Made by a program: the position numbers and the translations under genes | Source: Takakia lepidozioides | Taxonomy: Eukaryota; Plantae; Bryophyta | Assembly (NCBI GenBank): GCA_030704615.1 | Contig: CM060731.1 | Coordinates: 43,214,001-43,278,000 of the forward strand | DNA: 64,000 nucleotides | Direction of reading: 5' to 3' | Part shown: positions 1-64,000 of the stretch, one piece after another | Position numbering within the stretch: position 1 is the first letter of the stretch | Layout of the letters: the number at the start of each line of letters is the position of its first letter | Notes under the pieces: model-generated | Databases searched by the model: none | The model's input: only the letters and a program-made list of their open reading frames with translations | Told to the model about the DNA's origin: nothing

Positions 1-3000
1 AGTCTCCGAGCAGCACCAATTTGTGGTTGCCTTCTTGACAAGACTGGTCCGCCACCTCTTTCAAAAACTGAAGAGATCACCTCTGCTTTTTGTTGACCTT
101 CTCTTTTGGAAGACGAAAGAGGACTGTCATTGCATAACAGCTGACTACATAATTCACCAGTTGGGGGGGGATGCGGGTGGGAAAGGGAGGGCTCTCAGCA
201 AACAAAAGATAGCACCCAACATGCTTGACAGAAGGGCTTTACTAAGTGAGTCTCTAGGAGACGATGAGGACACAACAGTGCCGACCGTGTCCACTCTCTT
301 TCGTACTCAAAACAGGTATGCTATTCTCCACCCTGGAGGTTTGGGACAATGCTGAAAGGTCTGACTGTCTCAATCTTGGGAGGAATATGCACATCAAATG
401 ACTAACTTTCTGGAGTGACAATCATTTTTCTGTATGAAGGTAAAGTGTTTTAGTTAGTGCGCAGTGGTGGTTCCGGATTCTTCCTCTCCATTCTTCCCTG
501 CCACCTAGTCTACTGGTCTGTGGCTGCAAGTTCATGCAAGAATGAGTACATTATCCCTCTCTTTCACAAAACATTTACAGAAATGAAATGAAATGAAATG
601 GTGCTTTATAACGTCCGCGGAAAGCTCATAGAGCTTATGGGACAAAATGGAAGAAAACATGAGAGAGGAACAAATCCAGAAACCACAATTAATGTTCTAG
701 CGATTGTCTAAGGGTGAAGGCCTCGTGCAGGTAGGCTGCCAAGCACTTTCCCATAAAGAATTTTCCGTTGTGGTTACTGTGAGTGTATATCTCACACTTG
801 CTCTCTGTAAACAAGTGCACTATGGGGCAAGGACATAAGATCTTCTCAGTAAATTCTTGTTTAGGTACGTTTATTTTTGAAATATGGATATATCTTGATA
901 CTTATGGGGGAAGGAGAGAGGGTGGGTCAACAGTCAGGTGAAGGTGGAGGTTAGATATTATTACTTAAATTTTCATGAGATGTTGTTAGTTGAGACACCA
1001 CAATGTGCATCTGGCAGTGAAGTAGGAGGAGACCAAAATCAGAGGGGAAAAGTGAAGCGACAAAGAGCTATAAGGAAGCGAGGTCCTTTCAGTGACGAAC
1101 AGGAGGAACAAATTAAAGAGCTCTTTGAACAGTAAGTTGCTACTGTTTCCCTTGTTGGAGGTAAAACATTAATATAGTGGGTTATATCAGGCATTCTATA
1201 CAAAATAGTATTGCAGACGCACTTCAAGAGATCATGTTATTGCCAGGAAAAGTGCATGTCCATTTGCTTCCTTAGAATGAGAGTTATTTTTTCACATTGC
1301 CCATATCCTCAACCAGCAAATGCCTGTTGCTTCTGCATCCCTCAAAATTAGTCCCAAACCTAGTTTACATATCAAATACCAGGTACAAAGACAAGCGGAA
1401 CTGCTCCCAGCTTATCGCTCAGGAATTATCAGGTTCTGGCCCGGTGGGAGACTCCAATGATGCATTTTCAGCTGCCCAGGTGGGTCGTGCCCTGAAAAGG
1501 TTTGGTCTAAAACGTGTTGTCAAAGGAGTTAGAGGTTCCAATCTGCTACAGAACCTCAACAGTCTAGAGGATAGTGAGGACAATGATGATGGGGACAAAG
1601 AAGATTGCGAGGATTTATCTGCTGGTGGCAATGGAACCCTTCAAAGTCCAGAGGATGTCATGCAAGACTACAGTGGGCAAGAAGATGAGGAGGAGAGTGC
1701 TCCAGTTAACAAGAAGCAGGAGTTGAAGAGCAAGCACATAAGGGGCCAAGGGAGACACAATGGTGGAGAACTACTTGGTTTCGCCTCGGCCAAATCAACG
1801 AAGAACACATCAGTATTGTCTGACTTGTTAAGCGATGAGGAGGAAGGCATGCACAGTGATGGCGAGAATCATGAACATGAGATAGCTAGTAAATACAGAC
1901 ATGGGCATACTGATGGAAGTACTCAGGACGGTGACCCTGCTCGAGCGAGTGACCATGGATCTGAAGATGTAGATGAATTACCGACTGGTAAGTGCCCTTT
2001 CAAATGTTCTGTGTGACCATCTATGATTAGCAGCACCAATTACAGAACTCAGACTGACAAATGAGGTACTTTTGTGAAGTAGAGAACTCTGGCAGTTCCA
2101 TACCTTTTCTTCCAGCAGAGACTTGTGTCCTGTAGGGTCTATTGAATCTGTTGGATTGCAGTACAGTTCAGTTGCTTCCGCTAAACAGAATTTATCTGTA
2201 TCTCTTACAACTCTCGCTTCGTTCATCCGGTCTACCTGGTTCTCTCCTTTCATTACAAAGCACCATTTCATTTCATTTCGTTTCGTTTCTCCTTTCACTT
2301 AGCTGGGGGCTGAACATCTGTTTGATAGCATTTACCCTTATCAGTTAATCTCTCTCTTTTTCAAACAGCTTCCTCCATCCCCTCTACTGGGTTTTGTCCA
2401 TTGATTTAGCTTGTGGTGGGCTGTTGGTTCTTTCACTAGTTGTTGTTCAAGTTTATTGATATTTGTAGGCCTCTTCTGGGATCTCAGAGTAATTTTCTCT
2501 TTTACTGATTTTGACGGGCCAGAACTTCACCGAAGTGAACCCAGAGAGGAAGAACTACCGACCTCTGAGGGTCAAGGCAGCGGCATGACTGTTCCAGGTT
2601 ACACAAGCAGGGCCTTGCGTGCGTCATGGGGATCCCTGGCTCGCAAGAAAACCCATAAGGAAGGCAAGGGAAACAAGTGTACAAGTGAAGGGAACAGAAA
2701 CAATGCCGATGAAGCTGGTCAAATGAATGGAAATAGAATAGGTGGGGATGATAGTAGTGGCAATGAGCACCCAGTGGGGGGCCAAGTGGCCCTGAAGAAG
2801 ACTTATCAGAGACGGAAGAGATCTTTAGCCAGCAGGGGTCTGGCTTTAGTGGACTCACAACCAGGTCAGGCATGCAAGTCATCATGCAAGTAGTCTGTTC
2901 ATAGTTTAACATGGGATATTCTATGTCGGGTCATTTCCATGATTAATCAGTTTGAATTTGCTGTGAGATGCCAGGAGTTTTCTAATGATCAGCTTAACTC

Positions 3001-3728
3001 TCTGTACCAAAATTAAAGAAACTGTATGACGTCCACATATTTAGATATCTTGTATGAAGGTGTGGTGTGGTGCGTCTCTGAGAGATGTACTAGTGGATTT
3101 GGCTATTCACCTGCTTGTCGCTGCATATATGGAACCGATACCCAGTCAAGATAGACGAGAAAAAAGGGAGTGAGGGATGTTGATGGTTGGCTGTGTGATT
3201 CTAGCAGAAGACTCAGATGAAGACATGTGCCTGGCTGATTTCGCAAGGAGAGGCAAGCCAGTGCAAGCTCTTCCTCCTATGCAAGTGTCTACATATAGCG
3301 GAGAAAGAAAGGATTTGAAGCCAAAGAGAAGAAGGCTAGAGAAGAAACTTGTCACACAAGGCCTCCAGGTTAATGCTCCGCTCCGTACATTGGTTTTGTC
3401 TCTTCTTTCTGGTTTCTCCCTTTTGTCGCATAAGCTCTTTGAGCTTTCCATGGACGTTATGAAGTACCATTTCATTTCATTTCCAACCCAGCTTTCTCTG
3501 TCCCCTTGTCATCCCCTCTTTTGAATTGAATCTGTCATGTTACGCAGTCAATTCCCATCCAATGTCATAGCTTTGAGCAAGAGCGTTTCTTGTGGGCAGA
3601 TTGATGGGACCGATGAAAAGAACGTTGCAAGCAATTGCGAAGGAGTAGAGGGTGAGAGCGGTATAGAGGGAATAGGAAGTAGAGCTGCAAGGCAGGCAAG
3701 GGTGGTGGCCATGGACTCAGACGAGTAG
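1..3728 (+). CDS. TIMELESS: TIMELESS-family protein (replication fork protection), 3' part; the 5' end lies outside the window
   Basis: The peptide ...LKRSPLLFVDLLFWKTKEDCHCI is followed by FSDEQEEQIKELFEQ/YKDKRNCSQLIAQEL...FSAAQVGRALKRFGL, resembling the Timeless C-terminal region, and then an acidic low-complexity tail. Phase-consistent GT-AG exons: <1-315, 1018-1131, 1383-1987, 2523-2864, 3205/3208-3368 (NAGNAG acceptor) and 3600-3728 (TAG). Confidence 0.75.
581..680 (-). repeat. ~100-bp dispersed intronic element with a (GAAAT)n end; copies in opposite orientation at ~3391-3482 and (partial) ~2250-2290
   Basis: 581-680 (aaatgaaatg...gtgctttataacgtccgcggaaagctcatagagcttatgggacaaaa) aligns with the reverse complement of 3391-3482 (aaatgaaatggtacttcataacgtccatggaaagctcaaagagcttatgcgacaaaa). 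Confidence 0.75.
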
Positions 3729-4516
3729 TGATGCATCATTGTGAAAAGAGACAAGGAACTGCTCATAGTTGTGGTTTGAGCTTTCTCTGGTGGTATGTAC
3801 AACAATGTTTCTGATAATACCCATGTTTCTCGCGGTTATCCACCTGTCTTCAATCTTGGGTTGTATTCCAAGGAATTTGTTCAGTACCTTTGCTGAAGGT
3901 GCTGTTTCCCTTATCTGAATCTGTGAGCGATACTAACACTCTTGCATGTTGCTCCCTTTCCAACTTTTCCTGTTTTTATTGTATTGTACGGGGTATAACT
4001 TGGGAATAGTTTCAATTACCTTGCAATTATCAGATACACATTATGTGAACAATCCCACGCTTCAATTGTGTGCGGTGACTACAGAGTGTTGGTTTCTGAC
4101 ATGGAAAATTGGACATGACACAATCTTGCAAACCACAGTCCCTGGTGCAGTGGTAGCACATGCTAACAGTGGACAAGCCACTTATGTGTTGGGTGAAGTT
4201 TTGCAACTATTTGAGGTGATTCGAGTTTCCATAGCCGAGAGGACTAGCTGGAGGGTTGGGGATCTCGACGTAAAATGCTCGTTGCAGGACTCTACCTCAT
4301 GTAAAAACCGAGTGAATTCATATACATCTTTGAGTGGCAAAAGTATCTGACAAGAGAATGACTCAACATCATAGCAGGAAAAGCGGAAAATAATTTTATT
4401 AACCAGTGTTGGGAGGTTCTTTGGTTCAGCTACAAATGAAGGTTATCAAGAAGGTTATGTGGATATATAACCGCAGCTCTTGAAAAGACAAAAAACCGAC
4501 AAAGGCGGGTCGGAAC

Positions 4517-4979
4517 TAGTGTTGGTCTGGTATCAGGTTTTTCACTTACCAGCCTGGTCGTGGTACCAGCCCCATCACAAAACTTTCATACCAAGTCTGG
4601 TCTATATAATGGTGGATGTATTTTTTTCCAGATACTGGTATGAGTATGAGTATCATGACCACAATACCAGCTGGTATGAGATATCAATTCTGGTGTCATT
4701 CCAAAGCCATTTGACTTGCAAGTTTATCAAATATCAAGTGGAAACAAATACAATAAACATAAAATAAATATAAATAGGTACATGTATGTCCACAGAAACT
4801 ACTATAATACACAATGAGGAAGACGGCGGGGGGTACTGGTATTGTGGCTGGTATGAGAAAACGGACACCAGCCTGGTTTGGTATATGACCTGGTATTGTA
4901 GAACTTAAGACCAGGCTAATCTGGTCCGTGATACCAGCGTTGATACTCGGGTCTGATACCCATACCAGACCAATCACTG
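4517..4979. mobile_element. Non-autonomous hAT element (MITE), 463 bp
   Basis: TIRs TAGTG-TTGGTCTGGTAT and (rc) CAGTGATTGGTCTGGTAT. 8-bp TSD GTCGGAAC (4509-4516) and GTCGTAAC (4980-4987), with 1 mismatch. Many internal TACCAG/CTGGTA subterminal repeats. Confidence 0.8.
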
Positions 4980-5045
4980 GTCGTAACTGCCAGTCGGAAG
5001 AGCCCTAACGTAGGGTTTACATTACTACCTAATATATGTCAAGAA

Positions 5046-5353
5046 ACCGACCACATTCATTTACTTTACCGCTGCTTATTCTACCTTCTTTCATCCGACG
5101 ACTTTTTTGTCACGCGTATAAGACCTTCATCCATCGATAAGGCAGATCGGTGGATGACGGATGGACGAAAAGTGGCGAAACCTCAATGAATGGCGAAAAC
5201 AAACGGACCGACTACTGCATCCTACCACGCGGTGCCACGTCACCAGAGCTGACTTCGATCGGATCGCTGCTACACTGGCCTAGTAGGAACGCGCCACGAT
5301 TTCCACACGCGTCCTATGTCCTGCCAGTTGTCATCTGTTCATTCGTCACCGAC
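5046..5353. promoter_or_regulatory. Cluster of ABA/dehydration cis-elements upstream of the ASR gene
   Basis: ABRE ACGTGGC (minus, 5234-5240), CE3-like ACGCGTGTG (minus, 5304-5312), and DRE/CRT ACCGAC at 5046, 5207 and 5348; 0.5-0.8 kb upstream of the ATG at 5851. Confidence 0.5.
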
Positions 5354-5850
5354 GCCTGGGCGAGATGAATGAAGATCATCCATCATCTACCTCAACAATT
5401 TTCGGATGAAATATTTTCGAAAAAGGGGCCCGGGCCCAGTAATTATCCAGATCGCTTTCTTCCGTGTCCTTCTAAGCGCATCCCGTCCACAAGCGATCGT
5501 GGGATCGAATCCAATATTTCAGACATAATTAGATGCTAGAAGGGATTCCTTGTTATCTGAAATATTATTATTGTTGGCTACCCAATCATCAGGTTTAGAC
5601 AAGGTGTGCTGGCATGGTTCATTCATCCACTGTGTCATCCATCAGAATCCAGACCACCGGACCTGACGCCGAGCCACTCTCCGGAGCTATGCCGGGCCTG
5701 GACCGTGTTCTTCAAATGCAGGTGTTCCCAGCTCATCTTCTCCATCCCCCCTCTCTCTCCCCCTCTCTCTCTGCGATTCCTTGTTGTGGGAGTCTCGGGC
5801 GTTTCCTCGTTCGATATCGGAGTTGTGTGAGTTAGATATCTTCAGTCACC

Positions 5851-6697
5851 ATGTCGGAACACCACCGCCACCACCACCGCAGCGAGGAGGAGGAGGAGGG
5901 GAATTACGGAGGTGAGAGTGGTTTTGAGGGGCAGAGACCTGGCTACGGCCATCCTGAAAGCGGGTATGGTAACGTCCCTGTGGCCGTGGAAAGCACTGAT
6001 GTGTACACGACGCAGCACCAGCTTGATGACGGTCGGACTGCCGAGACGCAGGTGACCAGGCACAAGAGAGAGGAGGTTATTGGAGGACTTGGTGCATTGG
6101 CCGCCACTGGCCTAGCAGCGGTGAGCGATCTGCCTCCCTTGTGTCGAAACCAGAAATTGAGGGATGTGTGTGTGTGCCGGAATGAAGTTTCTGAAACATT
6201 TCGCTGTCTTGGGTTGCTATGTGGCGATGGAGATGTGATAATTTACCTTTTCATTGTGATGCATTGTCGCTATGAAACCTGAATTTGCATTATTTGTAAC
6301 TGACAATTTTCTGGATTCATGGAGAGTGAGGAGAACGCAAGATCTCCTTGGTAGTGTGATCATAGTGTGGAAATTTGTGGAGGATTGAGGAATTGGTGCC
6401 ATGGAAAGCGGTCTTCTTCTGTCAAATTGAATGGGTGGGATTTCCGGTTCTTCGCTGAACTGAAGTGTGGGTACCTACTGTTTGGTTTGTGTGCAGTACG
6501 AAGGGTATGAGGTAAAGGCAGATCCTGAGAATGCTCGCAGGCACAGACTGGAGGAGGAAGCGGCAGCTGGTGTTGGTGTGGGCGCAGCAGGGTTGGGGGT
6601 TTATGGGGGTTATGAGGCAGCGCAAGATAAGAAGGGTAACCGGCCGGAGGAAGGAGGGGAGGGTGAAGGGAAAGAGAAGAAGCATGGCTGGTTCTAG
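5851..6697 (+). CDS. ASR: ABA/WDS-domain (abscisic acid, stress, ripening) protein
   Basis: Two exons, 5851-6120 and 6497-6697 (GT-AG, phase 0). His-rich N-terminus; HKREEVIGGLGALAATGLAA|YEGYEVKADPENARRHRLEEEAAAGVGVGAAG matches the ABA/WDS pattern; ends KKHGWF. Confidence 0.75.
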
Positions 6698-7039
6698 ATT
6701 GAAAACTGTGATAACTGGAAAACTGTAATTTTGTGGTCCTTGGTGAATTGTGGGGATCGTTTGCAGGCACCGTCGTTTGTTTTTTGGAAACCAAATTGCA
6801 CGACATTGTTTTTTTTTTTTTGGGTACAACCTGGGAGCGACTGCTTACAATTCCATTGTTTTCACTCTGGTTAATCCGTTTTTAATCTATGGAAGATTCT
6901 CGGCCGAGATTTGGCTCCTGAACGTTGTGAACTGAATGTTTCTGAATGTCAATTTTTATAATCACTACAACTGTATATTACCTTGTTTACATCATTGTTC
7001 AAAGTTTTGCTGCGACATAGTTTTCAAACTACCCACCTG

Positions 7040-7158
7040 TAACGTACTAGAGAACGTGCCGTGTTGGGCCGATTCTGCCCTGTAAGCGGCCTTTGGGCGA
7101 GCCCTGTGGCCCGCGCACAGGGCCGAGTTAGCCCAACACGGCCCGTACACTGGCGTTA
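7040..7158. repeat. Short GC-rich foldback (possible tiny MITE)
   Basis: CCGTGTTGGGC (7059-7069) pairs with GCCCAACACGG (7131-7141); imperfect pairing extends outwards. No clean TSD. Confidence 0.45.
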
Positions 7159-10100
7159 AGAGCATGTTGTTGACGCCACTTGGTGCAACATGATTGAGTT
7201 CAATTATCCCATATCCATTACCCAGATTTAGAAGAACGGGTCCAACCGTAGGGTCTGCTCGCAGCGCCGCAGACAGCCCTGGCCTCGCAACTAAATTTTT
7301 TCGAGAAAACTCGCCCATCAAATAGACTATCATTAATGCACATGCAGCACCAGTTAGAAACTATCATTTCACATGCAGCGCCAGCCAGAGTTGAACCCGA
7401 AACCTCACTAATATCATTCAATTTGCCAAACCACCACACTACCCGTTACTTGCTACCACACTAGTGAGAATATATAGAACATACATGAATTGGAAAAGAA
7501 TAGGTAGTAGCGGCGCACCGCCGAACAAACAAGACCCTAGAAAAGTTAGTGAGGAAGCCACAACCACATATGTAAGTATCCAGGCTGCTCTAGCAAACCA
7601 TGCTCTAAGAGGATTATTGTGACAGTAACTAAGCCAAATTGGCAAGAGAGGAGAGGAGTTCTAGGAAGAGAAATTTACATTAGCTAGCTGTGACATGATG
7701 AAAACACCCATTGTCCCAAATATCAGTAAAGTGAGACAGCCCAACAGCTTCCTAGTGTGACTAACGGGCAGAGCAGGGGATAAGTGCCTCGACATCTCTG
7801 TTGTAATTACCAAATAAGGGTTGTTTGAGAACCTCATCCAAGATGGTAGGACTTAATTGAGAGAGAAAACGTCTCAATGTAGTCCAAGCATGCCAAATAG
7901 TATGCCAAGCCTTTGAGCCCCGGTCTGGGCTGCGATCATATCTCCCTCCCTGGCACCCACTTGAGGGAAGGGGGCCAAATCTGAGAAGTGGAGGGGATTG
8001 CTGTCATCAGATAGCTACGGACCAAGATGCTCCAGGGACTATGAAGGTGAGCGAAGACAGGGGCCAGTAATGCCAGAAGTGTGGATCAATGATACCGACA
8101 TCACCATTTTATTTTATTTTTATTTTTTATTTTATTTATTTTTTCTGAGAAAGTTGATTCTAGTTAACCCGATGCATGTTTGTTGGTATGAATGGAAGTA
8201 CCCCCCCATAAGAAATTATGGACAAGGGTCTTAATCTGAGAAATGGCGGCTCAATCCAAGAGTCCACACCGCCACAATGAACCAAGTGGAGGGTAGCAAC
8301 ATTTAATTTAACAATCAAGGCATTTCCTGCAATGGAGAGGTGTCTTGAACACCATTAAGCAAGCTTTTTCTTTAATTTGGTCATGACAACGTCACATCTT
8401 TGCTCATCAGTCAAACCCTGCCCAATGAGGTGCCCTAGCAGAATATGTGAACAACCAAACCAATTAAGCCCCAAGTCGTGGCCCCACGGGGCAATCGAGG
8501 GTCTTGGTGGTGGTTGTTTGTGAGACCCCGCCGACACCTACAGAAGTATATATAGGGAGTAGTAACCCCGAGAACAGTGCAAGCCCGTTAGGTGACCAAA
8601 AGCTAGTGAGTAACCAAGCGAGCCCGGAAAGCGACCAAAGTGTGGGGGAGTTATTCCGGACTGCCAACTACCATCCACTGGGCCGACTGTTAGAGGGTCT
8701 CATGGGGGAGCAAGGGAGACCGTTATGTCCCGGTGACACTACAACAGAAATCGGTTTTTTCCACGGTATGGGGGTCTCACACTTGTCACATTCCACGGCT
8801 TTTCTCGCGGCTATGTGGATTGAGCTAAGGTGTGGGTCAAATTATGGCCTAAGTGTGGGGTGTCCCACATGTTCACCACACCCCAGGCAAGAACGGTGTG
8901 AAAACAGCCATGAGCGTGACTAGGGTTGGCTTAGTTTACATAGAATGTTACACACATATGTAAAATGGGAACAAAGAATTTCCAGATTGTGGTGTATGGG
9001 GAGTATGAGTACTGCTCTGCAAACAGAATAAGTTATGAACCAATATGGCCCTCGGAAAATTATCATGAGCTTCATGTTCATGTTCGTGTTCAAAAATCTA
9101 TTATATATTCCATGTAATTATGTGAAGGTATTTTTAGCTTAAATAATTCACATGTTATCGTCCGTCGGGCTATCCGCCACTCTCCGCCGCGAGTGTAAGC
9201 CTTATGGCAGCCTGAGGGCATCAAGGGTTTTAATTTTTTGCCCTTCAATAATTCTAATAAAATCCTATCAGGGTCTTTCCCTGTTCAGCAAACAAAAAAT
9301 AAAAAATAAAAAAAAATCACATAATTACATGGAATGTTTATTTATTTTATATAGTGCTGGGGTGCAAAACGTTCAAAAAGTTTAAAAGTTGCATCGAATT
9401 TAGGGTTGCTAGGTCCGCAGTGTACAGGGCTGGGTTTTTGGGGCTTCTGCGTCTTCTTAGTGCCAAAGCATCGTCGATCACAGCATCTTAAGCAGAGATC
9501 TTTGAGTTGAATCACTCCTGCTTCCACAGCAGACGCAGCAGCCCAGATTGGATTATCTGAGCTTTAGTGTGATCCAGAAGTAAGTCTTGAAAGTGCACGG
9601 TTCTTGTTTGTACATGGAGAAGAGGTCTGTCACGTCAAGGAGGAGAATAGACCCCTGATTGAGGAGGAGGGCGAGGTCGGCGATCATGGTTGCCATCACT
9701 CTCATAAGAAGCAGCCCGTGCTGAGGAACAAGTGGTAGGGCAGCGCGAGAGCATGACGACGAGGATTACTCCCGGTGTGGAAGCTAATCTTGTGGGCAGC
9801 ATGCACCTGAGCGCAACCAGGATGCCATTGCTTACGTTGGAAACCTGGATTCCCAGGTGTGGCTTTCGTTCCCTTCTATTTCCTTTCTCGTGCAAAATGT
9901 ACTCGGGTAATTTCACTGGGGTTTGGGTTTGGGCCAGTATGGGAAAATGGGAAAATGGCATTGATCCTGGGTATCATCCGTTTCAATAGGCTTTCTGTGG
10001 GGAGGGTAGCAATTCTGGAGAAGATTATGACCATGAGCCATTAAGCTGAATGTTGTCCGCAGCCATGGACCCTGGTCGTGAGACCTACATTGGAGTTGGT

Positions 10101-10798
10101 GGGGGGTTCCCTGTTCGTCGAATGGAATTTGTTTTTTTTTCTATCTTTCCGCTCTCTAACAAGAACGAAGGTGGTCAGGGAGCCTGATGGAAACTGAGTA
10201 TGTTTCTTTCATGCATTTAGAAGCCTGGTGTCATATGTGCTGATTCAATGCCCGCATAAAGAATCACTTGAAGGAATTGTTACTTCCTGTAGTTTCCTCT
10301 CAACCACATCTCGTTGTTGTCTTCAGAAGCTGGTAGGCATGGCAGAGCATAAGGTGAAGAAGCAGCTCTGCCTGTGAACTGTATGGTTTAACAGTCGAAG
10401 CCCTAAACCCTGAACATCTCAGGAAGTGAACGCAACCTGGTAGCCATTTGTTTTGGTTGGGACAAAAAAATTCTGTCACTGTGTAATTCTCCCTGCGAGG
10501 GTTGCTGATGATAAATGTGGTCCTTAACACAAATACAATGGATGGTGGGTACCAATCTGCAGAATTCAAGTTTATTCAAGTTCCTTCACTAATTCCCGTT
10601 CTGGCATGGTTGTGACGAACTTTTCCGCCATCGTTCACCTTGCAAACTGGAAGCTCTCAGCGAGAACCGTGTCTTTCCCTCATTTTGTCATTGGTAGAAC
10701 AAACGTTGATAATCCTTGTGAGGCTTAATTAGGCGGCTTCCCAATCGCTGACGACGTTGCTTCTTCGATCTGACTCTCCTGGTCTGTCTCTTGCTTAG

Positions 10799-11798
10799 GT
10801 GCATCAAGATGTAAGGTCTGGAAGCTGGAAAGCAGGTGCACACTCACATTATCCAAAGTGGATTGACGTCAAATGTTTTTCTACTCAACACCTTTGTTGA
10901 CATGTATGTTAAGTGTGGGAGCATCATGGATGCTCACCAAGTGTTCAACAGAGTGCCTCAACGATCTTTGATCACGTGGAATATAATGCTGGCTGGATTT
11001 ACCAAGCATGGGTGTTAGGAATGCTTTGCAGACCTATGAGCAAATGCTGCGCGAAGGGGTGAAGCCCCACCACATCACAGTTGTTTGTGTTTGCAATGCG
11101 TGTGCAAGCCTGGGAGCTCTGGAAAAGGGGAAAGAGGTCCATGGTGACATCGTCAAAGTTGGAATTGTACCAGATGTCATTGTGAACACTGCCCTGGTGG
11201 ACATGTATGCCAAATGTGGGTGCATTGAGGATGCGAAGGGAGTTTCAACACTATGGCAACGAGATGTGGTGTCATGGAACGTGATGCTTGCAGGGTATGT
11301 ATAGCAGGGATGTGGTATGGAGGCTTTGGAGACCTATGATCAAATGATGGGGGAAGGGGGGAAGCCTGACCACATCATGTTTGTGTGCATTTGTAATGCG
11401 TATTCAAGCCACAGTTATTTGTGTTCTCAATGTTGGTGCCAACCTGGTGGCCCTGGAGAAGGGCAAAGATATCCATGCTGACATTATCAAAGCTGGAATT
11501 TCGTCATATATTAATTGGGAGACTGCCCTTGTTAACATGTATGCCAAATTTGGGAGTGTAAGGGAGGCCTGTCTAGTGCTCAAAAGTATGGCTGAGCGCC
11601 GTCTTTCTTGACCATTTGTGTGGGACCATTCTTGCAGCCCTGGAAAATGGCAAGGAGGTCCATGCTGCCATCATCAAAGCTGGAATTGGGCAAGATGTCA
11701 CTCGGGAGACTACCCTTGTGGACATGTATGCCAAATGTGGAAGCATGGCCGGTGCTCGTGGAGTATTTGACAATATGTTACATCAAAATGTGGGATAG
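10799..11798 (+). pseudogene. PLS-class PPR gene fragment (N-terminal repeats)
   Basis: Repeats such as VHTHIIQSG...[45 protein letters not shown] and [12 protein letters not shown], broken by frameshifts and stops. Confidence 0.9.
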
Positions 11799-12539
11799 AT
11801 CCTTTCATGAATTCATGCTACATGTATTTGTGACGAGAAGCAGGGGGTTGCCCCTCTAGATTTATACCAAATTCAGAATAGTGTTGCCCTCCTGGAGGCC
11901 TGGTGTGCTGGTGTAGGAAACAGACAGAACAGGATGGAGTATACCAGGTGCTCCTGCCAAACCTGCCAAGTTTGCAGAAAGGTTTGTGTCCTTTCTCTCG
12001 TTTCATGATGCAAGTGATGATTTGTTCTTCTGATTGGTTACTTGCCATATATGTTTGGAGGGTTCAGAAGCTAGTGACTTGTTCTCTACCTATAGAAATA
12101 AGAAGAGCAGCAATCCAGGGATAGGAGCATGTGGGTGTCATGTAAAAGTTGTCTCTAATTCGCTCCAAAATTGTCTGTTGTGATTTTTGTGCTTGTAGAC
12201 ATAGAGCAATAATGAGGATATACAGGCCAATCCTCAGAGCCATGGTGGCTAGTCCCCTGACCACAATGAGGCCACAATGTAAGTGCTGCAACGGTTCTCT
12301 TTTCCATCTTTTTCTCAAATGTCCATCTTCTATCATCATAAAAACTGCCTGGACTTGCCAGGTTACTGAAGCTTCCGTTCATTACGTCTTATGAGTACAT
12401 TCTCGATCCCTCTCCTGTATCTTACTTCACATTGTCGAGGGTATTCTCACCAGAGACTGACCCTCTTCAGGAACATCAAGAACATTGTGTCTGCACCTCT
12501 CTCCACCAACTTTGAAAATCTGAAGGCTAAGCCTAAAGC

Positions 12540-13208
12540 CCTGGACATGTATGTTAAGTGCGGGAGCGCTCACCAAGTGTTCAACAGAATGCCTCAACAA
12601 TCTTTGATCACGTGGAATATAATGTGACAGGATTTACCAAGCATGGGTGTGGTAGGAATGCTTTGGAGACCTATGAGCAAATTCTGTGCGAAGGGGTGAA
12701 GCCCAACTACATCACATTTGTTTGTGTTTGCAATGCGTGTGCAAGCCTCGGAGCTCTGGAAAAGGGGAAAGAGGTCCATGGTGACATCGTCAAAGCTGGA
12801 ATTGTACCAGATGTCATTGTGAACACTGCCCTGGTGGACATGTATGCCAAGTGTGGGTGCATTAAGGATGCGAAGGGAGTTTTCAACACTATGGCTGAAC
12901 GAGATTGGTGTCATGGAACGCGAGCCTGGCAGCTCTGGAAAAGGGCAAAGAGGTCCATGGCGACATTGTCAGAGCTGCAATTGTACCAAATGTCATCCTG
13001 AACAATACCGTCGTGGACATGAATGAAGGGAGTGTTCGACAGTATGGCTGAACGAGATGTGGTGTTGTGGAGGGCGATAATTGCAGGATATGCACAGCAC
13101 GGGCACGGGATGGAGGCTTCGGAGACCTATGAGCAAATGATGGGGGAAGGGGTGAAGCCCGACCGCATAACGTTTGTTTGCATTTGCAAAGCGTGTGCAA
13201 GCCTGGCA
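12540..13208 (+). pseudogene. PLS-class PPR fragment, close paralogue of 10899-11260
   Basis: Nearly the same nucleotide sequence as 10899-11260 (gacatgtatgttaagtg...ctcaccaagtgttcaacaga...), with PPR motifs, frameshifts and internal deletions. Confidence 0.88.
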
Positions 13209-13294
13209 GAGAACACATATAAAGGTGATACTGTCCGGCTTCAAGCCGTTCTTTTACATTCCTTCAGATAGTTGCAGGACCTCCCTATGACAAC

Positions 13295-14945
13295 CATGCT
13301 GTGGGCATATCCTGCGATCATCGCATCCACGACACCACATTTCATTCAGTCACATTGTCAAATACTCCCTTTGCATCCTCAATGCACCCACATTTCGCAT
13401 ACATGTCCACCAGGGCAGTGTCCAGAATGACATTTGGTACAATTCCAGCTTTGATGACGTCACCATGCACATCTGCCCTTTTCCAGGGCTGCCAGGCTTG
13501 CACAAGCATTGCCAACGGACACAAACGTGATGTGGTTGCACTTCCCCCCTTTCCCCATCATTTGCTCATAGGTCTCCAAGGCCTCCATCCCGCACCCCTG
13601 CTGTGCATATCCTGCAAGCATGGCGTTCCAGGACACCAAATCTCGTTCAGCCATATTGTTGAACACTACCTCCGCATCCTCAATGCTCCCACATTTCGCA
13701 TACATGTCCACGAGGGCATTGTTCAGAATCACATTTGGTACAATTCTAGCTTTGGCGATGCAACCATGCACCTCTTTGCCTTTTTCCAGGGCTGCCAGGC
13801 TTGCACACGCACTGCAAACGCACACAAACGTGATGTGGTCGGGCTTCAACCCTTCCCCCATCATTTGCTCATAGGTCTCCAAAGCCTCCATCCCATGCCC
13901 CTATTGTGCCTATCCTGCAAGCATGGCGTTCCACGACACCACATCTCGTTCAGCCATATTGTTGACACTCCCTCCGCATCCTCAATGCTCCCACATTTGG
14001 CATACATGTCCACAAGGGTATTGTCCAGAATCACATCTGGTACAATTCCAGCTTTGGCGATGCAACCATGCACCTCTTTGCCTTTTTCCAGGGCTGCCAG
14101 GCTTGCACACGCACACAAACGTGATGTGGTTGGGCTTCACCCCTTCCCCCATCATTTGCTCATAGGTCTCCAAAGCCTCCATCCCACACCCCTGCTGTCC
14201 ATATCCTGCAATCATCCACGACACCACATTTCGTTCAGCCATACTGTCGAACACTCCCTTTGCATCCTCGATGCACTCACATTTGACATACATGTCCAGC
14301 AGGGCAGTGTTCAGGATGACATCTGGTGCAAATCCAGCTTTGACGATGTCACCATGGACCTCTTTGCACCTTTCCAGGGCTGCCAGGCTTGCACATGCAT
14401 TGCAAATGCAAACAAACGTTATGCGGCACATCAATTGCTCATAGGTCTCCAAAGCCTCCATCCCACGCCCCTGCTGTCCATATCCTGCAATCATCCATGA
14501 CACCACATTTCGTTCAGCCATACTGTCGAACACTCCCTTTGCATCCTCGATGCACTCACATTTGACATACATGTCCAGCAGGGCAGTGTTCAGGATGACA
14601 TCTGGTGCAAATCCAGCTTTGACGATGTCACCATGGACCTCTTTGCACCTTTCCAGGGCTGCCAGGCTTGCATATGCATTGCAAATGCAAACAAACGTTA
14701 TGCGGCACATCAATTGCTCATAGGTCTCCAAAGCCTCCATCCCGCCCCTTGCTGTGCATATCCTGCAATCATCGCACTCCACGACACCACATCTCGTTCA
14801 GCCATACTGTCGAACACTCCCTTTGCATCCTCGATGCACTCACATTTGACATACATGTCCAGCAGGGCAGTGTTCAGGATGACATCTGGTACAAATCCAG
14901 CTTTGACGATGTCACCATGGACCTCTTTGCACCTTTCCAGGGCTG
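13295..14945 (-). pseudogene. Inverted tract of PLS PPR triplets, including a 279-bp tandem triplication
   Basis: Minus-strand ORFs 13460-13891 and 13982-14782 encode repeated P-L-S motifs. Near-identical units begin at 14157, 14436 and 14715 (period 279 bp). Confidence 0.9.
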
Positions 14946-15556
14946 CATGCAGCCACACTGGCCTACTGAATGAAGGAAGACGCTACTTCGATTCCCTGAG
15001 TCAAGATCATGGTGTTACTCTGACAGTAAAGCACTTTGGCTGTATGGTGGACCTTCTTGGACGTGCGGGACAACTGGTGAGGCAGTGGACCTGATTAATA
15101 AAATGCCAATCAATCCAGATGTTGTGGTGTGGAAGGCCTTGCTTGGTGCCTGCAGAATCCATGGCAATGTGGAGATGGCTGAACGTGCGGCAACATCTAT
15201 CCTCAAGTGGGATGAACAGGATGCCGCGACTTATGTGTTGCTATCAAACATCTATGCTGCAGCTGGCAGGTGGGATGATACTGCAAAGGTGAGAAAAATG
15301 ATGAAGGTCAAAGGGGTTAGAAAGGAGCCAGGTCGCTTCTGCATTGAGGTTGGCAATAGGGTGCACACCTTTGTTGTAGATGACAAGTTGCATCCCAGAA
15401 TTAAGGAAATCCATGCTGACCTGAGAAGATTGTCTGGGCAGATGAAGGAGGTGGGGTATGTGCCTGACACGCGCTTTGTATTGCATGATGTGGGGGAGGA
15501 GGAATAGGAATTTTCTCTTTGCCATCACAGTGAGAAGCTGGCCATTGGTTTTGCAC
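14944..15556 (+). pseudogene. C-terminal L2/S2-E1-E2-E+/DYW portion of an organellar RNA-editing factor, truncated
   Basis: [11 protein letters not shown]...[12 protein letters not shown] (frameshift) ...WKALLGACRIHGN...YVLLSNIYA...KEPGRFCIEV...VHTF...GYVPDTRFVLHDV, TAG at 15505-15507, then [10 protein letters not shown]. The CxxC and DYW end is missing. Confidence 0.9.
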
Positions 15557-16839
15557 GACCCCTACGACATCTCCTCCTCCACTGAATTTACAATTGCTAT
15601 CAAACATCTATGCTGCAGCTGGCAGGTGGGATCCATCTGAGCAGCAGAATGTTCTCTCTGCATTTTACCAGCGCCTAACAACAAGCTGTATGTCCCATCA
15701 CATTTCACATGAGCTTGTTTTTCCTTGTACAACAATTTGACACATAGAATAGTTTATATAGCTACCTGTTATGTGCTAACTCTCTTTCTCAAAAAGACAT
15801 GCAGAGAGGAAAGGGAGATTGTCAATGCCCAATGTGAGGGTGGCCTGAAGACAATATCCGTTTTCTGCTACAATGTCCGGGGGTATTCTCATCAGGCTGA
15901 GCCTGACCTCTCTGAACTTGTTTCCAGTCTATGACATGGGAGAGGCAATCATGGATGACCTCAAAGGTTTACCCACCCTCGGCACTAGACTGAAATGTAA
16001 ACTCAGGGGCAACCTGAAGACACAGGGATAGCATTGTGGCCGTGCCCCCAGTCTGGGCGGAACAAGAGCAAACCTTTGTGAGGGGCTCACTCCAGTAGCA
16101 ATATCCATCAACATGACTCGAATATCTCATACGAGCACACTTAAAACAGAAGTTGGGGGCTTAGGAAATAAGCTCTGCTTGCTTTGTGTAATTATGAAAA
16201 GAGCGTTATGAAGGCCAGCCTTGAGATCCTACTAACGAATGAAGAAAGAAAGAAGGTGGGTCTCTTTTGAACATATTCATGAAAGCTCATAGAACAAACT
16301 ACCTTCAATTTCGAAGAGAAATACCCATATCCGCATCAGTTCTTTTTATCAAGACACATTTTGTTCAAAACAATAATATTATTTGTCACTGAGTTTATGT
16401 AGACAACTATTTTTTTTAAGAATGTATCTTCGAATATATTATCTATTATATCAAAATGCTAATGTCCACCGTAAATAATAAAAACTTGGGCATATGTATA
16501 ACTTCAAATAATATGAAAAACAAAATGTTAATGCGGAGAGGCAGACAAAATAAACGATTTGAAATCTACACCAATTGCAAATAAAGATGAAAAAGATATC
16601 ATACATTCATAATCCAAATCCAAAATCTGCTTGTTGTATCAAAATGAGCCACAATCATTACACCGAACAAATGAATCTTGAAATAAAATACAGAGGAAAA
16701 ATACAGAAAATACAAAAATACAGAAAAGGGGTTCCACTCCCCCTCACTTCTTGGGCATAGATAGAGGTAGTTGCATCAAACAATGAAATACAGAGATGTG
16801 ACATACATAGATGTAAGACCATAGTATGACCCACTTAGT

Positions 16840-16915
16840 TCTTAGAATTCGTCACTAGTAATGCGGAGCAACGCGAAGCCCTAGTTCTAGCGACGACCGA
16901 AGGTCGGAAGCTAGT
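16840..16915 (+). mobile_element. Putative Helitron 3' termini (two in tandem)
   Basis: GCGGAGCAACGCGAAGCC-CTAG|T (CTAG 16881-16884), then hairpin CGACC-GAA-GGTCG (16894-16906) followed by CTAG|T (16911-16915). The first ~45 bp recur at 22580-22625. Confidence 0.45.
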
Positions 16916-17330
16916 TTAGCGTAGAGCAGGAATAGGGTGCCATAGTGCCTCGTCATCGTCGCCACATCATCGTCACCACGTTTCGTCATCGTCAATTTTC
17001 GTCGAACCTGCCCGGATTGCCCGAAAATGTCAGTGCAGCTCGAGGAAGGGATGACGATACCAAGCATCCTTGCGCGGAGGGGTTTCATGCAATGTGGTGA
17101 GGGCACCTTCTTCTTCGACCTATTTTAGCCTGTTTTGCCTCTCATCAGACTCGGCCCTGAGATGCCTGTTATCAAAGTCGTCCCTATTCATGTTGAATTC
17201 TGTAAGTTAGTTTGTTGGTGGATCTATGGTGGTTTTGGAGTGATTTTGACATGTTACTGCCAATGTGGCAACAGGAAAGAATCGAAAAACAGATAACAGA
17301 GACGAGGAGAATCACTGGAATGAATACCTA

Positions 17331-18107
17331 TGATTCCCTGTGGAAGATAGCTACAAGAAACCTGCATGGGTAGATGGTCAACTGGAAGCCGCAGCAGCAA
17401 CGGCACAATTGATAAATCAAGCACTGCTAATCAAGGCATTCTTCAACACATTTCACCCTGTTTTTCCCTCTTATCAGAATTGGCCCTAAATTTCCATGCA
17501 ATTGAGCATAGGAACTAGTGTGATAAGTTGAGTTGGGTGTTTCCTCGAAAAAATCTAGGCTATCATTGTCAGCTGCTAGCATCAAGGCAAGGATGTATGC
17601 ATGATTTGTGCATGGATAGCTGAAGGAGCAGGGGATAGAGTGTGGGTCCAGATTCAAGCATTGCTATTGAAGGCACCTTCTTCAACACATTTCACCCTGT
17701 GTTTCCCTCTTAACAGAATCGGCCCTAAATTTCCATGTTGAATTCTGCAAGTTAGCTGGTTGAGTGAATCTAGTTTGGAGTGACCTAGGCACCTCAACCA
17801 CGACCATAGCTTCTGAAAGAGGATCAAGAGAGGGAGTCCACAATGCCTCTTCTGGCACTTCTGGCCGTGTGAAGATGCTTTGTGTGGCAGGTAGTCTGAC
17901 AAAGGCTATGTACAGACTTTAAACCAAGGAGGCATTTCAGATACGTATGTCTGTCTTTTGCTTAAGTGCATCAAGATGGAAGGTCTGGAAGTTGGAAAAC
18001 AAATGCACACTCACATTATCCAAAGTGGATTCCCGCCAAATGTTTTTCCACTCAACACCCTTGTCAACATGTATGTTAAGTGCAGGAACATCATGGATGC
18101 TCACCAT
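17331..18107 (+). pseudogene. 5' leader and N-terminal fragment of the same PPR gene family
   Basis: Encodes ...LLKCIKMEGLEVGKQMHTHIIQSG...NTLVNMYVKC. Blocks of 17331-18010 match the reverse complement of blocks in 21865-22370. Confidence 0.8.
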
Positions 18108-18463
18108 TGTTCTACAGTATGGCTGCTCAACACAGCCCATCTAGAGGCCAATGGTCGGTTTGAAGGCACATGTTGAAGGATTGAACCCAGGATCACTAAC
18201 CGAGCACAAGGCTCATGGGACGGGGGGGGGGGGGGGGGGGGGTGTGTGGGGGGAGGTGGGGAGAAGATCATACCACACCGGACAAGGTTGATTTTTCTTT
18301 ATATATATGCAGTAACTCGTATTAAATCAAGGGAAATAACCTTGGGAGAACTTTAAGGGCTTACCAGAAGGTGGGTAACATACCTGGGGAAAGATATTTT
18401 TTAGTTTGATAGGTGAAACAGCTGTCTGGAGTGTTTTCTGGCTGCTGTATTACCCTGAGATTA

Positions 18464-20360
18464 TTACCAGTAGTCCCCACAAGAACACACCCCATTGTTG
18501 AAGTGATGAAAGCAGATGGCATCCCTTGCAATAATTTCTCGTGCAACAATTTTGGATATCAACTTGGTGCGGCACTCCCCACATACACATAGGTTTTTAA
18601 TGATGCGGATAGGGGTCCTAGGGGGTGTGCTAATGAGCCCAAAAGCTATGGCCAGCTTTTCGCTGTGGTGCTAAAGAGTCTGTTCCTTCATCTGCTGATC
18701 CACATCACGCAACACAAAGCGTGTCTCAGGCACATATCCAGCCTCCTTAATCTGCCATGTCAATCTCTCTAACGCATCTTAGATCTCCTCTGCTTGGTGG
18801 TGAGATCTATCTCCAACGGCAAATGTATACATCTTGTGATTCCACCTTGAAAATACATTCTGCAGCACACTCTGCTAACTCCACATTTCCATAGATTCTG
18901 CAGGCACCAAGCAAGGCCCCCCACACTGAAGCACCTGGTTTGAGTGCCATGTTGGCAATGAAATCTTCTTCATCCAAGCGCCCTGCACGGCCAAGGAGGT
19001 CAACCATGCAGGTGTAGTGCTTTTCTGTTGGTGTAATGCCATGCTCTTGACACATGGATTGAAAATAATGACCACCTTCATCTACAAGGCCCAAATGGCT
19101 GCATGCAGAGAGAACACCAATAAATGTGACCTCATTTGGCTTCACACCAGTTCAAACAGTTGGAGAGCCTCGTGACCATGCCCATGCTGAGCGTATCCTA
19201 TAATCATCCAATCCATGAGACCACATCTGGTTTACGAATTTTGTCAAACACCTCCCGTGCATCCTCTACACTCCCACATTTGGTATACAAATCAATGAGG
19301 GCATTCCTGACGTAGACATCTGACTCACACACAGATTTGATAATGTAGGCATGGACCCACTTGCCCTGTTCCAGGGATGCTTCACACCCTCTCTTTGCAT
19401 TTGTCGAAAGAGTTTGACACATTGAGTGCATCCATCACACTCCTGCACTTGCAATACATACTGACAAGGGCATTCCCGAGTCCAACATCTGACTCAAATT
19501 CAGCTTTGATGATGCTGGCAAGGAGCTGCTTGCCCCGTTCTAAAGCCTCCGGGCCAGCACAAGCGTTGAGGACACTAATAAAGGAGACAATATCTGCCTT
19601 CATGCCTTCTCTTTGCATGCGCTGAAAGAGTTAAAAAGACCATGACCATGCTGAGCAGATCCTGCAATCATAGCAGTCCATGAGAGCCCATCTCGCTTGG
19701 GCATTGCACGTCAAATACTCGGGTGGCATCCGTCAAACTCTCACACCTGCGATACATGCTGACAAGGGCAGTCCCCACAGGGACATCCCCCTCAAGTCCA
19801 GCCTCAATGCACGCACATTTTGCATACATGTCCACCAGGGCAGTGTTCAGGATGACATCTGGTTCAATTCCAGCTTTGACAGTGTCACCATGGACCTCTT
19901 TCCCCTTTTCCAGAGCTCCCAGGCTTGCACACGCATTACAAACAAAAACAAACGTTATGTGGTTGGGCTTCACCCCTTCGCACATCATTTGCTCATAGGT
20001 CTCCAAAGCCTCCATCCCGTGCATACATGTCCACCAGGGCAGTGTTCAGGATGATATCTGGTACAATTCCAGCTTTGACGATGTCACCATGGACCTCTTT
20101 CCCCTTTTCCAGAGCTCCCAGGCGTGCACGCGCATTGCAAGAAAAAACAAACGTTATGTGGTTGGGCTTCACCCCTTCGTACATCATTTGCTCATAGGTC
20201 TCCAAAGCCTCCATCCCGCACCCTTGTTGTGCATAGCCTGCAATCATCGCACTCCACGACACCACATCTCATTCAGCCATACTTTCGAGCACTCCCTTTC
20301 CTTGATGCACGCACATTTGACATACATTTCCACCAGGGCAGTGTTCAGAATGACATCTGC
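18464..20360 (-). pseudogene. PLS-PPR-E-DYW (C-to-U editing factor type) pseudogene
   Basis: PPR repeats, then KPNEVTFIGVLSACSHLGLVDEG...WGALLGACRIYGN, a deletion of E2/PG box, and DRSH...GYVPETRFVLRDV...[33 protein letters not shown]...[15 protein letters not shown] (stop 18464-18466). Two in-frame stops lie in the DYW domain. Confidence 0.93.
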
Positions 20361-20804
20361 ATTCACCTTTTGCCTTGGTTGTCCCACCATTGACTGGGGT
20401 CAGAGAAGTATTCATTCCACAGCTTCTCTTCATCTCTGTTACCTGTTTTTGGATAGTTTCCTGTTGTCACATTGGCAGTATCATGTCAAAGTCACTGCAA
20501 ACTAGATTCACTCAACCAGCTAACTCGCAGAATTCAACATGGAAATTTAGGGCCGATTCTGATTAGAGGGAAAAACAGGGCGAAATGTGTTGAAGAAGGG
20601 CCTTCATTAGCAGTGCCTTCATGAAGCCTTAACCCCATGGGAACTCTGGAAATCTTCATATTTGAAAAATGGGGCACATTAGATGTGTTAATATTTCACT
20701 GGAGATTCCAGTTCCTCGGACACCTGACTATCAGTGGGAACAGTCGCTCCAAAACTACTAAGGTGATGCCCGCAACAGTTGAACACCATACAAATTGAGC
20801 AACT

Positions 20805-22370
20805 TAGGATAATGTGAGTGTGCACCTGCTTTGTCACAGGGTGCACATGTTCACCAGGGCAGTGTACAATTCCAGCTTTGACGATGTCACCATGGACCTC
20901 TTTGCCCTTTCCAGGGCTGCCAGGCTTGCACAGGCATTGCAAACGGAAACAAACGTGATGTGGTCGGGCTTTCAGCCCTTCCCCCATCATTTGCTCATAG
21001 GTTTCCAAAGACTCCATCACGCGCCCTTGCTATGCATACCCTGCAATCATCGCACTCCACAACACCAAATCTCGTTCAACCATACTGTCAAACACTCCCT
21101 CCGCATCCTCGATGCACCCACATTTTGCATACATATCCACAAGGGTATTGTTCAGAATCACATCTGGTACAGTTCCAGCTTTTGCGATGCAACCATGCAC
21201 CACTTTGCCCTTTTCCAGGGCTGCCAGGCTTGCAAATGCACAGACCTGATGTGGTCGGGCTTCACCCCTTCCACCATCATTTGCTCACACGTCTCCAAAG
21301 CCTCCATCCCGCGCCCCTGCTGTGCATACCCTGCAAGCATCGCATTCCACGACACCACATTTCATTCAACCATATTGTTGAACACTGCCTTTGCATCCTT
21401 GATGCTCCAACATTTGGCATACATGTCCACGAGGGCATTGTTCAGAATGACATCGGGTACAATTCCAGCTCTGACAATGTCGAAGTGGGCCTCTTTGCCC
21501 TTTTCCAGAGCTGCCAGGCTTGCACACGCATTGCAAACACACACAAACGTGATGTGGTTGGGCTTCACCCCTTCCCCCATCATTTGCTCATAGGTCTCCA
21601 CAGCCTCCACCCCACGTCCCTGCTGTGCATACCCTGCAAGCATCGCGCTCCACGACACCACATCTCGTTCAGCCATATTGTTGAAAACTGCCTTGCATCC
21701 TTAATGCACCCACATTTGGCATACATGTCCACTAGAGCAGTGTTCAGAATGACATCTGGTACAATTCCAGATTTGACGATGTCATCATGAACCTCTTTCC
21801 CCTTTTCCAAGGCTCGCACATGTATTGCAAACACAAACAAACGTGATGTGGATGGGCTTCACCCCTTGTGTGCACCTGCTTTCCAGCTTCAAGGCCTTTC
21901 ATCTTGATGCACTTATGCAAGAGACAGACATATGTATCTGAATCTGCTGAAATTCCTCCTTGGTTTAAAGTCTGTAGATCCTCTTTCAGTCTGCCTGCCT
22001 CACAAAGCATCTTCACATGTGCCAGAAGAGGCATTGTGGACTCCCTCTCTTGATCCTCTTCCAGAAGCTGTGGTCAGGGTTGAGGTGCCTGATTTTATCA
22101 ACTGTACCGCTGCAGCTGCTGCCTTTAATTAACCATCTACGCATGCAGGTTTCTTGTAGCTATTGATCCATAGGAAATCATACGTAATCTTGTGCTTGAA
22201 ATCTGGCCCTCTTGGATATCTGGACCCACACTCTATCCCTTCTCCTTCAGCTATCCATGCTTCTGCACAAATCATACATTCATCTTTGCCCTTGCTGCTA
22301 GCAGCTGACAATGACAGCCTAGATTTGTTCTAGGAAACACCCAATCACACTAGTTCCTATGCTGAATTGA
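20805..22370 (-). pseudogene. 5' leader and N-terminal PLS-PPR repeats, degenerate
   Basis: HVKMLCEAGRLKEDLQTLNQGGISADSDTYVCLLHKCIKMKGLEAGKQVH followed by several P-L-S triplets with frameshifts. Confidence 0.88.
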
Positions 22371-22579
22371 TTCATTGGACATTAAAGAAAATTTACCTTT
22401 ATCTTTATCAAAGAGGTTATTTTCTCCTCAACCATAATGAAGGCCCTGATTTGTGAGAAGTAGCTTCCCGTTTTTTCTTTTCTTTTGTTTCTTTTCTTTC
22501 TTTTGAAAGTCTTAGGTGTCTACCTATGGTAATGCACCATGGGAATGACCCACCCCTTTTTGTGGAAATTGAACATAGG

Positions 22580-22625
22580 TCTTAGAATTCGTCGCCAGTA
22601 GTGCGGAGCAACGCGAAGCCCTAGT
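22580..22625 (+). mobile_element. Second copy of the putative Helitron-like 3' end
   Basis: tcttagaattcgtcgccagtagtgcggagcaacgcgaagccCTAGT, nearly identical to 16840-16885. Confidence 0.45.
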
Positions 22626-23718
22626 AAGGTAATGGCAGAATGTAGGGTGAAATGTGAGGGGATATTTGACAACCAGCATGTAGCCCACTGGTAATGAGCA
22701 CATACAACGTTGGATGTGGTTGTGGGTTCAAACCACGGTCTGGTGTGTCATGAAGGTGTCCACCTTTCAGCTGAAGGCAATTGCCCTTGTGGTGAAGAGA
22801 AGCCATAAGTTACGCTCCCTTCGGGAGGCGTCATACATTTTTTTTTTGAGGGGTATAAACGTATTAACTTATCTTCCGAAAGTTGACCCGATGAAGATGA
22901 CTAGAAGAAGAGCAACAAGGAGATGATCTTTGTACAATGAAGAGCAAGGATGTTGACCCATGACCATTTGGTTGGAGTGTTTGAGCTTCATAGGGCCACC
23001 CATGACGAAGGGTCTATATAATCACATTCTACACGAGACCTATTGGAACCCCAACAACAATAATTGGAAGTTTCCAATTTGAACAAGTCACATCCTAGAG
23101 TATGAGAGAAGTGCGACCAGGTGTGAGAGTAGCTAATTACTAATTACGGTTGATGACATAAAATTGATTGGATGTTTATTTGTGCATAGAGATGAAAAAC
23201 AAAACTTCAGTTGTTATGTTAATTTGAAAATCATCCATCAATTTTGTTCTTTATAAAATCTCCAAGGATTCTAGATCTGAAAATTAGTGTGACAGAACTC
23301 AATGGCATCACTTAGGACATGATATAAGAGTCTGGAAGTGTTCCACTCTATCAGTGAGCATCAATAAATCAGATGCTATTTATCTCTATCCTGTTGGAAA
23401 CTATACATTCTTTGCAACATTGTATATTGACATGTACATGAAATGTTTCTCTCATATATTGCTGTCTGATGAATCTACCCATCCTTATCCTCACCATACA
23501 ATTTGCTGTTCTGAAATTGCTCTGAAGTCCACATCAACAATGATCTCCTTCCCCTGCCCCGAAGGGTTCTCATCCGCCACCCTTTGCATCTTCTCCTGCA
23601 GGGTTGTTCATTCAAATTGATATAAGAGAGAGGCAAGAAACGATGGTGTTTGGAGCATGGCAGACAGGCCCTTTGTGGCCCAATCTCTCATCAGAAAACA
23701 AGCAGTGTGGGGGCCGAA

Positions 23719-23868
23719 AACAGTGTGCGTTGCCGCACACTGTTGCAGCTTCCAAATAGGGGTGTTTTGAACATGACATTTGGCCCTATGTGGCACATTA
23801 CCACATAAAAAAACAGGCAGAGAGGGGGCCAAGAAGGGGGCACAAACAGTGTGCGTTGCCGCACACTG
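23719..23868. repeat. Two copies of a perfect hairpin CAGTGTGCG-TTGC-CGCACACTG
   Basis: 23721-23742 (stem extends to 11 bp with flanking AA/TT) and 23847-23868. Confidence 0.8.
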
Positions 23869-25316
23869 GCTTGAAGGAGCAAGAGAGCCCTAAAGTGTCA
23901 CCTGTGCCTATAGGATAGTGTTCTTTGATATTAGGTTGGGGGGTGATAAAACGATCAAAGATACAGACCTTCAGATTAAATATGATGAGTGGTCTTGACA
24001 TGGATTTCTGATGTCCACATGAATCTTGTTGGATTTTATTTCCTCAATTATTCTTTGATGGAACAGTGTCCAGATATCTCACATTTCTTGTTGTATTAGT
24101 GGTTTCATTTGAAACCCTTGAGCTAGTGTCATTGGAGTTGCTGCTTGAGTCAACATGTACCCAAGCGTTATAAAATGGAGTGAATGTGGGAATGAATTGT
24201 TTGCCAAGTGTTCATCCATGCTCACATTGGTCAAGTTGAGGTATGTGTTATTTGCTTCTTGATGTGCATTAAGCACAGGAACTTGCAAGTGCTCTGCATT
24301 TTCCTTGTCTAGCTGCCATATGGAAAATCTGACCCTGACCCTTCTATTGGGTTATGGGTTGCTTGGGACTACAATAGTTTGAAGGTTGTGTTCTCATTCG
24401 TCATTTCTTGGATTTTATGAATTTTTGAGAGATCTCCCGGACCGACAGAGATGTCTCAAAATCTCTCTGACTAGCAGAAGTGGACAAGAGCCCTTCTGTG
24501 ACATAGAAAGATAGCTCCCGTTGTGGTATTGTGATGGTGGACACAAGAAATCAAAGCACAGATTCTTCCTATGCCAAAGCGTGGCACAGGAGAGTGTACT
24601 GCTCAACAATTTGGATGTGTTTCAGAAAGCCCAATTCAGCTGCCAAGCAGTGAGGGGGCAGTTTCAATACTGTCTCAGAGATGCAGAGACTAAAGTTAGC
24701 CTTGCTGGAATGGTGGGCTGCTGTTGGGCACTTCACCCCTGTTTTCGGCTAACTGTGAGTTTGGCTTGACTCTTGAGTTTCAGAGATTGGAAAACTATTC
24801 AATGCTATGTTGGCTGTTGCAATTGCCACCAAAGCTCCCTGGATACTGGAATAAACACATATAATGTTCAATCTGTGACAATCCATTTACAAAAGACAGA
24901 TTTTAACTTAATGCAAATTTGTGTGATTCCTTCTCTAGATGTTACCGTTTGAATACGTTATTTTTTTACCGACCCTATGTGACACTCACAATGTGACAAT
25001 TGCAAGACATGCCACCAACAAAGAATTCGTGCCTAAGACTCACTCTGCCAATCTGTTGCTGTTCCTCTAGCTCAAGTATGAGTGGAGGGGGATAGTTTAA
25101 GAGCAGTAGTCTTCAGGGGTAGGTACGACACTCTATTTATTAGTCCTGTGAAAGTGAGAAGACGCAGACCGACGTTTTCGTTTGCAAGTTCTACAGGGAC
25201 TCTCTCGGAAAATATCTGTAAACAAGCTGCTGCAGAAGTACAACCACAATCATGGGGTTCAGTATTTCGAACTGAATGCAAGCCATCCCGTAGGTTTCTC
25301 TGCCAACAACGAAACT

Positions 25317-27314
25317 TTACTCATACAAATGGGCAGGCAACCTTTGGAGTGCCACAGCATGCAATGGCTTTGCCATGGAAAGTGTTAATCCGAATTTCTC
25401 TGACATGTCCAAAGTAGTGGGGTCCTGCCCAGTTGGAAGGGACCAGTCAAAGCTCTGAAGAAGGCTAGCAAGCATTATCTGAACCATGATAAGTGCCAGT
25501 GGCATTCCCGGGCATCCTCTTCTTCCGGTTCCAAAAGGCAAAAGCTGGAAGTGCTGGCCTTTCACATCAAGCTCAGGATGCTCCATGAATCTTTCTGGAT
25601 CAAACTCAAGAGGTCTTTCCCAGCTAGAAGGATCCCGGCCTATTGCCCATGGGTTGACGATCAGACGGGTTTTGGCTGGCAGAATGTAACCAGCAACTTC
25701 GCATGTCTCACGAGACTCGTGGGGAATCAGCAATGGACCCACGGGGTGAAGGCGGTAGTTCTCTTTTATTACAGCTTGTAGGTACTCGAGATTTGGGAGG
25801 TCTGATTCCTGGACAAGCCGAGTGGTTCCAACGACAGCATCTAGTTCAGCTTGTACGCGTCTCATAATATGAGGGTTGCGAAGAAGCTCGGCCATTGCCC
25901 ATTCTGTTGTGACCGCCGATGTCTCTGATCCACCAGCCAACATGTCCTGCAAGACATGAACACAAGAGTTTTGACCTGAAAGCTAGCTCTCTACCTGAAG
26001 CCAGATTTTTTGGGAATAGATCGCATTTAACATAGCTAGAACAGCTTCACTAGTACTGTAACTTATTCGGGACGAGCTGTCGATGATGACAGCTCAAGTG
26101 ATCATCAATTCAACAATTTAGTGGATTACATTCATATTAATCAAAACTTACCAGGATCACAGCTTGTATGGTTTCATCGGAGAGATGACCAGTTCCATCT
26201 TCTGTAGGCATGGTGAGCAACACATCAACAAAGTCTTTTGGTGTCTCCCTATTCCCTTTTTCCACTGATGCAGCCTTTCTGTGCTCGTCAATCCACTGCC
26301 TTGTAATAGTGTGCAGTGCGACCTGCGTCTCCCTCATACGCCCCTCGATACCTTGCAGCTTCGACACCCACGATAGATACGGGACGTAGTTACCAACAAT
26401 GAACATCCCGAGAAAGTGCGTTTGTTTGTCGACAAGTCCTTTAAACTGTTGCACTTCTTTAGACTGGCTTTCCACATCAATCCCGCCGAACCTGAGATAG
26501 GTGAAAATGGCAACTCAATACTAAGCGTCGATGACAGTCCTGAAGGATATGGTCTTATTCACGTTGCCTAAACTGTTGATAGCTATAGGGAGTACCAGGT
26601 TTCCATGGATGTCAAAATATATACAACAGAGAACTTTATATATGTTCTCATAATCTCCATTCAACAGAAAATCAAACGGCTTAGCTCATACATCACCTTT
26701 TGTTGATCAGCATGCGAGTCATGTTGTTAGTAGCCAACGACGACAACTTGAGGTTGAGGTCTACCACCTTTTCCTTCTGTGACTCCTCAAGGATGGCCTT
26801 CAATGTAGCAGCTATCTCATCTGTCCTTGCAGATCGAAACGATTCGATGCGTTTCTGAGTGAAAAGCTCAACCAGGCAGATCTTGCGTAAATGACGCAAA
26901 TAAGAACCTGAAGAAAACCCAATGCTTCGGTTATTTGAAGAAAGTATACACGAAGCCAAAGTCTTTGGACGATAGCTGGCAAACGCTTGATCATGAGTCC
27001 TGAGAAACTGTTTTGCCATCTCTGGAGTCGACGCTACAACAGTATCGTATGATCCAAGGCGCATACATCAGAGGCCCATATTTGTCAGCCAGGCGTGCCA
27101 ATGCCTGGTGCGGAAGATCGCCCAACACGGGTAAGTTTCCCAAGACAGGCCATGGGCGTGGCCCTGGTGGCAAGCGAGTGGGTTTTCTTAGGAAGAGATA
27201 CCCGTAGACTGCAATGGCGAGAAGGACGTCTATCAACATAAGAGGTAGCCCAAGTTGTTGTTGAGCCCACCGAACGATTCCTTGCAGGCCTGATGAATAT
27301 GTTTCCATGATCAT
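25317..27314 (-). CDS. Cytochrome P450, CYP71 clan; one apparent 2-bp frameshift near 27065 (pseudogene or assembly error)
   Basis: Membrane anchor and LPPGPRPWP hinge, I-helix AGGSETS, ExxR (ENYR), FDPERF, heme loop [11 protein letters not shown]. Exons 27314-26697, 26491-26152 and 25946-25317 with phase-consistent GT-AG introns. GPLMY and MRLGS are out of frame. Confidence 0.9.
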
Positions 27315-29382
27315 CGGAGATCCAAGTTTGCTGCCAGATGCTGGCTCTATCCCTTGAACTGGAGTACCGATCCATAAAATGAGAACACTCTTCCTAGCGC
27401 CTTACAGCTCTACCTTCCACCCAGACCTCTGCATTGAATATCCTGCCATTGTGTCGTGTCAAGTTCCTCGATAGCTCCTTCTGCTGCGTCACATCGAAGC
27501 AACACACGAACATTCCAACGTTCCTTCGACATTCAGCAAGCAAAGCAACACACGTCTCTAGAAGTCCTAGGCGTACGACTCAACCACCAAGATGGGATGA
27601 CTGCAATATCAACTTTTTATTCAAAATGTAAATCACATGGAAAGACACTAGACTGTTGACTACGCTGCACACAGTGCACTATCCAACTAAGCTACCATCC
27701 GGTAGTCAGTTCCATGGATTCATAAGTATATCTATAATATATAGAAATGTTTTCATATATATTTACTACAAATATATTTATTTGGACACATTGATGTCAC
27801 CCTTTGGTATAGGCTACAAATGGTTGCCATCAACGCAAACATCCTGGCTTTAGAGCTTCTCCAAGCCCATTGTAAATAGCCTGACAAGGATAAAATACTG
27901 GTAGCTACCAGTGTTGTGCAGGTCCGGGTTTTGACGGTGGGTACCCGGCGGGTTAGGATCCGGGTTACCCGGACCCATGCTATGACCAAAAACCCGGACC
28001 CTGACCCGTGTTCATTTTAGAAATGAACCTGGATCGGGATCCGAACCCGCCTGCTGGGTCCAGACCCCCTTAAACCTACTACCCGCGGGCCAATGTAGCC
28101 GGTTAGGGTTAGGGTCAGGGTCTTAATTTTAGATGGGGCATGCGGGGTCCACCTTAGATTTGGTAGGTTTTGTTATATCTGTGAGGGGACGAGTAGCTCT
28201 GATGCCCCAAACTTTCCTCATCACAGGTTTACCTTATTCATTCAAAGCAGCGATACTCATTCGTAGTATAAATTTCTGGCTTAAAATACCGTTGAACCGT
28301 TACAAAGATATCATAGCCAGGGTTAGTTATGGCTGGTGGCTGCATCATGGCCGTTCAAAAGATCTAGGGTTTTTATTGTGGTGCCACGGGCTTAGCCTGA
28401 CACGCCTCGCCACGCCACGCGTCAGGAAGGCATGCAGCTAGGGTTTGTGTAAAGTGGCGGCCTGACCTGGTGTCAGGCACTTGATGTACTCTGGTGTATG
28501 TAAATGTGGAAAGCTGTCTGAATGCGATACGTGTGTATGATTTTTGTCAGTTCGCTTGTAGAGATCCTCCTCTCGCGTGCATGCACGCTCCTCTTGTTCT
28601 TCCCCCCGTTGTTGAAGAGCACTTGAGAGGATAGGCAGATATTCGTCCTGCTTCTTTTATGGTGGAGGCGCGCCAGGTGTTTTCCTTGATCATTTAAACG
28701 GCGTGCTTAGGTTAAGATTAAGAGCTCATCGGTGTCTTATAAAGATGGCGGCAGCCCGCCACCCTGCAGTGTATTTGCTTAGTATTGAGTTCTCTCCATG
28801 CTTGCTCGCTAATCTTGCTTATGTTTCAGACTATGGCGTCTCATGTGTCGATTACTAGAAGTGCTGTTAATCGTGAAGGAGAGAGCTTGCATGTAGAGCT
28901 TGATCTGGTCATTTCACTTTCTGCTTAACCTGCTAACCCTCCTTCTTCCAGCACGCCGCCTGGCACTCTTGCCTTGCCGGTGTTGCCGGTGCGTGGAGAT
29001 ATTGCTGTTGATTCAGGTCTTGTTGTCCACTTGAATTCACCCAGGGATGCCTCGGCGTGAGCCTGGTCACGTGAGCGCGTGAGCGCAACTGCGCTCACGC
29101 CACGTCACCTTGCGCCAATGCCACATCACGGGGCTCACTCCACGTCATCACACTTGAAGACCGCGTCACCACGCGCCCAGGAAGAAGTGGAGTGTATTCC
29201 CGCGGATTGGCACCCTTTACCGCGGAAACAAGCTGGACGACATAATAAAAAGCAGTGATCATTCCCACCTGAAAGCAACAGATGAATAAAGGATGGATGA
29301 ATGTACAGTTGGATGATAAACAGATAGATGAGTGTGAAAAATGAATGTAGATGGATGAATGAGGGATGGATAAGAGTCAAAT

Positions 29383-29638
29383 GGATGAATGTATAATGGA
29401 TGTTGAGCAATGAAAAACATTCATGACAGGAAGATGCATGACTAAAACTTTAGACGAATGCACAACGTATATGACATGAGTGTGGAAGGTTTGTGGGGTG
29501 GATTAAAGAGTACAGAGGATGAATGTACAATGGATGTTGAACAAAGGAAAACATTCATGAATGGAGCACGCATGAATACACTGTAGATGAAAGCACAATG
29601 GATATGACAAGAGTGAGGGAGGTTTGTGAGATGGATTC
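29383..29638. repeat. ~134-bp tandem duplication in the GGATGA-rich left subterminal region
   Basis: ggatgaatgta(t/c)aatggatgttga...aaacattcatga...ggtttgtg recurs at 29383 and 29517. Confidence 0.7.
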
Positions 29639-30096
29639 ATACATATTGCAATTTAAATGGTAGTTGATTCTTTGATTTTTTTTCTTTCCAAAGGAACAAC
29701 TACAGTGGAGGAAGGGGATTCAACGTTTTCCAAAGAGGATGAAACAGAATATTAAAAGAACATAGTTCAGTCTGACTCAGAGTCAGTACAATGTATCCCC
29801 ACTTCCTCTGCATCTAAGTATAAGTATTTAAGAACTCCGGATCTACGCTGGCTACACCTACGGCCGGGCAGTAAAAATTCAGGGGATAGGGACTCGGCCG
29901 CGTGAAGTGCCATTGCTTCGGCATAATCAGGAAGCAAAAAATTGGAAAGGGGGCTGTCGAAAACAGACTCGCCACAAATGACTGTATCTCCTGAAGATCC
30001 ACCGCTGTCTTTCCTGAAAGACAGCCTGAAAAAGTTATTACTGTAACTTTGATGTTATTGAGAAATTGAGTATGACTCCCAAAGTGGGTTTAGCAC

Positions 30097-33000
30097 TTAC
30101 TCACATGAAAAGTCGTTGTCGATCTGCTTATCTTCAGGATCATCATCATTTCGAATTTGAATCCGATCAGTCTGTGTGCCTGAAGTGGAGCCAGACAAAA
30201 GGGGGAGGAGCACTGTGTTGTAGAGGTCAGAATCACCCTCCATGCCAAAAAGGCTTCTTCCGCCTGCCTTGCATGCATGGTAAGTTGCTCTTGTACCAGA
30301 CATGAGGACATGAACAGTTTGGTGGGGGGGATTTAAGCAGATGGAACCGGTGAAAGAAAATCAATTCGGAAGGGAGAGAACGAACCTGTGGACACAGAAA
30401 GATCGACCACCCGTGCAGAGTGGTGGCTGCATGACTCCAGCAGTATTTGCATGAACGCTGAGGATTTTTCCTTTGCACCTCTCCAGGGAGTGCCATCTGG
30501 TCTCTTCAGAGTCTGACTGGACTGCATGAAGTTGTGTAAAATGTCATCGACATGCGGCTCACAGGGGGGGTTGACGAAACAACCCTGGTCAGAAATCTCA
30601 AAGCTGCGGATGGAGGATAGTGTCTTTGAGGTGCGAATCCTCCGCAGGCAGATCGCCTCGAACATCCTCGTCTGCCAAAGATAGCAGGTTAGTGTGGTAA
30701 ACACAATCTATAGTGGAAGTGTGTACATCGGCTATTCAGAACTCAGGCACAAAACAATCATTTTTATCACGAATCGGTGTCGATCATGACAGATTCTTCT
30801 AGAGTGGAGCTGCAGAGAACATTGAAACTCATCATGAAAGCACAAGCAGAAGGGAGACGGCATACCAGCTGACCAGGGAAACCCCCTTTCACAAGGTAGA
30901 GGCTGTTCACACAATTCCATGTGCGCAAAACTTCAAACCCTGAAGACTTCAGGTATGATGCCAATGCCCGACGACTATCTTTGTCACATGACTGAAAAAG
31001 CAGAAGTGTCCCTGCATCAGAGAGGAAATTATTACAGAACCCGAACACCCAACTCCAGTAGTTGTCCTCGAATTTGTTCCAGCCTGGCGTCTTGCCCTTT
31101 GGAAGAACTTCTGGCACATCCTGGCCAGGGATATCGAGAATGACAATGTCAGCCGCATATGTTTTCTGCACACCGCACACGAAGGTGGGACCTGTGCTCA
31201 CCTGCAACAGACATGTTTTTTTTAAGAACGATGGCAAGAATGTTTTCAAAGAACCAGACTGAAATACTGCCAATGAAACTTTCAGAGAAAAAAGAAAGAA
31301 ACTGGAATTCTCACCAGATTGAGGAATGAGATTATGTTGTCACAGGTAGGCGAAGGCACCCCAGTGTATGCTCTCTTTCGACTCTGCATCATCGACAGCC
31401 AACCCTCATTGACAATTTTAATCTTTCCTGACGAATCAGAACGGGAAGGGTGTGGCTTGGCATCAAACACGCACTGAACTGTGCGGGTATATCTTCCAGC
31501 AGTGAAGTCCTGCCCACTCTCCATCTCCTTTTCTTCTCCTTCCCCTTGTCCTTTTCCTTCTCTTTGGACTTGTCTTTGTCCTTTGGCTGTGCTGGTGAGA
31601 TGGCTATGACATCAAGAGCCTTGTCTTTTGGTTTGCGGCCCGCCTTCTTTCCCTTCTGCGGCGTTCCCTGAGCATCAGGCTCCTTGGCAGCCAATGTTGC
31701 TATGTTTCGTTGGTACTCTTCGTCAGTCAAAGACGCCAGCATCTCAACGTTATTGTTCAAATATTTCATATGCTGTTCTTGAAAGGTCGTGTGCTCCGGT
31801 GGGCAGTCAAGGTACCACCCACAGTCTCTGAAGTGAGAAGGACTCCAGTCCTTCAATATCCCTGCAGTATACATGGTTGGATCGTTTGCAGGGTCCGACC
31901 ACATGTCAAGATAGTCTGGAATACCGCTCAGGTGATTTCCTTCCATAAGCACATATTTCGTGTATCTGTTAAACAGGAGATAAATCCCAACCCACCAAAG
32001 CGCGAAGTGAGTAAGATGCAAGTAGCACAGAATGAAAAAAACATGGATTGAAATGGCTCTGAGAACTGCTCCAAGGACCTTTTAGGACCACACGACAGCT
32101 CCGGATGTGAATGTCGTCAACGCCATTCAAAACATTCCATTCAATGATACTGTAAATACACCCTAATCCACGTGAATGCAAACTCTCGCTTTGGAATGAC
32201 ACAGACATAGAAGTGAATGTCGTCAACGACATTCACTTTGGATTTGTGAATACACTGCTAATCAAGCCTAATGATTTCTCAAAAGAGGCAAAATCATTGG
32301 ATGGAAATCAGAAACTCGAGTAAGGAACCCTCCCCAAAAACTCAATGGACATTCATAACGAACATAACACTGAGGACCTCATAATAACACTGGATGTGAA
32401 TGGCGTCAACGCCATTCACAAAATTACGAACAAGGAACCAATTAATACACCCTTAGCTCCCAATCCATGTAAATTCAAATTGTCGCTGGTGAATGACACA
32501 GACATAGAAGTGAATGTCGTCAACGACATTCACTTTGGATCTCTGATAACACAGCTAATCAAGCCTCAAGATTTCTCGCAAGAGGCAAAAGCAATGCAGA
32601 ACAACTGAATGTCTGCATTGACATTCAGCAAACTGAAGTGAGGAACCCTCACTGTAAACTCTATGGACATTACAAAAACTTACATAACTCTGAGGACCTC
32701 TCAACAACTCTGGATGTGAATGTCGTCAACGCCATTCAGGGACATTATCAATTCTAATCAGGGACACTATAATTACACCCTAAGCTCCTAATCCAGGTGA
32801 ATTCAAATTCTCGCTTAAGAATGACTCAGACAAGAAGTGAATGTCGTCAACAACATTCAATTTGGATCTATGATTACAATCCTTATGAAGCCAAATTATT
32901 TCCCAAAAAGTGCAGTAGAGTTTCCAGTATGATATTGCACCTGTACACAACTCGCATCATGGCCCATTCTCCTCCAACCTGACTGTCAAAGTCGTTGGAC

Positions 33001-35843
33001 CGTAAAATGTTACCATCTTTGGAGAACTCCCGGAAAAAACAGTATCTCCAGGTGAGACCTCTCCACTTCCTTATGTATGCCTCCAATGACATTTGGGGAG
33101 GGGAAACAATCGAAATGTTCAAGTCCTTCAAAGTCTGATCCAGCACAATGACGGCGCGCTTTTCGAGCTGCAAATTGTATATTTGTCAGTATTGCAAATA
33201 AGATACTCATCACATAATTGAAGAAAAGAAAACGGCTTATTTGAATACACACCTGACTCCAAAATGTAGCCTTGTGGAGCCAGTTATCAAACACCAAATC
33301 ACTGATTCCTTCCACCTTTGTGCCAGGCTGTATGGTGCCTTTGGGAACTGATTCAAGTCCTTTACTGTCTGATCTGAGTTCCATATCTCCAGCCACCTTA
33401 TTTTTGTTTGTGGGTCGACCATGGATATGGCCAGCCGGTGCAATTTCTCCTGCTGCATCTCTGGATGCACATGCTTGTCATAGTGAGATTTGATCTGCTG
33501 AAGGAACTCATAACCAAGTCCAGGATCTACTATTCTAAGCTGTTTCCGAAGGCGGACATCAATTTGGTTCTTCGCATTTCAAACTCCTTTTTTATTGCTG
33601 CTTCCACACCCTTTGATGTCCTTAGTTCCTCTGGTGTAGTGCGGTAATATTCGGATTTTCCCTTCTCAGCTGCCTCTGCCAGTTCTTGCTGCATTGATTC
33701 AAATAGTGATTAGCACCGAAGGGACTACAAACATGTATTCGAAAAGTAAACTGAGTACAGACTCGGGCTTACCGCATACATGTACTCTAGAAACGCCTCT
33801 CGAGTCAAAGAATACCAAGTGCCTGCAGCTCTTCCTGTTTCGCACTTCTTGATTATATTGGGGGGGGGTACTGTCCGAAAATCATCCAGCTTCATCAGAC
33901 CAATCCTCTGAATTCGGAATAGTGTGTGGACCAAGCTTGTTGTCACATGCGATTTCTCTGTCGATCTGCAAAAACATTGGAAACATTGCATTCCTTAACA
34001 CTGTTTTTTTGGGATTAACAAGACACTACAGAGGGAATGAAATCTCTAGGATGACTTACTTGTTCACGTCGTGCATAGCTGTAAGAAGCCTAGCGATGTC
34101 GTTTCCTGGATCCAAAACCATTGCCTCCACAGCAACATGCTTGTCTTTGTCTTTCGCATGGTGTTTCTGGATGTATCCCATCCATGCCAGCAATCAGTGG
34201 TTGCCGTCCCAGACGTAGAACATGTGGTTGCAGAATTGCTGGGTGTTCTTTCCTATCATGAGGCCCAGCTCGAACTCCTCATTGGCATCTTTCCAGCACT
34301 CATCCCAGGTATCACTGATCTCTGGAGACACTAATGTGCTTTTCCCATTTATATCCGTCAGTGACATATAAAAAACTTGTGCACCAAGTCTGTATCCATG
34401 CATGAAATCACTCTCCAATTTTGTTATGTCATGGGAAAGAGGTGGACGCACAACAGGCATAGATATCATCCGGCACAGAGGGATGTCCAGACGCCCTCCA
34501 GATACGAGCATGTCCCTTATAACCTCCTGAGAGTTTACCTTCTGGAATGACATGAGTTCTTTCACCTTGTCAAGGTAGTGCACTTCAGATTCGTCTGCTT
34601 CATCGTTATTCTCTGAGCTTTTTCCAGACTCGTCCCCATCTCCAGATCCTTTCCCCTCTGATCCTGTAGGCTTGGACCTCACAGTTTTCTACATGATGCC
34701 ATTCAAATCTGACTGAGTAATGTGCAAATAGTGAACGGCGGTAACGACCATCACTCTGTCTCGACGAAACTCACAATGAATGGTGTGAAACAAATTCAGA
34801 ACCATCTACACAAGCAAAGCTGATCCTGCCGAATTCAAAACAAAAGCGAGAGCGAGAGCGAACGGCGTTAACGACAATCACAAAAGACAAAGACCTGCCG
34901 GATCGGTGTTATGTAATGACATATATGTGTAAGTGATTGGCGGCAACGACATTCAGTATAGTTTAGGGCGGATAATAAGTGCAAATTATTCAGATTGACT
35001 CCATTGTGATTACCGTTGCAAGCATTCACGGTTTCCTGTCTATGTCGAGAGTACTTTCCAATCGATACTCTACTTGAATCTACAGTATGGTCTTCAAATC
35101 TTTGATTGGCCGTACCGCCTTTCCACTTCTCTATCTGTTCAACCTCATACAAAGAAAATGCATTGCAATACATTATGATTGAATATGCCGACCCTCACTC
35201 TCTCTTCAAACACATAGGTAAATAAATCTCATGAGGAGAATCGAATGGCGTTAACGACGCTCGCAATTCAGTAGACTTCAATCACATGTTCCTGCTAAAG
35301 AAAGGAAGAGGAAGGACTGCTTGAAAGGCAATCAGATAGACTGTATGATCTGAACAACAGTGAATGACGGTACCGTCAGTCACCCACTCATTGTGCTGTA
35401 AACCCTTAACAGAGGAGTAGAAAGCAAATCACCGTTGTTTCATGGTGATGGTCGGTAGCCACAATCCATTTCTGGGACATTCCACTCAATCTCTACGCAG
35501 ATCTTCAACAATGAAATGTAAGTTAGAGAAAACTTATTGGCGCCTTCTTAGGTTTTGAAATTGGATCCCCTTCTGCAGCTTTCCTCTTCCCTCTCACATC
35601 TGCTGGAATTTCTGTCTGCTCTAGGGTTTCTGGACCTTCTCCCGGTTCAGCGTTCCTCGTACTTCCACCTCTTTCAGTTTCCCTGCGAGTCATCTCTGCA
35701 TCCACAGGCTGGTTTCCAACGCGCACTGTTATCGCCGACTATGTCACAGCCGCTGCCTCAGTCTCGGTCTGCTCTTGTGAATCAGTCTCCGCGTTCACCT
35801 GCTGCCTTGGCCCTGTGTTCTCCAACAAACGACGCCTCGTCAT
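30097..35843 (-). pseudogene. Multi-exon ParB/Sulfiredoxin-like plus N6-adenine/N4-cytosine DNA methyltransferase-like (beta-class order) fusion gene, degenerate
   Basis: N-terminal: VRPPLSHDITKLESDF.GY...YVWDGNH(TGA for R)LLAW. C-terminal, in order: ADIVILDIP (motif IV position), FLSDAGTLLLF (VI), WRGAKEKSSAFMQILLESCS (X), RVVDLSVSTG|ATYHACKAGGRSLFGMEGD (I-II). GT-AG exon borders at 34689-34060, 33965-33773, 33688-, and a donor at 30385. Contains stops and frameshifts. Confidence 0.7.
32095..32870. repeat. Intronic tandem array of three ~290-320-bp units, each with two 24-bp palindromes
   Basis: GTGAATG(T/G)CGT-CA-ACG(A/C)CATTCAC at 32107, 32213, 32396, 32510, 32716 and 32837. Confidence 0.9.
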
Positions 35844-36699
35844 TTTCTCTCTTGCTCTGCGTCTCTCTCTAAGGGAAGTAAAATAAAGAGACTTTCTTCT
35901 CTTTCGTATTGTAGAAGGAACCCTCTCCAGCTTGACTACCACTCTCCCTCTAAGCGCGAAAAGTAGAAAAATGAAGTGACTCCCGATTTCTTGTGGGATT
36001 GCGTGCGTTGTTGCTTGTCTCTAGAAGCATCGGATTCCCTCTCGCGTGACCGTTACACATAGTCGTTCCCTTATTAGTGCACATGCCAGCAATTAGTGTA
36101 CAGCTGTTCGTATTCAGTTATCGATGTCTGATGTGTGTCGCCCACAATAAACGGCGTGTTCTTTATTAGACCGGTTTCAATATTTAAAAATAACAGCGAA
36201 TCCCAGAAATCTTGGCGCACAGTCTTAGACAAATATATGTAAATGAACGAGAGTTTGATGACAAATTTTGGGATGTCATACACGGTCATCCTTGTTAGCC
36301 AACCCCACGTTCGTTTCACATTTTGAACTTTCCAGGTACGCATGATCATTGGTAGTAGTGTAAAGATACATTTACTTAATCTGCAATCCCACCCTCAGAT
36401 CCTGTGGCATGCTTCCAGGAAGTCGGCTTGTTATTGTGTTTATTGATGAGGTTTTGATTAACGGTTTAACAGCTGCCGACATTGCTCCTAGGGATACTCT
36501 GACCATTGGGCCCACAAGAAAAGTAATTAAAATGGACGGCTGCATATCTGGAAGGAATAACAGAATATGCACAGTCGTCGTCTGAGCTTCCTCCGCCATA
36601 TTCTCTGCTCATTCTTCAACTGTGTTCTGGAGACATCAGTAAACCGATTTACACTGAAGGTCTGCGATAGCAAGGTATCAACGTACGCGAGGAAGGAAG

Positions 36700-39012
36700 A
36701 TGGCTTCCTCTGAAGCGGAGTTCTTCTCTGACGACAAACCAGTGCCGTTCTCCCAGGAAGTCCTTGACAATGGATTTGCAATTGTTCTCGAACATGTCTT
36801 GGCTACCCGTTTTCAGCTTCAGAATGGCTCCATCTTTTTGGAGAAAGAGGTGTACGATTTGAAAGGGAAGTTGTTGAAATACTCTTTCCAAAACCGTGAT
36901 GAGACGGCTCATGTCAGCCAGTGGAGAGAGTGCGCCCATCCGCAACAACATCTGCAATTGCTCTTGGCGCAAGCAAGTCCTTCTTGGAAAGCCATATTTT
37001 TTAGTGAAGGGGATTCTGTGGGGACTAAACTTGACGGTGCAGCATTGGACCTGGTCATGGATCATTTCTCCACTTTGAGTTCACCTAACATTCGGCATCA
37101 GATCAATGCATTAAGAATGGGCTCTGGTATCAGAGGCTACATAGACAACATTTTGGAGTTGAAACGAGGGAGCAAGTACGATTACATCCAGGACAATGTA
37201 TTCCCAGGTCAAGGTGTCATCAAAGTTTTTCTTTTCAAAATGTCGACTGTTGGGGAGGGCAGTGGGGTTAGCCTCGTGAAGCGGATGCAGAAGACTGGGG
37301 ACTTGCAGAACTGTTTTCTTATGTTTGATCATGTAAAATGAGTGAAGGATTGGACGACAATGGCTTGTCATGTCTACGATCCAGTGTACCAACGAGTTAT
37401 GACAATTGCAGTTTGAGACATGCAATCCGAGGATACGGAATCCCAGAAGCTCATGTGGAATTCCCTGATACGTGTCATGGGCTGCCATGGGCTGCCATCT
37501 CCAAATTTCGTAGGTTTCATGGCGGATAGTGCTCAAGCAAATTTCAATGCTGTTCGTATTATCTTCGGATCGGGCGACCCAAAAGTGCCAATGCGAAGAA
37601 GAGAGCGTACATGTCTATTCCATTGGACACAATCTCTGGAAAAACATACAAAGTCGGACGTCAAACCAGAGATGCAGACTCAGCACCGTAAATTGTGCAA
37701 AGAGTACAAAGATGCTAGAACAATGAAGGAGGCGGACACTTTGTTCCAGACAATTCGTGCCTGGTGGTTCTCTTCTGGAGCTGCATCACTTAAGAGTATG
37801 AGAGCATTGGAAGATTGGCTGGCGTTTTGGCACTTCCGGTATAGACAGTAGGGAGCAGCCATGCCAGTGGTACGAGGCTTATATTTCTTGCTTTATTCAT
37901 ACATTTACTTTCCATTTTATTGTGTCCTTGCTTTCTTTATGTTGTTTTCTGTTCACTGTTTTGAAGTGTGGTTCTTCACTTTGCAGAACATGTCCATTGA
38001 GGAAATGGCGGACATGTCATCTTGCAATTTGGCAGAAACTGTGTACAACGCATGGTTGCAGCAGTCTGGGAAACGAGGTCGGGATTTGTATGTGGCAACA
38101 ACAGATGATTTGATACGTGCCTTGCAACAACAAACCCGATACCGTGATTTCTTGCGAGGTGGGGTTGGTGGCAAGGGTCCGGACAAATGGGAGTTGATGT
38201 TGCGTGCTGCAAACAGATATGGGGATCCAATCAAGATAGCACGGGCGGTGAGCATGTATGCCCAGGGAACGCCACTTGTTTCTAGAGTTCTACATCTTGA
38301 AGGGGAGGAGAGATTCGGCTCCTGTAAGAGGAAATTGAACACTCCACCTGATTCGAATTCCGATTCGCACAGGGCAGACCGTGATAACTTCTCGAAGCCT
38401 CGTGTTCCCCTGCATGATAGCTCCATGTTCGGAACCTCCATTGTGGAGGAACCTCCAACACGACGGCAAGCTCTAGCATCAAACAGTGCCACTGACATGG
38501 TGCAGGAGAGAAACAACCCCCTTGATGTGCTTGAGTCCGCATGCCCCAACCACGTTTGGCACATAGAACGCACAAGTGTAGGGTCTCGTGTGAAATGTAC
38601 AGCGATCAGGGCAACTAATTTCGAGAAGGTTCGGCGTTTCCCTCCAACCGCTGAACACTTTGGCAAAGTGGAGTCCGCAAGAATGCTCCAAGCTCGTGTT
38701 GGAAGCACCATGGAAGTACCCGATCCAGGATATGGTCGGGTATTCACAATCATCACTTCCACATCTGCTGTTCATGACAGGACCTACGACATCACGGTTT
38801 CCAATTTCCCCAATTGCACATATCCTGATTTTGTGAATATGCTATCAACCAGTTTGGGCAAGAGAGGTAAATTCATACCCTGCAAACATTTGTATTTCAT
38901 ATCTTTGAAGAGGATGGTTTGCGATCCCAAACGTGACAACTTCATTCACCAGGCCACTATGAGTTTCAACGAGGTCGATACTCTATTGCAGCGGGATACA
39001 ACACATGGGTAG
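36700..39012 (+). pseudogene. MULE-type DDE transposase with C-terminal SWIM zinc finger, disrupted by stops
   Basis: FLMFDHVK (D1), FVGFMADSA (D2) followed by CLFH (CxxH), CNLAETV (E), and SWIM-like CTYPDF...PCKH. In-frame stops at ~37339, ~37415 and ~37849; intron ~37870-37987. 5' exons may extend to ~36080. Confidence 0.8.
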
Positions 39013-40652
39013 CATCAACTATGCAATGTGGTATGTGGACGACCATGATTTGAAATGTATAATTCACATCAATTCGTCGGCGGTGCAATGATATGGCCTC
39101 CAACTATACGGAGTGAGCTCTGAGTGGCAACTTTTAAAAGCACATTTGTCATTGCACCGTTCAAAGTCTACATGTCTTGCTGTCGCTATGCACTACAATC
39201 ATCTTTTGAAGATGATCCTAACTCTCATTGTTATTTGAGGAGAGAGGAAGGTCTTCTTGTGGCAGCCTCTATGGCGCACACTTTGTGAGGATATTTTCTC
39301 GTCCTCGTAATTGTAAAAGTGAAACAAGCATTTGTAATTGCACAATGTTGGATGCTACAATTGTAGGCCTCATGGTAGTCTTGATTCTATTTAGGCAAGA
39401 TTCCCTGCATTAATTCCATGGTCATAGGACCATCCTCGGTTATAGGCGGCGCATGTTAATGCTGACGTGGCAAATGACGGACAGTGCCACGTCATCATTT
39501 GCCGCCACATCAGCATGCTGACATGACGCTCACGCCACGTCAGCGTGGGTGCAGGCTCACGCCACGTCACTCCTGCGTGAGCATACGCTTGCGCGCTCAC
39601 TCACACTGCTCACGCCATTGCGTCGTTGGAATTCACCTAGTCCTAGTGAAGAAGCTAACAGCTGCAGCCGAAGCTTGGTCGCCAAGCACTGCGAGGTCCG
39701 GTTCATTGGATAGCTGTGATCCAGAGTATTACAATTTTGATAACTATCATGATCCAGGGCCTGATTACGTCTGTCCCAGAGAGCAGGAGCGAGAAATTGA
39801 GAGGGACATAGCTCGTTCACAGGAGTATGATGCTACAGTGTGTAACTTACTTTCTGTTGATCAATTCTGGTTTGACAAGATAGAGATTGCGGTGCAACGG
39901 GACATATCCTACTTCACTGAGAGTCGAGTTTCGGCGCCCAGACGACCTGACTCTGACCCAGCGGTGATCGCTGCGGACTCTCTCTCTGCGACAAGGCAAG
40001 TTGTGGCTTCGAGGAACGCTGCTCGTCTGTCTTGTGATGTGGTCAAGTCCCGTTTCTTGAATCATCAGGCTCTGTCGTGGAAAGAACTGGGGCTTCATCT
40101 TCCCTTATCTATTGAACGTGTTCATCGTGATTGGCTGGTTTTCTCCTTTGTCGAGCCATCTTGGCTGTCGTTAGCTCTTCAAGGTACGGGCTCTCTCGTT
40201 CTACGTCTTCTTCGTTTCCATCATGAGCCCAGCAAGGGTTTGCCACTGTCGATTGACCTGCTTCAAGGACTGTAGTCGGATAGTCTGTTTGGCCGAGCTT
40301 CCGACATTGTCATTTTTCCATGGACTTTATTTGACGATCAACGGCTTGTTAGACCTGAGATGCTTGAAAATCTTGATCGCTTTCCTGTTGATTTAGTGCT
40401 ATCTCGCATTTGGGAGAAGGAGAACTCTACCTGTGTGTCCTTTTGGGTTAAGACCACGAGCACGTGGAAATGGTGGGCACTCTCCATGCACAATTCTGAC
40501 TCTCACGACATCACCAAGGTGATCTCCTATTCGACCTGGCCCTGCTCGCCGACTTTGGCTTAATCAGAACTCTTGTTGGTATTCGTTGCTTCCAGGTTAT
40601 CTCTCTACTATTCCTATATCTTGACATAGTTTAATCAGAACAAAATATTTTC

Positions 40653-42674
40653 TTGTTCGTGTTTGGACTCGTTGCTTCCTGTTGTATGGTAATAAACACT
40701 GTTAATACTTGGCTGAGGTCTGGGAGGCAACGTGTTGCGATGGATGCTCCCGATCTGGCCACAACGGAATCAGCCCTTGTCGAGGTCAGAGAGCCGGGTC
40801 TTCCATCACCTACAGGTAATTTGAGGGACAATCTGCGAATGCAACATGGGATGGTAAGTCTAGATGAGGGATCGCCTCTACCAGAGGCCAGTCTCTCTAC
40901 CGATTTATCTTGTGAAGATGGTATTGTTTCCCAAGAATTAGATGATATTCAGGTGACGCCCGCTGGTCTCACAAAGATAGTGCAATTTGAAGTTCCAGGG
41001 GTCACTATGTTGCCTGGCAATGGGCCTGTGGTGCCAAGTGTAGTTGGTACTGGTAATTTTGTCACTAACAAGGGCCTGTCCGCAGTTGCTGATCAGCTAG
41101 CCTCTACTCGACATATGGCCATGATGCCTGGCCTGTCTCAAGTTACAAGAGCCAGTTCTTTGGGTGGTATTTCCAGGCATGCCATCCATCCCCCTTCTTT
41201 AGACCCGATTGCTAGTGGTGTATGCAATGCAAATGTGCAAGTCCCAGTGGGAAGGGCTAATGTGAGCGGTATGCCAGCCCCGTCACATGCTCGTATCAAC
41301 GTAGGAACTGCTGCTGGTTTGCCTGTTTCTATGGTGCATGTTCCTAATCCCGCTCTTGGGGGAGGAATTGGTGTGTCTATGACTTCTGGATTGTCTGTTG
41401 GCATGAATACTGCTTGTTCTAGCTCTAGTGTAGGCGGTCAGTCAGCCCAGCAATTGGGAAGGCCACCCATTCCCACCATGAGTGGAGTGGCTCCAAACCA
41501 AGCAACCATGGTCAGTCAAGTTGTTCAGTCAAGGCCTGTGTTTCATGCACCCCGGGTGGGCGTGACAACATTACCGCCTAGCCTGCCATCTTTGTCATTT
41601 CAAGGTCCCTCTAATGTCATGAGTAACAACTATGTCCCGGTTACTAGTGGGGTCCATGCTATGAATACAACCACCAATCAGACTCAGGCTATGGCTCATT
41701 GCTGCCCGGCCCATGGATCTGCTCAGCCTGGTCACATGAATCATAGTTTGCCCTGTCACTTGCTTCCTCAGCTCACTACCCAGCCCTATCCAAAATACAC
41801 AATGGGAGAGGACTTTGATAGATATCTCCAGATGTTTGAAGTGATTGTTAATGTGAATGGAGTGCCTGAGAATTTTAAAATGGCAATTTTTAGAATGAGC
41901 GTGAAGGGACCAGTCCGTGACTTGTTGCATGCAGCTGTCATGGATGACCCCTATCTCACTTGGGCATCCCTTGTGGAATGGGCTAAAACCTTGTTCAAAC
42001 CACCTGAAAGACCCTTGGACTGCTTCACCAAATTAAACTCCAGGACTTACCAGCCAGGAGAGTCCTTGTGGAAGTATTACGTGGATCTAAAATTTGCTGC
42101 TGCAGACAATATCATTGATCTAGCAGAACGTGATCGAATGGTGAAGACCTACTTTCTCCTTGGCTTGCCCCATGGTATTCAAAATTGGGCCCAACGTCGT
42201 CATTTTGTCAATGACAAAACTATGCTAGCTGAAATTAATCTTAAGATGGCAGACTTAGCTGACAGCAAATCAATGCAAACTCATGCCAAGTTTCAAGCTC
42301 CAGTGGGCTCCGAGCTTGGCATGGCTGCAACATCTTCACTTTATGTCCCGCCTGCTATGCAATGTAAGTCAGATAATTTCACTCTTCAAGGGCTGGCCAA
42401 CACAGTGGGTAGTCTAAGTGAGTCAGTTGCCACTCAGTTCGCTGCCATGCAAGCTCATCAGCAACGATGGCAGCCTAGACAGCCACAAGCACAGACAGGT
42501 GGTAGCAACAGAGGTCGTACCCAAACAGGTCAGGCCTATGAAGGCAACCGAGCCGCATGCTACATATGTGGGTCTTCTGAACATTGGACCAAGCACTACC
42601 CTGATAGAGCAGGCCTACCAGAGCTGCTTAAAAACAAAAAGGCTGCCAGTGGTTCCAACCCTCCTTTAAACTAG
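40653..42674 (+). CDS. gag: Ty3/gypsy Gag (element 1)
   Basis: 673-aa ORF with a capsid-like region (YPKYTMGEDFDRYLQMFE...YQPGESLWKY) and a degenerate zinc knuckle CYICGSSEHWTKHY, directly upstream of pol. Confidence 0.85.
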   Translation: MFVFGLVASCCMVINTVNTWLRSGRQRVAMDAPDLATTESALVEVREPGLPSPTGNLRDNLRMQHGMVSLDEGSPLPEASLSTDLSCEDGIVSQELDDIQVTPAGLTKIVQFEVPGVTMLPGNGPVVPSVVGTGNFVTNKGLSAVADQLASTRHMAMMPGLSQVTRASSLGGISRHAIHPPSLDPIASGVCNANVQVPVGRANVSGMPAPSHARINVGTAAGLPVSMVHVPNPALGGGIGVSMTSGLSVGMNTACSSSSVGGQSAQQLGRPPIPTMSGVAPNQATMVSQVVQSRPVFHAPRVGVTTLPPSLPSLSFQGPSNVMSNNYVPVTSGVHAMNTTTNQTQAMAHCCPAHGSAQPGHMNHSLPCHLLPQLTTQPYPKYTMGEDFDRYLQMFEVIVNVNGVPENFKMAIFRMSVKGPVRDLLHAAVMDDPYLTWASLVEWAKTLFKPPERPLDCFTKLNSRTYQPGESLWKYYVDLKFAAADNIIDLAERDRMVKTYFLLGLPHGIQNWAQRRHFVNDKTMLAEINLKMADLADSKSMQTHAKFQAPVGSELGMAATSSLYVPPAMQCKSDNFTLQGLANTVGSLSESVATQFAAMQAHQQRWQPRQPQAQTGGSNRGRTQTGQAYEGNRAACYICGSSEHWTKHYPDRAGLPELLKNKKAASGSNPPLN

Positions 42675-42724
42675 ACAGACCTCTTGGGAAGGGGGCAAGA
42701 GGTCCACCAGTCACCAACCCTTCC
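42665..42724 (+). promoter_or_regulatory. -1 programmed ribosomal frameshift signal (slippery heptamer plus H-type pseudoknot)
   Basis: T TTA AAC at 42665-42671, in the gag frame just before TAG. 6-nt spacer; stem GACCTCTTG (42678-42686) with CAAGAGGTC (42696-42704); loop GGAAGGG can pair with CCCTTCC (42718-42724). pol is open in the -1 frame. Confidence 0.85.
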
Positions 42725-44715
42725 TCTCTCATTCCTTTGCAAGCTGTGTTGTCTACTTATTTCAAAGCTTTGCATTGTCCTCTAAGCAGGCAGACCTCAG
42801 GACAACAGATCAGCCCTCTTATGGCCCAATGCCATATTCACGAGTTGAGTTTCCCTTGTGTAATCGACACGGGTTGCACCATATCTGCTATGCCTCTAAA
42901 TATTGTGAGAGTTCTTGGTCTTAAGTTATGCCCTGCCTCTGGTGTTGAAGTACTAATTGCGGATGGGTCCAGATATGAGCCTCTAGGTTTGTCATTGTGC
43001 CTATCAAGATTCACAAGAAGGAGGTCGTGGTTACATGTATAGTCACTCTAGGCGATCAATTCTTGCTAGGCCTTGATTGGATGACTGGAGCTGGTGCAAC
43101 CATCAGTCTGGCTGATTACTCCCTCCGATTTAACAATGGAGAGGGCCATGAGGTCATTGTTCCATTGAAGGCTGTGAAACTTAGAGCTGGATCTGCCATA
43201 GCCAATCTATCCAGAGTTTAGGCAATGGTGAAAGAGGTACAACAGAACTCTCACTCCAGCCTCAATTGGAATGATTTTTACAAACTTCAGCCTGATCTGC
43301 AACTCTTATATCAATGGCATGTTCCTAGTGCTGATGGTAGAACAGGGATGCCTATAGCTATCCCAAAAAATTCTACTCTGATTCATGCACCCTTGAACGT
43401 CACCATCCCTGCTATGACCCAGAAAGTAATCAAGTCTGGTCTGGCTTTTTTATGCCCAACTGCTCATTTCCTGGAAGTAGAAGGTTGGCGGAGACTCACT
43501 GCTCTCAAGCATTGCTTGGTGGCTACTGGGTTATAGATAGAGGATATAGGGAGGAGGTCAAAGTGTTACTTGCTAATCCGGAGCACTTTCATGTGACCAT
43601 TAAGAAAGGGCAGGTCCTGGCTCGTATCACTGCTCTGCCCATTGCTGAAATCCAAGAAGTGCAAGTTGGCTTTGGGCTGGAGGCCATTGGCATTCAACAC
43701 GGCCCTACGGATGTTGTTGCTGCCTTTGCTGCTCTAGCACCACCACCTCTCCCTGATCTCAGTCCTGCAGGTAAGAAGGCTCTTACCAAAGTGTTGTTTG
43801 AACTTACATTAGGAAGTACCCTCTCCCCTGGCCAAAAGAAAAGAGTAGAACTGCTTGTTGCAAAAAATCTCGATATTTTCAGCTTGGGATCTACTGATCT
43901 AGGGTGTACTCCCATCCTTCAACATGACATCGTCACTGAGGGACCTCCTATTAAACAATTTGCGTACCGAGAAAGTATTAAGGAATGTGCCATCGTTCAG
44001 GAGGAAGTCCAGAAGATGCTTGATGCTGGTGTGATTAAGCCATCAATCTCCCCTTGGGCCAGTCCCATTGTCCTGGTTGGTAAGAAAGATGGCACTACTC
44101 GCTTTTGTGTTGACTTAAGGAAATTGAATGACATCACTAAGAAGGATGCCTACCCTCTACCCAAGATCAAGGAAACCTTAGATCAATTGCATGGTGCTAC
44201 CATTTTCTCCTCTCTTGACCTTGCATCTGGTTTTTGGCAAGTTCCTCTCACTGAAGCAGCCAAGGAAAAGACTTCCTTTGTGTGTCGCATGGGCAAGTAC
44301 CAATACGAAACCATGCCCTTTGGCTTATGTAATGCTACCTCTACCTTCCAACGCCTCATGGACATTGTCTTAGGTAATCTTCGCTGGGAATGTGCCTTGA
44401 TTTATGTTGATGATATCAATGTATACTCAGCCAACTTTGATGCACACTTGACTGATCTGCAACGTGTTTTCAGCAAATTACGAACTGCGGGACTTAAGGT
44501 AAAACCCAAAAAGTGTGAGCTGTTTATGCCTGAGTTATACTTTCTTGGGCATATTCTGTCCAAGGATGGTTTGCTTCCTGATCCTGCCAAGCTTGAGTCT
44601 GTTTGGGGCTTTCCTATTCCCAGGGACAAACATTGCATCAAATCCTTCCTTGGTCTGGCCTCCTATTAAAGGCGCTTCATAAAGAACTTTGCACAACTTG
44701 CCCACCTCTGACCAA
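42671..44715 (+). pseudogene. pol: Ty3/gypsy pol (element 1): protease, dUTPase-like domain and RT; truncated before RNase H and integrase
   Basis: Protease VIDTGC; dUTPase-like TIPAMTQKVIKSGL...VATG/VIDRGYREEVKVLLAN...IKKGQVLARI (~43390-43635); RT SPWASP, RFCVDLRKLN, LDLASGFWQ, MPFGL, YVDD. Confidence 0.88.
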
Positions 44716-47700
44716 GGTATTGTGCAAGGATGCCAGGTGCGATAGGCCACTGCAGCAGGCAGCCCCCACCACGTTGTAGCCCAGTGGTAATGGCCACATA
44801 CCACCTCAAGAGCGATTGTGGGTTCAATCCATGGAGTGGTGTCACAAAGTTGTGCCTTATGGACCATAATTTTCACCTCCCAAAGGAGGAGTCATATATT
44901 ATTATTAGGCCAGATCCCACACATCCATGCTACAGTGATCTATGAGCCTTGAGGCATATTACTATTCTTAACATGTTTAAAGAATTGATAAAATGGAACT
45001 CAAACTTTTATTTTAATTCTTGTGTTGAATGAGCAATACATATTCATGGTATATTTTGAAGGAATGTCTCTTAAAATATAATTCATTATTAGGATTTAAA
45101 GTTTTTCCAGCAAAAAACAATATATCCCTAATTAATCTTATTTTTCTAATTTATTTAATCAATTAATTAGGACCCGGATCCAAACCCGTGAACCCGCTAA
45201 TATTTCCCAACAACTACCCAGACCCTAACCCGAGTTCGTGTGGACAAACCCGAACCCAAACCCGCGACCCGGATTTTTTAAATTTCAAAAACTCGGATCC
45301 GGACCCGGACTTGGCTCCAAAAAACAAACCCGAACCAGGACCCGGTGGGTTCCTTAAAAAGGCAGGACCCACACAACACTGGTAGCTACAAAGAAAGTGC
45401 CACGAGTAGGCTCCATTGTCAAGTTATTTTACCACTAGTGTGAAGTTAGCTAGGAAATAGCTAGCTTTTATATATTGACATTTGGGATTGACCCAAGTGT
45501 CAATCCAGGGGCCAATACATGTTTGGGCACCTGGCGTTGTTATCTTCACGGCAGATCGCGGTGGGCTCATCTTTCTCGAGTTGAGCCTCACCGCGTCTAG
45601 CTATGGCGCCGTAGTATGGATTCCCCATGGCGTGGGGTGCACTTGGCTCGACTTAATATATGAGTGATGTTTTCATATGCGAGTGTGTGAGTTTGAGAGA
45701 GCTTGTATGCTTGTATCATTCCTTTCTTTATCACTCGAGAAAGATGAGCTCGAGTCTGTGAGTGCCAGGTTCAAGTTAGTTGTGTAGTACTTGTGTTTTC
45801 AGATCATGAAAAGCGGTTCAGCCTAGAGTGCAGGGATCCGTGCATGAGCCTATCCAAAGTGGATAGAGTGCAAAGGCGAACAGGTTGCAGGTTTGCAATG
45901 GATAGAGAGGCGAGTAGCCTATGTTGAAGAGCGGCGTTGCATAGCTCAACGCTATGGCAACCAAGTTTGGGCTTCTAGTGTGAAGCGGAGGAGATGTTGG
46001 CCACGAGTGGGCGAACTGGTGGTCGTCTTCTTCAGCTGCAGGCCGAGTTAAGGAGCTGCAGAAATGTGGGCTGCGCATGGAAGCTAACATGTTGCAGGTT
46101 GGAGATGACATGATCAGCTCCAAGTATTTCTGCCCGAAATCAGTTGTTGCGGGTAGATGAGGAGCAGCCGAATGGTGGAGCTGCAAAGAGATGCATCGCA
46201 GCCCGTTGGGAGCTTCAGCTCCAAGCTCATGAAGAGGTATGAGTGAAGAGAGGGGGCTGGTCCCTCTTGTGTGCAAATCAGTGCACTTGTGAAACATGTG
46301 CTGAGTTGGAGTTTCAATCTGAAACTCAGCAGTGTAAGGGCTCTTGGAGTAGCAAGAGCGGGGCTGGAAGGGCAGCAATGAGGCGCCCTAGAGCCAAGGG
46401 AGATGCATGAGAAGTGCAGGTGCACCAAGTTTATAAAGGTGTGTATTTTCAGATTTGTTTTTGTGAGCTTCATGAAGAAAAGGGAGCTTGTTGGGCAGCA
46501 TATAGCTTCCTTGTTGAGTTGGAGGCACTTCTAGTGGGCCGTGAGAGCTCAGGAGTGCAGGGCGACGGGGTTGATGGCTCCGCAGAAGCCATAGCTCGTC
46601 GGCAGCAGGTGCAGGAGAAAACCCCAGCTCGGGAACGCGTGGGAACGTCGGGAACGCCTCGGGAACGCCTCGGGAACTCGTTGGGAGTTCCAGGGATCGC
46701 AGGGAATAGTGGTCATGATGGGCCGTTGGGGCGGTATCACGAGATACCACGAGCCCAGGTCGTGATGGTTGACCGTGACCGTTGACCGTGACCGTTGGAA
46801 GTCGTGGTGCGGATACAACGGGTGGGCACGGTGACCAGATCGTGGGGATGGCGGGCCGTGAAGGCTCGTGGGAGTGGTACCATGGGGTATCACTGGGCAG
46901 CCCGTGGCCAACGAGTGCCTAGGGCGGGCCGTGAGGAGTAGTGGCGGTTGGAGCCACGGAAGGCCGCGAACAGTTAGAGTGAAAAAAAAAAAAAAAAAAA
47001 AAAAAATCTTTTTTCACTCGTTTCGTGGGACCTTGATGGGGAGGTTGGGCTCTGAAGAACAACGGTTTTGAGCTAGCTGATCTGGCAGAAAAGACGGAAT
47101 TGCCTCCCTGTTGCGTTTTAACAAAGGGGATTACTTCCCTGCACGTAATCTTTTCGGGTTTTCAGCCCAATTCTTAACTATGGGGAAGACCAGCCTGCAG
47201 GTAATTCCTTTGGACAGAATGTTGTTGGGGCCTATATGTACCTCTATTTGCTCCATTTTTGAACCTTCAGTGAACGGTGTGGTTTCCTGAGGTGGTTCCA
47301 TTCGGAGGAATGGCTGGTGGACGTAAGGAGGCACTGGCGGACCCTGTGGAGGCTTGCATGGGGCCTTGGAGGCCAAGTTTCATGAGCTCGTGGAGGGCGG
47401 TTTGAGGAGTGTCTACAGGATGCTCTCATGGTCATGCAAGTGAGAGAAGAGAGGAAAAAAGAGGGTGTTGGGATGAGAGCGTGTTTGGGATAGGCATTGC
47501 TTTAGCTTCTCTTCCTCATAGCTTTTCACCTTCTTTGTAGGCCGAGACCTTTCTGTAGGTGGAGGCAAGAGTCAGTCCGGGTTTGGGCTGGCTTGCAGGA
47601 GCGACACTGTGGAGTTGTTTTTGGTGTGGGGGAGTTGTTGTTTTCATTCTTGTGTTTGGATCCCCTCCACACCTGCATGCTTGATTGTGCGCCATGCTAG

Positions 47701-49523
47701 TTTTGTGTGGGCGCTTGATTTTATAGGTGGTGGACTCGGGCTTGATCGCTGATCCCACCCTAGAGCATGTTGTCGATGGTGAGGCTGGGGTGATGACCAG
47801 TCAGACCATCTTTGTTTCTCCTGTGGTGAGGTTGGAGGTGATGACCAGCCAACCATAGGAGTACCCGGGGATGCAGGTGCAGGCTATGTTAGGAACCTAG
47901 TATTCCAAACCATAAGCCGCATCAGGTTTTCTACTCGGTTACCTTGTGGAGAGGGGGTTAGAGACAGGTTCATGACCGGTTGAGTGCCAGTTTGTCAACA
48001 CGGAGGTGCCACTAGTTGTTGGGGAAAGTGCCGGTACGAGCACTAGCGATACTAGCGGGTATACGAGACGAGGTGTGCGGTATAGGCCACCTTCACCTCC
48101 TGTGTCTTCTACGGAAGGTTCTGATTCGGATTGTGAATCAGGAGGACTCACACCGGCGGTGCAAGTTGTTTCCTTACCATTGTTGTGGGACACGATGGAG
48201 GAGATGTATGGAGCCACCAAGGGGCCACGAAGGTACTCTGGGGCGGTGGGCACCATTGAGTTGGATGATTTTATCCAAGAGTTTGATAGTTGGTGTGACT
48301 TGCAGCAAATGCGCAATCCACAACTGTTTACGCATTTCATGGCATGGAAGGGGTTGTTTTAGCACCTTGAAGGGCCGCCCATAGACGATTACCATGAGTT
48401 TAGGCGGGGGCACAATGTTGAGATTGAGGAGTGGAGGATGTACTGGTCACCCGACTATGTCTCCATCACAGAGGCACTAGAGACACAAGGGCAACAGTTG
48501 CACCAGCAGCAGCAGCTACAATAGCAGCTTCCACGAGCAGTAGTGAGACTAGTGGTACAACAACTACGACGTCCACCCAAGCTATTGCTGCACCAGCACC
48601 AGTGGCGGTGCCTGCCTTCAACCCTATTGTGGAGTTCTTCGAAGAGTTGAGAAGGAACTACCAAGGGGTGAGGACAGAGAAGTTGAGGAGCTTGCAAGAG
48701 TTCCAACGGAAGCCTACTGAGAGCTTGAGGGAGGCTTTCACTCACATGAGGCGCTTGATTAATGTAACCCAAGGGGTTACGGAGGCTCAGGCAGTCCGGT
48801 TCTGGTACGGGATATTGGACAAGGAGCTGAGGAGAAGGGTGCGGGATGCAACTCTCCTACAAGCGGCCCAACCCACCTTAGCAAATGTGTTTTTGCTGGC
48901 AGAGCGGATAGAGCTCAACATTGTGGAGGAACGAGTGGTCATGGTGGGATTTGCTAAGGAGGCACCACCGGGTAGTGGTGCCCCTGGCCAGCCACTACCT
49001 CAATGTGCTCAAGGCAGCAAGGGGGCTCAGGTGAAGCCCAGGGAAGGGCAGAGAGGACCTCAGATGCAGGGGTCTCTCCCTTCATTTGTTGGCCAACAAC
49101 GGGCGGATGTGGTATGCTGGACATGTGGAGGACCCCATGTCAAGAAGGATTGCCCAGAGGGAGGCAATGGTTTGGCACTGGCATAGCCTGCACAGGTGCA
49201 GTGTGGGCATTGTGGCAGGTACGGGCATGGAGAGGCCCAGTGCTATGGTTTGCACCCTGAGTTGCACCCAGGCCAGTTCCAAGGGAACAATGGTGGCCGG
49301 GGGTGAGGTGGAGCAGCCCAGAGAGGACGAGGTGCAGGCCAAGGGCAGGCTCAACATGGCCAAGGACGCGGAGGTCAGGGTGGTGACCAAGGCATGGCCA
49401 ACCAGCTTCAGCAGCTAGAGCAGAGGCTCGCTGCCATGGCCACAGCTCAGGTGGTACCGGCTCCAAGGTTGGATGGTCCACCTCCTGCTCCTGAGGGAGG
49501 AGACTTAGGAGGCATGGGATTCA

Positions 49524-49700
49524 TGTGCGGGGCAGCACTACCACTAGTAAGGGGTGCCACTACCACTACCACTATGGGTGGGGCACCACTACCACTGGTG
49601 AGGGGTGCCACTACCACTACCACTGTGGGTGGGGCACCACTACCACTAGTGTCGGGCAGTACTACCACTACCACTATGTGCGGGGCAGGACTACCACTAG
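49524..49700 (+). repeat. Three 60-bp tandem repeats (GAxLPLVxGxTTTTT) between gag and protease
   Basis: Unit ggggcaccactaccact(a/g)gt...ggg...actaccactaccact repeated with period 60. Confidence 0.85.
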
Positions 49701-51049
49701 TGCAAGTGGAGTCAGCTGCGGCAGTGACTCGAGGAGTAGCACGAGTTCTTGAGCCACGGGGTGCGGAGGTGGAGTTGGATCCACAGCGTGGGGAGACAAG
49801 CCGTCAGGCCAGGCTTCCTCAGTCATTCACATTGGTGGAGACAGTGTTGACGCCGTCCATGGCACCTAGTTCTCGCCCGACTGTTACCGAGGCGGAGGTT
49901 ATTATGCCATTGGGGAGAGCTACACGGGCAGCACCACTACCTAGTGTTGCCAAGGCTACGGCAGCTAGTGTGCTGCTGGGGGTGGCCACAGCTGTGTGCT
50001 AGGCTCCATTGTTCTCGGCTACCATGATTGCGACGCCAGGGGTAAGACCAGCTGAGATGTTTAGGCTGGCAGTGACACTCTATGAGAGTGGGGAGGTTAC
50101 TTCATCTTCTGCGGAGATAGTGGGAGGTGTAGTGCCGGAGGGATCCTCGGATGTGAGGGTCAAGACTGCCACGGTGGCGCCATAGCAAACTGCAGCTGCC
50201 AGGTTGATGGAGCTGTCAGCTAGGCCAGCCATTGAGCGCGCCATGGTGACACCTGGAGTTGTCATGTTAGACAACCAGGATGACATTTTCTGTTTGAGTG
50301 GACCGGCAGGCAAGAGGTACCGGCCACTGCGGGTCTTGTTGGACTCAGGAGCTCAGCCATTGATGCTGGGCAGAGCTGCTATTGCAGGCTTGGGCCTCAC
50401 GGAGGCGGATATGGAGCCATGCCCTTTCCAGATACAGACATCTCTGGGAGGATCAAAGCAGGCTCGGGGCATAACACGGCATGAGTTGGCTATTTGACTA
50501 CAGCCGGATCATCCTACAGATGGCTCAGTGATGAGAGCCAAGGCCATTGTGACAGACGCGGTCTCGTACGATGTCCTTGTTGGTGGGGCAGTGTTATACC
50601 CCATGGGCTTTACCCTGGATTTTTGGGAGGAGTCAGCTTCATATAGGCCTGGATGGCAGTCAGGGGAGGGTCGGCGTGTGCAGCTCCCTGTGGCGTTCAT
50701 AGGAGGAGTTACGGTTGCCCAGCGAGGCAAGATGCCAACACTGGCAGCATTCACAGCCGCGATGACTTGGCCTGGAGAGTTGTTGGATGGCAACACTCAT
50801 TCAGAGGATGTGTCACCTCCGGGAGAGCAGGATGACATGTATGGTATGGCGGAGTTGCCTGCCATGGTTGGTCACACTCCATTGTGGGGCTCGAGCAAGG
50901 ATTTACAGCGGGTTGCTGATTGTCGTTTGCAACAAGCCTGGGTAGAGGCTTTTGTACCGTCAGAAGAGGAGGACAGTGCGGGGATTGCACCAGGTCCACC
51001 TTAGTTGTCACCATTGGACACCACACCAATCATGTGGCAGTGTCCGGAT

Positions 51050-51975
51050 GAAGGCATTTGCCTTCTGGTTTGGCGGGATCAACACCGGATTGGCTGCTGT
51101 TCTACAGGCAGGTGTACGGGTACGGCGTTACCTGTGTGTGGAGAAGGATGAGACTGCACGACGCGTCTCCCTACGCCATGTTGCTCAGTTGGTGTAGCAG
51201 TACCCTGAGTTGTTGCCGGGGCCTTGCCAGGAGATATTTCGTTGCTGGGGGCGCAGGATTTGGAGCGGGTTGGCTCCATTGATTTGGTAGTGGCAAGTTG
51301 GCCCTGCCAAGGGCATTCATCAGCCGGGCATGGCAATGGATTGTGAGACTCGAGGTCGGGTCTGTTTTGGAGATGGTGCGGGTTTTGCGCCACTTACAGC
51401 TTCATCAAGCTGTATCTCCAGCATACATCTTGGAGAATGTGCCACTGATGGGCAATTCTCGGGCCAGGGTGATGGCCAGTGTGCATCAAGTCCGGTTGTG
51501 GCTTGGGTCAGCAGTGTTGCTGGATGCAGTTGCAGTGGGGTCACGGGCTCATCGTCCACGGTTATGGTGGACTAACTTGATGCCACCCGCACTGCTTAAG
51601 CGTGCATTTGATGGGGTGCAGCGGCCAGCACACCTCGCAGTGGATAGCATTTTGGACACAAGGAGGCAGTCTCAGCATGTGAGACACGATGACCGTTCGC
51701 CTTTGGCAGTGGTCAACAAGGTGGGTCAACCACGAGCAACACTACCTACACTGCTCAGCTTCCCGGGATCGCATGCTTTCCGGGATAATGGACTTGGCCT
51801 CCTGTGGGATGCTCAGTTGCAACAATTAGTGGAGCCTAATGCCGACGAGCAAGAGCGGGCTATGGGTTTTTCCACTGGAACCACGGCGGTGCCTTCTCTT
51901 TCTGAGGCATCACGTCGTCAGGTGTTGGGGCAAGCAATGGATCTAAATTGCTTGACCTGGATTATCAGCTTGGCT
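51050..51975 (+). pseudogene. DNMT3-like C5-cytosine DNA methyltransferase domain within retrotransposon pol
   Basis: Motif I FGGI, II VEKD, III GDI, IV WPCQG (Cys codon 51305-51307), VI YILENV (51433-51441), VIII AHRPRLWWTN, IX EQERAMGF, X RRQVLGQAM, in canonical order. A few frameshifts and stops. Confidence 0.9.
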
Positions 51976-52845
51976 ATGGCTGAGCAACGTAGAGTGCGGA
52001 GTGCACTTCCCTTGATGGTCTCTCTGCCTACTAAGACGATACAGGCAGTGAGTGGGGGCGAGCCGGTGAGGACCACGGGGTGTAGACATCCATGGCACAC
52101 GTGGGAGGTGCTCAAGGCTCAGAGGGAGTTGGCAGCCAAGGCGGCTGTGATGGATGAGGTTGGGGATTCTTCTTGGGTTGAGGAGGTCTTCAAGGATGAG
52201 ATGATGGGGCAGGATGAGGCCTTGTCATTGACTGAGCAGGCAGGGAGTATTGCTCAAGAGGTTGCGGCATAGCAACCACGGGACGCGTCCTCTACCTCTA
52301 AGTCTGTTGGACTTAAGGTTGCAGTTACGAAGGGCAATTGGGAGCCTGACATTGGACCTATTGTCACTAGAGGAGAGAGACGACGTATACGGCAGTTCTT
52401 GAGGCTTATAGGAATTGCTTTGCCTCTCGTGCTACGGTGGAGGAGCATGAGAGACATGTTCAGGTTGTGCATCGACCGGGTTTGGTCAATAGGATGCGGA
52501 TGGATTGAGTCGCAATCCATGCACAAGCCAGCAAGATGACACTGGAGCTCGGTGGCATGGTGAGACAAACAAGGAGATGGTGTTGGGATGGCATGCATCT
52601 GCCTTTTGTGTATCTTGGCATCGGGAGGTCAGGTTGGACCTACAACAGGGATGACTGTAGACGGAGTGTCTGAGGACCCTGAGGCTAGTAATAAGCCAGG
52701 TGGTGCCAGAGATATACATGAGGATTCGGTTGTGTTAGACTACCTCCGCACTGGAGACACGGCAGCTAGTGTGACTGCCAAGGAGAGGGATCGGATCCTA
52801 CAATGAGCCAAGAGGTTCAAGTGGGAGGGGATACACCTGCTTCAA

Positions 52846-54048
52846 ATGTGGGAGGATGGTCGGGTGAGGATTGTGCCTCACCCAACACAACGTGCACGGT
52901 TAGTGCGGCATGCCCATGAGGAGTTGGGGCATTTTGGAGTGCAACGCACTCATAGTTTACTGCAGGGGCAGTATTGGTGGCGTGGTATGCACACAGAGGT
53001 GCAACAGTTCGTGGCTAGGTGCATGGTGTGTGACAGGGTGTGTGCTTCATTCAACGCCCCTACACCGCAGTTGCATCCTTTACCCATCATGGGATCGGGC
53101 TACAAGTGGAGTCTTGACTTTGCAGGGCCTTTGCCACTGACGATGTGTCACCACAGATACGTGTTGGTGATGGTGGAGCACTTCTCCAAGTGGATTGAGT
53201 TGGTTCCATTGCCTAACAAGGCTAGTGAGGGGGCTACGTATGCATTCTTGGATCGTGTGCTTAGCCGATTCAGTGCTTCAGCTGAGGTACTCACGGACCA
53301 AGGGAGAGAGTTCTTGGGGGAGTTTCAGGCTTTGTGTGATAAAGCCTTGATAGACCACCGTACCACTTTTCGGGATCATCTTGAGGCCGATGGCTTGGCA
53401 GAGAGAGTGGTGCAGACGGTGAAGAGGGGTTGGCGCAAGTATGACTTGCAAAAAGGACACCTAGGAGATTGGGATCTTCAGGTACCTTGGCTAGCCATGG
53501 GCTACAGGTTTTGCAAGCAAGCATCACTTGCCTCCTTCTCACCATATTTCCTTCTCTTTGGCCGAGAGCCAGATTTGCCTGCGTCTATTTGCAGGAAGGC
53601 TACAGTAGTCCTCAACCTTGATGATCCGGATGTATGGACACAAGCATGTGCCCAGCGGGCAGAGTTGTTCAAGAGAGTCATGCCTATGGCTTTTGAGAAT
53701 CTTGCTATTGCCCAACACCGAGACACATTGAGGTATGTCACTATACGTGGAGGGGGATATCAGCCAAGTGTTCGGCGTTTCTACCCTGGGGACTATGTGT
53801 ATCTGCAGCAGACATCGCCTATGACCTTGGATGTTACAGCAGGATGTATGATTCTAAGGGTCACGGAGGTGTTGCCTTCAGGAGTGTTGATTCTGGAGGG
53901 TCGAGATGGCATGGTATGGAAGGATCATGTGCGCAATTGTGCGCCATGTCACCTTCCACATGTGGATGGGAGGATAGATCCCAACCTTGCAGTGGTACCT
54001 GCAGGATTGCGTTGCATGCTATGTGGGCATGCTCGTGGTGCCGCCACT
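52846..54048 (+). CDS. Retroviral-type integrase of element 2
   Basis: HAHEELGH...CMVC; WSLDF, TDQG, GLAERVV, SPYFLLFG; ends LRCMLCGHARGAAT at the insertion point. Confidence 0.9.
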
Positions 54049-54669
54049 TGTTAGAGGGCTGCTTGGGACTTAGATGCTAAATTTTTGCGCAGACTGAGAC
54101 CAACATGAGCCTTAGGGGTGGCAGCAGCAGACTTAGGGGGGGGGGGGGGTGACACAGCCCGCCACAGCTTCGCACAGCCAATCACAGCCAGCCCGCCACA
54201 CGTTCGCACAGCCAGTCACAGCCAACATAGCCCGACATAGCCCACCACAGCTTCGCATTGCCAGTCACAGCCGACACAGCCTAACACAGCCAGTCACAGC
54301 CCGCCACAGCTTCGCACAGCCCGACACAGCCGACACAGCCAGTCATAGCCCGACACAGCTCGGCACAGCTTGACACAGCCTGTCACAGTACATAGGGAAC
54401 AGTTATCATTGGCAGGGAATGACTGTGAGGGATGACGGTTAATTAGTTAGGTGGTTAGAACAGCTTGCGGGCAGATAAGGAGAGCGGCAACGGAAAGAAG
54501 GACACTTCACGGGGGGACACTTTGGGGGGAGCACTTCTTGGTCACGAAGGAGAGGAGATCAGGCGGAGAGCAAGAACGAGAGCACGGAGAAGGAGGAGAG
54601 CTGTACATTAGATGTTTATTTCAGGCAGAACAGTAGTGATACTGTAGGGCGGATTAGAGTCACTTGACA
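54049..54669 (+). repeat. 5' LTR of gypsy element 3
   Basis: Starts TGTTA exactly where the integrase of element 2 breaks off and ends TGACA, followed by TTGG (PBS-like). Contains a CACAGC(C) tandem array at 54150-54388. Confidence 0.7.
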
Positions 54670-54890
54670 TTGGCCTAGTACCTGATAAATCGTAATCTGA
54701 TACTTATTCGATACAAGCACACTGTGTAGAGAGACATGAGTGAAGCTGTGAAATGAATGCATGATTTAACTGAAACTAAGAAGATACTGAAGCAATCTGA
54801 TGCTTCAGTATCAGATAAGGTAAATTGATAACATGAAGGTAAGAAGGAATACAAAGGGGAAGCACAACCATGATACACTAGCTGCAGGTC

Positions 54891-55586
54891 ATGACTGATT
54901 ATACTGAGCGGGCTGAGTGCTTAGAGATATCCAACTCTTCTATCTTGGAGTTTCCACCTCGGATAGCGAAGGGATGGGTGAGTAAAAGCCGCTCGACATT
55001 TGGTGACCATACTAGGGAACTGGGTCATGAACAACCAGATGTGACAGGCATCTGGTGGGATCATGGTGGTTGGAGAATTAAAGAATTTGATGTGAATCAA
55101 ATTCCCTGTGAAACTGAGAAGGAAAGACTGTCCAAACGATTCTTTCAGAGGTTCTTGGAATTGCCAGACGGTTGTAAAGAAAACTTTCTTAAAAGAGTGC
55201 ATGATGCTGACCCTGAGTGGGGTCTGGAGAAAGGGGTGATAAGGATTTATCAGGTGGCCTGTAGAGGAAGAGCACGTTGGTTACCAACACTGGTTTATGT
55301 GATAGCATTGCTATCCATTAAGCAAGTAGAGTTTGAAGGCTGGGAGGAAAGGAAGGTGAATGTTTATACTCATATGCATGAAGAGCTTGTACTGGTAAAG
55401 AATTGGATTCCAAAGGATATTCTATGGATCAAACTCACACCAAGAACAGCTTTCCAGACTTGTTTGCCATATGGTTATATGGTAACGGAGACTTCTAGTA
55501 TAGCCAAGGGTGCATTGAAGCTCGAAAGAAACCCAGGCATATACGAGAGATACTACAGAAGAGAGTTTTGGTTACTGCCACATTAA
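54891..55586 (+). CDS. Additional 231-aa ORF upstream of gag, unknown function
   Basis: Uninterrupted ATG-TAA ORF between the LTR and gag, Trp-rich with globular composition; no motif recognised. Confidence 0.55.
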   Translation: MTDYTERAECLEISNSSILEFPPRIAKGWVSKSRSTFGDHTRELGHEQPDVTGIWWDHGGWRIKEFDVNQIPCETEKERLSKRFFQRFLELPDGCKENFLKRVHDADPEWGLEKGVIRIYQVACRGRARWLPTLVYVIALLSIKQVEFEGWEERKVNVYTHMHEELVLVKNWIPKDILWIKLTPRTAFQTCLPYGYMVTETSSIAKGALKLERNPGIYERYYRREFWLLPH

Positions 55587-55606
55587 AGAAATGAAAGACA
55601 TGGGAC

Positions 55607-57553
55607 ATGAGTGATGAAAGAGAAGCTAGACTCCAGAGATATTCAGCAAAAAGAGAAAGTTATCTGAAAGCTTATTGTCCATATCTTTGGGAGAGAGGAA
55701 TAGACATAGGGGAATCATCTAGACCTCTCACACCATTAAGATCAGAGAGTACATCACCCATACCGGAAGAACTAGAGTTGGATGCCACTCCTTCTTTTTC
55801 TTTGCAAGAAAGATTAAGGGAATTGGTACGGGAAGAAGATCAATCACGAGGTGAAAGATCTGAGGTACATCCCTGGATAAAAGATTTGACAGAAATCTTT
55901 GATAAGAGTTGGCATGGAACACCAAAAGCAGGAACTCCAGTTTCTGAAACGGAAGGTGAAGAAGGAGGAGAGGATGTGGCAGAGCCAACAGAGAGTTCAG
56001 ACTCTCCAACACCATTGCAGTTGAGTTACATGAGTGAAGAAGAAACCCAAGGGCAGAACTTGGAGGATGAAAATAGAGAGAAGAAATTGGAAGAGGAAGA
56101 GAATGAAGAAGTAGACCCAACAGCTGAGGTTGAGACTACAACCAGGACATCCCAACCCGTTGGACCTGGATCAAGTGGAGCACTTGGATCACAGACCAAC
56201 GAAGGTGTCGGCTCAGGGGGATCAGGCGGGCAGCCTGGATCTGGCTCTGGGGTGACAGGGAGTGTGGGAAGTAGTGCAACTAGAGCTGGGAATACTGTGA
56301 ATATCGTGGGGCCAGTAGTAGGGATTGCTCAGGGGCCACCACTGGGTGGAAGATCCACCACAACTACAACAGGTCCTCAAGGACCAGCACCAGCAAGGGT
56401 GCCAGCATCTGTCAGTGGGCAGAGGGTAGGGCCACAGATGGCGTTATAACCAACACGGGCAAAACCACCTTTTCCAATATATTCAGGAAAGGGGATCCCG
56501 ATGTACACATTAGCCAATTTGAGCACATGTGTATAGTGAATAATGAGAATGGCGATGATGCCAAGATGAGACTGTTTCCTTGTTCCCTTATCAAGAAGGC
56601 AAGTGAATGGTATGCAAGATTCCCTGATAATCATTTCCTAACCTGGAATGGCTTGAATACAACATTCCGAAATAGGTTCAGGACAAGTAAAACTGAGGAT
56701 GAAGTATATGGAAGTTTATAACAGTTAAAGCAAAAGAAGCATGAAACTGTTTGAGGAGTATATGAAAAAAATGGAATTGATGATGAAAAAGCTGGCTACT
56801 GTACCAGCACCAGGTTTACAGAAGACTTGGTTTGTGAGTGGACTAAGACCAGAGTTGCAAAAGAAAGTGGATATGTTACCCCATAATACAGTGGAGGAGG
56901 CATTTGAAACAGCGAACAGAATTGAGCAATTGGGAATGCTCAGGAGAGAGAAAAGGGATGATGAGGACTCTGAGGATGAGTCGGATGAGGAAGAAGTGCA
57001 AGAGCTGAAAAGGAAGAGTAAGAGAAAAGAGAAGTTGAAGAGGGATAACTATGAGAAAAGACTAGAAGAAATCTTGAAGAAGTATGCCACAGAGGCTGCA
57101 ACACATTGGAGGAAGGGTGTTTGGTGTACAAAGTGCCAGAATGAAGGCCATACCACCACTGAATGCCACATGAAGGAGAAACATTGTACTATCTGTAAGA
57201 TGAATAACCATTCTACTGAGAATTGTTACTACAACAGAAGGACAGCTGCTAGAGAACCTAGGCAAGTAAGGGTGCATCAAGTGCAGCCCCAGCCAAGAAG
57301 AAACAGTGATTAGGACCACTATGGTAGGCCTGGTGGTTATAACAATGGCATGGAAGGGAGAGGTAATACAAGAGGGAATTACCAAGGAAATTCCAGAGGC
57401 AACTATCAGGGTAATCCAAGGGGGAATTACCAGCCAGGGAATCAGGATTACAGAAATAATCCTAGAGCAGACCAAGGGCGAGGACCCAATGGTGAAGAAC
57501 TGTGTTACTATTGTAATCAGCCAGGACATTGCAAGGCAGCCTGTCCATTCTAG
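55607..57553 (+). pseudogene. gag: Gag of element 3 (frameshifted)
   Basis: KMRLFPCSL..KASEWY..., WFVSGLRPELQ, and knuckles CTKCQNEGHTTTEC, CTICKMNNHSTENC and CYYCNQPGHCKAAC. Confidence 0.85.
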
Positions 57554-57571
57554 ATCAGACACTAGAATGAG

Positions 57572-60500
57572 ATGAGAGCTCCTGTGAATGAGGGCCCAGT
57601 GGTGGCAGCTCACATGGTTAGGCCATGTGTTATACCAGAAGTAAGTACAATGATAGTAACGAGAAGCAAAGCCAAACTAATACCTCCAGTAGAAGAGGAA
57701 GATGATGATAATGAAGATGGCAGTGATGTGCATGAAGATGATAAGGCTTGGAGAGATGAGAAGGAACTGCACAAGGAAGTGGCAGATACCATAAGGGAAA
57801 TGCAGAAGAGTACCTATATTCCTATGGCAGATTCCTCTGATTCTGAAAGAGAAGAAGAAGTGAGTGAGGATGAAAGGAAGAAAGAAGCTGCAGACATGCA
57901 GAGTAATGAAGGGACTTTGGCTGAAGTAATATGCCAGACCAAAGCTGAGATTACCATTGGACAGCTATTGGCTGTGGCACCTTATTGTAGACACAGGCTA
58001 TATCAAGCAATCAATCGAATTGCCCATGTGACAGGAAACACAGACCTGAACAGCAAGGTGACCAGTTATAATGTGAAGCCGGAAGGGCGAGAAACAGTCA
58101 TGGACTTTGATGATTCTATGCCAGTAATCCAATTGAGAATTGGAAGCACAGAACTAACTGATGTACTGATAGATGGAGGCTCTGGAGTGAATATCATGAC
58201 ATACCAATTAAGGCAGAAGCTTGGTCTAAGTAACATGAAACCAGCCCCATTTACAGTAACAATGGCAGATCAAAGAAGTGTACAGCCATTGGGATTGATA
58301 AGAGGAGTTAAGATACAGATTCAAAAGATGATCTTTATGATCACAGCAACTGTGTTGAAAATGGATGAAGTTATGGAAGCTTACTCCTTATTGTTGGGAC
58401 GTCCGTGGCTGAAACAGGCCAGGGTATTCCATGACTGGAATCCCAGTTACTAACTGTGCATAAGGGGATGCACAAGATACAAATTACCACTAAGAAATCT
58501 AGTAGATTACATGCTACGAGAAGACCTCGAGGGGTCAGGGAATATGACGGGAGGGGAGGACTGGATGAGGAGCAGGAAGCTACCATGTTTGCTGCACACC
58601 CAGAGTGGGAACAGGTTGCAGAGATGCAGCTGGAAGGCCTAAGTTGTTTAAAAGGTATCTGTTGTGGTGTAGTGACAGCAACACCAATTGAAGGAGAAAT
58701 AAGCAGTTACCCACCACATTTTTATGAAGAAAGAGAAGGAGAAATGGAAATCCTAGAGGAACCAGCCACTGTGAGTTTACAGGATGAAGTGGTGACTAGT
58801 TGGACAATCACAGCTGATGAGCAGTTGAGAGAAGTGTATGTGGGAACTGAAGAGGAACCGAGGATGGTGAAGGTAGGGGCTGATTTGGAGCCAGAATTGA
58901 GGAAGCTAAGAGTTTGTTCATCAAATACAAAGATGTATTTGCTTGGAGCTACGAGGATCTAAAAGGGATACCACCTGAGATCTGTCAGCATAAGATTGAA
59001 CTGGAACCAGGGTCAGTACCAATCAAATAGGCAAGGTACAGAATGAATCCCAACTATGCACAAAAGGTTGGAGAAGAGATCAAGAAGATGGCTGAGGCTA
59101 AGTTTATATACCCGATAGAGTATACAACTTGGTTGTCACCCATTGTGATAGTTCCCAAGAAGAATGGTAAACTGAGAGTTTGTGTGAACTATAAGAAATT
59201 GAATGCTTGCACGAAGAAAGATCCTTTTCCTTTGCCATTCACAGAAGCGGTATTGGACACTGTGGCAGGCCATGAGATGTACTCATTCATGGATGGCTTC
59301 AGTGGTTATAATCAAGTGCAAGTGGCAGAAGAAGACCAGGGAAAGACGGCTTTCATCACAGACTGGGGTGCTTATGCATACAAAGTCATGCCTTTTGGAC
59401 TTTGTAATGCACTAGCAACCTTTCAGAGAGTGATAAGTGAATCTTTCATGAGTATCTGGATGATTTCATGCAGGTGTTCTTGGATGATTTCAGTGTGTAC
59501 AGCTCTAAGAATGAGCACTTGCATAAATTGGAGTTATGTTTGGCCAGATGCAGAATGAGAGGTCTGGGCCTGAATCCAGAGAAGTGTACTTTCTGTGTGA
59601 ACTCAGGGGTGCTTCTGGGACACATTGTGGATCCCAGGAAGACAGAGGCCATTAAAGCCTCACCACCACCAGTAAATGTTAAGAGTCTAAGGAGATTCCT
59701 TGGACAAACCAGTTATTACAGAAGATTTGTCAAAAGGTATGCACAGATAGCAGCACCATTGAGCAAGCTTCTGAAGAAAGATGCAGTGTTTGCATGGACA
59801 GCTGAATGTCAACAGGCTTTTGAGGAACTTACATTGTCAGTAACAACTACACCTGTGCTGATTAACCCTCACTGGCATGTAGTATTTCATGTTCACTGTG
59901 ATGCCTCAGGAGAAGCGTTGGGAGCGGTGTTAGCCCAAAATGTTACAGGAAATATAGATTCACCTGTGTACTATGCTAGCAGGTTGATGAACAGTGCTGA
60001 AAGGAACTATAGCACAATTGAAAGAGAAGCACTCGCAATGATTAATGTAGTCAAGAAATTCAGGCATTACCTATTGGGAAGAAAGTTTATGTTTTATGTG
60101 GATCACCGGGCTCTGATATATCTGGTGAACAAACCTTTGATAAGTGGAAGGACAGCGAGGTGGTTAATAATCTTGCACGAGTTTGAGTTCGAAGTTGTTT
60201 ACAAGCCTGGCCGTTTGCATCTTGTGGTAGATCATTTGTCACGCCTAACAACAGGAGAGCCCGCCACAGGAGTAGACGACCAATTACCTGATGCGAGTTT
60301 ATTTGCAATGGAGGTGCAAGGAAGTGCAGATGAATGGTTAGATTGGCAGTGGCCAATCAGATACTACCTTACTCATGGTCAGTGCCCACCTAGTTATGGT
60401 AAGGAGCAGAGGAAGAGAATCGCTATCAAGGCTTTACCTTATACTATGGTAGGGGCAGAATGTATAAGCTAGGACCTGATGGAGTACTTAAACGATGCTT

Positions 60501-61570
60501 GTACCACCATGAAGTAAATAAAGTTTTGGAGGAAGTTCATAAAGGAGTGGCTGGAGGTCATTTGGAGAAGAGACTACCAGTAGGAAGATACTACTTGCAG
60601 GTTACTGGTGGCCAACTTTGTTCAAAGATGTACACAAGTATTGTCAGAGTTGTGATGAATGTCAGAGGCTAGGACATTTGCAGAGATCTGGGAAGATGGC
60701 TTTGCATCCTACGATGCCTACTGAACCATTTCAGAAATGGGGACTAGACTTGTTGGACCAATTAACCCACCGGCCAAGAATACACAGAACAAGTACATAA
60801 TTACAACCACTGATTATACTACGAAGTGGGTGGAAGCTAAAGCTTTGAGGACAACACAGCCAAGTCCACAACAAGGTTCCTGTATGAGAACATACTTACA
60901 CGATTTGGCTGTCCTGGATTTGTTAGTGACAGGGAAGTCACTTCATTAATGAGACCATTGAATTATTGACTAAAGAGTTCATGATTGTGCATAGGAAGAG
61001 TACAACGTATTACCCACAAGGTAATGGGCAGGCAGAGGCTACCAACAAAATACTATGTACTATCTTGGCTAAGATAGTCAATGCAAACAGAACGGATTGG
61101 GATACAAAGCTGCTGACAGCTTTGTGGTCATACAGGACTTCATATAAGTCACCACTAAGTATACACCATTCCAATTAGTTTATGGTATGGAAGCTTTACT
61201 TCCAGTGGAATTCTTGTTACCTACCATGAGAACGGAATGGGGAAAGAGAATGGAATTGGAAGATTCAATTAAGGTCAGGAAACATGAATTATACCATGTG
61301 GAAGAAGTACGTGCTGATGTAGCTGATAACATGACCAAAATTCAGATGAAGAGGAAGGAACAGTTTGATGAAAGCAAGTTAAAGACTTTTAAGACGGGAG
61401 ATTTGGTTTTCTAGTTGCAGAAGAAGGGGAAAATTAAAGCTTCTAAGCTTAAATCACCATGGAAGGGACCTTATGTCATACAGAAGATGTATGATAACAA
61501 CACAGCCATGTTACAAACCATTAACAAGGAGATGCTGGGAAGAGTCAATGCCAATAAGTTGAAGGGGTAC
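57572..61570 (+). pseudogene. pol: Pol of element 3 (PR-RT-RNase H-IN), many single-base frameshifts
   Basis: LIDGGSG; FMDGFSGYNQ, MPFGL, FLDD; CDAS...YYASR...EREAL; H..VAGGH, CDEC, YYPQGNGQAE, WKGPY. Confidence 0.92.
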
Positions 61571-61690
61571 AGTGGAATCCATGACAAACCATTGCAGCAC
61601 GATTTGCATGTTGAAACGCAGAAGCAGTCACGGGTTGCGCCAGTGATACCAACAGAGTATGAAGCACTTATCGCTAAGCCGAGTGTATAT

Positions 61691-61860
61691 GATCACAGCC
61701 CATCACAGTGTGACACAGCCTATCACAGCCCATCACAGTGGGACACAGCCTATCACAGCCCATCACAACGTGGCACAACCTATCACAGCTTACCACAGTG
61801 CCACACAGCCTATCACAGCGTACCACAGTATGACACAGCCTGTCACAGCTCAACACAGCC
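61691..61860 (+). repeat. 30-bp tandem repeat built from 10-bp NNNCACAGCC-type subunits
   Basis: tatcacagcccatcacagtgtgacacagcc-like unit, about 5.5 copies. Confidence 0.85.
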
Positions 61861-62377
61861 TACCGGGGTTACACAGTCCATAGGACCAGTGACAGGTGGA
61901 CGTGGGTTAACATCCGGTGAGTGGCCGGCGGAAAAGTGGACGAAGGCAGGTTTAGAAATGGACACGTGGACGCCAGGGCGAGACACACAGCCAGTCATGA
62001 ATTGCAAGAACGGGTGTCATCAAGAAAGAAGACAAAATTGGCCGTCAAAGTACCTACCCGGTACAGTAACTAATTGTGGGCCCATTAATGCATTCAGTGC
62101 CAGGGTAACGGAACCCTTTTCGAGTTCAGAAAAAAGAAACTAATGCCACATGTGCTATCCTAGTGGACAGTCCAGGGGGGAAAATCCACGGAAGGGAATT
62201 AAATTACAAAACCAATCACAGAGCCAACAGCCAATCATGAGCCAGAATTACCTGCACAGGGTATTTTCCAAGAAGCAAAATCAAGAATTTAGAGGGATTC
62301 TGAGCGCAAGAGTCGGCGTCGTTCCAAGTAACGGGCGTCTCGACGGGAGAGACAATCAAAGCTATAGCTTTGAAGCT

Positions 62378-64000
62378 ATGGCAGAAATAACAGACTACAC
62401 ACTCGCATTACTACTTACGCAATGGCACAAGGACGGACGAACAGAGAGTATCTTTTCTCTAAATCGATACTTGCAAGCCCCACAGGCTTACAAGCACTTA
62501 CCCATTGCATTCTGCGCCAACCATACTTTGATGCTTTGTGCCCTGCAGGCATTTCTTCAGTTGTTGCAACCAAAACCTTTCTGTTTGTCTAGAATGAAGA
62601 GAGTGAGAGGAATGGAGGATATCAGGGTGAAGAGCACCACAATCTTACAGAAGCAAACGATTGCTGCACCACAGGCAGTGCAGCTACTGAAGGAGCTGCG
62701 ATTGGAGGGATTGCTACGCAAGGACTGGTCCTTGCATCATCGGCAGTTCATGATACAATTTCTTCAAAACTTTGAGCCTCGGACAAGACTTACTCAGGTG
62801 AGGGGAGTAGATATAGAGATTACTCCCCAGTACCTGCAGCAATTGTTTGATTTGTCATCAGGACATGTGGATGTGGATGAGCACAGGGCAAGATTGCAGA
62901 TAGGGAATCTGTTCCAAGAAGGGAGTTTCTTTAAAACTCAAGGTTTTGCTTGTACCAAAGCCGAGTACCCAGGGCTTAGAGAAGTTGGCCAAATCTTGAA
63001 CGTTCTGTTTGCCATGAAACAGAACCAACAGTATTTGAGCAAGTCATTCACAGAGGAGATCCTGAAAGCTTTAAGGGGAGAGGATGTCGCTTGGGTGGAG
63101 TTAATGTACAATGGATTGGTGGACGAGATGAAGAGGTTACAAGGCACTGCTGCTAAGTCTCCAATCATTGTGTCCGGTCCAATCATTGCTCAAATAATTA
63201 TTGATTCTTGCATACTTGATACTCGGGAAAGAAAGGAGATGGGAGTGTTTGAGGCAGAAACCACTACAATTGAAGAGCAAGGCTCTTCACACAGTGAGGG
63301 TGGACTGGCAGCGCAACACCAGTCTAAGAGACAGAGGCGGGGTAAGACTGTAGTGGCGGTTCCACTGGCTTCACGGAAACCGCATGATAATGTTTCCCAA
63401 GCTCTTGTGCAGGAAGGGGCACAGCAGCACAGAGAGCTGCTACTATTGGAAGCAGGGCCTTCAGAGAGGGAAGAGGAAGTCACTTCGATACCACAGCCAC
63501 CACAACCAATTGACTCTGTCATTTTGGAGGTTCCACAACTAGTATATGTTGTGGCATCACCACCAATTGCTCAGGAAGGAGAAAGGTTGGACATTCCCAC
63601 TACAGAGCAGGTCGTGGCCGAAATTGAGAAGGGTGACCTTCTCTATGAAAACTCTAGCTTGGTAAGGGAATCAGTGATTCCAGAGGTGCAGAGGTTGTCC
63701 AGGGGAAACCCTGCTATGCATGTAATACCCACACCTGTGACGGAAGTACCAGGGCTAGAATATCAAGACACTGCAGCACCTGTGGCGGATGAGGTGGTGC
63801 AGGAAGAAAATCTGGTGGGGCAATGGCCTGAATGGTTCGTGAGGCATCACACTGTTGAGGATCAGGGAGAACAGCAGCAAGCTCACCATGATGACCCTCA
63901 GCAGGCCATGCTTATGAGTTCCATAAGCATGACACTTAATTTGTTAAGCACTTATGTGAAATCCCATGTTCCATCTACCCAATTGGCAGCTTTGAGGGAA
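62378..64000 (+). CDS. Additional 3' ORF of element 3 (at least 541 codons, no stop in window); resembles Athila-type extra ORF proteins
   Basis: Manual translation from the ATG at 62378 stays open to 64000. FMIQFLQNF...VRGVDIEITPQYLQQLFDL resembles the EFYAN...VRG..I.F....I...LGL pattern of plant retrotransposon extra ORFs. Confidence 0.7.
   Translation, partial: MAEITDYTLALLLTQWHKDGRTESIFSLNRYLQAPQAYKHLPIAFCANHTLMLCALQAFLQLLQPKPFCLSRMKRVRGMEDIRVKSTTILQKQTIAAPQAVQLLKELRLEGLLRKDWSLHHRQFMIQFLQNFEPRTRLTQVRGVDIEITPQYLQQLFDLSSGHVDVDEHRARLQIGNLFQEGSFFKTQGFACTKAEYPGLREVGQILNVLFAMKQNQQYLSKSFTEEILKALRGEDVAWVELMYNGLVDEMKRLQGTAAKSPIIVSGPIIAQIIIDSCILDTRERKEMGVFEAETTTIEEQGSSHSEGGLAAQHQSKRQRRGKTVVAVPLASRKPHDNVSQALVQEGAQQHRELLLLEAGPSEREEEVTSIPQPPQPIDSVILEVPQLVYVVASPPIAQEGERLDIPTTEQVVAEIEKGDLLYENSSLVRESVIPEVQRLSRGNPAMHVIPTPVTEVPGLEYQDTAAPVADEVVQEENLVGQWPEWFVRHHTVEDQGEQQQAHHDDPQQAMLMSSISMTLNLLSTYVKSHVPSTQLAALRE

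Follow-up and report, generated by a model that had tools for sequence, protein, structure and literature searches.

What retrotransposon-borne cytosine methyltransferases are for has been an open question since 2018, and the known cases lie in algae that are hard to manipulate. The closest described system is KnitGypsy-Dnmt3 of Klebsormidium nitens, which, in the available text of its report, pairs the gypsy domain set with a DNMT3-like domain that is intronless, unpermuted and subject to purifying selection, carries that domain in one ORF with reverse transcriptase (RT) and has DIRS-like A-coding-B-A-B repeats (PMC5890265). That text makes no mention of readthrough, read-through, PHD or Physcomitrella. 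SymbioDIRS-Dnmt3 and SymbioLINE-Dnmt (PMC5890265) and the EpiLTRs (bioRxiv 10.64898/2026.05.21.726589) are also retrotransposons with cytosine methyltransferases, but as far as these sources describe them they belong to other retroelement classes or carry another DNMT lineage (a sister of DNMT4 in EpiLTRs), with the domain elsewhere in the polyprotein. In yeast, SymbioDIRS-Dnmt3 is reported to methylate CG, whereas the Klebsormidium retrotransposon enzyme was inactive, a result that its authors call inconclusive (PMC5890265). A different point of comparison is the stop codon context UAG-CAR-YYA, which is described as driving readthrough by itself in plant viruses (PMC3542737, PMC2754532, PMC2194720); in tobamoviruses and benyviruses this type I context lies between in-frame ORFs and gives an abundant upstream product and a rare extended one (PMC3542737, PMC2754532). 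In-frame stops are also on record for SIRE1 (pol/env) and for MuLV and Tca2 (gag/pol) (PMC2194720, PMC3441728).

The window, a stretch of 64,000 nucleotides from Takakia lepidozioides, contains at 45398-54048 a decayed copy of a Ty3/gypsy-type retrotransposon from a very abundant family. The kind of element is already known from KnitGypsy-Dnmt3, although its hosts here are land plants and its copy number is very high. What is new is that the methyltransferase ends ORF1 (gag-protease-DNMT) and that an in-frame UAG separates it from RT-RNaseH-integrase-PHD. Because DNMT and RT share a frame but are split by a conserved stop, the window clade is a variant of the Gypsy-DNMT3 type. Its stop also differs from those of the viruses and retroelements above in following the protease and an enzyme domain and preceding RT. 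The parts of the window copy are as follows.

45398..45733, + strand: likely 5' terminal repeat "A", 336 nt, beginning with TG and ending in a T-rich run and CA
45565..45581, + strand: 17-nt stretch within A, complementary to 45733-45749; likely the 5' end of an RNA serving self-priming
45733..45749, + strand: putative primer-binding site that pairs with the A repeat of the element and not with a tRNA
48195..49450, + strand: gag, capsid-like region, with zinc knuckles at 49115 and 49202; matches Marchantia P0006 at 75% and 53%
50330..50670, + strand: aspartic protease, with LDSGAQ at 50339 and a single stop at 50495
51050..51975, + strand: C5 cytosine methyltransferase domain resembling DNMT3; order of motifs I-X unpermuted, with catalytic C, E and RxR retained
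52270..52278, + strand: amber stop with CAR-YYA context (TAG CAA CCA), conserved and in frame; likely readthrough site ending gag-protease-DNMT
52273..52424, + strand: linker past the stop, in the frame of the DNMT tail; resembles the ORF2 start of the open relative L057
52425..52610, + strand: RT scraps and RNase H end; two deletions took about 190 and 225 codons
52711..54048, + strand: integrase, then the first half of a PHD finger; open frame from 52807, cut at 54048; 65% to L057 ORF2
54049..54997, + strand: foreign DNA outside the element: some 100 nt that end in a run of G, an LTR of 850 nt and a TGG primer site, in this order

A sequence-only reading of this DNA had begun the element at 50330; the coding part to the right of that point is real, but the true start lies about 5 kb further left. 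The copy has been damaged by stops, three frameshifts in the methyltransferase, loss of about 1.25 kb of RT and RNase H and truncation of the 3' end. Stops and one frameshift disrupt gag, and another frameshift near 52400 interrupts the linker, whose likeness to the L057 ORF2 start is weak over 39 aa (28%) and reaches 55% over 11 aa. Other copies have loose ends at 52429 and 52459 that contain the missing YxDD and RNase H sequence. The integrase retains its HHCC (52915-53031), D/D/E (53113/53290/53395) and GPY/F-type (53779) marks and matches Pfam rve (E 8e-12) and H2C2 (E 7e-16); the PHD finger, of which only the first half is left, begins at 54013. In place of the expected 3' end (the rest of the PHD finger and the B-A-B repeats) stands the foreign DNA, with an LTR of another gypsy family and loose ends at 54080.

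All of the C5-methyltransferase motifs that had been named are present in the order given: I (FGGI, 51069), II (VEKD, 51138), IV (WPCQG, 51299), VI (LENV, 51430), VIII (AHRPRLWWTN, 51547), IX (ERAMGF, 51853) and X (RRQVLGQAMD, 51913). The set is thus full as to motifs but not as to frame, since frameshifts near 51067, 51215 and 51368 split the domain into four frame segments and stops fall at 51195 and 51344. Similarly, the domain does lie between the protease and an RT remnant, but this remnant consists of two scraps of 6-7 residues (52407-52424 and 52437-52457), with YxDD and the greater part of RNase H absent. The likeness to methyltransferases is not a chance one, because the largest open piece (51370-51999) has 50 protein matches at E<=0.001 out of 4717 candidates, the best at 9.6e-92. 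In Pfam, the piece at 51224-51343 matched PF00145 with E 2e-4, but at 21.3 bits it falls under the cut-off of 22, and the other two window DNMT pieces searched there, including the largest, gave no match; 15 of the 19 database relatives scanned pass the cut-off.

The domain is widespread and fixed in position. Its named protein matches are in Marchantia (56-71% identity to gene models), Calypogeia (74%) and Sphagnum. One run of the host contained 74,938 contigs of the family, methyltransferase bins were covered as deeply as integrase bins in all four runs, and 309 of 597 metagenome stretches encoded a relative. Among 80 loci kept from metagenome relatives, the protease lies upstream of the domain in 59 of the 66 with enough upstream DNA, and RT lies downstream in 57 of 61. 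The position is the same in liverwort, moss, Closterium and Klebsormidium proteins; KFL_013780020 of K. nitens has the order zinc knuckle-protease-DNMT and matches the window piece at 41% (E 2e-35). Methyltransferase dN/dS is 0.07 between the open relatives L057 and L161, 0.12 for L057/L050 and about 0.05 for window/L008, where dS is near saturation, indicating purifying selection. Decayed Sphagnum-like copies give 0.45-0.77 (integrase control 0.80), which, as expected, fits decay after death and lends no support. The idea of a chance retrocopy of a host DNMT3 in this single copy draws on the decay of the window copy and its intronless DNMT; it is refuted by family-wide copies with a fixed domain position, and the agreement of DNMT and RT-RNaseH trees and the purifying selection also speak against it, leaving it a negligible probability. 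The proposal of a gypsy-type lineage that persists in land plants and has, as a fixed component, a DNMT3-like domain without introns or permutation is therefore borne out, both by the many copies and by open relatives that keep DNMT and RT in one frame.

The earlier description of the domain as embedded in pol holds in that it shares the frame of RT, but in this clade the domain ends the gag-protease ORF, and the layout had overlooked the stop at 52270-52272 between methyltransferase and RT. In the open relatives L057 and L161, which are 72% identical in DNA, two long ORFs of the same frame are split by a single TAG (1369+1047 aa and 1162+1047 aa, respectively). Of 39 testable loci in the clade, 38 have a stop followed by CAR-YY; in a sister subfamily it is 1 of 30, and among decay stops only 4 of 171 precede CAR-YY. 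The full type I context, UAG-CAR-YYA with coding frame on both sides, is found in the window (CAA CCA), L057/L050 (CAG TTA), L161 (CAA TCA) and L051 (CAA CTA). The six bases thus vary within CAR-YYA, and because all four YYA codons, for Pro, Leu, Ser and Leu, are in use, it is the bases and not the residues that are kept. In Sphagnum-like loci, the stop sits at one codon in 26 of 26 aligned (the next commonest stop position is shared by 7 of 26), followed by CAA CCC, so that five of six bases fit and the sixth departs from the type I consensus. The UAG is probably read through now and then during translation. Folding of six sequences 3' of the stop showed no shared stimulatory hairpin (z -0.7 to -2.7). 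Such a stop is absent from a second moss-metagenome subfamily and from several further relatives, with L045 (where DNMT shares its open frame with RT and RNase H) and P0187 open from DNMT into RT; therefore, not every DNMT-bearing element needs the enzyme at Gag level.

The boundary of A in the window is placed by its position and by an end pattern like that of the relatives' A repeats (281-339 nt); no nucleotide match of the window element's ends to relatives was found. In six of seven relatives with a mapped A repeat, the stretch complementary to the primer site lies at the same position in A (about 164-169), although in one of these it is only 10 nt with a mismatch. The relatives do not end in two complete direct LTRs but in a permuted form, A...B-A-B, present fully in seven loci from six insertions. 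DIRS-like A-B-A-B repeats occur in the clade relatives L035 and L037/L039 and in the second subfamily, while the window keeps the likely A only. An internal CA-NN-TG junction is found in 14 of 80 loci. Relatives have TG...CA ends, with 4-bp target duplications in four of six independent insertions, one more with a single mismatch and one with none. The order protease-RT-RNaseH-integrase holds in L057 and L161, with remnants in like order in the window. Tf1/sushi Ty3/gypsy elements presumably also self-prime, from a primer site that pairs with their own 5' repeat; the split A...B-A-B ends with the internal junction set the window's relatives apart, and DNMT and PHD stand here in place of the Tf1 domains. 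DIRS, PAT and Ngaro elements were rejected, as Pfam searches of both ORFs of L057 and L161 gave rve and no tyrosine recombinase. Troyka, described in the available source as limited to animals, with CG...CG termini and a 3-bp target duplication (PMC12440569), was rejected on the TG...CA ends and 4-bp duplications.

The methyltransferase is probably active in open copies, to judge from its residues and fold. All 29 of the best PDB matches by sequence are DNMT3, as is the best match by fold (relative P0005: Foldseek E 8e-18, TM 0.76 over the target, 21% identity to a mammalian DNMT3 structure). The domain shares motif order and fold with the catalytic domain of mammalian DNMT3A/3B/3C (PDB 8tdr, 2qrv, 6u8p), but insertions that follow motif II or lie in the recognition region add about 40 residues, PWWP and ADD are lacking and the domain is fused to Gag and protease. 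Across 20 aligned relatives, the motif VI E and the RxR arginines are invariant and the motif IV C is present in at least 90%. In the explanation that we modestly favor as a whole, the first reading frame would make gag-protease-methyltransferase up to the conserved UAG, and occasional readthrough would add RT-RNaseH-integrase-PHD. Because the methyltransferase precedes the leaky stop, on the side of Gag, it would be produced in about the same copy number as the capsid protein and packaged accordingly, with the abundant upstream and rare extended products predicted here as in the type I viruses. The packaged enzyme would likely methylate cytosines of fresh cDNA ahead of integration, a substrate that we consider somewhat likelier than not. 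As to purpose, our guess is that new copies arrive pre-methylated, protected or dampened.

Would another route to RT-integrase serve as well? Spliced RNA, an internal promoter or reinitiation, rather than readthrough, would still leave the methyltransferase at Gag level, and Candida Tca2 is reported to combine an in-frame gag-pol stop with a junction promoter (PMC2194720). An alternative start is suggested by ATG codons shortly past the stop: 24 of 26 Sphagnum-like loci have one three codons downstream, and L050 has one at codon 5. TAG and CAG could serve as splice acceptors. However, the first in-frame ATG falls at codon 117 in L057 and L161 and at codon 59 in the window, and the codons ahead of it are conserved as protein (dN/dS 0.07 over codons 1-116 in L057/L161). 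The 30 nt before the stop contain only 6-8 T in the window, L057, L050 and L051, and none of these routes explains why CAR-YYA is kept across four YYA codons. We consider them quite unlikely.

The fate of the enzyme can also be read differently. An active methyltransferase might work on host chromatin, be it at the element's repeats, at the insertion site or at competing elements, through the pre-integration complex or as free Gag-DNMT, with the PHD finger reading histone marks. The PHD finger at the integrase end of L057, L161 and many relatives fits this, and high dosage would permit action in trans. Moreover, no CpG or CHG depletion marks self-methylation in the window element: CpG observed/expected is 0.45, not below that of two DNMT-less gypsy neighbors (0.30 and 0.20), and so lends self-methylation no support. 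Against a chromatin target, the methyltransferase comes without its own targeting domain, and a protein fused to Gag and protease would be expected in the particle. The Klebsormidium methylome, in the available account, is ordinary for a plant despite such elements (PMC5890265). This possibility strikes us as unlikely. Still less probable is that the element retains the domain to bind nucleic acids or methylate RNA within the particle, and not as a DNA methyltransferase. Dosage at the level of Gag is commoner for structural than for catalytic parts, the Klebsormidium homolog was inactive in yeast (PMC5890265) and the motif VIII-IX region is modeled with low confidence (pLDDT <50 at 314-350 of P0005), but SAM-binding and catalytic residues are kept across relatives that are about 35-50% identical, and the closest structures are the DNA enzymes DNMT3A/B/C, with no DNMT2 among the 29 matches.

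A broader form of this reading can be offered only tentatively: a bryophyte-wide clade may have moved its recoding site behind the methyltransferase, so that in each particle the DNMT3-like enzymes roughly equal the capsid subunits in number and pre-methylated cDNA is delivered, which the DDE integrase inserts via an internal att-att junction (A...B-A-B). If so, de novo cytosine methylation in high-copy hosts, Marchantia included, would have a source that has been overlooked. Its occurrence in this model liverwort and in mosses, its naturally open relatives and the dosage hint, with the enzyme on the abundant Gag side of the recoding site and not on the rare RT side, make the question of what the methyltransferase does testable.

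The DNMT and RT-RNaseH trees show the same grouping, the former unrooted and without a host DNMT3 row, the latter with only two would-be outgroup rows. In a quick DNMT tree that left out six long rows and 10 of 22 DNMT-after-RNaseH rows, a branch with support 98 separates the 26 rows that end after the domain from all others; with all 80 rows, two long rows intrude in the stop clade. K. nitens DNMT and the window clade occupy separate branches of the unrooted tree. A second gypsy RT of locus L039 nests, on a long branch, in the stop clade of the RT tree. No close viral donor of the domain was seen in IMG/VR, where the window piece found no relative and the family alignment found only distant C5 methyltransferases (25-31%). 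The 33 GTDB stretches yielded one true relative (L161) and four weak bacterial matches. Finally, many bryophyte gene models annotated as "DNA (cytosine-5)-methyltransferase" are ORF1s of these transposons, and those that fuse DNMT to RT skip the stop region.

Our analysis indicates that the window element is a dead copy of a retrotransposon of the same kind as KnitGypsy-Dnmt3, the published Gypsy-DNMT3 element of Klebsormidium nitens, and that its new part is a likely readthrough site behind the methyltransferase. The motif set and order claimed by the sequence-only reading, protease followed by C5-methyltransferase motifs I to X, were borne out.

Features of the window element (motif reading, apart from the RT/RNase H scraps)
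50339: aspartic protease motif
51069: C5-methyltransferase motif I
51138: C5-methyltransferase motif II
51299: C5-methyltransferase motif IV, with the catalytic Cys
51430: C5-methyltransferase motif VI
51547: C5-methyltransferase motif VIII
51853: C5-methyltransferase motif IX
51913: C5-methyltransferase motif X
52407-52481: RT/RNase H scraps left after deletions
52915-53799: integrase HHCC, DDE and GPY/F-type motifs
54013: PHD finger, half only

This copy is dead: its methyltransferase is split over four frame segments with two stops, and further stops lie in gag and protease. Relative to the open metagenome locus L057, it lacks ~190 RT codons including YxDD and, in a second loss, ~225 RT/RNase H codons. 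It is truncated at 54048, where the LTR of another gypsy family follows.

That the methyltransferase is an oddity of one copy is excluded by its near-constant placement across metagenome loci and by matches in Calypogeia, Marchantia and Sphagnum. The open piece at 51370-51999 returned 50 protein matches, the best named ones being from Calypogeia fissa (74%), Marchantia (56-71%, at least 80% query cover) and Sphagnum. In four runs, three from one sample and one from another study, 74,938, 31,508, 20,736 and 1,639 contigs matched window 46000-55000 at 80% or more, although the window itself may derive from one of the samples and contig depth is not a copy number. Methyltransferase bins were covered as deeply as integrase bins, and loose contig ends at 52429 and 52459 show that other copies retain the RT and RNase H deleted here. 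A relative was encoded in 309 of 597 stretches in a metagenome scan, and 80 were retained; of the 66 loci whose upstream DNA was long enough, 59 had the protease ahead of the methyltransferase domain. RT lay downstream in 57 of 61, and RNase H preceded the domain in none of the retained loci.

The proposed likeness to DNMT3 holds for the relative protein P0005, whose PDB sequence matches were all DNMT3A/B/C (29/29) and whose predicted model (mean pLDDT 73.7) best matched DNMT3A (E 8e-18). Catalytic residues were invariant or almost so in an alignment of 20 relatives. The dN/dS check suggested by the sequence-only reading gave 0.07 for the methyltransferase domain between L057 and the GTDB locus L161 (RT 0.04, integrase 0.01 with saturated dS) and 0.12 between L057 and L050. 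Decayed Sphagnum-like copies gave 0.45-0.77, similar to their own integrase (0.80).

Two relatives, L057 and L161, are fully open. In both, one in-frame TAG parts ORF1, gag-protease-DNMT (1369 aa in L057; 1162 aa, contig-limited, in L161), from ORF2, RT-RNaseH-integrase-PHD (1047 aa in both). A window TAG at 52270, 98 codons downstream of the methyltransferase domain, matches this stop, and the frame after it weakly matches the start of L057 ORF2. Among the Sphagnum-like loci, a subfamily labelled by eye as nearest named Sphagnum models (26 of 36 were long enough, including three near-identical pairs), the stop occupied the same codon in 26/26 (20 TAG, 6 TAA), with CAA behind it every time; no other position carried a stop in more than 7/26. 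A count over all 80 retained metagenome loci placed stop-CAR-YY 200-365 nt past the domain in 38 of the 39 stop-clade loci that could be tested, as against 1 of 30 belonging to a second DNMT-bearing subfamily. L050, L051 and L057 were assigned to the stop clade once their stop was known (the DNMT tree concurs for L051 and L057). After decay stops, CAR-YY occurred in only 4/171.

Bases after the stop
Window: CAA CCA
L057 and L050: CAG TTA
L161: CAA TCA
L051: CAA CTA
Sphagnum-like loci: CAA CCC

The first four rows together show all four YYA codons, which specify three amino acids. Database proteins agree with a conserved stop, since gag-protease-DNMT proteins (P0330-P0340, P0342-P0345) end 90-149 residues past the domain, and Marchantia or Sphagnum gene models that continue into RT or RNase H skip the linker at the stop (6/6 inspected). 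A quick DNMT tree, with 16/80 rows dropped and the stop in protein rows inferred from the protein end, placed 25 DNMT-ending rows and the window on one side of a branch (SH-aLRT 98); an RT-RNaseH tree recovered the same clade with support 99, plus one odd additional row.

Layout, conservation, the stop and its context are established, and from these sequence features we infer that the stop is likely a readthrough site. ORF2 could, less probably, be made by reinitiation or from an internal promoter of the type described for Tca2 (PMC2194720, available portion), a route favoured by the in-frame ATG three codons past the stop in 24/26 Sphagnum-like loci (L001-L043). These loci depart from the plant-virus readthrough context CAR-YYA at the sixth base only, and the lost final A together with the ATG possibly marks a shift towards reinitiation in that subfamily. 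In L057 and L161, however, the first 116 codons past the stop contain no ATG and have a dN/dS of 0.07, which argues against this route. Speaking against readthrough, a search for RNA structure common to relatives downstream of the stop found none.

Under readthrough, most ribosomes would terminate after the methyltransferase to yield Gag-protease-DNMT, and a few would append RT, RNase H, integrase and PHD. The ratio that retroelements need is ~20 Gag per Pol, according to the portion of PMC2194720 available. The methyltransferase, which here lies on the Gag side, would be packaged in many copies per particle and would be released there by the element protease, and the first DNA it would meet is the cDNA, ahead of integration. 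We lean slightly towards such methylation of the element's own cDNA. CpG content lends it no support (0.45 in the window element, 0.30 and 0.20 in DNMT-less gypsy neighbours), and in yeast the homolog from Klebsormidium had no activity, an outcome regarded by its authors as inconclusive (PMC5890265, available text).

Relatives from both subfamilies carry end repeats arranged A...B-A-B, begin with TGTCATG and finish in CA, and of six independent insertions four are flanked by 4-bp target duplications. In 14/80 loci and also in L161, B and A meet internally at a near-palindrome, CA-NN-TG, as would be expected if a DDE integrase had cut a two-repeat cDNA circle at its inner att-att junction; a G-rich tract lies further upstream, ahead of the first B. 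In 6/7 loci, 10-16 nt near position 165 of A are complementary to the bases directly after A, a proposed candidate self-priming signal. The window's 17-nt pair (45565-45581 with 45733-45749) places its 5' end near 45398.

In the available text of PMC5890265, KnitGypsy-Dnmt3 shares its parts and repeats with the window family, but its DNMT shares an ORF with RT, whereas the window clade has a stop between them. Six Klebsormidium-type proteins (P0236, P0245, P0347, P0349, P0350, P0351) end 12-13 residues past the methyltransferase; in these too, ORF1 may finish with the DNMT, against the published description. Later papers, in the portions available, cite 'streptophytes' and name no land plants, and their supplements may list bryophyte sequences (PMC12344493; bioRxiv 10.64898/2026.05.21.726589). 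The literature covered, thin in subscription journals, showed no paper that describes Gypsy-DNMT3 elements from bryophytes or mentions the stop.

A search of 1.84 billion protein representatives gave 2363 matches (E<=0.001). Among the 150 listed, Closterium and Klebsormidium proteins have the protease-DNMT order, and the chlorophyte Hariotina reticulata (P0346) and ~50 others have RT-RNaseH-DNMT-integrase-PHD. The latter form a separate branch in both trees: in green algae, either the domain moved or it was captured a second time. P0358, a copia polyprotein, has a related DNMT-like domain between zinc knuckle and protease region. Near their C-termini, P0199 and P0207 contain a Tudor domain of PTM/DIR17-like type, which in P0199 lies downstream of the PHD finger. 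Metagenome locus L061 holds tandem element regions (151-4222 and 6810-10931, 82% identical) on one contig. L161:1-9285 is filed under a cyanobacterial MAG contig, likely eukaryotic contamination.

Elsewhere in the window, 10800-21900 holds a degenerate, frameshifted PPR repeat cluster in both orientations, one piece of which we take to be E/DYW-type C-terminal sequence. A cytochrome P450 last exon lies at 25317-25982 (-); among the best 120 of 1377 matches, the top named ones are Ceratodon and Sphagnum (64%), with named seed plants at most 57%. Judged by this one gene, the window's host is likely a moss. ORFs at 36658-39012 (+) end in a SWIM-like zinc finger and are perhaps from a MULE-type transposase. 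Two further gypsy-type remnants, both without methyltransferase, lie at 40635-44669 and 54150-62000; the latter has an 850-nt LTR followed by a TGG primer site, and one 10-nt tandem repeat occurs in this LTR and again at 61662-61890.
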